From positions 53,587-117,586 of the forward strand of contig JBHHZD010000001.1 of NCBI GenBank assembly GCA_046757885.1: a stretch of 64,000 bases of DNA, given 5' to 3'. The notes under the pieces were generated by a model that saw nothing but the letters and a program-made list of their open reading frames with translations, did not search any database and was not told the DNA's origin. Positions 1 through 64,000 of the stretch are shown here, in pieces. The stretch comes from Gemmatimonadota bacterium. Lineage in GTDB: Bacteria; Gemmatimonadota; Gemmatimonadetes; Palauibacterales; Palauibacteraceae. Positions within the stretch are counted from its first letter, which is position 1. Every line of letters starts with the position of its first letter. A program made the position numbers and the translations under genes.

Positions 1-1021
1 GGGCTCGACGGCGCTCCGAGAGCACGAGAGCGCCGCCGTACGCCGCATCGACGTGAAACCACAGGTCGTTCTCCCGCGCGGCGTCGGCGAGCCGGGGGAG
101 CGGGTCGATGCTGCCCGTGATCGTCGAGCCCGCGATCCCGAACAGGCAGAACGGCTGCTGCCCGCGCTCCCGCGCCTCTCCGATCGTGCGCCTCAGGTCC
201 TCGGGGTCCATCCGGCCGTCGGTCCCGGTCGCCACGGCGCGCACGGCGCTCGTCCCGAGGCCCAGGAGCATAGCCGACTTGTGCACGGACTTGTGGACGG
301 CCTCGGAGGCGAAGATCACCGGACGGCTCTCCAGCCCCACGACTCCGTCGCCGTGGGAGCCGAATCGGAGGTTCCGCGCGACCGCGAGGGCGTGCAGGTT
401 TCCCAGCGTTCCCCCGGCCGTCATCATGCCTCCCGATCGCGACCCGAGACCGAAGCGCTCGGCGAACGACCGGGCGAGGCCCGTTTCGAGACGAGTCAGC
501 GCGGGCGACAGCTCCACGCTCAGGAGGTTGTTGTTCAGGGCGGCCGCCATCAGCTCACCCACGATGGACATGGTGGAGGGGAGCGGGTCCATGTGCCCGA
601 CGTACCCGGGATGAGCGGCGTTCATGGAACGAAGCGCCAGCGCTTCCAGATCCGCGAAGATCCCGTCCTCGTCGTCGGGACGGTCCGGGATGCCCGGGCG
701 CCCCGGCGGGGTCGCATCGGTCGGCATGGGAGGCCGGTCGGCCGCCTCCGACGACACGCGGAGGACGAGGTCGAGCGCGCGGCGGAGCAGGGCTTCCACG
801 GCCGGCCGGTTCGCGGCATCCGGATCGATGAACGCCGTCGCGGGAAGGACCCCGACCGGGTCAGCGTCGGATTCGGATCTGATGTTCGCGCTCCGCGTGT
901 CGAGTTCCCGCGAACGTTCGCGGGCGCCGGGCCCGGCGCGAGATCGCCGCCCATGAGCCGCGGCGAACCGTGCGCGGTCGAGAGCCGGGACGTGAACGCG
1001 CGCGCGGGGCGCCGCCCACAT
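1..1021 (-). CDS. Group II pyridoxal-phosphate-dependent decarboxylase (e.g. L-2,4-diaminobutyrate/glutamate decarboxylase-like). It is partial: the 3' end lies beyond the window start.
   Basis: Manual translation of the minus strand, in a frame absent from the ORF track because no stop occurs in the window. It reads ...AVEALLRRALDLVLR...HPGYVGHMDP...GGTLGNLHALAVAR...FASEAVHKSVHKSAMLLGLG...HVDAAYGG. These match the group II decarboxylase hallmarks (HP.Y motif, GG(S/T)xxN..A..AR, S.H.S..KAA.LLG, HVDAAxGG). The candidate ATG is at 1021 (MWAAPRARVH...). The +53..1234 ORF is its antisense. Confidence 0.6.
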   Translation of the reverse strand, partial: MWAAPRARVHVPALDRARFAAAHGRRSRAGPGARERSRELDTRSANIRSESDADPVGVLPATAFIDPDAANRPAVEALLRRALDLVLRVSSEAADRPPMPTDATPPGRPGIPDRPDDEDGIFADLEALALRSMNAAHPGYVGHMDPLPSTMSIVGELMAAALNNNLLSVELSPALTRLETGLARSFAERFGLGSRSGGMMTAGGTLGNLHALAVARNLRFGSHGDGVVGLESRPVIFASEAVHKSVHKSAMLLGLGTSAVRAVATGTDGRMDPEDLRRTIGEARERGQQPFCLFGIAGSTITGSIDPLPRLADAARENDLWFHVDAAYGGALVLSERRRA

Positions 1022-1089
1022 CGGCCGCGCCCCGCGGATCCTGCTTCCCGTCGTCCGGACGCGTCCGCCTCGCGACGGACCGCCGCGCG

Positions 1090-2289
1090 TTACTGGATCG
1101 CGTTGATGATCCCGAAGATCGGGAGGTACATGGCCACGATCATGCCTCCGACGATGCCGCCGAGGACGACGATCATGGCCGGCTCCATCGCCTTGAGCAG
1201 GGCCTCGACGGCGACGTCGACCTCGGAATCGTAGAAGTCCGCGATCTTCGAGAGCATCCCGTCCAGGTCCCCCGTCTCCTCACCCACGTTGATCATCTGC
1301 GTCACCATGGGCGGAAACACCTGGGACTGCCGCAGGGGCTCCGCGATCGATTCTCCGCCGGCGATGGAGCTGCGGCTGCTCATCACGGCGTCGTGAATCA
1401 CGCGGTTGCCCGACGTGCGGGCCGTGATCTCGAGCCCGTCCAGGATCGTGACGCCGGAGCTGAGCAGGGTCCCGAGCGTCCGCGTGAAGCGGGCGACGGC
1501 CGTCTTGCGGGCCAGATTGCCGAGGATGGGCGTCTTGAGCAGGGCCCGGTCGAACGTGAGGCGTCCGCCCGGCGTCGAGACCCATCGCTGGAAGGCCAGC
1601 GCGGCGAGGAAACCGCCGCCGGCGGCGGCCCACCAGTAGCCCTGCACGAACGCCGAGAGCCCGATGACGATCCGCGTCGGAAGCGGAAGCTGCTGGTCCA
1701 GGCTCGCGAACATGGTCTGGAACGTCGGAATGACGAACAGGAGCAGCGCCAGGATCGAGAGAACCGCCACCGTCACGATGACGATCGGGTAAACCATCGC
1801 GCCCTTCACCTTGCGGGCCAGGGCCTCGTTCTTCTCGAGGAACGTGGCGAGGCGCAGGAGGATCGTGTCCAGGATCCCTCCGGTCTCACCCGCCGCGACC
1901 ATGTTCACGTAGAGCGACGAGAACACCTTCGGGTGCTCCCGCAGGGCGTCCGCGAGCGTGTTCCCCGACTCGATGTCGTACAGGACGTCCTGCACCGTCT
2001 TCTTGAGCACCTTGTTGTCCGACTGCTTCGCCAGGATGTCGAGCGCCTGGACGAGCGGCAGCCCCGCGTTGATCATCGTGGCGAACTGCCGCGTGAGGAT
2101 CACGATGTCCCGCGTCTTGACGCCGCTCCCGATGGTGAACTCGATCCCCTTGGGCTGCTCGCGCACGGAGACCGGGATCAGGCGCTGGCTACGCAGATAC
2201 GAGATGACGTCGTCGCGGGTGGGGACCTCGATCTTGTCCCGGCGCAGGTCTCCGCCGATCGTGCGGGCGCTGTAGTTCCAGACTGGCAT
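1090..2289 (-). CDS. pilC: Type IV pilus assembly platform protein PilC (GspF family)
   Basis: A 399-aa polytopic membrane protein with the GspF/PilC duplicated architecture. It sits immediately downstream of pilB and pilT on the same strand. An A-rich RBS (AAAAAAGGACGGAG) lies before the ATG. Confidence 0.9.
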   Translation of the reverse strand: MPVWNYSARTIGGDLRRDKIEVPTRDDVISYLRSQRLIPVSVREQPKGIEFTIGSGVKTRDIVILTRQFATMINAGLPLVQALDILAKQSDNKVLKKTVQDVLYDIESGNTLADALREHPKVFSSLYVNMVAAGETGGILDTILLRLATFLEKNEALARKVKGAMVYPIVIVTVAVLSILALLLFVIPTFQTMFASLDQQLPLPTRIVIGLSAFVQGYWWAAAGGGFLAALAFQRWVSTPGGRLTFDRALLKTPILGNLARKTAVARFTRTLGTLLSSGVTILDGLEITARTSGNRVIHDAVMSSRSSIAGGESIAEPLRQSQVFPPMVTQMINVGEETGDLDGMLSKIADFYDSEVDVAVEALLKAMEPAMIVVLGGIVGGMIVAMYLPIFGIINAIQ

Positions 2290-2317
2290 GGGCTCCGTCC
2301 TTTTTTCCGTTCCCGGG

Positions 2318-3421
2318 TCAGTTCGCGACGGCCACGGGCTCCTCCGCGCCGATCATACGCCGGAGCTCCGTCGGGTCGCCGCTGAGGCCCAGGATGTCCT
2401 GAAGCTTGACCTCATCCCGCATGTACAGCGAGTACAGGGCATCGTTGAGCGTCTGCATTCCGTGCTTCTTCCCGGCCTGCATGGCGGAGTAGATCTGGTG
2501 GACCTTGTCGTCCCGGATCATCGAGCGGATCGCCTGCGTCGCGACCATGACCTCGACGGCCACGACCCGGCCGTGTCCGCTCGCCCGCGGTACCAGCGTC
2601 TGGGAGGCCACGCCCTCCAGGACGAATGCGAGCTGGGCCCGCACCTGCTCCTGCTGGTGGGCCGGGAACACGTCGATGATCCGATTGATGGACTCAGCCG
2701 CCGAGTTCGTGTGCAGCGTGGCCAGGGCGAGGTGGCCCGTCTCCGCGATCGTCAGGGCCGCCTGGATCGTCTCCAGGTCCCGCATCTCCCCGATCAGGAT
2801 GACGTCCGGATCCTGCCGCAGGACGTACTTGAGCGCCTGCGCGAACGAACCGGTGTCGCTCCCCACCTCCCGCTGATTCACGATGCAGCTCTTGTGGCTG
2901 TGCACGAACTCGATCGGATCCTCCACGGTCACGATGTGGCCGCGGCGGGATCGATTGATCTTGTCGATGATCGCGGCGAGGGTCGTGGACTTCCCCGACC
3001 CCGTCGGCCCGGTCACGAGCACGAGGCCCCGCGGCCGCTCCGCGAACTCGGCCACGACCGGCGGAAGGCCCAGCTCCTGGAAGCTGAGGATCTCGAAGGG
3101 GATCTGCCGGATGACCATCGCGACCGTCCCGCGCTGGCGGAACACATTGCCCCGGAACCGGGACAGGTTCTGCACGGCGAAGGAGAGGTCGAGCTCGTCT
3201 TCCTGCTCGAATCGCTTCTTCTGCTGCTCCGTGAGGACGGAGTAGGCGAGCGCCTCGGTCTCCTTCGGGTTGAGCACGGCCTCGTGCCGGCAACCCGTGA
3301 GGGATCCGTCCACGCGCAGCTTCGGCCGCTCCCCCGCAGTCAGATGCAGATCGGACGCCTGGCGCTCGATCATCTCCTCGAGGAGGGCGCGGAGCGTCGC
3401 CGGTGCCGTGTCGTTCATCAT
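2318..3421 (-). CDS. pilT: Twitching-motility retraction ATPase PilT
   Basis: 367 aa with Walker A GPTGSGKST, Asp box, His box (TLHTNSA) and the PilT-specific C-terminal region. The length fits PilT rather than PilB. Confidence 0.9.
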   Translation of the reverse strand: MMNDTAPATLRALLEEMIERQASDLHLTAGERPKLRVDGSLTGCRHEAVLNPKETEALAYSVLTEQQKKRFEQEDELDLSFAVQNLSRFRGNVFRQRGTVAMVIRQIPFEILSFQELGLPPVVAEFAERPRGLVLVTGPTGSGKSTTLAAIIDKINRSRRGHIVTVEDPIEFVHSHKSCIVNQREVGSDTGSFAQALKYVLRQDPDVILIGEMRDLETIQAALTIAETGHLALATLHTNSAAESINRIIDVFPAHQQEQVRAQLAFVLEGVASQTLVPRASGHGRVVAVEVMVATQAIRSMIRDDKVHQIYSAMQAGKKHGMQTLNDALYSLYMRDEVKLQDILGLSGDPTELRRMIGAEEPVAVAN

Positions 3422-3484
3422 GAAACCTGCTCCCTGTCTGTCGTCCGTCGAGCGCCGCCGCCCCGGGGCGGCGGAACCTCCGCG

Positions 3485-5197
3485 CTAGGCGGCCGTCTCC
3501 TTGATCACCTCGTCGAGCGTCGTCACGCCCCGGCGGGCCTTCACGAGGCCATCGTCGCGGAGCGTGAGCATTCCGCACGCGACCGCGTGCTGCTTCAGAT
3601 CGTCCGCCGACGCGCCCTGGAGCACCATCCGGCGGAGCGTCGAGTCCATGGGCAGCACCTCGTACAGCCCCTGGCGGCCCGCGTAGCCCGAGCCGTTGCA
3701 GGCCTCGCAGCCCTCACCGCGGTAGAAGGTCACGTTCGAGACCTGGTCGGACTTGAAGCCGGCCGCCTCGAGCTCCTCGGGCATGTATTCGGCCTCCACG
3801 CGGCAGTTGTCGCAGATCCTGCGCACGAGCCGCTGGGCCGTGATGAGATTGACGGCCGAAGCCACGTTGAAGGCCTCGATCCCCATGTCCACCATGCGGG
3901 TGATCGTGGAGGCGGCGTCATTCGTGTGGAGCGTCGACAGGACCAGGTGCCCCGTGAGAGCGGCCTTCACCGCGATCCCCCCCGTCTCCAGGTCCCGGAT
4001 CTCACCCACCATGATGATGTTGGGGTCCTGACGGAGGAACGCGCGCAGGGCGGCGGCGAAGGACATCCCGATCTCGGTGCGCACCGGCACCTGGTTGATC
4101 CCGCGCAGGTTGTACTCCACGGGATCCTCGGCCGTCATGATGTTGACTTCCTGGTTGTTGATGCGGCTGAGCGCACTGTACAGGGTCGTCGTCTTCCCCG
4201 AGCCCGTGGGGCCGGTGACGAGGACCATTCCGTACGGCCGGCTGATCGCCTCCAGGAAATCGGCCTCCGCCTTCGGCTCCATGCCGAACTTCTCCAGGTC
4301 GAGCGTCAGGTTGCCCTTGTCCAGGATGCGGAGCACGATCTTCTCGCCGAACAGGACGGGGATCGTGGACACGCGGAAGTCGATGACGCGGCGGCCGATC
4401 TTCAGCTTGATTCGACCGTCCTGAGGAACCCGCCTCTCGGCGATGTTCAGGTCGGCGAGGATCTTCACGCGGGAGATCAGGGCCGCCTTCATGCGAAGGG
4501 GCGGCTTCATGATCTCCTGCAGAGCCCCGTCGATCCGGTAGCGAACCCGCAGCTCTCTCTCGTACGGCTCGATGTGGATGTCCGAGGCGCCGCGCCGAAC
4601 GGCGTCCGTCAGGAAGCCGTTGATGAGGCGGACGACCGGGGCTTCCTCCACCTGCACGGCGAGCTGGGAAGCGGAGTACTGCTCCTCTTCCGCCTCGACG
4701 ACCTCGATCTCCTGCTCCTCGAGCTCCTCGAGCAGCTCCCCGAGACGGTCCGTCGCGACCTCGTAGTACTTGTCGATCGCGCTCCGGAGGGAGTACTCGC
4801 CGGCCACGACCGCATCGATGTCGAACCGCGTGATGAATTTCAGGTCATCGATGACGCTCAGGTCCGTGGGGCTCGCCATGGCCACGGTGAGGGTCCGCCC
4901 GACGCGCCGCAGGGGAAGCACGAGGTGCTTGGCCGCGAACTCCGCGGGCACGAGCTGCAGGATCTTCGGATCGAGGTCCACGTCGGACAGATCGACCGCC
5001 GGCACCCGGTACTGGCGGGAGAGCACGCGCGTGAGATCCCGCTCGGAAAGGGCTCCCTGCGAGACGAGGTTGAAGCCGAGCCGGGTCCCGTGCTCGCGCT
5101 GCTCCGTCAGGGCGCGGTCGAGAGCCTCACGCGTGATCAGCCCCTCTTCGAGGAGGAGCTCACCGATCTGTCCCTGCGCCAGCGTCGTTGAAGCCAT
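3485..5197 (-). CDS. pilB: Type IV pilus extension ATPase PilB (GspE family)
   Basis: 570 aa with an N-terminal GSPII_E_N domain (LLLEEGLITREALDRAL). It has Walker A GPTGSGKTTT and the tetracysteine motif CxxC...CxxC near the C-terminus. Confidence 0.9.
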   Translation of the reverse strand: MASTTLAQGQIGELLLEEGLITREALDRALTEQREHGTRLGFNLVSQGALSERDLTRVLSRQYRVPAVDLSDVDLDPKILQLVPAEFAAKHLVLPLRRVGRTLTVAMASPTDLSVIDDLKFITRFDIDAVVAGEYSLRSAIDKYYEVATDRLGELLEELEEQEIEVVEAEEEQYSASQLAVQVEEAPVVRLINGFLTDAVRRGASDIHIEPYERELRVRYRIDGALQEIMKPPLRMKAALISRVKILADLNIAERRVPQDGRIKLKIGRRVIDFRVSTIPVLFGEKIVLRILDKGNLTLDLEKFGMEPKAEADFLEAISRPYGMVLVTGPTGSGKTTTLYSALSRINNQEVNIMTAEDPVEYNLRGINQVPVRTEIGMSFAAALRAFLRQDPNIIMVGEIRDLETGGIAVKAALTGHLVLSTLHTNDAASTITRMVDMGIEAFNVASAVNLITAQRLVRRICDNCRVEAEYMPEELEAAGFKSDQVSNVTFYRGEGCEACNGSGYAGRQGLYEVLPMDSTLRRMVLQGASADDLKQHAVACGMLTLRDDGLVKARRGVTTLDEVIKETAA

Positions 5198-5410
5198 GGA
5201 CCTTCGCTGTCTCGATTGAGCCTTTCGTGACGGACCGGGCCGCTCCCGGCCCGGGGGGCGTCGTCGCGACCGGATCTCCCGCGCCTCGTCGCGGCGCAGG
5301 CGAGGCGGTGCGGGGCAACAACCGTGCCGGGGTCAGGCGTCGCACATCCGCATCCCGTGCGAAGGAAGGGCACGACGGAACGGTGCCGCGAAATGGCGGA
5401 GACCAGCTCG

Positions 5411-6076
5411 TTATTTCACAACGAGTTGACCTCGCAGGGCCTCGAGCGTGGCCGGCCCGATGCCCGGAACCTCGAGAAGATCGGTGAGGGCGCGAAAATG
5501 CCCGTGGCGGGCTCGATACTCGACGATTCTTGCCGCCTTCGTCGGACCCAGGCCGGTCAGTTGCTCCAGATCGGCGCGATTTGCACGATTCACGTCAAGA
5601 AGCTCGCCCCCCCCGGAAGGAGGAGGAACGTCACCCGGATTCAGGGTCAGGAACGGCAGCAGACGCGCCACGATGGCCTCTCCGAGGCCGGCCACACGCT
5701 CGAGATCGGCCGGCACGGCGAACCTCGCTCCGGCCGCCCGGGCGCTCGCGATCGCCCGGGCCCGGACGGGACCGATGCCGGGGAGCCGCTCGAGCTCCTC
5801 CACCGGGGCGGTGTTCGGATCGATCCTCTCTCCGGGAGCGAGCGGACGGGAGGCGCGCTCGACGCGCGCGATCCCCTCCCGGACGGCCCGTCGGGTGCGC
5901 TCGAGGCCTCCGCCCGATCCGGCCGCCCCCCCCGGAGCGGGACGCCATTCCGAGGAGGACGCCGGTGAGAAGAGGCCGAGCCGAAGGCCCGTGCCCAGGA
6001 CGATGAGCGAGGCCGTCACGTACAGGGCCCGTCGCTCCACCCGGTTCAGCTCCGGCACCGGCCCGCCCTTCCGCAC
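5411..6076 (-). CDS. comEA: Competence protein ComEA (tandem helix-hairpin-helix DNA-binding protein)
   Basis: 221 aa with an N-terminal TM segment. Two HhH motifs are present (LPGIGPVRARAI; LTGLGPTKAARIV). The start is GTG per the ORF track. Confidence 0.85.
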   Translation of the reverse strand: MRKGGPVPELNRVERRALYVTASLIVLGTGLRLGLFSPASSSEWRPAPGGAAGSGGGLERTRRAVREGIARVERASRPLAPGERIDPNTAPVEELERLPGIGPVRARAIASARAAGARFAVPADLERVAGLGEAIVARLLPFLTLNPGDVPPPSGGGELLDVNRANRADLEQLTGLGPTKAARIVEYRARHGHFRALTDLLEVPGIGPATLEALRGQLVVK

Positions 6077-6114
6077 CGCATGCGGGCAGGAAGGGCCTTG
6101 GGGTCAACGGCGCG

Positions 6115-9100
6115 TCAACGCGGGGCGTCTCTGGACGTCGCCGCCTCCAGCTCCCGCGCGCTCAGCACGAAGCGCCCGAACACGTTCAGGTTGAACTGAT
6201 TCGTGCGCTGTCGCTGGCCCACGGCGCTTCCCCGTTGCACCCAGGAGAACTGGACGCCGATGCTGTAGCCGGTGAAATCCGTGTCGAGCGTCAGGCTCGC
6301 GGTCTGCGTGAGCTGGTCGACGTGCGCCGTGCAGTCGGCCAGGAGGCCCAGGGCGGTCGAGGGCGAGGCCCCGAATCCCAGGCCGCCGAGGTCCCGGCAG
6401 TCGAAGTTCCCGTTCCGGGAGTAGGCGAGCGCGACGCGCAGGGGGCGTCGGAGCACAGCCCAGTTCTCGGTCCGGAGGGTTCCCGTCGCGCGGACGTCGT
6501 GGGTGTTCCGCGTGCTCTTGCTGAAGCCGGTGGCATCGGTGCGCTCGTCCACCGTGCGCTCGTACTGGTAGCTCAGGTTGAAGCCGTTCCCGAACACGAG
6601 AAGGGCGGAGACGGAGCGACTGCTCAGATCGTCGCCGATGTCCTGGCCCGTCGTCGTGAGGGTCTTGCGCTCTCGCTCCCGGAAGCCGGCCGTGAGGTTG
6701 AGGCTCCGCACCAGGCGGCCCGGGCCTCCGGGTAGCGGAACGCTGCGCCATCGAAGGTCCACGGAGGGCCACTCGGTCTCGCGCGCCCCGCGCTCGTTCA
6801 GGAAGCTGAGAGAGCGATCGTCGAGCCGCGAATAGCGGACGCCCGCCTCGAGGGTGAGGGGGAGATCGTAGCCTCCCTCCACCGACCAGCGGCGATTCCG
6901 CGCCGCCGCGGAGGCCGTGTCCTTGCCGGATATCCGGAGGGCGTCGATCCCGCCCGTGACGAACTGGTCGGAGAAGCCGGGATCGATGTCGCGACGGTCG
7001 AACGTCGCGTTCACGAGCTCGCTCCAATCGAACCGGACGGGCTGGAGACGGTCCCAGACCTCGCGGACCCCGGCCGCGATCCCGTGCGCGTCCTTCCGGT
7101 CGGGGAGCCCGAACACGGAGAGGAACCGATCCGGGAAGGCCTGGACGCCGAGGCGGATGTCCCTGTTCACCCGCACGTCCCGCACGAGCACCGTCTTGCC
7201 GTTCACGACCTGCACGTACGACGCGTTCCGCGTGGATTGATAGTTCGTGCTGATCGAGAGATTCGGAGTGAACCACTCGGCGAGATCGGGCCGATAGTCG
7301 ATCCGGGTCCCGAGCGAGCGGTTCGTCTCCCAGCCCACGTTCGCCCCCAGGACTCGGCGCTTCTCGTCGCGCAGAATCTGCCGCTCCCTCTCCCGCTGAA
7401 GCCGGAAGCGCGGGCCCACGAGATCCCGGGCCGAGCTGAAGTCCACGGACGCGGTGAGGGAGGGAAACGGCTGCACCTCCGCCGTGGCCGTCGGACGCAG
7501 CGTACGCTCGCGGTTCACGGCGGGGCGAACGGAGCGGTCGCCGGGGCGCCGGATGCTCGTCTGAAACCGCCGCGTCCTGTCGTGCGCGTTCGCCAGGGAT
7601 CCACCCAGCCCGAGCGTGCGGGGGGTCAGCCGGAGACGCAGATTCTTGAAGTTCTCGAGCAGCTTGCTCCGGCTGATGAAGTCCGGAAACACGTCGATGA
7701 AGCTCTTGACGAAGCCCGGAACGAGCGGGATCGACTTGTCCACGACCGGGCGGTTCCACGCGAGCGAGGTCGTCCAGCTCGTGCCCTCCGCCTCCGTCTG
7801 CGTGCTGAATCGCTCCGTCGTGGACCGAGTGTAGCCGAAGCGGAGGCCGTCGAGGGTGGACCGCAGGATCGGACTCCGGGACCGGGTCTGCTTCGACACG
7901 GACACGTCCACGTTGGTGAGCGTGCTCTTCCCCGTGCGGAGCGCCGCGATGCGAGCCGCGCGGACGTCCGTCTCGGGGAGGAAGAACGGGCTGTTCCCGC
8001 TGCGCCGGTGGCTGACCGACACGGGGATCGCCAGCCCCCAGGCGTCCGGCAGGAAGCGTCCGAGCTTGATCCGCGCCTGACCATCGAAGCCCCACGACGA
8101 CTCGAAGCTCGGATTCGTCCCGAGTTGCCGGAAGAACGGATTCTCGCGCCGATAGGCCGCCTGCAGAGAGAGGATGTCAGAGGCCTCGACGTTGAGCTCG
8201 CCCCGCGTCGCCACGCCCCCCTCGTCGGTCGCCCGGTCCAGACGGAAGTCGTCGATCCAGATCTCGCCCGCTCCGGCAGGAGTCACCCCGATGTTCTCGA
8301 CGCCCACGATGATCTCGCGCACCGCGGCGAGGTTCGGGGCCCGTGAACGGTCGTCGATGACGAGCGCGTAGGTGCTGTCTCCCCCCGGCAGGATGTCCAC
8401 GTCCCAGAGGACGAGCGTGGAGTCACCCGGCAGGCTGCCCCCGGCGTCCAGGATGCGCTGCTCCGCGGCGGCCCGCAGCTCCAGCCACGGTCCGAAGTCG
8501 ATGCGGTTCTCCGGACCCCAGTCCGCCGCCGTCGGGCTCGCCGGGCCGGGGGCGTGAGAGGCGCGGTAGAGGTAGTAGTTGCTCTCGTCGAACCCGAGCT
8601 TGAGGAAGAAACGGAGGCCGGCGGCGGTGCCCCAGTCGGATCCGAACGGAAGGGTCCAGACCCGCCCCTCTCCGTAGACGAGGAAGTTGCGCGTCGTCTC
8701 CTCGAAGCGGCGGAACACCTCGATGCGCTCTCCGACCGGGATGTCCGAGTAGGTAAGGCGGAGGGATTGCTCGTTGATCGGCCCCGAGCTCAGCCTGAGC
8801 TCGTCCGTCCGGTCCGCCTTCTGGTCGCCGATCCCCGGTGGGGGGACATAGCCGGCGTCCTTCGTGGATATGGGCCCGACGGTCACGGAGGCCGCGGTGC
8901 CGGGCGCGGTCGTGACCCCTCCCGCCACGCTTCCGGTGCCTCCCCGCTTCAGCCACCGGGAGCCCGTCATGTTCATGCGACTCAGGGCCACGACCGCACC
9001 CTGGTCCGCCACGAGCGTGATCCGGATCTGGCGGACGTTCTGCAGGCCCTGCTCCGTCATCCCCTCCTGGAGGTCCGGCGCGCGGAGCGGGATGCGGTAG

Positions 9101-12100
9101 AGGCTGAACTGGAACTCGCCGCCGGTGACCCGATTCAGGAAGCGGGACGGCTGGGTGAGCGGCACGATGTATCGGAAGAAGCGCTCGTCGGTGTCGAGGA
9201 AGTTGTCGCGGTTCAGGTCCTCGGTGTCCTCGAACCCGTTGTTGTTCGCGCAGTTCGCCCGCTCGTCGCCGAGCGGGAACGCCGTGGCCTGCGGCTCGGA
9301 GACGCAGGCGCGCCCCCACAGCCCCGTGTCGTCCTGGATGCCCCACACGCCGACGACCGGGTCCGCCTCCTGGTCCAGGACCCCGAGGCCGCCGGGCGCT
9401 CCCTGGGCATCGAGGACGAACGCGTCCTCCGAGACCGTGCCGACGTCGATGATGAGGGCGAGGTTCTGCGAGGTCGCGCCGAGCGTGCTCGCGTAGAACT
9501 CCAGAAACTCCGTCGTGGACAGATCGAGTCCGGACTCCGACAGCGAGGTCGTCATCGTCGCCCAGCCGTTCCCCCCCGCGGCGGGCGGGTTCGCGAGGGA
9601 GACCCACAGGACCTGCTCCCGCCGGCCCGAGGAGAGGACGCGCAGCGCGGGATCGACCTGGGAGGTGAACAGCGGGCCCTGGATCTGCGTCCCGTTCGTC
9701 CACTGCGTCTGCCAGGTGGCCGACAGCAGGTTCGTCGCGTCGAGGGCCGGGGGCAGGAAGTCCTGCGGCCCGTCCACGTCGGGCCGGCTCGGCATGGAGC
9801 CGAAGCGCCAGGCCCGGCTCGACAGGCTCACGGGAAAGCCCGAGCTCGACTCGAAGTCATCCACGAAGGTGACCCCGAACCGGTTCGTCGTCGGGGCCGA
9901 GCCCGCGACCTCCCCCGAGAACCGCACGCGCGATCCCACATCGGTGCGAATGCCGGGCAGATGGTTCATGAAGCGCGTCAGGGCCGGGGCCTCCAGGTCG
10001 ACGTCCGCCGTCACGCCGCCGAGCTGGATGCCGGCGGGCTCGAGCCCCAGCTCCGGCCGCGTGAGGACAGTGCTCTCCTTCTGGGAGAGGCCGATGAAGT
10101 TCAGCCGGCCCCAGTCCGCCAGCCGGTAGGACCCCGTGAAGCCGATGATCGTCTTGCGGGCGATCTGAAAGAGAGGCTTCTGCTCGAACGTGACGTTGAG
10201 CTGCGGGCTCGCCGCGCCGGACAGGAGCTCGTCGGGCCGGAGCAGGGTCAGCTGTCCGATGTCGTAGTCCACCGTGTAGTCCTGCCCGTTCACCAGCTCC
10301 TGGCCGTTCAGCGTCACCCGCTCGCTCCCCTCCCGGATCCCGATGGCACCGAGGGGAAAGGCGTTCGCGCGCGAGGAGCTCCGGGCCCGGTACCGAAAGT
10401 TCAGACGGTACTGCGAGCTCGTGTTCCGGGTCTGATCGATCGGCTCGTCGTAGATGGACGTGCTGCGGTCCGCCGGAGCGAGGGGAAACGGCTGCCCCTG
10501 GAGCGACGGGACGCGGGACGCGCGCAGCGGGGGCGGGTTCTTGAACGGCTCGAGCGTCGGGAACACGAGGTAGTTGCCCGCCACGACGGAGTTGCCCGCG
10601 AACTCGCCCGTGTTCCGCGGCTGCCAGATCCTCACCTGATCGAGCCTGTCGTCCCGCGGCTGATCGTCGAGGCCGAAGATCTCGAGGAACGTGAAGTCGA
10701 CGCCGTTGGAGGTGCGGATGATCGGCCCGGACTCGATGGGCCCCTGTGAGATCGTGAGCTCGACGCTGCCCGCCTCGACGTCGTCGGATCCGGTGATGCG
10801 GTAGATCTGGTGCATCTCCCGCTCCCAGGTGAGGCCGCCCGGGCGATGCGTGGCCGGGTCCCTCAGGAGCACGAGACGGGGCAGCGTCCCCGATCCCGTG
10901 TTCGTCAGGTTGCGGAAGATCTCCTCGGCCTGGAAGTCACCGACCGTGTCCCCGCTGACCGCCACGTACGCGGTGGCCAGGGCCTCGTCCCGCAGGACCC
11001 GGTTTCGGACGGCGATCCACAGGCCACTGCGGTGGACGATGTAGTCCTCCCCCTCCGTGAGCGGGCGGTAGAAGTTCCGGAAGGTGACGCTGTCCGGCAG
11101 GCTCGGATCCGCCCCGGGCGGCCGAACCGCGACGCCGGTCGCCTGAATCACGCCCGCGTCGATGTTCTGGGGCTGGGATCCGGCCCGGACCTCGTGTCGG
11201 TACAGCTTGATGGCGGAGGTCGGGCGCAGGCTGTCCGGCACTTCGGTTCCCTGCAGGTTCAGGACGTCGATGTTCGGATAGCCCGCGATGAACCTCGGAT
11301 CCACGATGAAGAAGAACTGTCCCGTCTGGTAGCCGACGTCGTCCAGCACCGCCTCGAAGTCCTGCAGGACTCCGGTCTGGGTGCCCGTGCCGCCGACGTC
11401 CAGGGTGATGGACCGGTTCTCGATGTTGCCGCCCTGCTCGGCCACGACGGACTGGACGGACAGCGGCCCGAACTGCGCGTCCGCCCGGACGCCGAAGTTC
11501 CCGGCCGGGATGCCCTGCGAGATGAACTCCGACCGGGGCAGCGCCATCGAGACCTCGCCGAGCTCGACGGAGCGCAGGATCTCGTCGGGCTTGCCCGCAT
11601 AGAAGACGGTCAGGTCGTTCGTGGACGAGAACTCCCTCGTCTGGTCGAAGTCCACGTTCACGTGCACTCGTTCCGAGATCGTCCCGCGTGCGACGGCGCG
11701 GAGCTGGAACTCCGGCGCGAGGTTCGGCACGGCGCCCGCGTTGCAGCGCTGGCCCAGGCCCAACTGGCAGGGCGCGAAGGTCTCCCACCGGGCCCGGATC
11801 TGCCCCTGGCCATCCACGTCGAGGTCGAGATCGGCCACGCGTCCGAGGGCGCCCGGCAACAGATCCGCCGGGCGGGCGGGCGGCGGACCGCCCGGGGCGC
11901 CGGGTCCCCGCTCCGTGGTGTCCCGCACGAACAGCACCCTCCGGCGCACGACGTCCGGCAGGCGGGCCGGCTCGAGGAGGGCCATCCACAGCGTGTCCCG
12001 GCTCGCCCGCAGCATGTCGTCCAGGCGGGCGCGCCGGCGCGCGAGGAAGGCGGCGGCCGAGGCGCCGGGCGGAAGCTCCCGGTCCTCCACCCAGCGTGAT

Positions 12101-12288
12101 GCCACGGGTGGCCTCGTCTCCCAGGGAAAGGGGACCCTGGTGTGGCCGAGCCGGAGCTCCGCGTCCGTGCTCCGGGGCGCCTCCTGCGCGTGCATCTGTG
12201 TGGGGGCGAGCAGGAAGAGGAATGTCGCGACCCCGGGGGAGAAGCGGATGCGTCTCCGACACGTCTCGGATCGGGTCGGGCGGATCAT
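6115..12288 (-). CDS. Giant secreted beta-strand-rich protein (~2,057 aa), likely outer-membrane or cell-surface. It may be SprA/Sov-like or another large beta-barrel family; the assignment is not established.
   Basis: The track ORF 6115..13434 is continuous, but its first ~380 codons are R/S/A-rich antisense of the +strand amidohydrolase. The in-frame ATG at 12288 gives MIRPTRSETCRRRIRFSPGVATFLFLLAPTQMHA|QEAP, a textbook signal peptide (basic n-region, hydrophobic core, AxA-like site). Downstream the composition is T/S/G/N/D/Q/R-rich with alternating patterns typical of OM beta-barrels. Confidence 0.6.
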   Translation of the reverse strand: MIRPTRSETCRRRIRFSPGVATFLFLLAPTQMHAQEAPRSTDAELRLGHTRVPFPWETRPPVASRWVEDRELPPGASAAAFLARRRARLDDMLRASRDTLWMALLEPARLPDVVRRRVLFVRDTTERGPGAPGGPPPARPADLLPGALGRVADLDLDVDGQGQIRARWETFAPCQLGLGQRCNAGAVPNLAPEFQLRAVARGTISERVHVNVDFDQTREFSSTNDLTVFYAGKPDEILRSVELGEVSMALPRSEFISQGIPAGNFGVRADAQFGPLSVQSVVAEQGGNIENRSITLDVGGTGTQTGVLQDFEAVLDDVGYQTGQFFFIVDPRFIAGYPNIDVLNLQGTEVPDSLRPTSAIKLYRHEVRAGSQPQNIDAGVIQATGVAVRPPGADPSLPDSVTFRNFYRPLTEGEDYIVHRSGLWIAVRNRVLRDEALATAYVAVSGDTVGDFQAEEIFRNLTNTGSGTLPRLVLLRDPATHRPGGLTWEREMHQIYRITGSDDVEAGSVELTISQGPIESGPIIRTSNGVDFTFLEIFGLDDQPRDDRLDQVRIWQPRNTGEFAGNSVVAGNYLVFPTLEPFKNPPPLRASRVPSLQGQPFPLAPADRSTSIYDEPIDQTRNTSSQYRLNFRYRARSSSRANAFPLGAIGIREGSERVTLNGQELVNGQDYTVDYDIGQLTLLRPDELLSGAASPQLNVTFEQKPLFQIARKTIIGFTGSYRLADWGRLNFIGLSQKESTVLTRPELGLEPAGIQLGGVTADVDLEAPALTRFMNHLPGIRTDVGSRVRFSGEVAGSAPTTNRFGVTFVDDFESSSGFPVSLSSRAWRFGSMPSRPDVDGPQDFLPPALDATNLLSATWQTQWTNGTQIQGPLFTSQVDPALRVLSSGRREQVLWVSLANPPAAGGNGWATMTTSLSESGLDLSTTEFLEFYASTLGATSQNLALIIDVGTVSEDAFVLDAQGAPGGLGVLDQEADPVVGVWGIQDDTGLWGRACVSEPQATAFPLGDERANCANNNGFEDTEDLNRDNFLDTDERFFRYIVPLTQPSRFLNRVTGGEFQFSLYRIPLRAPDLQEGMTEQGLQNVRQIRITLVADQGAVVALSRMNMTGSRWLKRGGTGSVAGGVTTAPGTAASVTVGPISTKDAGYVPPPGIGDQKADRTDELRLSSGPINEQSLRLTYSDIPVGERIEVFRRFEETTRNFLVYGEGRVWTLPFGSDWGTAAGLRFFLKLGFDESNYYLYRASHAPGPASPTAADWGPENRIDFGPWLELRAAAEQRILDAGGSLPGDSTLVLWDVDILPGGDSTYALVIDDRSRAPNLAAVREIIVGVENIGVTPAGAGEIWIDDFRLDRATDEGGVATRGELNVEASDILSLQAAYRRENPFFRQLGTNPSFESSWGFDGQARIKLGRFLPDAWGLAIPVSVSHRRSGNSPFFLPETDVRAARIAALRTGKSTLTNVDVSVSKQTRSRSPILRSTLDGLRFGYTRSTTERFSTQTEAEGTSWTTSLAWNRPVVDKSIPLVPGFVKSFIDVFPDFISRSKLLENFKNLRLRLTPRTLGLGGSLANAHDRTRRFQTSIRRPGDRSVRPAVNRERTLRPTATAEVQPFPSLTASVDFSSARDLVGPRFRLQRERERQILRDEKRRVLGANVGWETNRSLGTRIDYRPDLAEWFTPNLSISTNYQSTRNASYVQVVNGKTVLVRDVRVNRDIRLGVQAFPDRFLSVFGLPDRKDAHGIAAGVREVWDRLQPVRFDWSELVNATFDRRDIDPGFSDQFVTGGIDALRISGKDTASAAARNRRWSVEGGYDLPLTLEAGVRYSRLDDRSLSFLNERGARETEWPSVDLRWRSVPLPGGPGRLVRSLNLTAGFRERERKTLTTTGQDIGDDLSSRSVSALLVFGNGFNLSYQYERTVDERTDATGFSKSTRNTHDVRATGTLRTENWAVLRRPLRVALAYSRNGNFDCRDLGGLGFGASPSTALGLLADCTAHVDQLTQTASLTLDTDFTGYSIGVQFSWVQRGSAVGQRQRTNQFNLNVFGRFVLSARELEAATSRDAPR

Positions 12289-12304
12289 CTCCCCCTGTCG
12301 GTTC

Positions 12305-12380
12305 GCGGGCTTTGACGCTCGGACGGCAGCGGCAATATATGGAACGCTCGGTGAACCGGAAAACTTTGCGGCGCGTTCCC
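12305..12380 (+). promoter_or_regulatory. Candidate promoter(s) in the divergent intergenic between the giant-protein gene and the amidohydrolase gene
   Basis: TTGACG (12312) is followed after 18 nt by TATATG, a sigma-70-like -35/-10 pair. It is followed by AAACTTTG, which resembles the Bacteroidetes-type -7 element TAnnTTTG. AT-rich elements are rare in this 70% GC background. Confidence 0.3.
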
Positions 12381-12421
12381 GGAGGGCCGGGCGGCGAGGC
12401 CGGGAAGCAGAGGGGAATCTC

Positions 12422-14182
12422 ATGAGTCGAACGCAACGGCACATCACGACGGCCATCCTGGCCTCGGCCGCGGGCCTCGCGCTCGTCGGAGCCCGGGCGG
12501 CCCGGCCGGGCGCGACGTCGGCCCGAGCAGCGGGGCCCCGCGGCGGGGTCGCCGCGGGACCATCCGCCGACCTCGTCCTGAGGGGCGGGGTCGTTTTCGT
12601 GGGCGACGCCGAGGGCACGAAAGCCCGGGCGGTGGCCATCCGAGGCGATCGCATTCTCGCCGTGGGTCCGCAGGCGGAAGGGCTCATCGGCCCCTCGACC
12701 CGAGTCGTGGAGCTGCGAGGCCGGCTCGTGACGGCGGGGATGAACGACGCGCACCTGCACCTCGGGGCGGGCGGGCTGTCCATGCTGAACGTGAGGCTCG
12801 AGGGGACGACGTCACTGGCCCGGATCGAGGCGCGCGTGCGCGAGGCGGCGGACGCGGCGCCGAGCGGAGAGTGGGTCACGGGGCGGGGCTGGGACCACAC
12901 CCGCCTCCCGGCCGCCGAGCGGGGGCCCGACGGCTGGCCGCCGCGCGCGCCGCTGGACCGGGCCGCGCCGGACCGACCCGTGTTCCTGAAGCGCGTGGAC
13001 GGGCACACGGCCTGGGTCAACGGCGCCGCGCTCCGGGCGCTCGGCATCGACGAGACCACGCCCGACCCCCCCGGCGGGCGCATCCTCCACGACCCCGAGA
13101 CCGGGGAGCCGACGGGGATCCTGCTGGAGAACGCGGCGGACGCGGCCGAGGCCGCGATCCCCGAGCCCTCGGACGCGCGGGCGATGCAGGGACTCGAGAT
13201 GGCCCTCGACGTGGCGCGCCGCACGGGCCTGACGAGCGTGCAGACCCGCGTCACCGCCCGGGACGTGCGGAATCTCGAGTCGCTGCGGCGCGAGGGGCGC
13301 CTGACGCTGCGCGTGTACGGTTGGCGCCCCCTCACGGACGAGATCCTGGCGACGTACCGGCGGGCCGGCATCACGGAGGGCTTCGGGGGACCGTGGCTTC
13401 GCATCGGCGCCGTGAAGGCGTACGTGGACGGCACGCTGGGGTCGCGAACGGCCTGGATGCTCGAGCCCTACGCGGACGATCCCGGGACCCGGGGTATATC
13501 CCGGATCGAGCCCGAGACGCTGCGCCGGCTCGTCCTCGCGGCCGACTCGGCCGGCCTCCAGGTCCTCGCGCACGCGATCGGGGATGCGGCGAACCGGGAG
13601 GTCCTGGACATCTACGAGGAGGCGGCGCGCACCGGGCCGGCGCGTCCGCGCCGACATCGGATCGAGCACGCCCAGGTGCTCGACGCGGCCGACATCCCCC
13701 GCTTCGCCCGACTCGGAGTCGTCGCCTCGATGCAGCCGACGCACGCGACGAGCGACATGCGATGGGCGGAGGCGCGCATCGGACACGAGCGCGCTGCGGA
13801 AGGAGCGTACGCGTGGCGGAGTCTCCTGGACGCGGGCGCGCACGTCGCGTTCGGAACCGACTTCGCCGTGGAGCCGATGGCCCCGATCGAGGGCCTCTAC
13901 TCCGCGGTCACGCGCCAGTCCCGCGAGCGGCCGGGCGAGCCCCCCTCCGGCTGGCTGCCCGAGCAGCGGCTCGACATCGAGGAGGCGATCCGGCTCTACA
14001 CGGCGGGGTCGGCCTGGGCCGAATTCGAGGAGGACCGCAAGGGCCGCCTCGAGCCGGGGATGCTGGCGGACGTCGTCGTGTGGGACCGGAACCTGCTCGA
14101 GGTGCCGCCCGAGCGGCTGCTCCAGGCGAAGCCCGACCTGACGATCGTCGGCGGGCGGGTCGTGTTCAGAAGATCTGAGTGA
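12422..14182 (+). CDS. Metal-dependent amidohydrolase (amidohydrolase-3 / YtcJ-like TIM-barrel hydrolase), predicted secreted
   Basis: Start MSRTQRHITTAILASAAGLALVGARAARP is signal-peptide-like. Motifs include AGMNDAHLHLGAGG, HAIGDAANREVLD and a C-terminal VVWDRN...GGRVVF, typical of the family. It is divergent from the giant protein gene across a 133-bp intergenic. Confidence 0.8.
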   Translation: MSRTQRHITTAILASAAGLALVGARAARPGATSARAAGPRGGVAAGPSADLVLRGGVVFVGDAEGTKARAVAIRGDRILAVGPQAEGLIGPSTRVVELRGRLVTAGMNDAHLHLGAGGLSMLNVRLEGTTSLARIEARVREAADAAPSGEWVTGRGWDHTRLPAAERGPDGWPPRAPLDRAAPDRPVFLKRVDGHTAWVNGAALRALGIDETTPDPPGGRILHDPETGEPTGILLENAADAAEAAIPEPSDARAMQGLEMALDVARRTGLTSVQTRVTARDVRNLESLRREGRLTLRVYGWRPLTDEILATYRRAGITEGFGGPWLRIGAVKAYVDGTLGSRTAWMLEPYADDPGTRGISRIEPETLRRLVLAADSAGLQVLAHAIGDAANREVLDIYEEAARTGPARPRRHRIEHAQVLDAADIPRFARLGVVASMQPTHATSDMRWAEARIGHERAAEGAYAWRSLLDAGAHVAFGTDFAVEPMAPIEGLYSAVTRQSRERPGEPPSGWLPEQRLDIEEAIRLYTAGSAWAEFEEDRKGRLEPGMLADVVVWDRNLLEVPPERLLQAKPDLTIVGGRVVFRRSE

Positions 14183-14984
14183 ACTCCGCCCACGCCGTGA
14201 CCGGGCGGCCGAGCCGGTCGTGGGCCGGCGCGTAGTCCATCTGCAGGGCCTTGCTCGCGAGCCGCTTGTTGAAGCGAGCATCCGGCGTCGGGGGGCGGAG
14301 CTCCACGTCCAGCGGCTCTCCCCACCAGGCCACGAGGACGCGGACCGTCACCTCCATGCCCCGCACGGACTCGGGTGGATCCCACTCGGGGTAGATCGAC
14401 CTCACTTCTGGAGCCGTGAGGCGATGGTATCCCTCCGCGTCGGCCCCACCGTCGCCCGTCCCGCCCGCGGCCTCCACGCCGGGACCCCGGGCGGGCCCGC
14501 TTCCGGCCAGCGATCCGCGGAGGTCCACCGTCCGGATCGAGACCGGTGGCTCCGCGGGCGGCTCGATCTCGACCTCGGGCAGGACGACGTCGGGCACCGA
14601 GGTCGGAGGGGGCGGAACGACGATCTCGCGCGGAGGGGCGAAGCGAATTGCCTGCATGACGCTTCCGCCGGCCGCCGCCGTCGGGTCTCCCGTCCGCGGA
14701 CCCGCCGCGACCGTCGTCGCGTAGGGGGACAGGTCGGCCCTCCACGCCAGCAGAAGGGCGACGTGGAATCCGGCGGACAGGGAGAGTCCCCACCACAGGG
14801 CGCGGCGGTACCTCCGGTCCGTCCGTTCGGACGGGAACACGATTCGAGCGCTCACGACGGTTTCTATCTCCGGGGCGCGCGGAGGTTCCCTTTTCGATGG
14901 GGCCACCCCGCCGGCCGGGAGCCATCGTTCGCCCGCGGCGGCGGCTTGCTCGGGGTCCGCCCGCGGGGCGACATTTCGCGCCAT
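14166..14984 (-). CDS. TonB-family energy transducer (TM anchor, Pro-rich spacer, TonB C-terminal domain)
   Basis: TM RRALWWGLSLSAGFHVALLLAW, then a proline-rich region (PPPPTSVPDVVLPEVEIEPPAEPP), then a C-terminal domain VTVRVLVAWWGEPLDVELRPPTPDARFNKRLASKALQMDYAPAHDRLGRPVTAWAEFTQIF. The start is uncertain: track GTG at 15074, ATG at 14984 (sharing a CATG with the divergent gene), or an internal GTG nearer the TM. Confidence 0.6.
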   Translation of the reverse strand: MARNVAPRADPEQAAAAGERWLPAGGVAPSKREPPRAPEIETVVSARIVFPSERTDRRYRRALWWGLSLSAGFHVALLLAWRADLSPYATTVAAGPRTGDPTAAAGGSVMQAIRFAPPREIVVPPPPTSVPDVVLPEVEIEPPAEPPVSIRTVDLRGSLAGSGPARGPGVEAAGGTGDGGADAEGYHRLTAPEVRSIYPEWDPPESVRGMEVTVRVLVAWWGEPLDVELRPPTPDARFNKRLASKALQMDYAPAHDRLGRPVTAWAEFTQIF

Positions 14985-15714
14985 GAACTCGCGTGCCGGG
15001 CGAAGCCGCTTCGGGGCAGGACTCTTCGGCATCCTCCTGGCGCTCGGAGCCTGCTGGCGAATCGGAGAGCCCACGTCGAGCGCGGCGCTCGTGACGTGGG
15101 CGGCCTACCCCGACACCGTCGTCGTCGGGGCCGTGTTCTCGTTCGAGTTCGCGGGACCGGTCACGCCGAACGCCTGCGGCCGCCTGGACACCGCGATCGT
15201 CGTCGTGGGCGACTCCACGATCGATCTCTCGGCCCGGCGGAGCGTCTACGACACGATGTGCTCGAGCAGTCCGGTCAGCTTCTACGAGGCGCGACCCCTC
15301 GTGCTGGAGCAGAGCGGCACGTACCGGGTTCGTGCGGAGGGCGGCCGCGAGCTCGGGCGACTCGTGGCCGTCGACTCCGGCTCGTTCTCGCGCCTGCGCA
15401 CGCACGGCGAGGGGACGGTGCGGGAGATCGCCGGCTGCACCCTGTTCGGTCCCGGGTGGCTGGGCAACCAGCGGCCGTTCGCCCTGCGGGGCGCCCCGCC
15501 CGGCGTCCTCGAGGAGGCCGAGGACCGGAAGCGCATCGTGCACGTGGAGGGGCCTCTCGCAGGCTTCACGCTGTGTGGCTCGTTCGGCTCCCGACCCGCC
15601 ATCCGGGTGGACACGGCATGGGTCGAGGAGCGGGGCATCGAGGACTACTACGGGCGACCGCCCGACGCCGAGAAGAGGGAGAGCGAACGCCATGGTGATG
15701 TACGAGGAGAGTGA
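14983..15714 (+). CDS. Hypothetical lipoprotein
   Basis: MNSRAGRSRFGAGLFGILLALGAC is a signal peptide with a lipobox-like LGAC. The composition is protein-like. No recognisable catalytic motif. Confidence 0.55.
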   Translation: MNSRAGRSRFGAGLFGILLALGACWRIGEPTSSAALVTWAAYPDTVVVGAVFSFEFAGPVTPNACGRLDTAIVVVGDSTIDLSARRSVYDTMCSSSPVSFYEARPLVLEQSGTYRVRAEGGRELGRLVAVDSGSFSRLRTHGEGTVREIAGCTLFGPGWLGNQRPFALRGAPPGVLEEAEDRKRIVHVEGPLAGFTLCGSFGSRPAIRVDTAWVEERGIEDYYGRPPDAEKRESERHGDVRGE

Positions 15715-16918
15715 CGTGTCCGGGAGCGTGGTGAACGAGGGCTTCGGACGTCGGCTCGGGGAGGAGCTCGACGCCATGCGCGAGCAGGGCGTCCTCAAGG
15801 TCCTCCAGCACATCCGGGGGAGCCAGGGCGCGGTCGTGGACCTCGAGGGCTACGGCGAGACCGTGAACCTCTGCTCCAACAACTACCTCGGCCTGTGCGA
15901 CGTGCCGGAGGTCGTCGAGGCGGTCCGGGCGGGGGCGGAGCGGTACGGGGCCGGCACGTCGTCCGTGCGGTTCATCTGCGGGACGTTCGATGTGCACCGG
16001 GAGCTGGAGAGCCGGATCGCGGACTTCCTCGAGACCGAGGCGTCGGTCACGTACACGTCCTGCTGGAATGCGAACGAGGGCCTGTTCGCTCCCCTTCTCG
16101 GCGAGGAGGACGCGCTCATCAGCGATGAGCTGAATCACGCATCGATCATCGACGGAATCCGCCTGTGCAGGGCCCGTCGGCTCATCTACGACCACATGGA
16201 CATGAGCTCCCTCGAAGAGGCCCTCCGCTCGTCGGCCGACGCGCGGCACCGGCTCGTGGTCACGGACGGGGTGTTCAGCATGGAGGGGGAGATCGCGCCG
16301 TTGCCGGAGATCCGCGAGCTGTGCGATCGCTACGACGCGGTCATGGCCATCGACGACTCCCACGCGACCGGCGTCCTGGGCGACACAGGACGGGGCACGC
16401 CGGAGCACTTCGGGATGCACGGAGAGGTGGACATCGTCACGTCCACGCTCGGGAAGGCGCTCGGCGGGATGGCGGGGGGCTTCGTGGCAAGCAGCAGGAA
16501 CGTGGTCGAGTACCTCGTTCAGCGATCCCGAACCCAGCTGTTCACGAACGCGATCGCGCCCCACTCGGCCTGTGGCGCGCTCGCCGCGATCGACTACCTG
16601 GAAGCGCATCCGGAGAGGGTCACGAGGCTGCGGGAGAACACGGCCTACTTCCGCGAGCAGCTGCTCGCGCTCGGCTTTCGCCCCATCGAGGGAGACACGC
16701 CGATCGTACCGGTCGTCATCGGCGACACGGCGACGGCGATCGAGATGAGCCGGCAGCTTCTCGACGAGGGCGTGTTCGTCATCGGCTTCGGTTTTCCCGT
16801 GGTTCCGCAGGGCGCCGCCCGCATCCGGTGCCAGATCTCGGCCGCCCACGAGCGGGACCACCTCGAAGCCGCTCTTGCGGCGCTCAAGACGGTCGGCGAG
16901 GGACTCGGCATCGTCTGA
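15692..16918 (+). CDS. kbl: Glycine C-acetyltransferase (2-amino-3-ketobutyrate CoA ligase)
   Basis: Near-colinear with E. coli Kbl: VRFICGT, NHASIIDG, VTDGVFSMEG, MAIDDSHATG, TLGKALGG, ARIRCQISAAH. 408 aa. No tdh is adjacent. Confidence 0.85.
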   Translation: MVMYEESDVSGSVVNEGFGRRLGEELDAMREQGVLKVLQHIRGSQGAVVDLEGYGETVNLCSNNYLGLCDVPEVVEAVRAGAERYGAGTSSVRFICGTFDVHRELESRIADFLETEASVTYTSCWNANEGLFAPLLGEEDALISDELNHASIIDGIRLCRARRLIYDHMDMSSLEEALRSSADARHRLVVTDGVFSMEGEIAPLPEIRELCDRYDAVMAIDDSHATGVLGDTGRGTPEHFGMHGEVDIVTSTLGKALGGMAGGFVASSRNVVEYLVQRSRTQLFTNAIAPHSACGALAAIDYLEAHPERVTRLRENTAYFREQLLALGFRPIEGDTPIVPVVIGDTATAIEMSRQLLDEGVFVIGFGFPVVPQGAARIRCQISAAHERDHLEAALAALKTVGEGLGIV

Positions 16919-17098
16919 TCCGGGCGGGGGCGGCGCGCCGCGGATCGACCTGTCCCGTACCCCCGGACCTCCTTATTGTGAGGGCATGGGCGCGGCACGA
17001 CCGTTGCATGACGTGGCCGTGTTTCTCCGCGCGGCGGGCGCGACCCGCAGCCGCGGATCCGAACCGATCGAGCGAGCGCTCCGGCGCAGGAGGACGAC

Positions 17099-18019
17099 AT
17101 GGAGACAGCCCCGGCCCCGTCGGCGGTGGAAAGGCCGCGGATCGAGGACCTGAACCTGTCGGCGGGCAAGGCGGCCCGCCTGACGGACGTGCTCTACAAC
17201 CACGGCCTGCGGAACGGGACGGCGCTCTTCCTCCCGATCGACCAGGGCATGGAGCACGGCCCCATCGACTTCCTGTCCAACCCGCCCTCGGCGGATCCCG
17301 ACTATCAGTTCGAGCTCGCGATCCGGGGGAACTTCAACGGCATCGCCTGCCAGATCGGCTTCGCCGAGAAGTACTTCCCGAAGTACGCGGGCCGGATCCC
17401 CCTCATCCTGAAGGTGAACGGGAAGACGAACATCCCGTCCGACGCGGAGGCGCATTCGCCCCTGAACTGCACCGTCGAGGATGCCGTGCGACTCGGAGCG
17501 AGCGCCGTCGGCTACACCCTCTACGTCGGCTCTCCCGCGCAGTCGAGCCACCACGAGGACCTGAATCACGTGCGCGGCGAGTGCCAGCGGTACGGGATGC
17601 CGCTCATCGTGTGGTCCTACCCGCGCGGCGCGGCGATCGACGCGAAGGGCGGACGCGATTCGCTGTACGCCGTGGACTATGCCGCGCGGATGGCGATGGA
17701 GATGGGCGCCGACGTCGTGAAGCTCAACCAGCCCAGGAAGAGCGACAAGGACCCGGACATGCCCGCGGCCTACCAGGAGATCGAGTGGACGTACCTGGAG
17801 GGGTGCCGGCGCGTCGTCCGCTCCGCCCAGAACACGCTCGTTCTGTTCTCCGGCGGGAGCAAGCTCGGAGACGACGACCTGCTGGAGAAGGTCCGGATGA
17901 GCATGGAGGGCGGCGCGACCGGCCTGATCTTCGGACGCAACATGTGGCAGCGCCCGATGGAGGAGGCGCTCGCGATCACGAGCCGCGTGCAGGAGATCCT
18001 CGCCAACTACGGTACATGA
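17099..18019 (+). CDS. fbaB: Class I fructose-bisphosphate aldolase, DhnA/FbaB (archaeal-type) family
   Basis: LPIDQGMEHGP, LKVNGKT, IVWSYPRG, VVKLN, LIFGRNMWQ are colinear with E. coli FbaB. RBS AGGAGG sits 6 nt before the ATG. Confidence 0.8.
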   Translation: METAPAPSAVERPRIEDLNLSAGKAARLTDVLYNHGLRNGTALFLPIDQGMEHGPIDFLSNPPSADPDYQFELAIRGNFNGIACQIGFAEKYFPKYAGRIPLILKVNGKTNIPSDAEAHSPLNCTVEDAVRLGASAVGYTLYVGSPAQSSHHEDLNHVRGECQRYGMPLIVWSYPRGAAIDAKGGRDSLYAVDYAARMAMEMGADVVKLNQPRKSDKDPDMPAAYQEIEWTYLEGCRRVVRSAQNTLVLFSGGSKLGDDDLLEKVRMSMEGGATGLIFGRNMWQRPMEEALAITSRVQEILANYGT

Positions 18020-18696
18020 CGGATCCGACGCCCATCGTGGCGCCGTCGATCCTCGCGGCGGACTACGCCCGGCTCGGGGACCAGGTTCGCGAAGCGGAGG
18101 AGGCGGGGGCCCGGTGGTTCCACGTGGACGTGATGGACGGCCACTTCGTGCCGAACCTCAGCATCGGCCTCCCGGTCCTGGAGTCCCTGCGCGCCGTCAG
18201 CGAGTCGTTCCTCGACGTGCACCTGATGATCGACAACCCCGGGATCTTCCTCCGCCCATTCGCGGAGGCCGGCGCCGATCTCATCACGATCCACCAGGAG
18301 GTCTCGCCTCACCTGCACCGGGACGTGCACGAGATCCGGCGGCTCGGCGCGCGGGCCGGGGTCGCGATCGACCCATCCACGCCCGCGGAGACGCTGGGCG
18401 AGATCCTGGAGCACGTGGACCTCGTCCTCGTGATGACCGTGAATCCGGGCTTCGGAGGACAGAGCTTCATCGAGGAGGCGCTCCGCAAGGTCCAGCGCGT
18501 CCGATCGATGGCGGCCGACCGGGGGCGGGCGGACCTGCACGTGGAGGTCGACGGCGGCGTCGATGCCCGCACGGCCCCGCTCGCCGCGCGTGCCGGGGCC
18601 GACATCCTGGTGGCGGGCTCGGCCATCTTCCGCGGCCCCGGCTCCGTGGCGGAGAACTACGAGGCCATCAGGCGCTCGCTCGCGGTCGAAGCGTGA
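18016..18696 (+). CDS. rpe: Ribulose-phosphate 3-epimerase
   Basis: MTDPTPIVAPSILAADYARLG...HVDVMDGHFVPN...VNPGFGGQSFI are classic Rpe motifs. The ATG overlaps the fbaB stop (ATGA). Confidence 0.9.
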   Translation: MTDPTPIVAPSILAADYARLGDQVREAEEAGARWFHVDVMDGHFVPNLSIGLPVLESLRAVSESFLDVHLMIDNPGIFLRPFAEAGADLITIHQEVSPHLHRDVHEIRRLGARAGVAIDPSTPAETLGEILEHVDLVLVMTVNPGFGGQSFIEEALRKVQRVRSMAADRGRADLHVEVDGGVDARTAPLAARAGADILVAGSAIFRGPGSVAENYEAIRRSLAVEA

Positions 18697-19151
18697 GCCG
18701 GCGGGAGCGAGCGGCGAGCTCGACCCTGACGGGCGCCGCCCGGAGGACGATCGTGGAGCACGTGGAGGCGGCGTACCCTCTCGAGGCCTGCGGGGCCCTC
18801 GTCGGAGATGCGGCGCGGATCCGCCGCGCGGTGCCCTTGCCGAACGCGGCCGGACGCCCCGAGAGCGCGTTCCGCATCGACCCGTCGGCCCTGGCGGGCC
18901 TGTGCGGACCCGAGCCCGATGGCAACGCGGAGGTCACGGGCTTCTACCATTCCCATCCCGATGCCCCGCCCACGCCGTCCCGCCGGGATCGGGAGAGCGC
19001 CTGGCGGGGCTACGGTCGGCTCATCGTCTCCGTGTGGGCCGGGAAGGCGGACCCGAGCCGGCTGTGGCGTTTCGACCGCGGGCGCGACGGGCCGCCTCGC
19101 GGGCCGGTCGGGGCCGGCGGCGTCCGGCGGACCTCCCGTCCTGAAGCCTGA
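18693..19151 (+). CDS. JAMM/MPN+ metalloprotease (Mec+/QbsD/HcyD-like) that processes a ubiquitin-like protein
   Basis: JAMM motif E...HSHPDAPPTPSRRD (E-x(n)-H-S-H-x7-S-x2-D). About 152 aa. The GTG start overlaps the rpe stop (GTGA). Confidence 0.8.
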   Translation: MSRRERAASSTLTGAARRTIVEHVEAAYPLEACGALVGDAARIRRAVPLPNAAGRPESAFRIDPSALAGLCGPEPDGNAEVTGFYHSHPDAPPTPSRRDRESAWRGYGRLIVSVWAGKADPSRLWRFDRGRDGPPRGPVGAGGVRRTSRPEA

Positions 19152-19158
19152 GCTCCCG

Positions 19159-20598
19159 ATGCCGACGGCGCGCTTCACGATTCCGGCGCCCCTCAGGTCC
19201 CTCGTCGGCGAGCGGCGGACCGTGGACGTGGAGGCCGACACGGTGGGCGCGGCGCTCCGCGGCCTGGCGGACGCGGAGCCCCGGCTCGGCGCCCGGCTCT
19301 TTCGGGCCGACGGATCGCTCCGGGGCTACGTGCACGTCTTCTTCGACGGGCGCGACGTACGGGACCTGGACAGCCTCGACGAGCCGATCCCGGACGGCGC
19401 GGATCTCCGCATCGTCCCGTCCATCGCCGGGGGCGCGCCCGACCGCGCCCCCGGACCCGAGGAGCTGCGCCGATACGCGCGCCAGATCATCCTGCCCGAG
19501 GTCGGGACGGAGGGACAGGCGAGGCTGAAGGCCGCCTCCGTCCTCCTCGTCGGCGCGGGCGGGCTCGGATCTCCGCTCGCCCTCTATCTCGCGGCCGCCG
19601 GCGTCGGCCGGATCGGGATCGTGGACGCCGACGAGGTCGGGGAGTCCAACCTCCACCGCCAGGTCCTGCACGAGACGCGGGACGTCGGACGCCCCAAGAC
19701 GGAGTCCGCCGCCGACCGCCTCGAGCGCCTGAACCCGCACGTGTGCGTCGAGGCGCACGGCGTCCGTCTCTCCTCGGGGAACGCCCTCGACATCCTGGGC
19801 GCCTACGATCTCGTGGCCGACGGCAGCGACAACTTTCCCACGCGCTACCTCGTGAGCGACGCGGCCGTCCTGCTGGGCATCCCGAACGTGTACGGCGCCG
19901 TGTACCGGTTCGAGGGCCAGGCTTCCGTGTTCGGCCTCCCCGGCGGGCCCTGCTACCGGTGCCTGTTCCGCGATCCGCCCCCACCCGAGCTCGTCCCGAG
20001 CTGCGCCGAGGCGGGCGTGCTCGGGGTCCTTCCCGGCCTCGTCGGCATGATCCAGGCGACGGAAGCGATCAAGCTCATCCTTGGCCTCGGGACGTCCCTG
20101 TCCGGCCGTCTCCTGCTCGTGGACGGCCTCGGCATGGAGTTTCGCGAGCTGGCGATCCGCCGCGATCCGGAGTGCCCCGCCTGCGGGGACGCCCCGTCGA
20201 TTCGGGAGCTCGTGGACTACGAGGCCTTCTGCTCCGGGGCGGCGGAGACGCGGGCGGCTCCCGACGCCCCCGCGGTCCCCGAGGTCGGCCCCCGTGAGCT
20301 CGCCGCCCGGCTGGAGGCGGGAGAGTCGCCGCAGATCGTGGACGTGAGGGAAGAGTGGGAGTGGAAGATCGTCAACCTCGCGGCGGCGGGCGCGGCCCTC
20401 ATCCCGCTCGGCGAGCTGGCGGATCGCGCCCCCGAGCTGGATCCGGAGCGCGAGACGATCGCCTACTGTCACACGGGACAGCGCAGCGAGGTCGCGGTCC
20501 GCATCCTCCGCGCCGCGGGCTTCCGGAAGGTCTCGCACCTGCGAGGCGGCATCCACGCCTGGACGGCCGAGGTCGATCCAGACCTGCCCACCTACTGA
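19159..20598 (+). CDS. Fusion protein: MoaD/ThiS/CysO-like ubiquitin-fold sulfur carrier (ending Gly-Gly) joined to a MoeZ/MoeB-type E1 adenylyltransferase with a C-terminal rhodanese domain
   Basis: The N-terminal 91 aa, MPTARFTIPAPL...DGADLRIVPSIAGG, is a beta-grasp sulfur carrier. It reads without a stop into APDRAPGPEELRRYARQIILPEVGTEGQARLK...VGAGGLGSP, the MoeB/ThiF Rossmann fold. CxxC...CPAC zinc site is present. The C-terminal rhodanese carries CHTGQRS. The continuous frame was verified by hand on the displayed DNA (ATC GCC GGG GGC GCG CCC GAC...). Confidence 0.8.
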   Translation: MPTARFTIPAPLRSLVGERRTVDVEADTVGAALRGLADAEPRLGARLFRADGSLRGYVHVFFDGRDVRDLDSLDEPIPDGADLRIVPSIAGGAPDRAPGPEELRRYARQIILPEVGTEGQARLKAASVLLVGAGGLGSPLALYLAAAGVGRIGIVDADEVGESNLHRQVLHETRDVGRPKTESAADRLERLNPHVCVEAHGVRLSSGNALDILGAYDLVADGSDNFPTRYLVSDAAVLLGIPNVYGAVYRFEGQASVFGLPGGPCYRCLFRDPPPPELVPSCAEAGVLGVLPGLVGMIQATEAIKLILGLGTSLSGRLLLVDGLGMEFRELAIRRDPECPACGDAPSIRELVDYEAFCSGAAETRAAPDAPAVPEVGPRELAARLEAGESPQIVDVREEWEWKIVNLAAAGAALIPLGELADRAPELDPERETIAYCHTGQRSEVAVRILRAAGFRKVSHLRGGIHAWTAEVDPDLPTY

Positions 20599-20609
20599 GC
20601 AGAGCCGGC

Positions 20610-21557
20610 GTGCGCATCGTCTCGCTTCTGGCCAGCGGCACCGAGATCGCCTGCGACCTAGGCCTCGCGAAGGATCTCGTCGGCATCTCGCACGAGTGCG
20701 ATCATCCTCCGGAGATCCTGGACCGACCGCGCGTGAGCCGGCCTCGCTTCGACCCCCGCGGGCTATCGAGCGGCGACATCGACCGGGCCGTTCGGGGGGC
20801 GATGGAGACGCACGGCAGCGTGTACGAGATCGACGGCGCGCTCCTCCGAGGCCTCCGGCCGGATCTCATCCTCGCGCAGGCGGTGTGCGAGGTGTGCGCG
20901 GTCCCCACGGCGGATGTGCGGCGGATCGCGAACGATCTGGGCCTGGCCGCCCGGGTCCTGTCACTGGACGCCCATACCCTGCCACAGATCCTGGACGGCG
21001 TGGAGCGAATCGGGAAGGCGGCGGGCCGGCCCCGCGAGGGACGCCGCCTCGCACGGCGCCTCGCGCGGCGGATGCGGGTCGTGTCGGAGCGCGTGTCGGG
21101 GCGACCCGCCGCGCGCGTCCTGGCCATCGAATGGCTGGATCCGCCGTTCGCCCCCGGTCATTGGGTGCCGGAGATGATCCGGGCGGCGGGCGGAGCCTGC
21201 CTGGTCGGAGCGGCGGGCGAGCGCTCGCGTCAGGTCGCCTGGAGCGAGATCCGGGACCTGGACCCCGACGTGCTCCTCATCATGCCCTGCGGGTACGGCC
21301 TGGACGAGTCGCGACGCGATGCGGATCGGTTCGCGAGCCGGCTGCGGGAGGCCGCACCGCGGGCCGTGGCCGAGGGACGCGCCTTCGTCGTGGACGGCTC
21401 CGCCTACTTCAACCGCTCCGGTCCCCGGGTCGCCCGCGGCGTGGAGATCCTCGGGGCCCTCCTGCATCCGGAGCCCGGCGAGCCCGTGCCCGAGGGCGCC
21501 GAGCGCTGGCAACCCAGCGGCCGGCCGGGCCGGGCCCCCCCGGGCCCCCTGGCCTAG
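20610..21557 (+). CDS. BtuF/TroA-like class III periplasmic-binding-protein-fold protein (cobalamin/siderophore-binding family) without a detectable signal peptide
   Basis: The GTG start gives MRIVSLLASGTEIACDLGLAKDLVGISHECDHPPE, colinear with the mature BtuF N-terminus (RVVSLSPANTELLFAIG...LVGVSSYCDYPPE). In-frame upstream sequence is moeZ-overlapping and non-hydrophobic. Its start lies 11 nt after the fusion gene stop. Confidence 0.65.
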   Translation: MRIVSLLASGTEIACDLGLAKDLVGISHECDHPPEILDRPRVSRPRFDPRGLSSGDIDRAVRGAMETHGSVYEIDGALLRGLRPDLILAQAVCEVCAVPTADVRRIANDLGLAARVLSLDAHTLPQILDGVERIGKAAGRPREGRRLARRLARRMRVVSERVSGRPAARVLAIEWLDPPFAPGHWVPEMIRAAGGACLVGAAGERSRQVAWSEIRDLDPDVLLIMPCGYGLDESRRDADRFASRLREAAPRAVAEGRAFVVDGSAYFNRSGPRVARGVEILGALLHPEPGEPVPEGAERWQPSGRPGRAPPGPLA

Positions 21558-22558
21558 GAAGCCCGGCGGGCGGGATCGAGGCGCGTCCGGTTCACGGCCG
21601 ACGAGAGGTCCCCCCGGAGCAGGGCGTCGCGAACCCGCTTCGCAATCTCGACCGCCACCTCCCGCTGGGCGGCGGCCGTGGCCGCCCCGAGGTGTGGCGT
21701 GAGGATCACGTGGGGGGCCTCGAGCAGGGGATGGTCATTCGGGAGCGGCTCGGCCTCGAACACGTCCACGGCCGCGCCCGCGAGCCGGCCGGCCGCGAGG
21801 GCATCCGCGAGCGCGGACTCGTCCACGACGCCGCCCCTCGCCGCGTTCACGAGATACGCGGAGGGCTTCAGCCGGCTCAGCTCTTCCGGTCCGATGAGCC
21901 CGATCGTCTCGGGGGTGGCGGGGACGTGGATCGTGAGAAAGTCCGCCTCGGTCAGGAGGGTGTCCAGGTCCACGGGGCGAACGCCGAGCGCCTCCAGGAC
22001 GTCCGCCGGAAGGTAGGGGTCGTGGACGATGACCCGCATCTCGAACGCGCGCCCGCGACGGGCGACCGCCGAGCCGATCCGTCCGGCGCCGAGGACCCCG
22101 AGCGTCCGTCCGCCCAGCTGATCCCCCTGAAGCTCCATTCGCTCCCAGCGACCCGCGCGCAGGGACCGGTCGGCCTCCGGGATGTGCCTCGCGGACGCGA
22201 GCAGGAGGCCGAACGTGAGCTCGGCCGTGGACACCGTGTTTCCGGCCGGCGCGTTGAGCACGGCGACCCCCCGTCGGGTGGCCGCATCCACATCCACATT
22301 GTCGAGCCCGACCCCCGCCCGGCCGATGACCCGGAGGCCGTCGGTCGCCGCGAGCAGCGCCTCGTCCACGGTCGTGCCACTCCGCACCACGAGACCGGCG
22401 GCGCCGGGCAGGGCGGCCAGCAGCTCTTTCCGGGAGCGCCCCACGAGATCGTGGACCTCGATCCCTTCGGCCTCCCGCAGGATCTCGACGCCGTCCGGCG
22501 CAAGCCGATCGGCGAGCACCACGCGCCTGGGAGCCTCCGTCCGTCGATCCGGTCTCAC
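21554..22558 (-). CDS. serA: D-3-phosphoglycerate dehydrogenase / D-isomer-specific 2-hydroxyacid dehydrogenase (short form, no ACT domain)
   Basis: GxGxxG NAD site (GVLGAGRIGSAV). Catalytic R/E/H triad context (NAARGGVVDE...TPHLGA). 334 aa. It overlaps the upstream aminotransferase stop by 4 nt. Confidence 0.8.
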   Translation of the reverse strand: MRPDRRTEAPRRVVLADRLAPDGVEILREAEGIEVHDLVGRSRKELLAALPGAAGLVVRSGTTVDEALLAATDGLRVIGRAGVGLDNVDVDAATRRGVAVLNAPAGNTVSTAELTFGLLLASARHIPEADRSLRAGRWERMELQGDQLGGRTLGVLGAGRIGSAVARRGRAFEMRVIVHDPYLPADVLEALGVRPVDLDTLLTEADFLTIHVPATPETIGLIGPEELSRLKPSAYLVNAARGGVVDESALADALAAGRLAGAAVDVFEAEPLPNDHPLLEAPHVILTPHLGAATAAAQREVAVEIAKRVRDALLRGDLSSAVNRTRLDPARRAS

Positions 22559-23667
22559 GTCACCTCCTCCACGACGCCGTCGAGCGCGGCAAGGAGTCGC
22601 TCCAGCTCCTCGGGCGTGTGATCTCCCATGTGGCCGATGCGAAACGTCGCGTCCCGCAGCGGCCCGTAGCCGGCCGCGATCGTGAACCCGCGTGCGGCCA
22701 TCCCCACCGCCACGTCGGTTCCGCGCACGCCATCGGGCACGCGCACCGCGGTCACGGTCGGCGAGCGGAACCCTTCGGGCGCGAGCACGGAGAACGCCCG
22801 GCCGGTCCTCGCGGCCGTTCCCGCGACCCAGGCGTGGGTCCGCGCCGCCATCGCCCCGTGCCGGGCCCAGCGCGCCGCCAGTCCCTCCGCGGCGATCCGC
22901 CCGAGCTGCGTCTCGAGCGCGAAGAAGAGGGACATGACCGGCGTGTTCGTCGTTTCATGGCGCGTGGCCCGTCGCTCGAACTCGACGAGGTCGAAGTACA
23001 GCCCCCGCCGCGGGACCGTCCTCGCGCGCTCCACGGCGCGTTCCGAGGCGACCGCGAGCGCGAGGCCCGGCGGCAGGGCGAGGGCCTTCTGGGAGCCCGT
23101 GAGCAGCAGGTCCAGCCCCCAGTCGTCGAACTCGACCTCGAGCCCGCCGACCGAGCTCACGCCGTCCACCGCGATGAGCACGTCGTCGAACTCCCGCACG
23201 GCGGCGGCGATCTCCGCCACCGGATTCAGGACGCCGGTCGACGTCTCCGAGTGCACGACGGTCACCAGATCGTATCGGTCGGGGCTCTCCGCGAGCACCT
23301 CCCGCACCCGGTCGGCCTCGTTCGGCTTGCCCCACTCGACGTGGATCGCATCCGCCTCCAGGCCCCGGGCGAGGGCGATGTGGTGGAAGCGCTCGCTGAA
23401 GGCGCCGCACACCAGGGAGAGGATCCGCCGGCGGCTCAGGTTGGAGACCGCGGCCTCCATCAGCCCTGTGGCCGAGGATGTGGAGAGATAGATGGGGCGC
23501 CTCGTGCCGAAGACCGCCCGGAGTTCCGGCTCCAGTCCCGCGATGAGCGCCCGCATCGCGGCTCCGCGGTGCCCGATCACGGGCCGTGCCATGGCCCGGA
23601 GGACCTCGGGACGCACTTCCGTGGGCCCGGGAAGAAAGAATGTGCCGAACGTCTGACCGCCCTCCAG
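22555..23667 (-). CDS. Class V aminotransferase (phosphoserine / serine-glyoxylate aminotransferase family), probably SerC-like
   Basis: Conserved N-terminus FLPGPTEVRPEVLRAMARPVIGHRG, then a PLP-fold body with SQKALALPPG (Lys). The track ORF extends to 24123 as junk. No canonical ATG/GTG/TTG precedes the conserved N-terminus (a CTG is at about 23667; the next ATG is MARPVIGHR at about 23595), so the start is uncertain. Confidence 0.7.
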   Translation of the reverse strand: MEGGQTFGTFFLPGPTEVRPEVLRAMARPVIGHRGAAMRALIAGLEPELRAVFGTRRPIYLSTSSATGLMEAAVSNLSRRRILSLVCGAFSERFHHIALARGLEADAIHVEWGKPNEADRVREVLAESPDRYDLVTVVHSETSTGVLNPVAEIAAAVREFDDVLIAVDGVSSVGGLEVEFDDWGLDLLLTGSQKALALPPGLALAVASERAVERARTVPRRGLYFDLVEFERRATRHETTNTPVMSLFFALETQLGRIAAEGLAARWARHGAMAARTHAWVAGTAARTGRAFSVLAPEGFRSPTVTAVRVPDGVRGTDVAVGMAARGFTIAAGYGPLRDATFRIGHMGDHTPEELERLLAALDGVVEEVT

Positions 23668-23868
23668 GTTCCGTCCGCTCCGGTGGACACGGAAACGCCG
23701 CAAAGATCCCTCGGCGCCTCCCGCCCGGCAAGGCCCCGGCCCATGCGGAACCGGTTGACGCTGACGGGCGGAGCGCCGACTTTGACGGCCGTTCGTCCGG
23801 CCCGTCGCCCCGTCGAATCGCGGCGGCCGGGGCGGGACTCGACACGCGGACCGGAGAGATCTCGGCGC

Positions 23869-24129
23869 ATGCGCTACGTCGTCATGACCCACCTCCCGCC
23901 CGAGGAGGTCCTCGAACGGGCCCGGCGGTTCTTCCAGGAGCGCGGCGGTCTGGATCTCGTGGAGGAGACGGACGCTACGCTCGCGTTTTCCTCCGGTGAC
24001 GGGACGGCAAAGATCACGGCCCGCCGCGAGTACGACCACACGAACGTTCGGGCGGAGACGGACCGGGTCGTGGGCCTGGACGTCACGGACGTCACGAAGC
24101 GCTTCCTGTATACGCTGGAGCACGTCTAG
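23869..24129 (+). CDS. Hypothetical protein (86 aa)
   Basis: MRYVVMTHLPPEEVLERARRFFQERGG... has balanced, non-R-rich composition, unlike the surrounding antisense artefacts. It is followed 2 nt later by a second small ORF. Confidence 0.4.
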   Translation: MRYVVMTHLPPEEVLERARRFFQERGGLDLVEETDATLAFSSGDGTAKITARREYDHTNVRAETDRVVGLDVTDVTKRFLYTLEHV

Positions 24130-24131
24130 CC

Positions 24132-24431
24132 ATGAGCCCGGAATCCGCCGCCCCGTCGGACGCCGTGCGCCTTCGCATCGCCATGCCGGATCGCTGGCTC
24201 GAGCAGCCGTGCGAGCTGCCCCTGTCCACCACGGTGGCCGAGGCGAAGCGCCTCGGCCTCCGGACGCTTCTCCTCCGCGACTCGGACGACCCCGACGACT
24301 TCTTCGTGGAATATGCGGAGCGGAAGATCCGGGACGAGGCCGCGACGCTGGCCGAGATCGGTGCCGAGACGGGGGAGATCCTCTCGATCCGGGCCTACGA
24401 CCTGGGGCACCTGCGGCCCTTCCGCGGCTGA
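24132..24431 (+). CDS. Hypothetical protein (99 aa), possible beta-grasp/ubiquitin-like fold
   Basis: RLRIAMPDRWLEQPCELPLSTTVAEAKRLGL...FFVEYAERKIRDEAATLAEIGAETGEILSIRAY resembles a beta-grasp pattern. It has no C-terminal GG. Confidence 0.4.
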   Translation: MSPESAAPSDAVRLRIAMPDRWLEQPCELPLSTTVAEAKRLGLRTLLLRDSDDPDDFFVEYAERKIRDEAATLAEIGAETGEILSIRAYDLGHLRPFRG

Positions 24432-24450
24432 GCGCAGGCCGGCGCCTCGC

Positions 24451-25797
24451 CTACGCGGTCTCCCCGCGCGAGAAGTATCGGCGCGTCTCCCGCAGGACCA
24501 CGCCGGACAGCAGCAGGAGCCCGACCAGGTTCGGGAACGCCATCAGCGCGTTCATGATGTCCGACACCAGCCAGACCACGTCCAGGCGGACGACGGCCGC
24601 GATCGCGATGACCGCGATGAAGAGGAGCCGGTACGGCACGATGGCCCGCGCGCCGATCAGGTATTCGAGATTCCGCTCACCGTAGTAGGACCAGCCGAGG
24701 ATCGTGCTGAAGGCGAAGAAGGAGAGGCAGACGGCCACGATCCAGCCACCGAACTCACCGGACAGGCCGGTGCTGAAGGCGAGCTGTGTCAGGCTCACGC
24801 CGTCGAGCCCGCTCTGCCAGGCCCCCGTGCTGAGGATCGCGATCCCCGTGAAGCTGCACACGACGATCGTATCGATGAAGGTCTGCGTCATGGAGATCAG
24901 GGCCTGGCGCACGGGCTCGCGCGTCTGGGCCGCGGCGGCGGCGATCGCCCCCGTCCCGAGTCCGGACTCGTTCGAGAACACGCCGCGCGCGACCCCGAAA
25001 CGTACCGCCTGCGCGACCGTATAGCCCACCGCGCCGCCTGCGACCGCCGACCCGCTGAACGCGCCCTCGAACACGAGGCGAAACGCGCCCGGAACACCCT
25101 CCAGGTTCAGGAGGATGACGAGCCCCGCCCCGGCCATGTACAGCACGATCATCAGCGGAACGAACACGCTCGTGAAGCGCCCGATGGACCGGATCCCGCC
25201 CAGGATCACGAAGGCGGCCAGGGTCGCGGTCACGAGGCCCACGGCGGCGTGGGGGACGCCCAGCGAGCCGCTCACCGCGTCCGCCACCGCCTGGCTCTGG
25301 ACCCCGTTTCCGATCCCGAAAGCGGCCAGGGCCGCGAACAGGGCGAACGACACGGCCAGCGTTCGTCCCACCCGCCCCCAGCGAATCCCGTTCTCCAGGT
25401 AGTACATCGGTCCGCCCGACTGCTCCCCTCGCGAGTCCGTCTCCCGAAACCGCACACCGAGCACGGCCTCGGAGTACTTCGTCGCCATCCCCACGAGGCC
25501 GGTCATCCACATCCAGAACAGGGCGCCCGGCCCCCCCGCGTGGATGGCGGTCGCAACCCCGACGATGTTCCCCGTGCCCACGGTCGCGGCCAGGGCCGTC
25601 ATCAGGGCCTGGAAATGGGAGATGTCCCCCTCGGCCCCGGCCTCCCGGCGTTTCACGAAGGCGAGGTAGAGCGAGTGGCCGAGCCGACGGAATTGCAGGC
25701 CGCGGAGCAGGAGCGTTAGATATAGCCCGGTCCCGGCGAGCAGGAGGATCAGGGGGATGCCCCAGACGGCGGCGTGGATCGTGTCGAGTACCGGCAT
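24451..25797 (-). CDS. Sodium:alanine (amino-acid) symporter, AGCS family
   Basis: Polytopic protein with AGCS signatures ([24 protein letters not shown]). The start is most likely [13 protein letters not shown] (track start 25845). Confidence 0.85.
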
Positions 25798-25997
25798 CAG
25801 CCGCTCCGGGACGGGTTCAGGGTCGCTCGGGCAAACTCGCCGCACAGGTTAGGAACCGGGAGGCGGACACGTCAAATCCGGATCGGGGCGGACGGGCCGG
25901 TGAGGCCGGACCGCTACTCGGGGGCGAAGGGACGGCGGCCCTGCCGGGGCTCGGCTTCACGGCAGAGCCCGAGATCCTGGCCGAGCTCGGCCAGGCC

Positions 25998-27452
25998 GTG
26001 CGACGTGGCCGCGACGTGGCGGCCATCGCGGCCGAGGGCTCCGGCAAGCGCATCCTGTACGCCTTCGCGGCCCTCGAGCGGGGCGAGAGGGGCGGCGGCC
26101 TGCAGGCGCTCGTGCTCTGCCCGACGCGCGAGGAGGCCCTGCGGACGACGGAGGCCGTGCAGGCCCTGGGCGGGCCCAGCGGGGCGCGGGCGCTCGCGTT
26201 CCGGGCTCCGGACGAAGGCACCCCGGCCTCCTCGCCGCCGCACGAGGTCCTGGCCGCGCGGCCGGCCGCCCTTCTCCCGGAGATCCGGGCCGGCCGGCTC
26301 TCGCTCGATGCCCTGCGGCTCCTCGTCATCGACGGCGTCGCCGTCCTGCGGGCGCTCGGCCAGTGGGCCCCCGTCGAGGCCGTGCTGGACACGCTCGCCT
26401 CCGGCACGCAGAAGATCCTCGTCACCGATCGCGTGGATGACGATCTCGCCGACCTCCTGAAGCGTCAGGCGAGTCGGGCGCGACGCTGGCCCGAGGAGCT
26501 GTTCGCACACGCATCGGCCGAAGACGCTCCGGCCGAGCCCGTGAGCCTCTCCGTCGGCCTGGGCTCGAGCCGGGCTCGCAGACTCGACCTGCTCGAGGAC
26601 CTGCTGCGCGGGGAGATGCGCGGTCCGGCGCTCGTCGTGTGCCGGGAGGGCGAGGACCCGCGGAGCCTCCGGGCGACGCTCGAGGCGCGCGGTCTGGATT
26701 CCCGGGAGGGCGCGACCACAGAGGCCGGCGAGCTGCGCGTGGCGGCCGAGGGAGAGGAGGCGGAGGTGGACGCGGGCGGCATCGCGAGCCTCGTCCTGTT
26801 CGGCCTGCCGGCCCGGCCGGGCCCGGCGGATGCGCTCGTCCGCGCGGCGCGGTCGGCGGCGGCGATCGTGGACACGGCGCACGCTCGACAGCTCGAGCTG
26901 CAGGCGGCGCGCCGGGCGTGGCACCTCAGGCCGATCGTGACGCCCCCGCCCGAGGAGGCCCTCGAGCCCATCGCCTCGTACCGCCAGTCCGTTCGCCGCG
27001 CCATCGACCTGGCGGAAGCGACGGCCGAGATGCTCGTCCTGGAGCCGCTGTTCGAGGAGTTCGGCGCACCCCGCGTCGCGGCCGCGGTGTCGGCCCTGCA
27101 CCGCAGATCCGTCCGCGAGCCGGGCGTCGCCCGGCCCTGGGCCGACCTCGAGGCCGCCCTGGACAGGGACGCGCCCGCGGCCCATGGAGGAAGGGACCGG
27201 GGCCTCCGGGGCGCCTGGGCGCGCCTGTGGGTGGGCGCCGGGCGCCGGGACGACGTGAGACCCGCCGATCTCGTCGGGGCGATCACCGGCGAGACGGGCG
27301 CCGTGGGCGGTCAGATCGGCAAGATCGACATCCGTGGCAGCTTCTCGCTCGTCGATGTCGACGCCGGGATCGCCGAGCGCGTCATCGCGCGTCTCGACGG
27401 CGCCTCCATCCGGGGACGACAGGTGCGCGTGCGCCTCGACAGGGAGAGCTGA
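25998..27452 (+). CDS. DEAD-box/DbpA-like RNA helicase homolog with degenerate catalytic motifs and an intact C-terminal DbpA-type RNA-binding domain
   Basis: Motif I is AEGSGKR (T to R). Motif Ia is PTREEA. Motif II is VIDGVA instead of DEAD. Motif III SGT is present. No recognisable motif VI. The C-terminal DbpA RBD is present (GKIDIRGSFSLVDVD...GRQVRVRLD). The start is uncertain (GTG at 25998; in-frame upstream LPGLGFTAEPEILAELGQA looks helicase-like but has no PTPIQ). Confidence 0.65.
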   Translation: MRRGRDVAAIAAEGSGKRILYAFAALERGERGGGLQALVLCPTREEALRTTEAVQALGGPSGARALAFRAPDEGTPASSPPHEVLAARPAALLPEIRAGRLSLDALRLLVIDGVAVLRALGQWAPVEAVLDTLASGTQKILVTDRVDDDLADLLKRQASRARRWPEELFAHASAEDAPAEPVSLSVGLGSSRARRLDLLEDLLRGEMRGPALVVCREGEDPRSLRATLEARGLDSREGATTEAGELRVAAEGEEAEVDAGGIASLVLFGLPARPGPADALVRAARSAAAIVDTAHARQLELQAARRAWHLRPIVTPPPEEALEPIASYRQSVRRAIDLAEATAEMLVLEPLFEEFGAPRVAAAVSALHRRSVREPGVARPWADLEAALDRDAPAAHGGRDRGLRGAWARLWVGAGRRDDVRPADLVGAITGETGAVGGQIGKIDIRGSFSLVDVDAGIAERVIARLDGASIRGRQVRVRLDRES

Positions 27453-27463
27453 CGGAAGGGGCG

Positions 27464-28477
27464 ATGCGCGAATTCCTGCGCCGCTTCGCGGGCGTGCTCG
27501 CCCTCGTCGTCATCCTCGTCGTCGTCGGCACGGCCGGCTTTCAGCGCTTTCCGGGCTGGAGCCTCTCGGACGCCCTCTACATGACCCTGATCACGCTCAC
27601 GGCCGTGGGCTATCAGGAGGTGCACCCGCTGACGGACGGGGGGCGCATGCTCGCGGGTTTCCTCGTGGCCGGAGGCATCACCGCCATCGGGCTCTGGTTC
27701 GCTCTTCTCACGTCCGCGCTCGTCGAGATGGATCTGGCTCACGTCTTCAGGACCCGGCGCACCATGAAAGAGATCGGGAAGCTTCGGAATCACATCCTCG
27801 TGTGCGGAGCGGGCCGGACGGGCCGGCAGGTGATCCGCGAGTTCGAGGAGGCGGAGGTGGAGTACGTCGTCATCGAGAACCGTCCGGAGCGCGCGGCTCA
27901 GCTGCGCGAGACCTGCCCCCGGGCCCACGTGCTGGAAGCCGACGCGACGCGCGACGAGGCCCTCGTGGACGCCGGGATCAGAGCCGCCCGCGGCCTCGTG
28001 GCCTGCCTGAGCGGCGACACGGACAATCTCTTCGTCTGCCTCAGCGCGCGGGATCTCCAGCCCGACCTCACGATCGTGGCCCGGGCGTACGACGAAGAGA
28101 CCCTGAAGAAGCTCTACAAGGCCGGGGCCGACCACGTCGTGAGCCCCAACCTCACGGGGGGCAGCCGGATGGCTTCGATGCTCCTCCGGCCCGAGGTCAT
28201 CAGCTTCCTGGACGTGGTGACGCGCGGAGACGGCCTCACGCTGCGGCTCGAGCAGGTCCCGATCGCGGACCCCTCGGAGCTCTCGGGCCGGACGCTGGCC
28301 GAGGCTCGGATTCCCCAGCGAACCGGGCTCATCGTGATCGCCGTGCGGCGGGCCGCGGCCCGCGACGGCTTCGAGTACAACCCGGGGCCGGACGAGGTCT
28401 TGCGGAGCGGAGACGTCCTCGTCGTGCTCGGGACTCCGGAGCAGGTGGGTCGGCTGAGGGATGTCGCGGCGGGATAG
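27464..28477 (+). CDS. Two-TM potassium-channel-family protein with RCK (TrkA-N) and TrkA-C domains; non-canonical selectivity filter
   Basis: Two TM helices flank the pore sequence TLTAVGYQEV (canonical is TxTTVGYGD). A Rossmann RCK follows (ILVCGAGRTGRQV) and then a TrkA-C domain. Confidence 0.75.
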   Translation: MREFLRRFAGVLALVVILVVVGTAGFQRFPGWSLSDALYMTLITLTAVGYQEVHPLTDGGRMLAGFLVAGGITAIGLWFALLTSALVEMDLAHVFRTRRTMKEIGKLRNHILVCGAGRTGRQVIREFEEAEVEYVVIENRPERAAQLRETCPRAHVLEADATRDEALVDAGIRAARGLVACLSGDTDNLFVCLSARDLQPDLTIVARAYDEETLKKLYKAGADHVVSPNLTGGSRMASMLLRPEVISFLDVVTRGDGLTLRLEQVPIADPSELSGRTLAEARIPQRTGLIVIAVRRAAARDGFEYNPGPDEVLRSGDVLVVLGTPEQVGRLRDVAAG

Positions 28478-28483
28478 GTCGGG

Positions 28484-29176
28484 TCAGGCCCCGTCCTCGC
28501 CATCCTCCCCTTCGGCGGCCATCCGCCGCTTGAGCTCCTCGAGCTGGAGATCCGCCATCTCGTCGCGATCCAGCGCCGGGCCGTCGTCCGGCTCCACCCA
28601 GCCGGGCCCCGGGCCGTCCAGCTCCCGCTCGACGTCGCTGCTCGCCTCCGCGAGGGCCTCCTCGCCCTCGATCTCCCGCTCCAGGCGCTCGAACTCGTCC
28701 ACGGCATCGGCGCCCTCGGCACGCAGGCTGCGGGTCGCCCGCGCGCGGCGCGCCTGGACGGACAGCGCATCTCGCCGGGCGATCGCGCTCTTGAGCTGGT
28801 CCGTCATGTCGGCGACCGTCGCCCTCTGGAGCCGGATCTCGGCGATCGCCGCATCCCGCTTCTGCTCCAGGACCTCGATCCGTGACCTGTGCGTGGCCGC
28901 GAAGCGCACGGCGACGTCCACGGTCTCCTCGTCCCCGATCTCGCGGGCCTGCCGCGCGCGTCGACCGCAGGCCTCCAGGCGGGCGCGCTCGGCGTCGAGG
29001 CTCTTCTCGAGCTTGCCGAGACCGGCCTCCAGCTCGGGGACCCGGGCCCGGGCCGCCACGAGCTCCTCCCGCATCGCGCGCAGGAGCTCCTCGACGTCTT
29101 CCTCGGGGCCTCGCCCGGACTTCTCCTCGAGCGCTCGCAGCGCATCGTCGATCGCCTGCTTGATTCGCCCGAACAT
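28484..29176 (-). CDS. pspA: PspA/IM30 family protein (phage-shock protein A-like)
   Basis: N-terminus MFGRIKQAIDDALRALEEK and a long coiled-coil are typical of PspA/Vipp1. Confidence 0.8.
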   Translation of the reverse strand: MFGRIKQAIDDALRALEEKSGRGPEEDVEELLRAMREELVAARARVPELEAGLGKLEKSLDAERARLEACGRRARQAREIGDEETVDVAVRFAATHRSRIEVLEQKRDAAIAEIRLQRATVADMTDQLKSAIARRDALSVQARRARATRSLRAEGADAVDEFERLEREIEGEEALAEASSDVERELDGPGPGWVEPDDGPALDRDEMADLQLEELKRRMAAEGEDGEDGA

Positions 29177-29187
29177 GTCGTTAGTCT

Positions 29188-29264
29188 AACCGGGCCGCCC
29201 GGTTTCCGTCCACCGGGCGAGGCCGCGCGGCCCCCGGTTGGAAGCCGTGCGGGGGGATCCCCCG
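29188..29264. promoter_or_regulatory. Cluster of perfect palindromes in the pspA/copA divergent intergenic: AACCGGGC-C-GCCCGGTT, GGCCGCGCGGCC and GGGGGATCCCCC, the last lying between TTGGAA and TAGGAA hexamers
   Basis: Seen directly in the sequence. The 8-bp-arm inverted repeat lies 12 nt upstream of the pspA start codon. The 12-bp GGGGGATCCCCC palindrome sits in a 22-24-bp spacer between -35-like TTGGAA and -10-like TAGGAA, about 50 nt upstream of copA. This architecture is reminiscent of MerR-type promoters. Confidence 0.3.
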
Positions 29265-29328
29265 GTGTAGGAAGAGGACGTATGGCGACGGCCGGGGCTC
29301 GCGTCGCGGATGCAAGGAGGTGCGGACC

Positions 29329-31635
29329 ATGGACGGCGAGAGCAGAACGCGAACCGTATACCGCGTCGAGGGCATGCACTGCGCCGGCTGCAGCGCGGCG
29401 GTGGAGCGCGCCCTGAACGCGCTGGACGGCGTCGAGGCCGCCGTCAGCCTGCCGGCCGAGACGGCGACCGTCACGGTGCGCAGAGACGGGATCGGATACG
29501 AGGCTCTCCGGGAAGCGGTTCGGGAGGCGGGCTACGAGCTGGAAGCGCCGGCGACGGACGCGACGGACCGGGCGGCCCGCGAGCGCGAGCGCCTGGAGAA
29601 GGACGCGCGACGGCTTCGGCTGGCCCGGCGGCGCATGTGGATCGCCTGGAGCCTGACGACCCCGATCGCCGTGTGGATGGTGCCGGAGATGTTCTTCGGC
29701 CTCCGCTGGCCGGGCCCGTTCGCGTTCGATCTCGGGATGCTCGTCCTGGCGCTCCCCGTCCTCCTCGGCCCGGGTCGCGAGACGATGGCGAGCGGACTCG
29801 TGTCTCTCAGGCGCCGCGCGCCGAACATGGATGCCCTCATCGCTCTCGGCAGCGGGGCGGCGGTGGCGACCGGGGTCGCCGCCGTGCTCTCGGAGTTCGG
29901 ACTCCTGCCCGCGCTGATGAACTACGCGGGCATCGGCGCGATGATCATGGCCATCCACCTCACGGGCCGGTACGTCGAATCCCGGGCCCGCGGACGGGCC
30001 TCCGCCGCCATCCAGAAGCTCCTGAGCCTGGAGGCGCGAACGGCGCGCATCGAGAGGGACGGAGAGGAGCGGGAGGTGCCGATCGCGGAGGTCGTCGTGG
30101 GCGACGTGATGGTCGTTCGGCCCGGGGAGAAGATCCCCACGGATGGTGTCGTGATCTCCGGACGCAGCGCCGTCGACGAGTCCCTCGCCACCGGAGAGTC
30201 CCTGCCGGTTCCGAAGGAGGAGGGGGACGCCGTGATCGGGGCCACCGTGAACGGCCGGGGTCTCCTGCGGGTCCGCGCGACGGGAGTCGGAGAGAACACG
30301 TTCCTGGCGAACGTCGTCCGCATGGTCGAGGAGGCGCAGGGGAGCAAGGTGCCCATCCAGGAGTTCGCGGATCGGGTCACGGCCGTGTTCGTGCCCGTCG
30401 TCCTCGGCATCGCGCTCGCTACGCTCGTGGCCCGGCTCGCGGCGCCCGACGCGTTCCTGCGCGTCGATCGCTGGGCCGCCGGCTTCCTGCCCTGGGTGCA
30501 GCCCGACCTCGGTCCCGTCTCGCTCGCCCTGTTCGCGACGCTGGCGGTGCTCGTCATCGCCTGCCCGTGCGCCCTCGGGCTCGCCACGCCCACCGCCCTC
30601 ATGGTCGGGACGGGCATGGGGGCGGAGACCGGCGTCCTCATCCGGGACGGCGCCGCGATCCAGACGCTGGAGAAGGCGGACGTCGTCGTGTTCGACAAGA
30701 CGGGCACGGTCACGAAGGGAGAGCCGGAGGTGACGGATGTCCGGACCCTCGACGGGCGCGGGGACGAGGAGCTGCTGGCCCTGGCGGCCTCGCTCGAGAC
30801 GGCCTCCGAGCACCCCCTCGCCGCCGCCGTCACGCGGGCGGCCGCCGAGCGAGGCCTGCGAGTCGAGCCCGTCGAGGGCTTCGAGGCCCGGCCCGGGCTC
30901 GGCGTGACCGGCCGGGTGGGCGGGCGCGACGTGGTCATCGGCAGCGAGCGCCTGTTCGCCGAGGAGGGGATCTCCGCCGCGCACCTGACGTCCGAGGCCG
31001 ACCGACTGGAGGGGGAGGCGCGCACCGTGATGCGCATCGCCATCGACGGTCGCGAGGCGGGCCTGCTCGCGGTCGCGGACCGGATCAAGGAGGGCAGCGC
31101 GGAGGCGATCGCCGAGCTCCGGTCGCTGGGCCTGGAGCCCGCCCTGCTGACGGGCGACAACGAGCGGACGGCGGCCGCCGTCGGCCAGGCGGTGGGCATC
31201 GGCCGCGGGCACGCGGGCCTGCTTCCGGAGGGGAAGGTCGAGATCATCCGCGCCCTGCAGGAAGAGGGACACGTCGTGGCCATGGTCGGCGACGGGATCA
31301 ACGACGCCCCTTCCCTCAAGCAGGCCGATGTGGGGCTGGCGATCGGAACGGGAACGGACATCGCGATCGAGGCGGGCGACATGACCCTGGTACAGGGAAA
31401 CCTGCGGGCCGTCGTGCGGGCCGTCCGGCTCGCCCGCGCGACGTTCTCGAAGATCCGGCAGAACCTGTTCTGGGCCTACTTCTACAACACGATCGCGATC
31501 CCCGTCGCCGTGCTCGGCTTCCTGCACCCCGTCCTCGCGGAGGGGGCGATGGCCGGAAGCTCGATCACGGTCGTGTTCAACGCGAACCGCCTGCGGCGGG
31601 CCGATCTGGGGACCCCGCGGGCTCCGGGGGCGTGA
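29329..31635 (+). CDS. copA: Copper-translocating P1B-type ATPase
   Basis: N-terminal HMA domain GMHCAGC. Motifs TGES, CPC ([11 protein letters not shown]), DKTGT and GDGINDAP are present. RBS AAGGAGG sits 9 nt upstream of the ATG. Confidence 0.9.
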
Positions 31636-31641
31636 GGGGCG

Positions 31642-32439
31642 TCAGTTCGTCCCCGTGACCTGTCGGGCCCGCTCGGCCTCGCTCTCGAGAAGCGTGTCGT
31701 GGGCCTCGTACTCCGGACGGCCCGAGGCGAGCCCCGCCGGCAGGCCGGCGAGGAAGCGGGCGTAGTAGCGCGCGCGTCCCTCCTCGTCCCCCGCCGCCTC
31801 GGCGGCCCGGGCGGCCACGATGAGCGCGAGCAGGTGGTCGGGACTCAGCGCGAGCATTGAGTCGGCCGCGCTCCGCGCTCCCTCCAGGTCTCCGAGCTCC
31901 AGCCGCAGGAGGCCGACGTGGAAGCGGGCGTCGAGGTCGTAGTCGGCTTCCCCCACCCGGCCGTACGCGTCCGCCGCCATCTTCGCGAAGAACGAGGCCC
32001 TCTCCGCATCGCCGGATTCGGAGGCCGTCATCGCCCGATCGAACAGGCGGTCCGCCGCCTCGCGCGGGGACATCGCCGCGAGCTCCGCCGCCGTCGGCAT
32101 CCCGCCGGCCGGGGCTCCCCCTTCCGCCGTCGGGCTCGGGATGACCCCGCCGGTCGGCGGCATGTCGCCGAAGCGGGGCGCCGCCTGTCCGCGCACGAAG
32201 AGGCTGATCGCCACCGCGAACGCGACGAGCGCGAGGCCGGAGAGCACCCAGGGCAGGTAGGCCACGGCGGGCTTCGTCGGTCGCGCGCCGACCGCCGCGC
32301 CGCACTCGCCGCAGAAGCGGGCCCCCGGGCTGAGCGCGGACCCGCAGGAGGCGCAGGCCCGCTCTCCGCCGCCGAGCGACTCGCCGCAGTGAGAGCAGTA
32401 CTTGCCGGAGCTTTCTCTTCCGCACGACGCACACCGCAT
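31642..32439 (-). CDS. Double zinc-ribbon membrane protein with a C-terminal helical (TPR-like) region
   Basis: MRCASCGRESSGKYCSHCG...CASCGSALSPGARFCGECG, then a TM helix. RBS GGAGAGAGGAGG precedes the start. Confidence 0.55.
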   Translation of the reverse strand: MRCASCGRESSGKYCSHCGESLGGGERACASCGSALSPGARFCGECGAAVGARPTKPAVAYLPWVLSGLALVAFAVAISLFVRGQAAPRFGDMPPTGGVIPSPTAEGGAPAGGMPTAAELAAMSPREAADRLFDRAMTASESGDAERASFFAKMAADAYGRVGEADYDLDARFHVGLLRLELGDLEGARSAADSMLALSPDHLLALIVAARAAEAAGDEEGRARYYARFLAGLPAGLASGRPEYEAHDTLLESEAERARQVTGTN

Positions 32440-32497
32440 GCTCTTCGCCTCCTCTCTCCGCTCCAGGTCTGCCGGTCCGGCCTGACGATGAGTCCGT

Positions 32498-33700
32498 CTA
32501 CGCGCCATACTTCGAGAGCCGGCCGGCCCGGGCGACCGCGAGCGGCATGAGCTCGCAGCCCCGCACTCGCCCGAGCGACCCGGTCGCGCAGGCCGACTCG
32601 CCGAACTCCGTGGCCGTGTCCACCCGTCCCGCCCCGCCATGCAGGAGGAACGGGACGGGATGCCAGCTGTGCCCCCGCAGGCGCGCCGGCGTCGAGTGAT
32701 CGCCGGTCACGAGGACGATGCCCGGCGACGCGGCGAGAAGCCGCGGAACTTGGCGGTCCACTTCCTCGATGATCGCAACCTTCCGGTCGAAATCGCCGTC
32801 CTCGCCCGCCTTGTCCGTCCCCTTCACGTGAAGGAAGACGAAATCGTAGTCGGAGGCGCGCGCCTCCAGCGTGTCGGCGAGCGCGGCGATCGGCTCGGGC
32901 ACGGCCTCCGCGTCCATGCCGACGAGACGCGCGACCCCGCGGTACATCGGGTACGCCGCGACAGCGAGCGACCGCATGCCGAACACGTCCGGAAATCGGG
33001 GCCACTGCGGCCGGGTCGAGAAGCCCCTGAGGAGCACCATGTTCGCGCGCTCCCGTCCGGCGAGGGCGTCCGGAACCCGGGCCACCCATTCCCGCACGAT
33101 GCGCGCCACGGGCTCGGCCTCGGGAGAGCGCGCGGACGGCGGGAGCGGAGGCAGGCCCGTGCGGCCCGGGTCCGTGTCCGCCACGTCGGCCGACGAACCG
33201 CTCTCGGGCCGGACCACGAGGAGGAACCGGTGCTCCTTCACCGGCCGCACGAAGATGGAGCCCCCCTCGACCTCGATGGCCCCGAGCGCCTCGCACACGG
33301 GCGCCGCGTCCTCGGTCGCGATCCGACCCGCCCGCCGGTCCGCCACGTCCCCGGCGCCATCCACGGTGCAGAGATTCCCCCGCGCCGCGACGTCGCCGGG
33401 ACGCAGATCGAAATCGACGCCGAGCGCCTCGAGCACCCCACGGCCGATCCGGTAGCGGAGCGGATCGAATCCGAACAGGGCGAGGTGCCCGGGTCCGCTG
33501 CCCGGCGTGACGCCGGGCGCGACGGGCGTGTGCAGGCCGCAGCCGCCCCGGACGAGCGCATCCAGATTCGGCGTGCGAGCCGACTCCAGCTCCGTGCGTC
33601 CGCCCCCTTCCGCCGGGAGCCCTCCGAGGCCGTCCAGGACGAGAAGCAGGACCCTCTCCCCGTCGGGAAGGGAAAGATCGGCCAGGTCTTCGAGTCGCAC
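32498..33700 (-). CDS. apgM: Cofactor-independent phosphoglycerate mutase, archaeal type (ApgM family)
   Basis: LLLVLDGLGG, TPNLDAL, VTGDHSTP and GHSWHPVPFLL motifs. The GTG start at 33700 follows GGAGG (MRLEDLADLSLPDGER). The track ORF is longer and R-rich. Confidence 0.8.
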   Translation of the reverse strand: MRLEDLADLSLPDGERVLLLVLDGLGGLPAEGGGRTELESARTPNLDALVRGGCGLHTPVAPGVTPGSGPGHLALFGFDPLRYRIGRGVLEALGVDFDLRPGDVAARGNLCTVDGAGDVADRRAGRIATEDAAPVCEALGAIEVEGGSIFVRPVKEHRFLLVVRPESGSSADVADTDPGRTGLPPLPPSARSPEAEPVARIVREWVARVPDALAGRERANMVLLRGFSTRPQWPRFPDVFGMRSLAVAAYPMYRGVARLVGMDAEAVPEPIAALADTLEARASDYDFVFLHVKGTDKAGEDGDFDRKVAIIEEVDRQVPRLLAASPGIVLVTGDHSTPARLRGHSWHPVPFLLHGGAGRVDTATEFGESACATGSLGRVRGCELMPLAVARAGRLSKYGA

Positions 33701-33927
33701 GTTCGCCTCCGCTCCGCTCTGTCGTGGTCGACCGGCGCAAGCTACGTCGGGTCGCGCGCTCGTCCAACCCGCCCGGGATCGGGCGGACGACATCCGGGTA
33801 TCCGGGGGCCCGGCTTGCGGAGGCGCACGCCGGATGGCATTACCCCCAGCGGTGTCGACCGACGGCCGGCGCCGATATCGACCGGCGAGGTCCGCCTCGT
33901 GCGGAGACACACTTTCGGAGGAGTCGC

Positions 33928-34446
33928 ATGAACGCCGCGCGAAGCCGCCTCGCCCTCATCCCCATCCTCGCCCTCGCCCTCGGTTGCGGAGGGGGCATGA
34001 GTCCGGGCATCCGTCAGGGACCCTCCGATCAGGCGGTCACCAGTAGCTACGGGGCCACGCCCGACTCCGTCATCACGCGGGTGTGGGAGGTCCTGCGGGG
34101 AGATGGCGTCCTGTCGAGGTCGTTCGAGCGATCCCCCTCGGACTCCTCCAACGTCGCCCACCTGGAGTCGGACTGGGTCTTCATCCCCAACGTCCTCGCG
34201 TCCGCCACGTTCGGACACCTGTCGGACAACGAGAAATGGGTGAAGCTCCTGTTCTGGGCGATGCCGGAGCGAGGCGGCACGAAGCTGTACATGGACGTCC
34301 TCTACAGCCCGCTCGATCCGCCCACCGAGCCCGTGAACTGGACCCGCCTGCGGCCGATCCCCGGCGCTCACCCGGCGTGGGCGTACGTCGAGGTCGTGAT
34401 GACGGGAATCAATCGCCGGCTCGGCGTGGAGCAGGAGAGCGGGTGA
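33928..34446 (+). CDS. Hypothetical lipoprotein, translationally coupled to ccmA
   Basis: MNAARSRLALIPILALALGCGG is a lipoprotein signal with lipobox LALGC. RBS GGAGG is upstream. Its stop overlaps the ccmA GTG (GTGA). Confidence 0.5.
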   Translation: MNAARSRLALIPILALALGCGGGMSPGIRQGPSDQAVTSSYGATPDSVITRVWEVLRGDGVLSRSFERSPSDSSNVAHLESDWVFIPNVLASATFGHLSDNEKWVKLLFWAMPERGGTKLYMDVLYSPLDPPTEPVNWTRLRPIPGAHPAWAYVEVVMTGINRRLGVEQESG

Positions 34447-35135
34447 GCCCCGACCCGTCCGCGGATCACGGACCTGCCGTCGCCCTTCGGGGGATCTCGA
34501 AGCGCTTCGGCTGGAACTGGGCCCTTCGGGACGTCGGCCTCGTCGTCGAGCGCGGCACGACGGTCGGGCTCGTGGGGCCCAACGGGGCCGGGAAGACGAC
34601 CCTCCTGAAGCTTCTCGCGACCCTCATCCGCCCGACGGGCGGAGAAGGCGAGGTGCTCGGCCGGGCGCTGCGGCGAGAGGCGGATCGCATCCGGGGGAGC
34701 GTCGCCTTCCTCACGGGTCAGGGGTATCTGTACGGGGACCTCACGGCGGCCGAGAATCTCCGTTTCACGGCCCGCATGACGGGCCGGAGCGCCGATCGGG
34801 ATCGTGATCTGGCCCTGCTCGAGCGCGTGGGGCTCGCGGACGTCGCCGACCGCAGGCTGCGCGCGTTCTCGACCGGGATGCGCAAGCGCCTCGCCCTCGC
34901 CCAGCTCCTCCTCCGGGACCGGGAGCTCGTGCTCATGGACGAGCCCTATTCCGGGCTGGACGCCCAGGGCGTCGCGCTCGTCGACGAGATCGTGCGCGAG
35001 CTCCACGGCGACGGCAGCACCATCATCATCGCCTCCCACCAGCAGGGGGAGGCGATGCGGAGCGCCGGCCACACGGTCGTCCTTCGGGACGGAATGGCCA
35101 CCGTCGAGCCGGGGATGGGACGAAACGACCCATGA
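34443..35135 (+). CDS. ccmA: Heme exporter ATP-binding protein CcmA
   Basis: ABC ATPase with Walker A GPNGAGKTT, signature FSTGMRKRL and Walker B LVLMDEP. It is first in the ccm operon order. Confidence 0.8.
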   Translation: MSPDPSADHGPAVALRGISKRFGWNWALRDVGLVVERGTTVGLVGPNGAGKTTLLKLLATLIRPTGGEGEVLGRALRREADRIRGSVAFLTGQGYLYGDLTAAENLRFTARMTGRSADRDRDLALLERVGLADVADRRLRAFSTGMRKRLALAQLLLRDRELVLMDEPYSGLDAQGVALVDEIVRELHGDGSTIIIASHQQGEAMRSAGHTVVLRDGMATVEPGMGRNDP

Positions 35136-35809
35136 GCTCTCCGTCCCGCGTCGCCGCGATCGTCTGGAAGGACCTTCTCATCGAGGCCCGGACGAAGCAG
35201 AGCTTCAACGCGATGCTGTTCTTCGCCGCGCTCGTGCTGTTCATCTTCAGCTTCGCCATCGGCCCGGACACGGAGCTCCTGCGGCGGGTCGCGGGCGGCC
35301 TCCTGTGGGTCGGGATCGCGTTCACGGGCATCCTGTCGCTGAGCCGCACGTACCAGAGCGAGGAGACGAGCGGAGGACTCGAGGGCCTGCGGCTCTACCC
35401 GGGCGACGTGCGCGTCGTTTACCTGGGCAAGCTCATCGGAAACCTCATCCTCCTCCTGCTCGTCGAGGCCATCCTGTTTCCCGCCGCCGCGGTCCTCTTC
35501 CAGCTCGAGCTCTGGCCTCACGCGGCGCCGCTCGCGGCCATCGCGCTCCTGGGCACGGTGGGCTTCTCCGTCATCGGAACCTTCTACGCCGGTCTCACCG
35601 TGCACCTGCGCGCCCGGGAGGTCATGCTTCCCCTCCTCCTGTTCCCGGCGCTGGTCCCGGTCTTGCTTGGCGCTGTGAATGCGACCTCGCTCGTGCTGGG
35701 CGGGGACCCGACGGGCCAGATCGGCCCCTGGGTTCGACTCCTGATCGCGTTCGACGTTATCTTTTTCGTCGTGTGCACGTGGATCTTCCCGATCGCACTG
35801 GAGGAATAG
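35132..35809 (+). CDS. ccmB: Heme exporter membrane protein CcmB
   Basis: Polytopic protein of 225 aa, in the CcmB position between ccmA and ccmC. The ATG overlaps the ccmA stop. Confidence 0.85.
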   Translation: MSSPSRVAAIVWKDLLIEARTKQSFNAMLFFAALVLFIFSFAIGPDTELLRRVAGGLLWVGIAFTGILSLSRTYQSEETSGGLEGLRLYPGDVRVVYLGKLIGNLILLLLVEAILFPAAAVLFQLELWPHAAPLAAIALLGTVGFSVIGTFYAGLTVHLRAREVMLPLLLFPALVPVLLGAVNATSLVLGGDPTGQIGPWVRLLIAFDVIFFVVCTWIFPIALEE

Positions 35810-36484
35810 ATGCCGGGATCGAATCGCCGACTCGCCCGCTGGCTCGGCGCCCTCGCGCTGCTGGGCTTCGGGGTCGGCAACGTAGTGGGACTTTTTGTCA
35901 TTCGTGCCGATTCCAACCAGGGGGACGTGCAACGGCTGATGTACGTGCACGTCCCGGCCGCGTGGCTCTCGATGCTCTCCTTCTTCGTCGTGTTCCTGAT
36001 GAGCATCCTGTATCTCGTTCAGCGGAAGCGGCGCTGGGATCAGGTCGCCGTGAGCTCGGCCGAGATCGGCGTCGTGTTCACGGCCCTCACGCTGGCCCTC
36101 GGCTCGATCTGGGGGAAGCCGACGTGGGGCGTATGGTGGACGTGGGATCCGCGCCTGACGACGACCGCGATCATGCTCGCGATCTACGTCGGCTACCTGG
36201 CGATCCGGGCCTTCGCCGAGGACCCGGACCGGCGGGCCCGCTGGTCGGCGATCGTGGGCATCGTCGGGTTCGTGAACGTCCCCATCGTCTACCTCTCCGT
36301 CGTGTGGTGGCGCACGCTCCATCAGCCGCCCTCGTCACCGCGGTCGGTGGCGCCGGAGATCCTCTTCACCCTGCTCGGGAACCTGGCCGCCTTCACCCTC
36401 GTGTACGCCTACCTCATGGTCAGGCGGGTTCGCCTGGCCGAGATGGAGCATCGACTCGAGAAGCTGGAGGCCCTTCATGGATAA
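35810..36484 (+). CDS. ccmC: Heme exporter protein CcmC
   Basis: Tryptophan-rich WWD motif [11 protein letters not shown] plus conserved His residues. Confidence 0.9.
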
Positions 36485-36611
36485 CGCGAGATTCGTCATC
36501 GCCGGCTACGGGATCACCTGGGTCGTCCTCGCCTGGTATGCGCTCCGCCTGGAGCGGCGAGTGCGAGGCGCCGAGGCGGCGCTCGACGGTCGGCCGGGGG
36601 CAGAGTCATGA
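36477..36611 (+). CDS. ccmD: Heme exporter protein CcmD (44 aa). It is absent from the ORF track.
   Basis: Hand-translated [44 protein letters not shown]. It is a single-TM mini-protein between ccmC and ccmE. It overlaps the ccmC stop and the ccmE start. Confidence 0.5.
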   Translation: MDNARFVIAGYGITWVVLAWYALRLERRVRGAEAALDGRPGAES

Positions 36612-37060
36612 AGAAGACGAAGCGACTGTGGGCCGGGCTCGGCCTCGCGGCGATCGGCGGCGCGATCGCGCTCCTCGTTCTCGGGGGGTTGAAGGAGAAC
36701 GTCGTGTACTTCCTGACGCCGAGCGAGCTCGAGGCGAAGGGCGCGAGCATCTACGACACGCCGCTGCGGCTCGGAGGCCAGGTCAAGCCCGGGTCGCTGA
36801 CCTGGGATGCGGAGTCGCGTGACCTCCGCTTCGTCATCGCGGACAGCCTGGGGGAGGTGAACGTGGCCAGCGTGGGCGCGCCACCGGCCATGTTCCGCGA
36901 GGGCATCGGCGTCGTCGTCGAGGGGCGCTATCACCGGAACGGCGTGTTCGAGTCCACGAACCTGATGGTCAAGCACTCGAACGAGTACAAGCCGCCGCAC
37001 GGTGAGAAGTCCGCCAAAGAGACGTACCGAACCCTCCTGAGCCCCGACGGGGGCGAGTAG
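36608..37060 (+). CDS. ccmE: Cytochrome c-type biogenesis heme chaperone CcmE
   Basis: N-terminal TM anchor, OB-fold body, and the heme-binding His context near the C-terminus (HSNEYKPPH). Confidence 0.9.
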   Translation: MKKTKRLWAGLGLAAIGGAIALLVLGGLKENVVYFLTPSELEAKGASIYDTPLRLGGQVKPGSLTWDAESRDLRFVIADSLGEVNVASVGAPPAMFREGIGVVVEGRYHRNGVFESTNLMVKHSNEYKPPHGEKSAKETYRTLLSPDGGE

Positions 37061-37068
37061 GCGCCGCC

Positions 37069-39090
37069 GTGGTCAGCACGATCGGCCTCGCCGCCGTCCT
37101 CGCCGCCGTCATCGGTGCCGCCGTCGTGGCGGTGACCGGGATCGCGGCGGGCTTTCGCCGGAGGGACGACCTCCTCACGGCCGCCCGGTACGGGACGTAC
37201 TTCGTCCTCGCGGCGATGACCGCCGCGCTCGTGGCGATGGAGGTCGCGCTCCTCGGCCACGACTTCAGCGTGGACTACGTCGCCCGCGTCGGAAGCCGCG
37301 CGACGCCGGCGTACTACACCGCGATCTCCCTGTGGAGCAGCCTGGACGGCTCCATCCTGTTCTGGGGCTGGATCCTCGCCGCGTACGCCGCGCTCGTCGT
37401 GTTCGTGCACCGGAAATCGCGCTCCCGGCTCGCCCCGTTCGCGCATGGCGTGATGATGCTGGTCGGCCTGTTCTTCTTCGGGCTTCTCGCCGGACCGGCG
37501 GACCCGTTCGGTCGGGTGTTTCCCGTGCCCCTCGATGGCCCGGGACCGAACCCCCTGCTTCAGAATCACCCGCTGATGGGCCTGCACCCGCCGATGCTGT
37601 ACTTCGGCTACGTGGGCCTGGCCGTGCCCTTCTCGTTCGCCGTCGCCGCTCTCCTGAGCGGGAAGCTGGACGAGGAGTGGATCCGGACGACCCGGCGGTG
37701 GACCGTGGCGCCGTGGGCCTTCCTGTCCGTCGGCATCGTGGCCGGCGCGTGGTGGTCCTACGAGGTGCTCGGCTGGGGCGGGTACTGGGCCTGGGACCCG
37801 GTGGAGAACGCGTCCTTCCTCCCGTGGCTCACGGCGACCGCCTTCCTGCACTCCGTCATGGTCCAGGAGCGCCGCGGGATGCTCAAGACGTGGAACCTGA
37901 GCCTGGTCATCGGGACGTTCCTGCTCACGCTGTTCGGCACGTTCCTGACCCGGTCCGGGATCCTGGACTCGGTCCATGCCTTCACCGAGGGCATCATCGG
38001 CCCCCTGTTCCTGGCCTACATCTCGTTCTGGGTCCTCGTCTCCCTCGTCCTCATCGCGTGGCGGAGCCGGGACCTGCACGCCCCCGGCTCGCTGGGCGGC
38101 TTCGTGTCGCGAGAGAGCGCGTTCATCGTGAACAACCTCCTGTTCGTGGCGTTCACGTTCACGGTCCTCCTCGGGACGACGTTCCCCCTGATCGTCGAGG
38201 CCATGAACGGCGAGCGCGTCAGCGTGGGCCCCCCGTACTTCAACATGGTCACCGTGCCCATCGGCCTCGCGCTCCTGTTCCTGATGGGAGTCGGGCCGGC
38301 CTTGCCGTGGCGGCGCGCGACGGGTGAGCGTTTGCGGCGAACGTTCTGGCTCCCGGCGGCGGCGGGCCTGCTCACGCTGCTCGTGCCCCTCGCGCTCGGC
38401 GTGCGGCGGGTCTATCCGCTCGTGACCTTCGCGTTCGCCGGCTTCGTGATGGCCACGATCGCGGAGGAGTTCCGCAAGGGCATATCCGCGAGGCGCCGGA
38501 TCACGGGCGCGTCCCGGCTGCGCGCTCTGGGGCAGATCCTCATCCGGAACAACCGCCGGTACGGCGGCTACACCGTCCACGCGGGCATCGTGGTCGTCAT
38601 CGTCGCCCTCTCGATCTCGGGAACCTGGCGGTTCGAGCGTGAGGTTACGCTCGGGAAGGGTGAGGAGATGGTCGTCGGCGACTACGGCGTGCGGTTCGCC
38701 GAGCTGTGGGGACGCGAGGAGGCACAGCGGGTCGTGGTCGGCGGCACGTTCGAGATCTTCCATCGCGGAGACCCGGTGGGCCGGCTTCAGCCCCGCATGA
38801 ACTTCTATCCGAGCTCGCAGCAGCCGATCGCGACGCCCGCCGTCCGATCCTCCCTGCGCGAGGACCTGTACTTGACGCTGATGGCGTTCGATGAGGAAAC
38901 GGGCAATCACGCGACCGTGCGGGCCATCGTGAACCCCGCCGTGCCCTGGCTGTGGATCGGGGGCATGATCGTGGCCATCGGCGCCATCCTCGCCCTCATC
39001 CCGCAGACCGGAGGGCGCCGGCCGCCGACCCGCGAGCCGGCCGCGGCTCCGTCGCCGTCCGCCCGTGAGGAGGAGCCGGCCGTCGCATGA
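37069..39090 (+). CDS. ccmF: Cytochrome c-type biogenesis protein CcmF (heme lyase subunit)
   Basis: 673 aa polytopic protein with a WWD-like motif (YWAWDPVEN). Its length and order are CcmF-typical. Confidence 0.9.
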   Translation: MVSTIGLAAVLAAVIGAAVVAVTGIAAGFRRRDDLLTAARYGTYFVLAAMTAALVAMEVALLGHDFSVDYVARVGSRATPAYYTAISLWSSLDGSILFWGWILAAYAALVVFVHRKSRSRLAPFAHGVMMLVGLFFFGLLAGPADPFGRVFPVPLDGPGPNPLLQNHPLMGLHPPMLYFGYVGLAVPFSFAVAALLSGKLDEEWIRTTRRWTVAPWAFLSVGIVAGAWWSYEVLGWGGYWAWDPVENASFLPWLTATAFLHSVMVQERRGMLKTWNLSLVIGTFLLTLFGTFLTRSGILDSVHAFTEGIIGPLFLAYISFWVLVSLVLIAWRSRDLHAPGSLGGFVSRESAFIVNNLLFVAFTFTVLLGTTFPLIVEAMNGERVSVGPPYFNMVTVPIGLALLFLMGVGPALPWRRATGERLRRTFWLPAAAGLLTLLVPLALGVRRVYPLVTFAFAGFVMATIAEEFRKGISARRRITGASRLRALGQILIRNNRRYGGYTVHAGIVVVIVALSISGTWRFEREVTLGKGEEMVVGDYGVRFAELWGREEAQRVVVGGTFEIFHRGDPVGRLQPRMNFYPSSQQPIATPAVRSSLREDLYLTLMAFDEETGNHATVRAIVNPAVPWLWIGGMIVAIGAILALIPQTGGRRPPTREPAAAPSPSAREEEPAVA

Positions 39091-39677
39091 GAGGCAAGCT
39101 GCGCTGGCTATTGCCCCTGGTCGCGATCCCCTTCCTGGGCCTCCTCGCGTACGGGCTCGGGCGGGACACCTACGTGCTGCCGAGCCCGCTCGTCAGCGAG
39201 GCCGCGCCGCCGTTCCGGCTCGAGACGCTGGACGGGGACTCCCTGGCCCTGGCGGACTTCGAAGGTCGCATCGTCCTGCTGAACTTCTGGGCCTCCTGGT
39301 GCCTCCCCTGCCGGGAGGAGCACGGGGTCCTGCTCCGGACAGCGCAGACGTGGCCGGACTCGGAGGTCGCGGTCGTGGGCGTCGTCTACCAGGACAGCCG
39401 GGAGAACGCCGCGCGATTCCTGCGCGAGATGGGCGGCGGATGGACCCAGCTCCTGGATCCGAGCACGCGCGTCGGGATCGACTACGGCGTGTACGGCGTC
39501 CCCGAGACCTTCTTCCTGAATCCGAAGGGCGAGATCAGCTTCAAGCAGGTGGGCCCCGTGACCTGGGATCTCGTGCGGACGAAGGTGGACTCGCTCCTGG
39601 CCGCCGGGTCGGGCCCCGTCCCGGCGACCCTCCCCGACCCGGACGCGGCCGAGGCTTCCGCGGGAGGAAGCTCGTGA
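39087..39677 (+). CDS. ccmG: Thiol:disulfide interchange protein CcmG/DsbE
   Basis: TM anchor plus thioredoxin fold with WASWCLPC and the GVPETF motif. Confidence 0.85.
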   Translation: MRGKLRWLLPLVAIPFLGLLAYGLGRDTYVLPSPLVSEAAPPFRLETLDGDSLALADFEGRIVLLNFWASWCLPCREEHGVLLRTAQTWPDSEVAVVGVVYQDSRENAARFLREMGGGWTQLLDPSTRVGIDYGVYGVPETFFLNPKGEISFKQVGPVTWDLVRTKVDSLLAAGSGPVPATLPDPDAAEASAGGSS

Positions 39678-40201
39678 GGCGGCGGCTCGGCGGCGCGCTC
39701 GCGGCCGGGCTAGTCGCGTCGGCGGGAAGCCCGGCGACGGCCGTCGCCGCGGCTCTCCAGGAGTCCGACTCCGCGGCCACGATCGCCGCCGACGCGGCGA
39801 CGTCCCGGGAGGCGGCGGCCGTGGACGCCCGCGCGGCCGAGATCGCGGCCGAGCTCCGGTGCCTCGTCTGCCGGGGACAGTCCGTGCTCGAGTCTTCCTC
39901 CGAGCTCGCCCGGCAGATGCACGCGCTCATCCGGGAGCAGGTCGCCGAGGGAAAATCGGAGGAAGAGATCAAGGCCTACTTCGTGAGCCGCTACGGCGAG
40001 TGGGTGCTTCTCCAGCCTCCGGCCCGCGGCGTGAATCTGCTCGTGTACGGCCTGCCGCTTGCCGCGATCGTCGGAGGCGCCATCTTCCTGCGCGGACGCT
40101 TCCGCCGCTGGACGGGAGGGGGAGAAGGAGCGGACGCGGAGCCGGCGGAGTTCTCGGAGCGGGACGAGGAGTGGTTGCGCGAGGAGCTCAGAAAGGTTTG
40201 A
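39674..40201 (+). CDS. ccmH: Cytochrome c-type biogenesis protein CcmH
   Basis: LRCLVCRGQS (LRCxxC) motif. The GTG start overlaps the ccmG stop. Confidence 0.75.
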   Translation: MRRRLGGALAAGLVASAGSPATAVAAALQESDSAATIAADAATSREAAAVDARAAEIAAELRCLVCRGQSVLESSSELARQMHALIREQVAEGKSEEEIKAYFVSRYGEWVLLQPPARGVNLLVYGLPLAAIVGGAIFLRGRFRRWTGGGEGADAEPAEFSERDEEWLREELRKV

Positions 40202-40256
40202 GTGGAACACCAGGTCTGATTCGGCATATCATGGGCTCGCCGCGAGGCGGTACGAG

Positions 40257-41156
40257 ATGATGAAAACGAGACGACGAGGGACGCGAGGAGCCATGTTCTT
40301 CGATGCACGCGCGCTGGATTCGTTCGACCAGTACCTTCAGGATGTCGAGCGCTATCCGCTCATCGATGATCCGGCCGAGGAGCGAGAGATCGCGCGCCGG
40401 GCCCGTCGAGGCGATCGGCAGGCCGCCGAGCGTCTCGTGACGGCGAACCTGCGCTTCGTCATCTCCTACGTGAAGAAGTACCAGGGCCGGGGCCTGAACC
40501 TGGCGGAGCTCGTCTGCATCGGAAACGAGGGTCTCCTCAAGGCCGTGAAGAAGTTCGATCCGGACAAGGGCGTGAAGTTCATCTCCTACGCCGTGTGGTG
40601 GATCCGGCAGACGGTGCTCCAGGCGCTCGCGGAGCAGACGCGCTCCGTACGGATCCCGCTGAACCAGAACTCCAACCTCGTGAAGCTGTCCCGCACGGAG
40701 ACCGCCCTCACGCAGAAGCTGGGCCGGTCGCCGACGGACCGGGAGATCGCGGAGGAGATGAAGGAGCCGGTGGAGACCGTGCGCGCCCTCCGGCGCGTGG
40801 CGTCCGCCGAGCTGAGCCTCGACGCGCCGCTCGACAAGTCCGACCGCGACAGCGCCTCCTTCGGCGAGCGGTTCTCCGGGGCCGAGGAGGGCGACATCGA
40901 GGTCGACGTCGAGGCCCAGGCGCGGCGGGAGTTCCTCGAGAAGATGTTCGAGTCCTACCTGACGGAACGGGAGCGGAAGATCCTGGTCCTGTACTACGGG
41001 CTGGACGACGGCGAGGAGATGACGCTCGAGCAGATCGGCGAGCTTCTCGGCGTCACGCGGGAGCGCATCCGGCAGATCCGGAACCGGGCGTTCGACAAGC
41101 TGCGCAGCTCACAGCACGGGTCCGCCCTCGAAGGCTTCTGGCGCGCCTCCGCCTGA
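40257..41156 (+). CDS. RNA polymerase sigma factor, sigma-70 family, RpoD-like short form lacking region 1.1
   Basis: Regions 2 to 4 are near-identical in pattern to RpoD (LVTANLRFVISYVKKY..., FISYAVWWIRQTV, region 4 LEQIGELLGVTRERIRQI). It is about 299 aa with no region 1.1 or non-conserved spacer. The alternative start is MFFDARAL at 40293. Confidence 0.85.
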   Translation: MMKTRRRGTRGAMFFDARALDSFDQYLQDVERYPLIDDPAEEREIARRARRGDRQAAERLVTANLRFVISYVKKYQGRGLNLAELVCIGNEGLLKAVKKFDPDKGVKFISYAVWWIRQTVLQALAEQTRSVRIPLNQNSNLVKLSRTETALTQKLGRSPTDREIAEEMKEPVETVRALRRVASAELSLDAPLDKSDRDSASFGERFSGAEEGDIEVDVEAQARREFLEKMFESYLTERERKILVLYYGLDDGEEMTLEQIGELLGVTRERIRQIRNRAFDKLRSSQHGSALEGFWRASA

Positions 41157-41576
41157 GGTCCGGCGCCACGGCGCCACGAGCACGAAGATCGCCACCGTGA
41201 GGGCCGCGCTTCCCACGCACCAGCGGCAGATCGCGTGGAGGACGAAGAGCTCCACGGCCGTCAGGTAGACCGAGAACCCGAGCCCGGCGGCCGCGAGCCC
41301 GCCGAGCACCGGTCCGGCCGTCTTCCCGGTCACCCCACCGGACCCGAGCCTCAGCAGCGCCGCCGAGAGAACCGCTGCGTACCAGGCCGCCCCCCAGCCC
41401 GCGATGGGAATCCCCAGAAAGTAGGCGTAGCTGGATGACTGCACGTAGTCGCAGCTCCCCGAGTCGCCGCAGATGAGCTCCCCGTAGAACCCCAGCTTGT
41501 ACAGGAGGAGGTAGAGCGACAGGAACAGGCCGGCGACGGCGAGAATCGCCGCGGCGCGGAGGCGCAGTGTCGTCAC
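41109..41576 (-). CDS. Vitamin K epoxide reductase (VKOR) family membrane protein
   Basis: Four to five TM helices. It has a loop Cys pair (CGDSGSC) and an active-site CRWC in the last helix. The 3' end overlaps the convergent sigma gene by about 48 nt. Confidence 0.7.
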   Translation of the reverse strand: MTTLRLRAAAILAVAGLFLSLYLLLYKLGFYGELICGDSGSCDYVQSSSYAYFLGIPIAGWGAAWYAAVLSAALLRLGSGGVTGKTAGPVLGGLAAAGLGFSVYLTAVELFVLHAICRWCVGSAALTVAIFVLVAPWRRTSGGGAPEAFEGGPVL

Positions 41577-42322
41577 TCCGTCCCCGTCCCCCCGACGGCG
41601 GCCGACCGTGCCGCGACCTGGCGGATGGCCCGCTCGAATTCCTCGTACGAGGGAATCCGGTCCAGGCGCTGCCCGTTGATGAACAGCGTGGGCGTCCCTC
41701 GCACTCCGAGCTGGTCACCGTAGCGCCGCGACCCCATGATCTCATCCAGGTGGCGGCGCTCCTTCTGGCACGCATCGAAGGCCTCGCCGTCGAGGCCGAG
41801 GTCCCGGGCGTACCCCGAGAATCTCCGGGCCGGATTCCCCTCGCGCGCCCAGCTCTGCTGTCTCGCGTACAGGAGGTCGTGCATGGGCCAGAACGCCCCC
41901 TGCTCCTCGGCACAGCGACCCGCGATCGCGGCCGGGATCGAGTTCGGGAAGCCTCCGAGCGGGAAGTCATAGGACACCCAGCGCACGGGCCCGCCCTCGC
42001 CCGTGAAATTCTGCCGCAGCAGGATGCCGGTGAGGGCGTTGAAGTCGCGGCAGTGCGGACACTGGAAGTCCGAGAACTCCATGATCGTCACCGGGGCGTC
42101 TTCCGGACCGAGCGCCACGCCCGCCTCCGGATCCGCCTCGGCGGCGAGCTCCGCCACGCTCAGGGGCGCGACCCCGGACGTCTCCCCATCACCCCGCCGG
42201 GCCGCGAACAGCGCCACCACCCCGACCACCGCCACGCCGACGAGGACCAGATAGAACCCCTTTGCCGAGCCGCCCGACTTCGCGGAGGCTCCCCGGGCCT
42301 TTCCCTTCTGCCTGCTCGCCAC
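41573..42322 (-). CDS. DsbA-family thiol:disulfide oxidoreductase, membrane-anchored
   Basis: TM anchor (FYLVLVGVAVVGVVALF), thioredoxin fold and CPHC active site. A GTG start follows GGAGGGAGG. The track ORF is longer and R-rich. It is coupled to the VKOR gene by a 4-nt overlap. Confidence 0.75.
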   Translation of the reverse strand: MASRQKGKARGASAKSGGSAKGFYLVLVGVAVVGVVALFAARRGDGETSGVAPLSVAELAAEADPEAGVALGPEDAPVTIMEFSDFQCPHCRDFNALTGILLRQNFTGEGGPVRWVSYDFPLGGFPNSIPAAIAGRCAEEQGAFWPMHDLLYARQQSWAREGNPARRFSGYARDLGLDGEAFDACQKERRHLDEIMGSRRYGDQLGVRGTPTLFINGQRLDRIPSYEEFERAIRQVAARSAAVGGTGTE

Positions 42323-42351
42323 CGACACCTCCCTCCGTCGTTTCCTCCCGG

Positions 42352-43758
42352 TCAGCGGACGACCAGGAACACGAAGCCCGCCGCGAGGACGAGCGTCACC
42401 AGAGCCAGGATCACGAGCTGGGCCCATTCCGGCAAGCGGCGGCGGCGAAGCGCCGCGACCCGGACGAGCCGCGGCAGCAGCGCGGCCGACCACGTGCGCT
42501 CGATCTCGTCCGCCAGCTCGCTCCACGCCCTGCCATATGCCCGATCCAGCCGCTCCATCGTATTCCGCCACCCGATCGCGACCTCTCGGACGCCCCCGTC
42601 GTCCTCGCCGGGCGGCCCCGCCTCGAAGGCGGCGAGCCGCCCCAGCAGGGCCGCCTCCTGATCCTCGAGCCCGCGGAAGCGGGTCCACAGGTCCTCGAAC
42701 GGCGCCTGCATGCGAACGACGAGATCGTCCCGCCCCACGACCGTGATGCCGAACTCGCGCCGCTGGCCGGGCGTCAGGCGGCGCGTGGCCGCGAGGCGCT
42801 CCAGCTCTCCCTCGTACACCGTGACGAGCCGATCCGCCGCGCGCACGACGGCCGCCCGCGTGTCCTGCTGAAGTCCCGAGGCGTTCAGCGCCTTCACGGC
42901 TCGCGCGAGCCCCCCGGCGCTCGCCGCCGCGGACTTGCGGAGCAGGAGCGGCCCGAGGGCGATCTCGCCGACCTCCAGGAAGTGCGTCTCGAAGAAATAC
43001 GGCGGCGTGAGCGCCCGGGCCTTGAGGTCCTCGGGGAGGCGGGCCGCCGCCGCCTCCGCCGTCTCCTGCAGCGCCCCCGCGGCCACCGAGAACTCGGGGA
43101 GCTCCGCCGGCGTCGGCCGGTCCACCTCGCCGCGGGAGAACAGCTCGAGGGGCGCGTCTCCCGAGCGCACGGCGGGCCGCGACCGGGCGACCTTCAGCAG
43201 GGCTCCGATCTCCTCGGGGAAGAGATAACGAAGCGTGATCGCGAGGCCGGGGCCGCCGAGCGCCACCACGTCTCCGCCGCTCCCGGATCCCCCTCCGCTC
43301 CGCCGCTCGGCCCGCTCGACCGGCCACGCGATGCGCCACGCGTGCCGGCCCGAGACGAGGTGCAGGGCGCGCCTCGTGGCCGCGGCCACGCACAGGCCCC
43401 GAACCGGATCGCCCTCGATCGTGCCCGAGACGGCGCTGCCCGCCGCGAACAGGACGCCCTCGTGGCCGAGCTGCCGGAGGAGGCGGCGCAGGCTGGCGGT
43501 CTGGTCGATCCGCTCCTCCACCAGGCCCGCGAGGCCGTCGATCTGCGTGTCCCGGCCGCTCAACGCGACGCTCGCGTCGGGAGAGAACAGGAGGAGGAGG
43601 CCGGCCCGCCGCGTGACCCAGAAGAGCGACTCGAATTGGAGCTCTGCCCCGTCCAGAGCGAGGCCCTCCGGCCGCACTTCCACCTCAGCATTCCGCCGAA
43701 CGCCGCGGCCCTCCACGAACACGTCGAGGGTGTAGCTCCGGGTCGCCGCCCCGGTCAC
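42352..43758 (-). CDS. Hypothetical tail-anchored membrane protein (~468 aa) with two N-terminal PH/GRAM-like domains
   Basis: The GTG start overlaps the HAD gene stop (GTGA). YTLDVFVEGRGVRRNAEVEVRPEGLALDG...LLLLFSPDASVALSGRD and a second similar repeat fit bacterial-PH patterns. GGGSGSGG is a linker. A long helical region follows. The C-terminal TM is LPEWAQLVILALVTLVLAAGFVFLVVR. Confidence 0.5.
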   Translation of the reverse strand: MTGAATRSYTLDVFVEGRGVRRNAEVEVRPEGLALDGAELQFESLFWVTRRAGLLLLFSPDASVALSGRDTQIDGLAGLVEERIDQTASLRRLLRQLGHEGVLFAAGSAVSGTIEGDPVRGLCVAAATRRALHLVSGRHAWRIAWPVERAERRSGGGSGSGGDVVALGGPGLAITLRYLFPEEIGALLKVARSRPAVRSGDAPLELFSRGEVDRPTPAELPEFSVAAGALQETAEAAAARLPEDLKARALTPPYFFETHFLEVGEIALGPLLLRKSAAASAGGLARAVKALNASGLQQDTRAAVVRAADRLVTVYEGELERLAATRRLTPGQRREFGITVVGRDDLVVRMQAPFEDLWTRFRGLEDQEAALLGRLAAFEAGPPGEDDGGVREVAIGWRNTMERLDRAYGRAWSELADEIERTWSAALLPRLVRVAALRRRRLPEWAQLVILALVTLVLAAGFVFLVVR

Positions 43759-44453
43759 GGCGTCCCTCCCAGGATCGCCCGCGCCGCCCGCCCGTCGGCC
43801 AGGTCCGGGAGAACGTCGTCCGGCGCGTGCTCGCGGAGCTCCTCGAGCCCGTACCGCCCCGTGGCCACGGCGAGGACCCGGGCGCCGCACGCACGCGCGC
43901 ACCTGATGTCCTCGGGCGTATCGCCGATGACGACGCAGTCCTCGATGCCCAGCCGCCGGTCGAATCCCTCCGCCGCCCGCGCGAGCGCGAGCGGCGGCAG
44001 GTCTTCCCGGAGCTCCGAGTCCGAGCCGAAGGCGCCGAAGCGGAAATGCCCGTCGAGACCGCAGGCGCCGAGCTTGCGCCACGCCCCCCCCTCCACGTTC
44101 CCCGTGACGAGCCCGAGCACGACGTCGTCGCGGGCGCCCAGGTCCTCCAGGAGCGCGGGGATGCCCGCGCACGCCGCCAGCTCTCCGTTCCGTCTCTCCA
44201 GCTCGCGCTCGAGCTCCCGGCAGTACGGCCCCCACAGGCCCGGCAGGCGGGCGTCGATCCAGCCGTCCGTCTTCCCCGTGGATCGCAGGAGACCCCGCAC
44301 GATGGCCGGATCCGTGCGCCCGTCGAAGTCGAAGTCGTCGAGAGGCCCCGTCTCCCCGAACACGGCCAGCATCGCCCGGCGCAGGGCCGAGCGTCCCGCG
44401 CCCGCCGTCTTCAGCAGCGTGCCGTCGATGTCGAAGAGAAGCAGCCTCGCCAC
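43755..44453 (-). CDS. HAD-superfamily hydrolase (phosphoglycolate-phosphatase-like)
   Basis: Motif I is LLLFDIDGTL. Motif II is GLVTGN. Motif IV is VVIGDTPEDI. Confidence 0.75.
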   Translation of the reverse strand: MARLLLFDIDGTLLKTAGAGRSALRRAMLAVFGETGPLDDFDFDGRTDPAIVRGLLRSTGKTDGWIDARLPGLWGPYCRELERELERRNGELAACAGIPALLEDLGARDDVVLGLVTGNVEGGAWRKLGACGLDGHFRFGAFGSDSELREDLPPLALARAAEGFDRRLGIEDCVVIGDTPEDIRCARACGARVLAVATGRYGLEELREHAPDDVLPDLADGRAARAILGGTP

Positions 44454-44538
44454 GTCATCCCTCGTGCTCGCTCCCCGGGCCGCCGGGTCGGCGGCCTCGG
44501 CGCCCGCGACCCCGCGCCGCGGACGGCCGGGGGGGAAA

Positions 44539-45520
44539 CTACGTCACGGCCCGCTCGATCGCTCGCTCGAGGACGGCCTGCGCCCGCACGCCGATCGCGA
44601 GGACCTCGGCCGCGGAGACGGACGGGCCCGCGGGACCTCCGGCTCCGGCCGGGGAGACGGCGAACACGACGTCGCCGTCGTACTGGGTGTTGCTCGGCGA
44701 GATCCGGCGGGCAATCGCGTTCATCGCCTGGCGCGCCACGACCGTGAGCGCGGGCCTGTCGAGGGCCGCGTCCGTCGCGACGACCGCCAGCGTCGTGGCC
44801 AGGCCAGGCCGGGGATCCGCCCCCGGGCTCTCGCCGCCGAACTCCGGCCCGCGCTCCAGGGCGGCGAGCGCGCGAGCCGTGTCCAGATGCCGTCCCGCCT
44901 CGTCCCGCGTACCCGCCAGGATCGAGCCCGCTCCATCCCGCACGTCGCCGAACGCGTTCACGACGGCGAGCGCCGCCACGGCGAATCCCGACCCCGCCTC
45001 CGCCCAGCAGCCGAGGCCACCCAGCTCCGCCCCGGCCCGGCCGCGCAGCTTGCCGACCGTCGCCCCCGTGCCTGCCCCGACCCGCCCCTCGGGCACGGGA
45101 TCGCGCGTCGCGGCCTCGGCCGCGGTGTATCCCATCTCGGCGTCGGGCCGGATCCCGGGCTCGCCCTCGACCAGGTCGTAGATGACCGCCGCGGGGACGA
45201 TGGGCACCGGCCCTCCCGGAGTCTCGTAGCCGATCCCCCGCTCCTCGAGCCACCGGACGACGCCGTCCGCCGCCGCGAGCCCGAAGGCGGAGCCCCCCGT
45301 CAGGAGGATCGCGTCACAGCGCCCCACGAGGTGAAGGGGCGACAGGGTCTCGATCTCCCGCGTCCCGGTCCCCAGCCCGCGCACGTCCGCGCCCGCCGCG
45401 AACGGCCCGGTGACGACCGTGCACCCGGTCCCGCCGCGCACGTCCTGCGAATGTCCCACCGCGAGGCCGGGGATGGCCGTCAGGCTCCGGTTCGGCGTCC
45501 CGCCGCTCACCCGGCCCCTC
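44539..45520 (-). CDS. DmpA/OAT (peptidase S58) family L-aminopeptidase/D-esterase-like protein
   Basis: GLAVGHSQD..GGTGCTVV, LLTGGSAFGL and the autoproteolytic region (AVVNAFGD). The start is GTG at 45520 after GGAGGGG. The track ORF is longer and R-rich. Confidence 0.7.
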
Positions 45521-46319
45521 CGCCGGAGAGCGCCGCGGGCCCGGCCCCGGATTCCCCCCCGGCCGTCTGTCCCGGCGCCCCGGAAGCGCGCGCCCCCCGC
45601 GCGGAGGCGCGGCGGACCTCGGCGCCGAAGCGCTCGAACAGGCGCCGGTTCGTCCCGCTCGCCTCCTCGAGCTTGCGCTCCGGGTGCCACTGGACGCCCG
45701 CTGTCCACGCCGGAGCGGCCGTCAGCTCGACGGCTTCCACGAGTCCGTCCGGCGCCCATCCCACGGCCCGCAGGCCCGGAGCCAGGTCGCGAACGCCCTG
45801 GTGATGGGCCGAGTTCTGAAGGAAGGTCCGTTCCTCGAACACCCCGGCGAGCCGCTCTTCCCCCTCGACCCGGATCTCGTGGATCCCTTCGTCCACGTCC
45901 CGCCAGCGGTCGTGATCGATGTCCGCGTCTCGATCCGTCGCGAGGTCCTGGTACAGAGAGCCTCCGAGGGCCACGTTGAGGAGCTGCATCCCCCGGCAGA
46001 TCGCCAGAAGCGGGACGCCCGTCTCGATCGCCCGGCGCGCGAGCGCGATCTCCAGCTCATCGCGGGGGGGCGAGGTGCGGCGCGTCCCCTTCAGCTCCTC
46101 CCCGTACCTCTCCGGGTGCACGTCCTCCCCGCCCGTGAGGAGAAGGCCGTCCGCCCGGGCGAACATCTCCCCCGCCGTCGGGCCCAGGGCATGCGAGAGG
46201 ACGAGCGAGTGCCCCCTCGCGATCTCCGCCGCCGCCAGGTAACCCGACTCCAGGACGACCTGCGGAATTCCGAGCTCGCTCTCCTTCACGGGCGCCGTGA
46301 CGGCGATCAGCGGGCGCAT
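45507..46319 (-). CDS. Peptidase C26 / class I glutamine-amidotransferase-like hydrolase (gamma-glutamyl-GABA hydrolase PuuD family)
   Basis: AICRGMQLLNVALGGSL with catalytic Cys, and HHQGV. The start MRPLIAVTAP is at 46319. It has a low-complexity G/A-rich C-terminal tail. Confidence 0.75.
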   Translation of the reverse strand: MRPLIAVTAPVKESELGIPQVVLESGYLAAAEIARGHSLVLSHALGPTAGEMFARADGLLLTGGEDVHPERYGEELKGTRRTSPPRDELEIALARRAIETGVPLLAICRGMQLLNVALGGSLYQDLATDRDADIDHDRWRDVDEGIHEIRVEGEERLAGVFEERTFLQNSAHHQGVRDLAPGLRAVGWAPDGLVEAVELTAAPAWTAGVQWHPERKLEEASGTNRRLFERFGAEVRRASARGARASGAPGQTAGGESGAGPAALSGGGAG

Positions 46320-46323
46320 TCGC

Positions 46324-47352
46324 TCACGCCTCCCCCGCCCACGCGCACAGCAGGCCGGGCTCCAGGTTGCCGCCGGAGACGACGACGACTGTCGCGCCCT
46401 CGGCCGGATCGGCCGGAGGCACCCGTCCGGAGAGCAGGGCCGCGACGCCCGCCGCGCCGCTCGGCTCGACCACGAGGCGCCGGTCGTAGCACCACAGGAC
46501 GGCGCGTCGGATCGCGTCGTCCGCGACCGTGACGACGTCGTCCACGAGGGCCCGGCAATGGGCGAACGTGAGGTCGCCGGGCCGGACCGGCCTGAGCCCG
46601 TCGGCGATCGTGTCGATGCTCTCCAGCGTGACCGGGCCTCCCGCATCGAGCGATCGGCGCATCTTCGCCGCCCCTTCGGGCTCGACGCCGACGACCCGCA
46701 CGCCCGGCTCCAGCGCGCGCAGGGCGGCCGCGACCCCGGACACGAGCCCGCCGCCGCCCACCGGGACGACGACGAGCGCGGGGCGGGCGGGCTCGTCCCC
46801 TCGCACCGTCTCCTCGCACTGTTCGCGGATCTCGAGCCCCACCGTGCCCTGGCCCGCGATGATGTCCGGGTGGTCGAACGGCGGGACCATCGTTCCCCCC
46901 CGGGTCGCGAGGATCTCCTCGGCCCGCGCCCTGCGCTCCGTCGTCGTGGTGCCCGCGAGCTCGACCTCGGCTCCGAGGGCTCGCGTGCCCTCGAGCTTGA
47001 TCGAGGGCACGTCCTCGGGCATCACGACCGCGGCCGGCACGCCGAAGGCGCGGGCGGCGTACGCCACCCCCTGGGCATGGTTGCCCGAGGAGTACGTGAC
47101 GACGCCCCGCTCCCGGTCGGCGGCCGGGAGGGCACACAGGAAGTTGTAGGCTCCCCGGAGCTTGAAGGCGCCTCCGTGCTGGAGGCTCTCGCACTTGAGC
47201 CGGATCTCGGGCCCGGGCGCGGCTCCGCCGGCTGCCGGCAGGGGAAGCCGGGCCGCGAGGAGGGGGGTCCGGCGGGCGACGCCGCGCAGACGCGCCGCCG
47301 CGACGCGGATCGCCTCCAGGCCCACGAGTTCGCCCGGGGACGCCGAGGTCAC
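46324..47352 (-). CDS. Fold-type II PLP enzyme, threonine/serine dehydratase (or serine racemase-like)
   Basis: PLP-lysine motif ESLQHGGAFKLRGA and glycine loop GGGGL. The start is probably GTG at 47352 (VTSASPGELVGLEAIRVAAARLRGVARRTPLL). Confidence 0.8.
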   Translation of the reverse strand: MTSASPGELVGLEAIRVAAARLRGVARRTPLLAARLPLPAAGGAAPGPEIRLKCESLQHGGAFKLRGAYNFLCALPAADRERGVVTYSSGNHAQGVAYAARAFGVPAAVVMPEDVPSIKLEGTRALGAEVELAGTTTTERRARAEEILATRGGTMVPPFDHPDIIAGQGTVGLEIREQCEETVRGDEPARPALVVVPVGGGGLVSGVAAALRALEPGVRVVGVEPEGAAKMRRSLDAGGPVTLESIDTIADGLRPVRPGDLTFAHCRALVDDVVTVADDAIRRAVLWCYDRRLVVEPSGAAGVAALLSGRVPPADPAEGATVVVVSGGNLEPGLLCAWAGEA

Positions 47353-47377
47353 GGCGCGGGCTCCGGACGTCTCGGCG

Positions 47378-49879
47378 TCATCCCTCGCCGTCGTCCTCCG
47401 CGGCCTCCCCGCGCCCGCCGGCCACCTCGATCCCGTTGCCGCCGTTCGCCAAGTCCGCCACGACCCGGGAGACGTCCATGAGCTCATCCCCCTCGTCCAG
47501 GGACACGAGGCGCACCCCCTGCGTGTTGCGGCCGATGACGCGGATCTCGCGCGCGTGCTGCCGGTTGATGACCCCCTGCCGGGTCACGAACATGAGCTCG
47601 TCCTCGTCCGTCACTTCCTTCGCGGCCACGACCTCCCCCGTCCTCTCCGTGATGCGCACGTTGATGAGGCCCTTCCCGCCCCGGTGCTGGGCCCGGTAGC
47701 TGTCCACGGCCGAGCGCTTGCCCATGCCGCGGCGGGTGACGGAGAGAAGGCTCGCCTCCCGCCGCACGATGACCATGCCGACGACCGCGTCGCCCTGACC
47801 GAGGCGGATCCCCCGCACGCCCTGCGTCGCCCGCCCCATCTCCCGCACGTCCGTGCCGGGAAACCGGATGGACATGCCCGCGCGGGTCGCCAGGATCACG
47901 TCGCTCTGGCCGTCCGTGAGCTGCACGTCGATGAGCCGGTCTCCCTCCACGACGTTCATCGCGTTCAGGCCCGTGGACCGCACGTTGCGGTACGCGGAGA
48001 GCCGCGTCTTCTTCACGAGACCGTTCCGCGTCGCGAACATCAGGTACTCGTCGTCCCGGAACTCGCGGACGCGGACGATGGCGGCGATCTCCTCCTCCCG
48101 ATCGATGTTGAGGAGGTTCACGATCGGCTTGCCGCGTGCCGTCCGCTGGGCGGGGGGAATCGCGTGGACCTTCAGCCAGTAGACCTGCCCGGCCGCCGTG
48201 AAGAACATCAGGTAGTCGTGCGTGGAGGCGAGGAACAGGTGCTCGACCCAGTCCTCCTCCTTCGTACCCATGCCCGCGATGCCGCGTCCGCCGCGGCGCT
48301 GCTGCCGGTAGGCGTCCGGCGTGATCCGCTTCACGTAGCCGTCGTGGCTCACCGTGATGACCATGTCCTCTTCGGCGATCAGGTCCTCGGCCCGGAAGCT
48401 CGCCTCCACGTCCACGATCTCCGTTCGCCGATCGTCGCCGTACCGCTCGGCCAGCTCCCGCAGCTCGTCCCGCACGATCCCCATGCGGACCTCGCGCGAC
48501 CCCAGGATCTCCTCCAGCCGCTTCACCTCCGCGTGGACCTGCTCCAGCTCCGTCTCCAGCTTCTCGATCTCGAGCCCCGTGAGCCGTGACAAGCGCATCG
48601 CCAGGATCGACTCCGACTGCCGCTCGGTGAGCTCGAACCGCTCCCGCAGCCGCTTCCCCGCCTGCTCGGCGTCCTTCGACTTCCGGACGATCTTCACGAC
48701 CTCGTCGATGTTGTCGACCGCGATCTTCAGGCCCTCGAGCACGTGCTCGCGGTCACGGGCCGCCCGCAGGTCGAACTCGCTCCGCCGCACGACGACCTCG
48801 TGCCGGTGGTCGAGGAAGTGGGCGAGGATCGTCTTCAGGTCCATCACGCGGGGCACGCCGTCCACGAGCGCGAGCATGATGACGCCGAACGTGGACTGCA
48901 TCTGCGTGTGCTTGAACAGCTGGTTCATGACGATCTGCGGAATCGCGTCCCGCTTCAGGTCGATGACGATCCGGATCCCGTCCCGGTCGGACTCGTCCCG
49001 CAGGTCCGCGATGTCGTCGATCCGCTTGTCGCGCACGAGCTGGGCGATCTGCTCGATGAGCCGGGACTTGTTCACCATGAACGGGATCTCGGTCACGATG
49101 ATCCGGTCGCCTCCGCGCTCCCGCTCCTCGAAGTGCCCGCGGGCCCGCATCACGACGCGGCCCCGCCCTGTCCTGTAGGCCTCCCGGATCCCGTCGATCC
49201 CGTACACGAGGCCGCCCGTCGGGAAGTCCGGTCCCCGCACGTGCTCGAGCAGGTCGGCGATCTCGGCCTCCGGGTTCTCGATCAGGACCTCGCAGGCCTC
49301 CACGACCTCCCGGAGGTTGTGGGGCGGGATGTTCGTCGCCATCCCGACCGCGATCCCGGACGAGCCGTTGATGAGCAGGTTCGGCGGCCGCGCCGGGAGC
49401 ACGCTCGGCTCCTGGAGCCGATCGTCGAAGTTCGGCAGGAAGTCCACCGTCTCCTTGTCGATGTCCGCCAGGAGCTCGGTGGACAGGCGCTCGAGCCGGG
49501 CCTCCGTGTACCGGTAGGCGGCGGCGCCGTCGCCGTCGATGGATCCGAAGTTCCCCTGCCCGTCGATGAGCGGGTAGCGGAGCGAGAAGTCCTGCACCAT
49601 GCGCACGAGCGAGTCGTAGACCGCCGAGTCGCCGTGCGGGTGGTACTTGCCGAGAACGTCTCCGACGACGGTCGCGCTCTTCTTGTAGGGGCGGTTCGGC
49701 GCGAGCGACAGCTCGTGCATCGCGTACAGGATCCTCCGGTGCACGGGCTTGAGCCCGTCGCGCACGTCCGGGAGGGCGCGCTGCACGATGACGCTCATCG
49801 AGTAGTCGATGAACGACTCGCGCATCTCGTCCTCGAGAAGCCTCTGCTCGATCCGCTCCGCTTCCTGCGTCGTGGCCAT
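47378..49879 (-). CDS. gyrA: DNA gyrase subunit A
   Basis: The N-terminus is [54 protein letters not shown]. It carries the active-site Tyr region, the QRRGGRG GyrA-box and C-terminal beta-pinwheel repeats. Confidence 0.95.
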
Positions 49880-49937
49880 TTCGTCGCCGTTTTCCGGGTC
49901 TATTGCGGGTCCGCGGCCCGGGTCGATCCGGGGCGGA

Positions 49938-49963
49938 CACAATCAAGAAAATTTAGCGGAATT
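49938..49963 (-). promoter_or_regulatory. AT-rich island (ACAATCAAGAAAATTTAGCGGAATTC) upstream of gyrA; candidate gyrA promoter element
   Basis: It is the only strongly AT-rich stretch in about 20 kb. It lies 60-85 nt upstream of the gyrA ATG on the coding strand. The minus strand reads TAAATTTTCTTGATTG. Confidence 0.3.
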
Positions 49964-50000
49964 CGGGGTGCCTCGCGACCCGGGCAGGGCGGGGTCGGAT

Positions 50001-50045
50001 GGCGGCGGCGTCCGGGGGCGGACGGCGGCGGCGTCCGGGGCGGAC
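50001..50045. repeat. Tandem direct repeat, 2 x ~22 bp (GGCGGCGGCGTCCGGGG(G)CGGAC)
   Basis: Seen directly: ggcggcggcgtccgggggcggac followed by ggcggcggcgtccggggcggac. It lies in the intergenic between the GT2 stop and the gyrA upstream region. Confidence 0.6.
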
Positions 50046-50196
50046 GGTCTTCCTCCGACGAGCTGGCGGGCGGCTCCCGGCGTTCGGGTCGGGGCCGGGT
50101 TCCCTGCTGACGCGCACCTGGACCCGGGGAGCGCGGTCGCCGGCCGCCCGAGGCTCGCTCCGGAAGGCGTCCCGCCACCGGCCGCGGCCACCAGCG

Positions 50197-51210
50197 TCAG
50201 GCGACGGCGCGGAAGTCGGCCACCTCCGTCCGCCCCATGGCCGCGAGCGCCGCCCGGATCTCCCCGCGGGCCCCTGGCGTGCCGACGGCCGCCAGCACGT
50301 ACGGATCCTCGAGACTGAGGAAGCCGTCCGGATCCAGGACCGGAGCGCCGTGGATCTCCTGCCCGATCTTCCGCGGGTCCAGATCCACGAAGGCCCGGAC
50401 GTCCAGGCCCTGCGCGAGCATCTCGCGCGCGAACGCCTTCCCCACGCGGCCCGCGCCCCACACGACGGCGGGGCGGCCGGGCGGGAGCAGGCCGTGGCGC
50501 AGGAAGTGGACCTTGCAGCGCCGGAAGGCCCCGGGCGAATAGGCCCCGGAGACGTGCGAGTGCCGCGCCGCGCCGAGCCGCCAGCGGAGGAGGACGTCCG
50601 GGAGGTTCGCGGCCCGCATGCCCGCCGCGTGGAGGCGAAGGACGAGGTCGTAGTCGTCCGGCCACCCGGCGTCGCGGTAGCCCCCGAGCGCCCGCAGCGC
50701 GGAGGCGCGGATCATCAGGGTCGGGTGCGCGATCGGGCACTCCACCAGGAGGTCGCGCAACAGGTCTTCGGGCTCGCGCAGGCCGTTCAGCCAGGCCTCG
50801 TAGCGCCGGTAGCCCCCGCGGACGCGGCGACGGGGGATGTACCGGATCCCCGTTCCGCAGGCGGCGAGCTCCCGACGCTCCGCGAGGAGGGCGACCTGGC
50901 GCGCGAGCCGCTCCGGGTGGGCCTCGTCGTCCGCATCCATGCGGGCCAGCAGGGCACCCCGCGCCTCCGACGTCGCCCGGCGCAGGGCGGCCACGAGGCC
51001 GGCGTCGGCCGCCCGGAAGACTCGGATGCGGGGGTCCGCGGCCGCCCGCTCCTCGAGCAGGGCGCGCGTCCGGTCGCGGGACCCGTCGTCCACCGCGAGG
51101 AGCTCGTAATCACCGAGCGTCTGGGCGCGCAGGCTGTCCAGGCAGGCGGGGAGGTGGCGCGCCGCGTCCCGGCACGGGAGGAGGATCGAGACCGGCGGCG
51201 GGGCCGCCAC
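50197..51210 (-). CDS. Family-2 glycosyltransferase fused to a C-terminal NeuD/PglD-N-terminal-like nucleotide-binding domain
   Basis: The N-terminus is GT2 (SILLPCRDAARHL...LLAVDDGSRDRT, DADDEAHP). The C-terminal ~95 aa, VVWGAGRVGKAFAREM...RAFVDLDP..IHGAPVLD, matches the Rossmann-like N-domain of NeuD/PglD acetyltransferases. No hexapeptide region follows. Confidence 0.75.
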   Translation of the reverse strand: MAAPPPVSILLPCRDAARHLPACLDSLRAQTLGDYELLAVDDGSRDRTRALLEERAAADPRIRVFRAADAGLVAALRRATSEARGALLARMDADDEAHPERLARQVALLAERRELAACGTGIRYIPRRRVRGGYRRYEAWLNGLREPEDLLRDLLVECPIAHPTLMIRASALRALGGYRDAGWPDDYDLVLRLHAAGMRAANLPDVLLRWRLGAARHSHVSGAYSPGAFRRCKVHFLRHGLLPPGRPAVVWGAGRVGKAFAREMLAQGLDVRAFVDLDPRKIGQEIHGAPVLDPDGFLSLEDPYVLAAVGTPGARGEIRAALAAMGRTEVADFRAVA

Positions 51211-51223
51211 GGGCCCGTCCGTC

Positions 51224-54058
51224 TCAGCCGGTGCGCGGGACGGCGGGACGGGCGGACGTCGGGCGATCCCCGGCCGCCGTGGACCCCGACAGGCGCTCCC
51301 GCAGGTAGCGGCCGGTGTGGGAGGCCGGCGCCGCCATCACGTCGGCGGGCGTCCCCGCCGCCACGAGGCGGCCGCCGTCGTCCGCCGCCTCGGGCCCGAG
51401 ATCCAGGATCCACTGCGCCCGGGCGATGACGTCCAGGTTGTGCTCGATGACGACGACGGTGTGGCCGGCGCGCACGAGATCCTCGAGCACGGTCACCAGG
51501 CGGTCGATCTCGCCGAGGCCGAGGCCCACGGTCGGCTCGTCGAGCAGGTAGAGACGGTGGCCCCGGGCGGGGCGGCCCAGCTCGCGCGCGATCTTCAGCC
51601 GCTGGGCCTCGCCGCCCGACAGGGTCGTCGCGGGCTGGCCGAGCCGCAGGTAGCCGAGGCCCACGCGCTGGAGCTGCCACAGGGCCTTCCCGAGGCGGTC
51701 GCGGCGGATGAAGAAGCGCAGGGCCTCGTCCACGGTCATCCGGAGGACGTCGTGCACGCTCCGATCCCGGTAGCGGACGTCCAGGATCTCCGGCCGGAAG
51801 CGCCGCCCTCCGCACGCGTCGCAGGGAACCGCCACGTCCGCCATGAAGACCATCTCCACGATCTCCGCTCCCGCCCCCTTGCACGCCTCGCAGCGTCCGC
51901 CCTTCACGTTGAAGCTGAAGTGCCCGGGCCCGTAGCCGCGGCTCCGCGCCAGCGGCTGCTCCGCGAACAGGCGCCGCACCTCGTCCCAGGCCTTGATGTA
52001 GGTGACCGGATTCGAGCGCGGGGTGCGGCCGATCGGGCTCTGGTCCACGAGGAGCACGCCATCCAGGGCGGAGGCCCCCTCCAGCGCCTCGACGGTTCCC
52101 GCCCGCTCTCCCAGGTGACGCCGGGCGCTGGAGGCGCCTTGCAGCTCCCGCTCCAGGGAGCGGTACAGGATGTCGTGCACGAGCGTGGACTTGCCGGAGC
52201 CGGACACGCCGGTCACGACCGTGAGGACGCCGAGGGGGATCTCCACGTCCAGCCCGCGGATGTTGTGAAGTGTCGCGCCGCGCAGCTTCAGCCGGCGGCC
52301 GGCCGCCGGGAGCGGCTCGCCGGAGTGCTCCGGCGGCGGGGCGGCGAGCGCCCGGCCCGTCGTCGTGTCCGCCGCGAGCAGGGCGTTCCAGTCCCCCTCG
52401 AACACGACCTCGCCGCCGTGCTCGCCCGACCCGGGCCCGAGCTCGACCAGCCGGTCCGCCCGCGCCAGCACCGCCGTCTCGTGCTCCACGACGAGAACCG
52501 TGTTTCCCCGGTCCCGCAGGCTCTCGAGGACGTCCAGGAACCGCCGCACGTCGCGGGCGTGGAGGCCGATCGTGGGCTCGTCCAGGACGTACAGGGTGTC
52601 GGACAGCCGGCTCCCCAGGCTGCCCGCGAGGCGGATTCGCTGCATCTCGCCGCCCGACAGGCTGCGGGCCTGGCGGTCCAGGGTCAGGTAGCCGAGCCCG
52701 ACCCGGGCGAGGAAGTCGATCCGGTCGCGGATCTCGCGCAGCACGGTCTCCGCGACGGCGGCCCGGAACGGCGGCAGGGAGAGGTCGTCCAGCCATGGCC
52801 CCGCGCGGTCGATCGTGAGGGCCGCGGCCTCCGCGATCGAGAGTCCGCCGACGCGCACGTGGCCGGCCTCGGGCCGCAGGCGCGTCCCCCCGCAGTCCGG
52901 GCACTCGTGGGGCCGCTGGTACTGCCGCAGGAACACGCGGATGTACTGCTTGTAGCGCTTTCGCTCGCGCGAGCGGAGGAACGGGATCACCCCGACGAAA
53001 TCGTCGCAGCCGTGGACGAGCTCCTCTCGCAGTCCCTCCGGGAGGGTGCGCCACGGGCCGGCCGGGTCCGCCCCCCGGCGGCACGCGTACGCGAGGAGCG
53101 CCGCGTGCTCGCGATGATAGCGGGGCTTCGTCCACGGATCGATCGCTCCGTCCGCCAGCGAGCGGCCCGGGTCGGGCACGATGAGGTCGAGGTCGTACTC
53201 GAGGTTCGCGCCGAACCCGTTGCAGGTCGGGCAGGCCCCGGTCGGATGGTTGAAGCTGAACAGGCCCGGCGTCGGGTCGGGAAACGCGCGGTCGCAGTCC
53301 GGGCATCGGAACGACTCCGAGAACTCGATCCGCTCCCGGCCCGGCCCGACGAGCGCGACGGCGGTCCCGTGCCCCTCCGCGAAGGCGGCGGCGAGGGAGT
53401 CCGCCACCCGCCCGCGCTCGGCCGAACCCGCCACGACGCGGTCCACGACCACGAGGCGCTCCTTCCCCTCGCCCTCCGGCAGGGCCTCGACCTCGTCGAG
53501 GCGGATCTCCGCGCCGCCGGCCAGGACCCGCAGATAGCCCCGCGAGCGCAGGTTGGCGGCCAGGAGCTCGGGCGAGACCCCGGAGGCCTCCATGAGCGGG
53601 AAGCCGATGGACAGCCGCGCCTCCGGATCCAGCCCGAGCAGCCGATCCGTGGCCGACTGGACCGTGTCGGGCACGACCGCGCGCCCGCAGTCCGGGCAGA
53701 TCGTCTCGCCCGCGCGCGCCCACAGCAGGCGCAGGTAATCGTACACCTCCGTCACCGTCCCCACCGTGGAGCGGCTGCTCTGGACCGTGTTCCGCTGGTC
53801 GATGGCGACGGACGGGCTCACGCCCTCGATCCCGTCGACCGAGGGCTTCGGCATGCGCTCCAGGAACTGCTTCGCGTACGTCGAGAGCGACTCGACGTAC
53901 CGCCGCTGGCCTTCCGCGTAGATCGTGTCGAAGGCGAGGCTCGACTTGCCGCTCCCGGAGGGGCCGGTCAGGACGACGAGGGCCCGCCGCGGGATCGAGA
54001 GATCGACCCCCTTCAGGTTGTTCTGCCGCGCGCCGCGAACCCGGATCTCCTCGCCCAT
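51224..54058 (-). CDS. uvrA: Excinuclease ABC subunit A
   Basis: Two ABC modules (GPSGSGKSSLAF; GVSGSGKSTLV), zinc-finger Cys clusters and the LSGGE signatures. Start MGEEIRVRGARQNNLKGVDL at 54058. Confidence 0.95.
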   Translation of the reverse strand: MGEEIRVRGARQNNLKGVDLSIPRRALVVLTGPSGSGKSSLAFDTIYAEGQRRYVESLSTYAKQFLERMPKPSVDGIEGVSPSVAIDQRNTVQSSRSTVGTVTEVYDYLRLLWARAGETICPDCGRAVVPDTVQSATDRLLGLDPEARLSIGFPLMEASGVSPELLAANLRSRGYLRVLAGGAEIRLDEVEALPEGEGKERLVVVDRVVAGSAERGRVADSLAAAFAEGHGTAVALVGPGRERIEFSESFRCPDCDRAFPDPTPGLFSFNHPTGACPTCNGFGANLEYDLDLIVPDPGRSLADGAIDPWTKPRYHREHAALLAYACRRGADPAGPWRTLPEGLREELVHGCDDFVGVIPFLRSRERKRYKQYIRVFLRQYQRPHECPDCGGTRLRPEAGHVRVGGLSIAEAAALTIDRAGPWLDDLSLPPFRAAVAETVLREIRDRIDFLARVGLGYLTLDRQARSLSGGEMQRIRLAGSLGSRLSDTLYVLDEPTIGLHARDVRRFLDVLESLRDRGNTVLVVEHETAVLARADRLVELGPGSGEHGGEVVFEGDWNALLAADTTTGRALAAPPPEHSGEPLPAAGRRLKLRGATLHNIRGLDVEIPLGVLTVVTGVSGSGKSTLVHDILYRSLERELQGASSARRHLGERAGTVEALEGASALDGVLLVDQSPIGRTPRSNPVTYIKAWDEVRRLFAEQPLARSRGYGPGHFSFNVKGGRCEACKGAGAEIVEMVFMADVAVPCDACGGRRFRPEILDVRYRDRSVHDVLRMTVDEALRFFIRRDRLGKALWQLQRVGLGYLRLGQPATTLSGGEAQRLKIARELGRPARGHRLYLLDEPTVGLGLGEIDRLVTVLEDLVRAGHTVVVIEHNLDVIARAQWILDLGPEAADDGGRLVAAGTPADVMAAPASHTGRYLRERLSGSTAAGDRPTSARPAVPRTG

Positions 54059-54288
54059 TCGCCGATGATGCGCGCGGCGCCGGCGGGGCGTCAAACGAGC
54101 GGCTGGAAACGGGAGTCGGGGCCGCCTATGTTGGATGAGCGCGCCGATTCGGCCCACCCGACCGGGCGGACGGCGGCGCGCATCGCGGTCCGTGACCAGA
54201 CCGGAGGCCGACCATCGCCGTAAGCATCGCGCCCGAGGGCCCGATCCAGGAAGAGGAATCGCTCGGCAAGGCGTACGACGCGCGTCTC

Positions 54289-56043
54289 ATGCGCCGCCTG
54301 CTCGGGTACCTGCGTCCGTACCGCTGGCGGGTGGCGGCGGCCGTGCTCATGCTCATCGTCGCGTCCGCCCTGGAGCTCATCGGCCCGTGGCTGACGAAGA
54401 TCGCCATCGACGAGGCGATCCCGGCCGGCGATCGGGGCCGGCTCGCCCTGCTCGGCATCGTCTTCATCGCCTCGCTGCTGCTCGCGGCGGCGCTCGGCTA
54501 CGCCCGCACGCTCCTCACGACGTGGATCGGGCAGAAGGTCATGTACGACCTGCGGAACCGCATCTTCTCGCACCTCCAGCGCATGGACCTCGCGTTCTTC
54601 GACCGGAACCCGGTCGGGCGCCTGATGACCCGCGTGACGAGCGACGTCGAGGTCCTGAACGAGATGTTCACGGCGGGCGTCGTCACCGTGTTCGGCGATC
54701 TCTTCACGGTCGCGTTCATCGTGTCGGCGATGCTCCTGCTCGACTGGCGGCTCGCGCTCGTCACCTTCACGGTCCTCCCGCTCGTGTTCGCGGCCGCGTG
54801 GCTGTTCCGGCTCAAGGTGCGGCGCGCCTACCGCGACATCCGGGTCCGGCTCGCCCGCATCAACGCGTACCTGCAGGAGCGGATCACGGGGATGGCGATC
54901 CTGCAACTGTTCGGACAGGAGGAGCCGAGCCACGAGCGCTTCCGCCGCATCAACGACGACCATCTCCGGGCCCACCTGCGGTCGATCACCTACTACGCCC
55001 TGTTCTTCCCGGTCATCGAGCTGCTCGCCGCCGTCGCCCTCGCCCTCATCATCACGTGGGGCGGGCAGGCCGCCCTGGGGGGGACGATGACGATCGGCGT
55101 CATCGCGGCGTTCCTCCAGTACGCGCGCCGGTTCTTCCGCCCGATCCAGGACCTGTCCGAGAAGTACAACATCCTCCAGGGCGCGATGGCCAGCTCGGAG
55201 CGGATCTTCCGCCTGCTGGACGAGGAGCCCGCCATCCGCGACGGTCCGGGCGCCGACCTCGCCTCCGCCGGCGCGGCCGGACGGATCGAGTTCGACGACG
55301 TGTGGTTCCGCTACGACGTCCCCTCCGCGGAGGGCGATGCCGACTGGGTCCTGCGTCGGATCTCGTTCGCGGTCGAGCCGGGCCGCCGGGTCGCGATCGT
55401 CGGGGCGACGGGGGCGGGCAAGTCCACGATCATCAGCCTCCTGATGCGCTTCTACGAGCCGCAGCGCGGGCGCATCCTGCTGGACGGAGTCGACATCCGG
55501 ACGCTTCCCCTCGACCGGCTGCGGGCCCGCATGGGTCTCGTCCTCCAGGACGTGTATCTCTTCTCGGGCAGCGTGCGCCGCAACATCGACCTCGGCCGCG
55601 ACGAGGTCACGCCGGAGCGCGCGCGCGACGCGGCCCGCCGGGTCGGGGTGGAGCCGTACATCGAGCGCCTTCCCGACGGCTGGGACCAGCCGGTCGGTGA
55701 GCGCGGCGGCAGCCTGAGCGTGGGCGAGCGCCAGCTCCTGAGCTTCGCCCGTGCCCTCGCGGCGGATCCGGACATCCTTCTGCTCGACGAGGCCACGAGC
55801 TCGGTGGACTCGGAGATCGAGGCGCAGATCGAGAGGGCGCTGGAGGAGCTGATGGCGGGTCGCACGAGCCTCGTCGTCGCCCATCGCCTGTCCACGATCC
55901 GGAACGCGGACCGCATCCTCGTCGTCCATCACGGGGAGATCCGAGAGACCGGGTCCCACGAGGAGCTTCTGGCGCTCGGCGGCATCTACTCTCGCCTGCA
56001 CCGCCTCCAGTTCGACCGCGGCGAGGCGTCGACGGCGGCATGA
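54289..56043 (+). CDS. ABC exporter, fused permease/ATPase (MsbA/type I exporter family)
   Basis: Six-TM domain plus NBD with GATGAGKST, LSVGERQ and LLLDEAT. The N-terminus has no canonical start further upstream in frame. Confidence 0.85.
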   Translation: MRRLLGYLRPYRWRVAAAVLMLIVASALELIGPWLTKIAIDEAIPAGDRGRLALLGIVFIASLLLAAALGYARTLLTTWIGQKVMYDLRNRIFSHLQRMDLAFFDRNPVGRLMTRVTSDVEVLNEMFTAGVVTVFGDLFTVAFIVSAMLLLDWRLALVTFTVLPLVFAAAWLFRLKVRRAYRDIRVRLARINAYLQERITGMAILQLFGQEEPSHERFRRINDDHLRAHLRSITYYALFFPVIELLAAVALALIITWGGQAALGGTMTIGVIAAFLQYARRFFRPIQDLSEKYNILQGAMASSERIFRLLDEEPAIRDGPGADLASAGAAGRIEFDDVWFRYDVPSAEGDADWVLRRISFAVEPGRRVAIVGATGAGKSTIISLLMRFYEPQRGRILLDGVDIRTLPLDRLRARMGLVLQDVYLFSGSVRRNIDLGRDEVTPERARDAARRVGVEPYIERLPDGWDQPVGERGGSLSVGERQLLSFARALAADPDILLLDEATSSVDSEIEAQIERALEELMAGRTSLVVAHRLSTIRNADRILVVHHGEIRETGSHEELLALGGIYSRLHRLQFDRGEASTAA

Positions 56044-56261
56044 AGAGCCTGCTCGACCTCGTGACCGGGATGGACACCCGCTGGCTCCTGGTCATCCTGC
56101 TCGCGGCCCTGGACATCTGGGCCATCGGGCTCATCGTGCGGGCCTCCGCCCCGCGGCGGGACAAGCTCTGGTGGGGAGGGATCGTGGTCCTCTGCCCCAT
56201 CATCGGCTGCCTGTTCTGGTACGTGCTGGGCCCGAAGCCGGACCTGCGCGACACCGCCTGA
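56040..56261 (+). CDS. PLDc_N-family small membrane protein (cardiolipin-synthase N-terminal-like domain)
   Basis: 73 aa with two TM helices and the WWGGIVVLCPIIGCLFWYVLGPK pattern. The ATG overlaps the ABC exporter stop. Confidence 0.6.
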   Translation: MKSLLDLVTGMDTRWLLVILLAALDIWAIGLIVRASAPRRDKLWWGGIVVLCPIIGCLFWYVLGPKPDLRDTA

Positions 56262-56321
56262 GCGGGTGGCGTGCCGGCGGCGGCTGGCCGGAGCGGCGGG
56301 CGCGCCGTTAATTCCCCCTCG

Positions 56322-57410
56322 ATGCGATACCTGGGCAACAAGACGCGGCTCGTCCCGTTCCTCCTCGGAGCGGTGGAGAGGATCGGGATCCGGCCGGGCG
56401 TGGCCTGCGATCCGTTCGCCGGCACGGCGAGCGTGGGACGCGCGCTCAAGCGGGCCGGATGGCAGGTGCACTGCGGCGACCTCATGGCCCTCTCCTACGC
56501 CCTGCAGGTGGCCCGGGTCGAGCTCGACCGGAGCCCGCGCTTCCCCTCCTCCCTTCTGCCGGATGGCCGCCCCGCCCGCGGACGCGTCGGCTACCCCACG
56601 TTCCTTCGCCGCCTGGGGCACCTCCCGCCCGGTGACGGCTTCCTGGCCGCGAACTTCGCCCCTTCCGAGAACGGGAGCGGGCGCGAGGGGCGGATGTACT
56701 TCACGCCGGCCAACGCGCGCCGCATCGACGCGATCCGGGACCGGATCGGCCGCTGGACGGCCGAGGGCGCGCTCGACCGGCCGCGGGTCCAGCTCCTGCT
56801 CGCCACCCTGATCCTCGCGGCGGACCGGGTCGCGAACACGACCGGGGTGTATGCCTCCTACGTGAAGACCTGGCAGCCCAACGCGCGCCGCCCGCTGGAT
56901 CTGCGGCCCATTCACCCGACCCGGCCACCCTCCGGCGCGGCGGGCCCCGGCACGGCCTTCCGGGGAGACGCCCGCGACCTCGTCGCCCGAGTGGGCACGA
57001 TCGATCTCCTGTACCTGGATCCCCCGTACAACCAGCGCCAGTACCCGGCGTACTACCACGTGCCGGAGCTTCTGGCCGTCGGGTGGGACCCGCCTCCGTT
57101 GCTGCGGGGCAAGACGGGCCTCATCCCGGACGGCGACCGGCGGTCCGCCTGGTGCCGGAGCGGAGCCTGCGAGGAGGCCCTGCGAGACCTGCTCGACGCG
57201 GCCGACGCGCGCCACGTCCTCCTGAGCTACAACGACGAGGGACTGATGCCCCCGGGGAGGATCGAGGAGATCCTTCGCGCGCGGGCCGAGGCCGACAGCT
57301 ACCGTCGTTTCACCCGCCCGTACCGGCGCTACCGGAGCGACGCGGACGGCCCCGGGCGGACGTATGTGCGGGACCGGGTCCGCGAGGCCCTGCACTACGT
57401 CCGATGCTGA
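56322..57410 (+). CDS. Dam-family (D12 class) DNA N6-adenine methyltransferase, apparently orphan
   Basis: MRYLGNKTRLVPFLL...CDPFAGTASV is the AdoMet-binding N-terminal motif block. The catalytic DPPY is present (LLYLDPPYNQRQ). There is no adjacent endonuclease-like ORF. Confidence 0.8.
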   Translation: MRYLGNKTRLVPFLLGAVERIGIRPGVACDPFAGTASVGRALKRAGWQVHCGDLMALSYALQVARVELDRSPRFPSSLLPDGRPARGRVGYPTFLRRLGHLPPGDGFLAANFAPSENGSGREGRMYFTPANARRIDAIRDRIGRWTAEGALDRPRVQLLLATLILAADRVANTTGVYASYVKTWQPNARRPLDLRPIHPTRPPSGAAGPGTAFRGDARDLVARVGTIDLLYLDPPYNQRQYPAYYHVPELLAVGWDPPPLLRGKTGLIPDGDRRSAWCRSGACEEALRDLLDAADARHVLLSYNDEGLMPPGRIEEILRARAEADSYRRFTRPYRRYRSDADGPGRTYVRDRVREALHYVRC

Positions 57411-58495
57411 GCCGGCGCGGACCCCATCGGCGGCTCCCGGCCGTGGGGCTCGCCGCGTCGCTCGCCGCCTGCTCGCCGGGCTACGTGGCCCGGGCCGGCT
57501 GGGAGGAGGCGAAGATCCTCCGCGTCCGGCGCCCGATTCAGGAGGTCGTGCACGACACGGCCGTGGACGCGGTCACCCGCGCGAAGCTGCGTCTCGTGCA
57601 GGATGCGCGCGCCTTCGCCGAGCTGGAGCTCGGCCTCGACGCGGGGCGGAGCTTCCTGAGCTATGCGCCGGTCGAGCGCGACACGCTTCTCCTCGTCGTC
57701 TCCGCGGCCCCGGAGTTCCGGCTCGAATGGAAGACGTGGTGGTTCCCCATCGTGGGGCGCGTTCCCTACCGCGGCTACTTCGACTTCGAGGCGGCGCACC
57801 GGGCGGCCGACCGGCTCGCGGCGGACGGGTGGGACACGTACGTCCGCCCCACGACGGCGTTCAGCACGCTCGGGTGGCTTCCGGACCCTCTCCTGTCCAC
57901 CGTTCTCGCGGCGGACAGCATTACGCTCGTCGAGACGGTCATCCACGAGATCACGCACACGACGTTCTTCCCTTCCGGCCAGGCCCACTTCAACGAGAGC
58001 TTCGCGAATTTCGTGGGCTACCGCGGGGCCATCGAGTTCTTCTGCGGCGCCCTGGCGGCGCCCGACCTGTGCGGGAGCGCCCGGGACCGCTGGCACGACG
58101 TGCTCGAGTTCGGCCGATTCTTCCAGTCCATCGTCGAGCCCCTCGAGGCCCTGTACTCGGATGCCTCCGCCGACGAGGCCGCGCTCCGGGCGGGCAAGAG
58201 AGAGATCCTCGAGGACGCGGCCCGCCGGTGGCGCGAGGACGTGAAGCCCCGGCTCCGCTCGGGCGAGTACGGAGACCTGGATCCGGCGGATCTCAACAAC
58301 GCCTGGCTCCTGTCCCGGATCCTGTATTACACGCGGCTCGATGACTTCGAGACCCTGCTCGGAGAGGCCGGCGGCCTGCGCCCGGCCGTAGCCGAGCTCA
58401 TCGCGGCGGCCGGGGATCGGGATCCGTGGGACGCCCTGGACGGACTCGTCGCGGGCCCGGCCGGTCCCCGTGCGGGCGGCGAAGAGGGTCGATAG
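57404..58495 (+). CDS. Predicted zinc aminopeptidase lipoprotein (COG4324-like)
   Basis: Lipoprotein signal LAASLAAC|S. It has a HExxH-like VIHEITH plus a downstream E. It overlaps the MTase stop by 7 nt. Confidence 0.65.
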   Translation: MLSRRGPHRRLPAVGLAASLAACSPGYVARAGWEEAKILRVRRPIQEVVHDTAVDAVTRAKLRLVQDARAFAELELGLDAGRSFLSYAPVERDTLLLVVSAAPEFRLEWKTWWFPIVGRVPYRGYFDFEAAHRAADRLAADGWDTYVRPTTAFSTLGWLPDPLLSTVLAADSITLVETVIHEITHTTFFPSGQAHFNESFANFVGYRGAIEFFCGALAAPDLCGSARDRWHDVLEFGRFFQSIVEPLEALYSDASADEAALRAGKREILEDAARRWREDVKPRLRSGEYGDLDPADLNNAWLLSRILYYTRLDDFETLLGEAGGLRPAVAELIAAAGDRDPWDALDGLVAGPAGPRAGGEEGR

Positions 58496-58505
58496 CTTCC
58501 GCGCC

Positions 58506-59378
58506 ATGTACGAGCGGATCTTCATCGGCGTCGATTTCTCGGAGGACTCGCTGGCCGCGGTCCGCTGGACCGCCTCTCGCTTCCCGGAGGCCGAGCTCAC
58601 GCTGTTCCACGCCGTGGAGCCGCCGGCGGCGCCGAACTACGCGCTCCGCTCGCTGGACGGGGGAGAGGACCTGGCCCGCGAGAAGGAGCACGACGCGCGC
58701 GCGAACCTGGAGCACGCGAGGGACGAGTGCGCGCCGGGGGCCCGGCTCGAGATCTGCCCCGGCTGGCCGCCGCGCGAGCTGAACCGGGCCGCCGTCGCCG
58801 CCGGCGCCGAGCTCATGGTCGTCGCGGCGCATCCCGTGCGCGCGGGGCCGTCGGACGAGACCGGCGAGACCTGCGTCGCGATCGTGAAGAAGGCCACGAT
58901 CCCGGTCCTCGTTTGGCGTCCCACCCGCCGCGATCGGGACCACACGATCCTGGCCGCCGTGGACCTGCGGGAGGGCAGCGTCCCCATCGCGGCGACCGCC
59001 GCCCGGTTCGCGGAGCACTTCGACACGCGCCTCGTCCTGTTCCACGTCCTCCCGAGCGGTCTCCAGCCCTACGTGCGCGCGGTGAGCACGCCCGCCAAGG
59101 CCGAGGAGACCCAGCGGTCCCTGGAGCAGGCCGCGCGCCTCGCGGCCCTGGAGCGCCTGCCCGAGGCGCTCCGCGACTCGCCCCGCGTGCACGTGCGGAT
59201 CGGCCGCGGGAAGCCGATCACCGGCCAGATCATCGAGGCCGCCGAGCACGAGGCCGCCGATCTCATCGTGGCGGGGAAGAACCACGCGCCCGCGTTCACG
59301 GGCCGTGTCCTTCTCGGCAACATCACGGGCAAGCTCGTGCGCTGGTCCGCTTCCTCCGTCCTCGTCGTGCCCGTCTGA
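58506..59378 (+). CDS. Universal stress protein (tandem UspA domains)
   Basis: Two Usp modules (IFIGVDFSEDS...; ILAAVDLREGS...) with a C-terminal G..GS..V ATP-motif remnant. Confidence 0.75.
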   Translation: MYERIFIGVDFSEDSLAAVRWTASRFPEAELTLFHAVEPPAAPNYALRSLDGGEDLAREKEHDARANLEHARDECAPGARLEICPGWPPRELNRAAVAAGAELMVVAAHPVRAGPSDETGETCVAIVKKATIPVLVWRPTRRDRDHTILAAVDLREGSVPIAATAARFAEHFDTRLVLFHVLPSGLQPYVRAVSTPAKAEETQRSLEQAARLAALERLPEALRDSPRVHVRIGRGKPITGQIIEAAEHEAADLIVAGKNHAPAFTGRVLLGNITGKLVRWSASSVLVVPV

Positions 59379-59391
59379 TGGAGGCGAGACC

Positions 59392-59709
59392 GTGACGACC
59401 GGGGGTGGAGGATCGGAGGCCGGGGGCGGAGGGTTCCGCTGCACGCGCTGTGAGCGGGCGGACGGGAGCCCCCTGGGGAGCCCCCCGTTTCCCGACGAGC
59501 TCGGGTCCCGCATCGGGTCCGAGATCTGCGCCGATTGCTGGGAGGCGTGGAAGAAGCAGCAGATGCTCCTCATCAACCACTACGGGCTGAACGTGCGGGA
59601 CGCGAACGCCCGGGCGTTCCTTCTCTCGAACCTGCGCGCCTTCCTGTTCGGGGAGGGGGGTGCGAGCGCGCAGATCGATCCGAGCGAGGAGGGGACGATC
59701 CACTGGTAG
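59392..59709 (+). CDS. yggX: Fe(II)-trafficking / oxidative-damage protection protein YggX family, with a Gly-rich N-terminal extension
   Basis: FRCTRCERADG...PFPDELGSRIGSEICADCWEAWKKQQMLLINHYGLN is colinear with E. coli YggX. GTG start at about 59392 (alternative ATG at 59378). Confidence 0.7.
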   Translation: MTTGGGGSEAGGGGFRCTRCERADGSPLGSPPFPDELGSRIGSEICADCWEAWKKQQMLLINHYGLNVRDANARAFLLSNLRAFLFGEGGASAQIDPSEEGTIHW

Positions 59710-59727
59710 GCGGGGCGGCGGCCCGGC

Positions 59728-60642
59728 TCAGTCCGTCGGGCCGCTCCACGGGCCGTAGTCCGCCTTCGTCGCGACCTCGATCCGATTCCCGAGACCGATC
59801 TTCGCCCGGTACAGGGCCTTGTCGGCGGCATCCAGCAGGTCTCCCATGCTGTTCATGGCCGGATCGTAGGTCGCGATCCCGGCGCTCAGCGTGAGCCGGT
59901 CGCCCAGGGGGAGGTTCGCTTTCGCCACGGCCGCCCGGATCCGCTCCGCGAACACGAGCGCCCCGCCACCGTCCTCGCTCGCGAGCAGGGTGAGGAACTC
60001 GTCGCCGCCGTACCGGCTGCTCACGTTGTTCGCGCGGGTGTTCCGGGCCAGGATGTCCGCGATGAGGCGCAGCACGTCGTCGCCGGCCCGGTGGCCGTGC
60101 CGGTCGTTGTACTCCTTGAACCCGTCCGCGTCGAACAGGACGAGCGAGAGATACTGGCCGCGGCGGGCCGCGGCGAAGTTCTTGCCGAGGAAGTAGTCCA
60201 GCACGCGTCGGTTCGGCAGGCCGGTGAGCGGATCGACGTACGCGAGCTCGAGCGCCCGCTCCTTCTCCCGTCGCAGGAGCTCGCTCACGATCCCCACGCC
60301 GCTGCTCACCGCGATGAGCACGACGGCGATGGCCCCGGAGACGCGCCAGTCCACGCCCCGGCCGGTCGTGGCGACCGTGACCGCGTCGAGGCCGATGAGC
60401 AGCGCCATTCCGCCCGCGAGGCCGATCGCCGCACCCCCCCAGCCCTTGTGGTAGGCCAGAAGGAAGCAGGGGATGAGCGCGAGCAGCCACACGAGGGAGG
60501 AGTAGAGCTCGAGCGACTCGGGCCAGACGAGCGAGGCGAGTCCCGCCACGAGGAGGGCGAGGACGCTGATGGCGAGGGCGCGGGGGGGAACCCGGCGGTC
60601 CAGGCCGGGAAGCTGCCCGTGGATCGCCTCGCGAGCCGTCAA
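59728..60642 (-). CDS. Membrane-anchored diguanylate cyclase (GGDEF domain)
   Basis: N-terminal multi-TM sensor region. GGDEF domain with RYGGDEF and an RxxD I-site-like (RHGHRAGD). Confidence 0.85.
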   Translation of the reverse strand: MTAREAIHGQLPGLDRRVPPRALAISVLALLVAGLASLVWPESLELYSSLVWLLALIPCFLLAYHKGWGGAAIGLAGGMALLIGLDAVTVATTGRGVDWRVSGAIAVVLIAVSSGVGIVSELLRREKERALELAYVDPLTGLPNRRVLDYFLGKNFAAARRGQYLSLVLFDADGFKEYNDRHGHRAGDDVLRLIADILARNTRANNVSSRYGGDEFLTLLASEDGGGALVFAERIRAAVAKANLPLGDRLTLSAGIATYDPAMNSMGDLLDAADKALYRAKIGLGNRIEVATKADYGPWSGPTD

Positions 60643-60706
60643 ACCGCCCTCCCGCTGGAGGAATGGAGCCCCGACGTCGAAGTCTCGGCTGCCGCCGGGC
60701 CGCCCG

Positions 60707-63205
60707 TCAAGTGCCGGTGACGAGGTTCAGGAGCCGATCGGGGACGTGCACGGTCTTCCGGATCTCCCGGTCGGCGACGTGCCGGCGCACGTTCTCGTCG
60801 GCCAGCGCGGCCTCCCGCACCTCTTCCTCCGAGGCGCCCCGCTCCACCGTGATCGTCGCCCGGAGCCGGCCATCCACCTGCACGGGGATCTCGACCGTGG
60901 CCGCGTGCAGGAGGGCCTCGTCGTACTCCGGCCACCGTGCCCCGTCGAACAGGCTCGGCGCCCCCCCGATCCGCGCCCACATCTCCTCCGCCAGGTGCGG
61001 CGCGATGGGCCCGAGCATCACGACGAACGGCCGGATCTCGTCCAGGGTCGGCGTTCGTCCGCCCGCCCGCGCGGCGTTCAGGTACTCCATGAGAGCCGCG
61101 ATCGCGGTGTTGAACGACAGCCGTTCGAAGTCGTCCGTGACCTGCCGGATCGTGCGTTGGAGCTTGCGCCGGACCTCCGGATCCGGGCGGCCGGTCTCGC
61201 CGGCCTCCGCCGCCGACTCGACGGCTTCCCAGGCCCGGGCCAGGAAGCGCTGCGGACCCATGATGCTCTCGTCCCGGAAGTCCCCGCCCTCCTCGTAGGG
61301 TCCCAGGAACATCAGGTACGTGCGGAAGGTGTCCGCCCCGAAGCGCTCGATGTACTCGTCCGGAATCACGACGTTGCCGCGCGACTTAGACATCTTCGCC
61401 CCGTTGCGGATCAGGAGGCCGTGCTTGCGGAAGCGGAGATACGGCTCCTCGAACTCCAGGGCCCCGAGATCGTGCAGCACCATCGTGATGAACCGGGAGT
61501 ACAGGAGGTGCAGGACCGCGTGCTCCTCGCCTCCGATGTACGTGTCCACGGGGAGCCACTTGCGGGTCCGCTCGGGATCGAAGGCCACCCCGTGCCGGTC
61601 CGTGCTCGGATAGCGCAGGAAGTACCACGCGCTGTCCAGAAAGGTGTCCGAGACGTCCGTCTCCCGACGCCCTTCCCCGCCACACGCCGGGCACGGGGCG
61701 CGGAGGAACGCCTCGTCCCGCGCCAGGGGAGCCCGACCCGATTCGTCCGGCTTGAAGTCCTCCAGGTAGGGCAGCTCGACCGGAAGATCCTCCTCCGGCA
61801 CGGGGACGACGCCGCACGCCTCGCAGTAGATGATGGGAATCGGCGGCCCCCAGTAGCGCTGTCGCGAGATGCACCAGTCGTGCAGGCGGTACTGGACGGC
61901 GGGCGCCCCGAGTCCGCTTTCGGCCAGCCAGCTCACGATCTCCTCGCCTCCCCGGACGGCGGACAGCCCGCTGAACCGATCCGAGTTGATGAGGATCTCG
62001 TCTTCCGAGTGCTCGACGAAGGCGGACTCCCCCGCTCTGGCCGGAACGGCCGAGAGATCCGCCACCGCCTCGACGGCGAACCGCGGCGCGACCACGGGCC
62101 GGATCGGGAGCCCGAACGCGCTCGCGAACTCGAAGTCGCGCTCGTCGTGGGCCGGCACGGCCATGATCGCGCCCGTGCCGTACTCCATGAGCACGTAGTC
62201 CGCGATCCACACGGGCACGCGCTCGCCCGTCGCCGGATTCCACGCGTAGCCGCCCGTGAACGTCCCCGTCTTCCCCTTCTCGGCCTTGCGCCGCTCCACC
62301 AGGTCGAGGGCGGCCGTGGCCGAGCGGTACGCCTCGACGGCCTCTCGCCGCTCCGGCGCCGTGAGCGCATCGACCAGGGGATGCTCCGGCGCGAGGACCA
62401 TGAACGTCGCCCCGAACACCGTGTCCGGCCGGGTCGTGAACACCTCGATGCACGGGCCCGCGGGCGCGGTCCCGTCGCCCTCGCGACCACCCGGCCTCTC
62501 CTCCTCCAGCCGGAACCGGAGCGTGGCCCCCTCGGAGCGGCCGATCCAGTTCCTCTGCGCCGTGCGCGTCGTCTCCGACCAGTCGATCCAGTCCAGGTTC
62601 GCCAGCAGGCGAGGCGCGTACTCCGTGATGCGGAAGAACCACTGGCTGAGGAGCCGCTGGCCCACGGGCGAGTCGCAGCGCTCGCACAGGCCGGCGATGA
62701 CCTGCTCGTTCGCGAGCACCGTGCGGCACGACGGACACCAGTTGACCGGCGCCTCCTTCTTCTCCGCCAGCCCGGCCTTGAAGAGCTGGAGGAAGATCCA
62801 CTGCGTCCACCGGTAGTAGTCGGGATCGGTCGTCTCGACCGTGTGTGACCAGTCGTACATGATCCCCGCGCGGCGGAGCTGCCGGGTGAAGTTCCGGATG
62901 TTGGCCGGGATCAGGTCCAGCGGGTGGGCATCCACCTTCAGGGCGTAGTTCTCCGAGTGGATGCCGAACGCGTCGAACCCGATGGGCTGGAAGACGTCCT
63001 CGCCCCGCAGGCGCCGGTAGCGACCGTGGAAGTCCGCGCCCGTGAACGCGTACAGGTTCCCCACGTGGAGGCCTTCCGCGGACGGGTACGGGAACATCAT
63101 CAGGTTGTAGTAGGGCCGCCCGGCGCCCTCGAGGTCCGGCTCGTTCGTCCGGTTCTCCTCCCAGAACGCCTGCCACTTCGCTTCGATGTCCTGCGGATCG
63201 TACAT
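60707..63205 (-). CDS. leuS: Leucine--tRNA ligase
   Basis: HVGNLYAF (HIGH-like), the CP1 editing domain and KMSKS are all present. 832 aa. Confidence 0.95.
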   Translation of the reverse strand: MYDPQDIEAKWQAFWEENRTNEPDLEGAGRPYYNLMMFPYPSAEGLHVGNLYAFTGADFHGRYRRLRGEDVFQPIGFDAFGIHSENYALKVDAHPLDLIPANIRNFTRQLRRAGIMYDWSHTVETTDPDYYRWTQWIFLQLFKAGLAEKKEAPVNWCPSCRTVLANEQVIAGLCERCDSPVGQRLLSQWFFRITEYAPRLLANLDWIDWSETTRTAQRNWIGRSEGATLRFRLEEERPGGREGDGTAPAGPCIEVFTTRPDTVFGATFMVLAPEHPLVDALTAPERREAVEAYRSATAALDLVERRKAEKGKTGTFTGGYAWNPATGERVPVWIADYVLMEYGTGAIMAVPAHDERDFEFASAFGLPIRPVVAPRFAVEAVADLSAVPARAGESAFVEHSEDEILINSDRFSGLSAVRGGEEIVSWLAESGLGAPAVQYRLHDWCISRQRYWGPPIPIIYCEACGVVPVPEEDLPVELPYLEDFKPDESGRAPLARDEAFLRAPCPACGGEGRRETDVSDTFLDSAWYFLRYPSTDRHGVAFDPERTRKWLPVDTYIGGEEHAVLHLLYSRFITMVLHDLGALEFEEPYLRFRKHGLLIRNGAKMSKSRGNVVIPDEYIERFGADTFRTYLMFLGPYEEGGDFRDESIMGPQRFLARAWEAVESAAEAGETGRPDPEVRRKLQRTIRQVTDDFERLSFNTAIAALMEYLNAARAGGRTPTLDEIRPFVVMLGPIAPHLAEEMWARIGGAPSLFDGARWPEYDEALLHAATVEIPVQVDGRLRATITVERGASEEEVREAALADENVRRHVADREIRKTVHVPDRLLNLVTGT

Positions 63206-63379
63206 GCGCGCCGTCGGTCTGCGATGAACAGAGGACCGGGCCGCGCCCGGACGGCGCGGCGGGGCGGCGAGCCGTGCTCGCGGCGCGGAATAATGGCGCC
63301 TGAGTCCCGGGCCGACAACCGGACCGGAGGCTCCGGGGAGACCGGCCGGCCACCGTCGCGCGCCGGCCGGGCGTCCGTC

Positions 63380-64000
63380 TCAGTCCGCCAGGGCCCGCGC
63401 GAAGTCCTCGAGCAGGTCCTCCGGATCCTCGAGCCCTACGGAGACGCGCAGGAGTCCGGGCCGGATCCCGAGCTCGCGCCTCCGGCTCTCGGGGATCACG
63501 ACGTGGCTCATCGAGGCGGGGTGCTGGATGAGCGTGTCCAGGGTACCGAGGGTCGCGGCGAGCGTCACGACCTCGAGGCGATCCATGACCCGGCGGGCCG
63601 CCGTTTCCCCGCCTTCCACCTCGAAAGCGAGCATGGCGCCGCCCGCGGCGAGCTGGCCGGCGGGAAGGGTTGCGGGGTCAGGGTAATGGACGATCTGCAC
63701 GGCCGTCTCGCTCCGGAGTGCCTGCGCGAGCGCCGCGGCGGTCCGGCAGTGGCGCTCCATGCGGACGGGCAGCGTCGCGAGTCCGAGCAGCGTGAGCCAG
63801 GCCGCGAACGGATCCGGAGAGCCCCCGAGGCCTGTCCGGGCCGGGCGGATCATGTCCGCGATCCGCGCCTCCTCGCCCGAGACGATGCCGCCGATCGCGA
63901 CCCCGTGCCCGGACACGAACTTCGTCGTGCTGTGGATCGAGAAGTCCGCGCCCCAGCGGAGCGGCCGGAGCAGGGCGGGCGAGGCGAAGGTGGCGTCCAC
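63380..64000 (-). CDS. Cys/Met-metabolism PLP-dependent enzyme (cystathionine gamma-synthase / beta-lyase / O-acylhomoserine sulfhydrylase family). It is partial: the 5' end lies beyond the window end.
   Basis: PLP-lysine motif DFSIHSTTKFVSGHG and a C-terminal domain typical of the family. The stop is at 63380. Confidence 0.8.
   Translation of the reverse strand: MDATFASPALLRPLRWGADFSIHSTTKFVSGHGVAIGGIVSGEEARIADMIRPARTGLGGSPDPFAAWLTLLGLATLPVRMERHCRTAAALAQALRSETAVQIVHYPDPATLPAGQLAAGGAMLAFEVEGGETAARRVMDRLEVVTLAATLGTLDTLIQHPASMSHVVIPESRRRELGIRPGLLRVSVGLEDPEDLLEDFARALAD

Follow-up and report, generated by a model that had tools for sequence, protein, structure and literature searches.

The T9SS is usually described as restricted to Bacteroidota. 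Its outer-membrane translocon, SprA of F. johnsoniae, is a giant single-chain transmembrane beta-barrel of 36 strands with an extracellular cap, and access to the channel is gated by partner proteins; to our knowledge no larger single-chain outer-membrane barrel has been described. T9SS genes are scattered in model organisms. In 2016, TXSScan, which counts four T9SS components as loners, found no T9SS outside Bacteroidetes in a data set that contained Gemmatimonadetes genomes (PMC4793230). Our literature search for the T9SS in Gemmatimonadota returned one passing mention only, in a 2024 paper where Gemmatimonadetes is named as one of the Fibrobacterota-Chlorobiota-Bacteroidota (FCB) phyla possibly possessing the system (PMC11285876). 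PorA of P. gingivalis is a small T9SS component and cargo in one, has little beyond its sorting domain, and takes part in a Sov-PorV-PorA complex (PMC8754138).

Here we describe a sprA/sov homologue in a 64-kb stretch of Gemmatimonadota DNA (hereafter the window; Table 1). Its product shares membership of TIGR04189 and PF14349 with F. johnsoniae SprA (PDB 6H3I, 6H3J, 8GL6, 8GL8) and P. gingivalis Sov. Both it and F. johnsoniae SprA are giant single chains rich in beta-strands and have a Sec signal peptide, a predicted one in the window's protein. The two differ in host phylum, both SprA of F. johnsoniae and Sov being from Bacteroidota, and in length, the window's SprA being ~350 residues shorter (2057 vs 2403 aa), a shortfall distributed over its length. 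Identity between them in structural alignments is only ~10-18%. Moreover, an operon-like linkage to comEA and pilB, pilT and pilC is a conserved feature of sprA when Gemmatimonadota loci are compared with one another.

Table 1. Features of the sprA locus, in coordinates of the window.
Feature	Position	Strand	Evidence
pilC-type platform protein, 399 aa	1090..2289	-	T2SSF 227 bits, two repeats
pilT-type retraction ATPase, 367 aa	2318..3421	-	T2SSE 174 bits
pilB-type pilus assembly ATPase, 570 aa	3485..5197	-	T2SSE 481.6 bits, MshEN N-domain 84.5 bits
comEA-like gene, 221 aa; N-terminal membrane anchor and two tandem ComEA helix-hairpin-helix DNA-binding domains	5411..6076	-	PF12836 HHH_3 x2, TIGR00426
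sprA/sov homologue; putative T9SS-type outer-membrane translocon precursor, 2057 aa	6115..12288	-	TIGR04189, PF14349, PDB 6h3i_A, AF2 halves
Predicted Sec signal peptide, residues 1-34; cleavage MHA/QEA, Gln at +1	12187..12288	-	Sequence inspection, hydropathy window
5' part of long ORF, non-coding; antisense of intergenic region and amidohydrolase gene	12289..13434	-	Codon-position GC switch ~12300-12450
Amidohydrolase gene, divergent, 586 aa, own signal peptide	12422..14182	+	PF07969 Amidohydro_3 379 bits, translation

Gene boundaries and signal peptide

The ORF listing of the window contains a minus-strand frame of 2439 codons (6115..13434). The first-pass annotation considered this frame misleading, its 5' ~380 codons lying antisense of an amidohydrolase gene, and placed the true start at 12288. 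Codon-position GC bears this out: the minus-strand coding signature ends at ~12250-12300, and from ~12420 to 14182 it gives way to the pattern of a gene on the plus strand with the same third-position phase, which coincides with the match to PF07969. An amidohydrolase gene is also the neighbour of sprA in the closest relatives. The ATG at 12288 agrees with homologues of similar length, 2002-2145 aa, which cover 97-99% of the 2057-aa product. A GC3 of 0.92 and 281 database homologues with E <= 1e-10 establish sprA as a genuine gene, as opposed to an ORF that arose by chance in a genome of 70% GC.

From this ATG the translation reads MIRPTRSETCRRRIRFSPGVATFLFLLAPTQMHA, the predicted signal peptide, followed by QEAP as the first mature residues. 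Inspection and a hydropathy window gave an Arg-rich n-region, a hydrophobic core of 10 residues and an A-x-A-like cleavage site. The n-, h- and c-regions could likewise be discerned by inspection in the homologues, and Ala, Gly or Ser followed by Gln occurs at the matching position in ~9 of 15 that were aligned. These observations agree with the Sec signal peptide that had been proposed for a protein starting at 12288.

Assignment to the SprA/Sov family

Judged by its sequence and its structural models, the giant product almost certainly belongs to the SprA/Sov family. TIGR04189 (T9SS outer membrane translocon Sov/SprA, equivalog) was matched in four stretches with an E-value of 2e-150 and 502.8 bits against a cutoff of 200, and PF14349 (SprA_N) with 61.4 bits against a gathering score of 27. 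Sequence searches of the PDB returned F. johnsoniae SprA only, 6h3i_A being found at E 6.6e-37 when the query was the single sequence and at 3.9e-72, in collinear order, when it was a 16-sequence profile. In the profile alignment, residues 197-342, 418-823 and 1014-1565 of the window's protein correspond to residues 173-313, 447-885 and 1156-1742 of F. johnsoniae SprA. By sequence, homology to the solved protein starts close to the N-terminus and reaches residue 1565 or beyond; by predicted fold it reaches the C-terminus.

The protein was modelled with AF2 as two halves. The C-terminal half (residues 1050-2057) had a pLDDT of 83.7 and ~26 long strands of 13-23 residues; its four best Foldseek matches in the PDB were all SprA (E 8e-29 to 1e-23), with the next match at 2.6e-5. 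The N-terminal half (pLDDT 75.8) contributed ~10-14 further long strands and inserted domains, and in a structure search of the PDB its top four matches were again SprA (E 1e-42 to 1e-27), with the next at 8e-3. The models thus show a SprA-like fold for both halves. The strand numbers (~26 and ~10-14, vs 36 in F. johnsoniae SprA) were counted in the separate half models. SprA/Sov had been the first family named in the first-pass annotation, which also rightly suspected a beta-rich outer-membrane protein and suggested a TIGR04189 search and folding in segments; the family proved to be the right one on all of these lines, the half models matching strongly only SprA structures in the PDB.

Two other families raised by the same annotation, giant adhesins of the cell surface and TamB/AsmA-like proteins of lipid transfer, are now barely conceivable. 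Large size, beta-rich composition and a signal peptide are all that these share with the window's protein. A Pfam scan at E <= 0.01 returned SprA_N alone, with PF04357 and the AsmA-family models unmatched, and at the same threshold no adhesin-repeat family was matched in Pfam or NCBIfam, only SprA models. Structure searches likewise gave SprA and then, far behind, other transmembrane barrels.

SprA in Gemmatimonadota

In GTDB species genomes 417 relatives were confirmed, and full-length SprA orthologues are spread across the phylum; complete Gemmatimonadota genomes with the gene include CP070722.1, OZ242324.1, OZ241869.1, OZ242028.1 and that of Gemmatimonas aurantiaca T-27. When 16 of the orthologues were aligned, ~190 positions proved invariant, a sign of purifying selection on SprA. 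Orthologues in Gemmatimonadota MAGs already carry the name "cell surface protein SprA", given by NCBI PGAP. One of these, on JBHIAV010000008.1, is 63% identical to the window's protein over 97% of its length, and its locus resembles that of the window in having an amidohydrolase gene upstream and comEA, pilB, pilT and pilC downstream. Because the nearest database relative of the window's SprA is only 63% identical, the window's lineage is without a species- or genus-level representative in the collections searched. In the plasmid collection the sole SprA match was a Parabacteroides distasonis record.

The earlier suggestion that it would be notable to meet a SprA-like protein outside Bacteroidota was overstated in view of the NCBI-named orthologues and the published mention (PMC11285876). 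As an annotation, sprA is ordinary here, since current pipelines already name it. The family is known and annotated in Gemmatimonadota, and the sole fresh point is the phylum-wide adjacency of sprA to comEA and the pilus motor genes. The locus is a clean example of a translocon gene preserved at full length in an FCB-group phylum other than Bacteroidota.

The comEA-pil neighbourhood

The stop codon of sprA (6115-6117) is followed after 38 nt by the GTG start (6076) of the comEA-like gene, and then by pilB, pilT and pilC on the same strand, as had been annotated at first pass. Going by its sequence, the product of the comEA-like gene is a ComEA protein with a membrane anchor, visible in the translation as an N-terminal hydrophobic segment, and a helix-hairpin-helix (HHH) domain, which occurs twice. 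TIGR00426 scored 92.4 bits against a cutoff of 53.1; the full-length model TIGR01259 scored 104, below its cutoff of 152.

Across the related loci, a comEA-like gene follows sprA on the same strand in 60 of 63, and pilT and pilC lie downstream of sprA in 49 of 53. The order sprA-comEA-(pilB)-pilT-pilC is kept across orders, down to a SprA identity of 35%. The association of a giant outer-membrane protein with a DNA-uptake/pilus locus, which had been proposed from the window alone, is therefore real and phylum-wide; we found no published report of this arrangement. It offers a concrete hypothesis for culturable Gemmatimonas species.

The gap between sprA and comEA has a median of ~217 nt in the related loci, as measured between tblastn matches, against 38 nt in the window. 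In 12 loci a glutaminyl cyclase gene is inserted between the two genes, in two genomes they are separated by an integrase/IS island, and one lineage (L074) no longer has them linked. In the window, sprA is probably co-transcribed with comEA and the pilus genes. A scan of positions 900-12600 found neither a sigma-70-like promoter nor, on the sprA strand, a terminator, but is uninformative in a phylum whose promoter consensus may differ. Co-transcription of sprA and comEA is not obligatory, because of the islands in two genomes and the loss of the link in L074. A candidate hairpin in the 38-nt spacer, overlapping the comEA start, was rejected as its folding was no better than that of shuffled sequences (z = -0.83).

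In loci of the Longimicrobiales type, the conserved divergent neighbours of sprA are lptF- and lptG-like permease genes (43 and 42 loci). Other conserved neighbours encode a DUF5916/CBM9 protein, MetH, DapF, ThiF and similar proteins.

Other T9SS components and sorting-domain proteins

Genes for PorV, Plug, PorU, PorZ, PorQ, PorK/L/M/N (GldK/L/M/N), PorW/SprE, PorT and PorP, the partners of SprA, were sought throughout the 64-kb window and within 10 kb on either side of sprA in relatives. The window contained no other T9SS component, and no T9SS gene was found among the neighbours of sprA in 78 related loci. This says little, because T9SS genes are scattered in model organisms.

In the window we found no cargo with a C-terminal sorting domain (CTD). 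We also scanned 1.7 Mb of Gemmatimonadota DNA around sprA, translated in six frames, with an HMM for type A sorting domains made from 120 real examples; it gave no hit there, and it recovered 119 of the 120 loci of the positive control. This DNA is highly redundant, so the negative is weak. Earlier synthetic consensus seeds of types A and B (51-79 bits with TIGR04183, and up to 75% identical to real proteins) also returned neither type from the 1.7 Mb. Nor was a new C-terminal domain common to unrelated proteins of the sprA loci found.

Through the AhcY and ClpB clusters at 90% identity, two metagenome contigs could be placed in Gemmatimonadaceae/Gemmatimonadetes; on each there is a gene for a protein of 143-155 aa that consists of a signal peptide and a type A sorting domain. 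With TIGR04183 the two scored 23.6 and 28.7 bits, barely reaching the cutoff of 23. This small family has 1910 homologues and often matches PF18962 too; all members with a taxon label are from Gemmatimonadales or Gemmatimonadetes, and one bears the NCBI name "T9SS type A sorting domain-containing protein". They resemble PorA of P. gingivalis in architecture only: between the signal peptide and the type A sorting domain there is just a short linker. The proteins belong to Gemmatimonadales, another order than the window's lineage, and are located neither in the window nor near sprA. Together, the full-length translocon gene of the window and the matching sorting signals of Gemmatimonadales bear on the time and manner of the T9SS's origin.

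Possible role of SprA

By analogy with F. johnsoniae, we consider that SprA probably works as a T9SS-type protein translocon in Gemmatimonadota, with a probability of roughly 0.7. The precursor would be exported by Sec and its signal peptide cleaved, probably leaving an N-terminal Gln, and the mature protein of 2023 residues would be inserted in the outer membrane, where its single chain would form a very large beta-barrel. Homology with the F. johnsoniae protein suggests that this barrel would be a channel across the outer membrane for folded periplasmic proteins with a C-terminal sorting domain. It would presumably cooperate with partners of the PorV, Plug or motor type whose genes lie in other parts of the genome. 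Protein transport by the window's own SprA is likely on the same analogy.

It is rather unlikely that SprA is instead an orphan or reduced form, a relic of an ancestral FCB-group T9SS that now serves as a channel without the GldKLMN/PorKLMN motor-ring or has another envelope task. Such a relic would agree with the absence of a T9SS from non-Bacteroidetes, Gemmatimonadetes included, in TXSScan (PMC4793230). The lack of T9SS genes in the 78 loci and of cargo in the 1.7 Mb points the same way, as do the lptF/lptG-like neighbours of the Longimicrobiales type, which are envelope-biogenesis genes. However, a neighbourhood without T9SS genes is weak evidence when these genes are scattered in model organisms too, a type A sorting-domain family does exist in Gemmatimonadales, and strong conservation along the entire 2000-aa chain speaks for the ancestral function.

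We regard it as very unlikely that SprA was recruited to, or has always worked with, the downstream type IV pilus/ComEA DNA-uptake machinery and is not a general secretion pore. In such a role it might be an outer-membrane conduit, an assembly factor for the pilus or for DNA passage, or part of a co-regulated module of surface motility and competence. Gene order kept across wide divergence often signals functional coupling, and coupling could be read from the retention of comEA (60/63) and of pilT and pilC (49/53) down to 35% SprA identity, from the short gaps (38 nt in the window, median ~217 nt) with no terminator-like site on the same strand, and from the lack of T9SS partners near sprA. 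Against this, SprA has both the fold and the sequence of a protein translocon, one that in the solved homologue is capped on the outside, and we know of no step in type IV pilus or ComEA biology that requires such a barrel, PilQ secretins already doing the outer-membrane job. The link is also interrupted by the integrase/IS islands in two genomes and the glutaminyl cyclase gene in 12 loci, and lost in L074, and our literature search found no paper with a mechanistic link between the T9SS and ComEA. Quite unlikely, too, is the wider proposition that SprA is either integrated with the pilus/ComEA genes in one motility-competence-secretion module or a T9SS-type pore without the Bacteroidota motor-ring. 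If true, a pilus-linked or motor-free SprA would be a new use for the largest single-chain outer-membrane barrel known to us.

Remainder of the window

No rRNA, tRNA or other RNA genes were found in the 64-kb window. The region at 41.5-47.5 kb, poorly resolved at first, consists of six ordinary minus-strand genes.

Identity of the giant protein

The product of the giant gene matched TIGR04189, the NCBIfam equivalog for the type IX secretion system's (T9SS) outer-membrane translocon Sov/SprA, in four stretches (502.8 bits, E 2e-150, cutoff 200). Its sole Pfam match was SprA_N, with no match to TamB, AsmA or adhesin-repeat families. The first-pass annotation had put forward SprA/Sov, TamB/AsmA-like proteins and giant adhesins as candidate families; the first agrees with both the TIGR04189 score and the predicted folds, whereas the other two are refuted, SprA_N standing alone in Pfam.

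The only sequence matches among solved structures were F. johnsoniae SprA chains (6H3I, 6H3J, E 6.6e-37), and a profile of 16 orthologues brought the E value against solved SprA to 3.9e-72. This profile alignment was collinear, with residues 197-342, 418-823 and 1014-1565 of the giant protein paired with 173-313, 447-885 and 1156-1742 of SprA. The sequence match stops short of the last 500 residues, where fold was used instead. Two half models that overlap were built for the protein, with 59 sequences aligned for each. The C-terminal half (1050-2057, mean pLDDT 83.7) consists almost entirely of long antiparallel strands, approximately 26 of them at 13-23 residues, and its best four matches in a PDB fold search were SprA chains (E 8e-29 to 1e-23; next 2.6e-5). 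The N-terminal half (pLDDT 75.8) returned the same four chains (E 1e-42 to 1e-27), every other match being at 8e-3 or above. Given the family models, the collinear sequence and the fold of both halves, the giant protein is almost certainly a full-length member of the SprA/Sov family. It is ~350 residues shorter than Flavobacterium SprA, the difference being distributed along the chain; the Flavobacterium barrel has 36 strands, and the giant protein was seen as two half models.

Gene boundaries and signal peptide

The G+C content of the window is ~70% and long spurious ORFs are therefore common on every strand. A 2439-codon ORF does exist at 6115..13434 (-), the 5′ part of which had been called misleading. 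Codon-position GC plots bear this out: the minus-strand coding signature ends at ~12250-12300, and from ~12420 to 14182 there is a plus-strand signature, that of the amidohydrolase gene, whose third-codon phase coincides with the giant ORF. The true start is the ATG at 12288, giving 2057 aa. At the N-terminus, MIRPTRSETCRRRIRFSPGVATFLFLLAPTQMHA|QEAP, the three regions of the Sec signal peptide expected from this start are visible; the peptide is predicted from inspection and from the matching architecture in homologues. The first-pass description was correct in all checkable details.

Orthologues

The best database homologue (63% identity across 97% of length) carries the NCBI name "cell surface protein SprA [Gemmatimonadota bacterium]", and labelled homologues were all Gemmatimonadota, Gemmatimonadetes, Longimicrobiales or "marine benthic group". 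Scanning GTDB at one genome for each species gave 417 sprA relatives, the best 79 of which are Gemmatimonadota loci, save five contigs binned or labelled otherwise. The giant protein is predicted to be Sec-exported and is under purifying selection across a phylum. Existing models file its gene correctly under SprA/Sov and, because public annotation pipelines already call orthologues SprA, the core finding is an addition to a known family. The earlier interpretation is thus partly supported: the family is among those named, but the novelty of a SprA-like protein outside Bacteroidota was overstated.

Gemmatimonadota-type sprA was seen in MAGs labelled Akkermansiaceae (locus L013, CAXMRU010000184.1, 57% identity) and Gammaproteobacteria (locus L044, VYDD01000234.1, 37% identity), labels that are probably binning errors. 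An annotated sprA is present on a 388-kb plasmid record of Parabacteroides distasonis (NZ_OY725768.1:102007-105270), which may be a chromosome fragment or chromid.

Conservation of the sprA neighbourhood

Window proteins were searched by tblastn against all fetched sprA loci of relatives. A comEA-like gene was found within 2.6 kb of sprA, on the same strand, in 60 of the 63 loci containing the sprA 3′ end plus at least 1.5 kb past it. Where at least 6.5 kb of downstream sequence was available (53 loci), pilT and pilC followed in 49, and pilB as well in 39. This order persists from 53-63% SprA identity, in the window's clade, down to 35-40%, in Longimicrobiales and Gemmatimonadaceae, and is borne out by the gene tables of three contigs. 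No report of a sprA-comEA-(pilB)-pilT-pilC arrangement across the phylum was found in the literature searched.

The three exceptions for comEA are loci L059, L065 and L074. An integrase/IS island directly follows sprA in L059 and L065, displacing comEA by ~7 kb in L059, and the site 3′ of sprA appears to be a mobile-element integration site in some Longimicrobiales. In L074 (Gemmatimonadales, 55% G+C) the sprA-comEA linkage is lost. Upstream, the divergent neighbours in the 35-40% identity group are an LptF/LptG-family permease pair, and a DUF5916/CBM9 outer-membrane protein lies farther upstream in 12 loci.

In the window, the giant-gene stop (6115-6117) and the GTG start (6076) of the ComEA-like protein are 38 nt apart, and pilB, pilT and pilC follow in that order, confirming the first-pass reading of this junction. 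No terminator-like site was found on the giant gene's strand from sprA to pilC, and co-transcription of sprA with comEA and the pil genes is plausible. A candidate hairpin in the 38-nt spacer was no better than shuffled sequence. The ComEA-like protein has one membrane anchor and two DNA-binding domains where a single domain is usual; it reaches the domain model TIGR00426 and not the full-length comEA model TIGR01259.

Coordinates of features in the window, in sprA loci of relatives (L002, L026, L059, L061, L065) and on two metagenome contigs (L140, L151)
Feature	Location	Strand	Remarks
Giant gene (sprA/sov homologue)	window 6115..12288	-	2057 aa
ComEA-like protein, 221 aa	window 5411-6076	-	two ComEA-type helix-hairpin-helix domains in tandem behind an N-terminal membrane anchor
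Amidohydro_3 enzyme gene	window 12422..14182	+	PF07969, 379 bits; own signal peptide
Mobile insertion after sprA	L059:15867-24489; L065:15898-18745		integrase in both; IS110-like transposase in L059
lptF/lptG-like pair and DUF5916/CBM9 entry	L061:7179-9742 (-), equivalents in 43 and 42 loci; L002:7362-9895
Glutaminyl cyclase gene, lipoprotein-like, ~320 aa	L026:15321-16280	+	between sprA and comEA
Sorting-domain-only protein genes	L140:6701-7132; L151:240-707	+; -	adjoin selB and B12-type TonB receptor

A glutaminyl cyclase beside sprA

One extra gene separates sprA from comEA in 12 loci (L026, with the same position occupied in L031, L032, L034, L038, L053, L055, L056, L063, L067, L069 and L071). 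Its product is a glutaminyl cyclase of the Bacteroidetes (animal-like) type, matching P. gingivalis QC (PDB 6QQL) at E 6e-57; there is no copy of the gene in the window. The predicted cleavage of window SprA, MHA|QEA, leaves Gln at +1 (codon 35, 12184-12186), and ~9 of 15 aligned orthologues have ...A/G/S|Q at this site. Gln at +1, together with the adjacent cyclase in some lineages, hints that Gemmatimonadota may also follow the "Q-rule" of pyroglutamate N-termini described for Bacteroidetes (PMC5837995). Neither this insertion nor SprA Gln at +1 in Gemmatimonadota was found in the literature searched.

Candidate partners and cargo

No T9SS components were found in the window or among the conserved sprA neighbours of relatives. 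T9SS genes are scattered in model organisms as well, so their absence near sprA says little. Three consensus-like type A sorting-domain seeds scored 51-79 bits on TIGR04183 (cutoff 23), one with up to 75% identity to real proteins. An HMM of 120 real domains and two of the seeds had no match at E <= 10 when run on 1.7 Mb translated in all six frames (the window and 78 loci), nor did unrelated proteins in those sprA loci share another C-terminal module. This negative is weak, because the sample is a few neighbourhoods repeated many times.

A metagenome collection was scanned for the sorting-domain motif NYPNPFNP, with G/C-ending codons only; as a positive control, the HMM recognised 119/120 of the loci returned. 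The AhcY and ClpB proteins of the highest-G+C contigs, L151 (74.6%) and L140 (70.1%), fall into 90%-identity clusters with NCBI "Gemmatimonadaceae bacterium" and "Gemmatimonadetes bacterium" proteins, and by this similarity the contigs are assigned to Gemmatimonadaceae/Gemmatimonadetes. Each encodes a 143-155 aa protein that is nothing more than a type A sorting domain behind a signal peptide and short linker (TIGR04183, 23.6 and 28.7 bits, cutoff 23). The family has 1910 homologues, and PF18962 is present in roughly half of the 120 listed. Those with taxon labels among the matches listed were all Gemmatimonadales or Gemmatimonadetes, and one is named "T9SS type A sorting domain-containing protein" by NCBI. 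In architecture alone, they resemble the sorting-domain-only protein PorA from a Sov-PorV-PorA complex of P. gingivalis (PMC8754138). So large a sorting-domain-only family in Gemmatimonadales was absent from the literature searched.

Proposed function

By homology with the SprA whose structures were reportedly solved by Lauber et al. in 2018 and 2024, the giant protein would form a single-chain outer-membrane barrel of giant size. Through it, proteins of the periplasm that bear a C-terminal sorting domain would leave the cell, and partner proteins would control access. We give such a protein translocon in Gemmatimonadota a probability of about 0.7. A reduced or orphan SprA, functioning without the Bacteroidota motor-ring, seems unlikely. 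Less probable still is a role for SprA bound up with the accompanying pilus and ComEA genes. Conserved sprA synteny, the glutaminyl cyclase with Gln at +1 and the sorting-domain-only family are leads, not demonstrations. The annotation is solid yet ordinary and the sprA-comEA-pil synteny a curiosity; whether Gemmatimonadota have a complete, reduced or repurposed type IX system is a testable question.

TXSScan (2016) reported T9SS only in Bacteroidetes from a data set including Gemmatimonadetes genomes (PMC4793230), and a 2024 paper lists Gemmatimonadetes among FCB phyla that "may" have it (PMC11285876). No study of T9SS in Gemmatimonadota was found in the literature searched.

Other genes of the window

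Past pilC, a PLP-dependent decarboxylase-like gene, judged from its translated sequence alone, runs off the window end. The remainder is ordinary chromosome (gyrA, uvrA, leuS, an msbA-like ABC exporter, ccm genes, a P-type ATPase and others), and includes a group-1/2 (RpoD/RpoS-like) sigma factor. At 18808-20598 (+), ThiS, ThiF and rhodanese domains share a single 596-aa mechanical ORF. Relative L003 encodes ThiS (95 aa) apart from ThiF-rhodanese (385 aa), so that the window ORF may be either a fusion or two genes.
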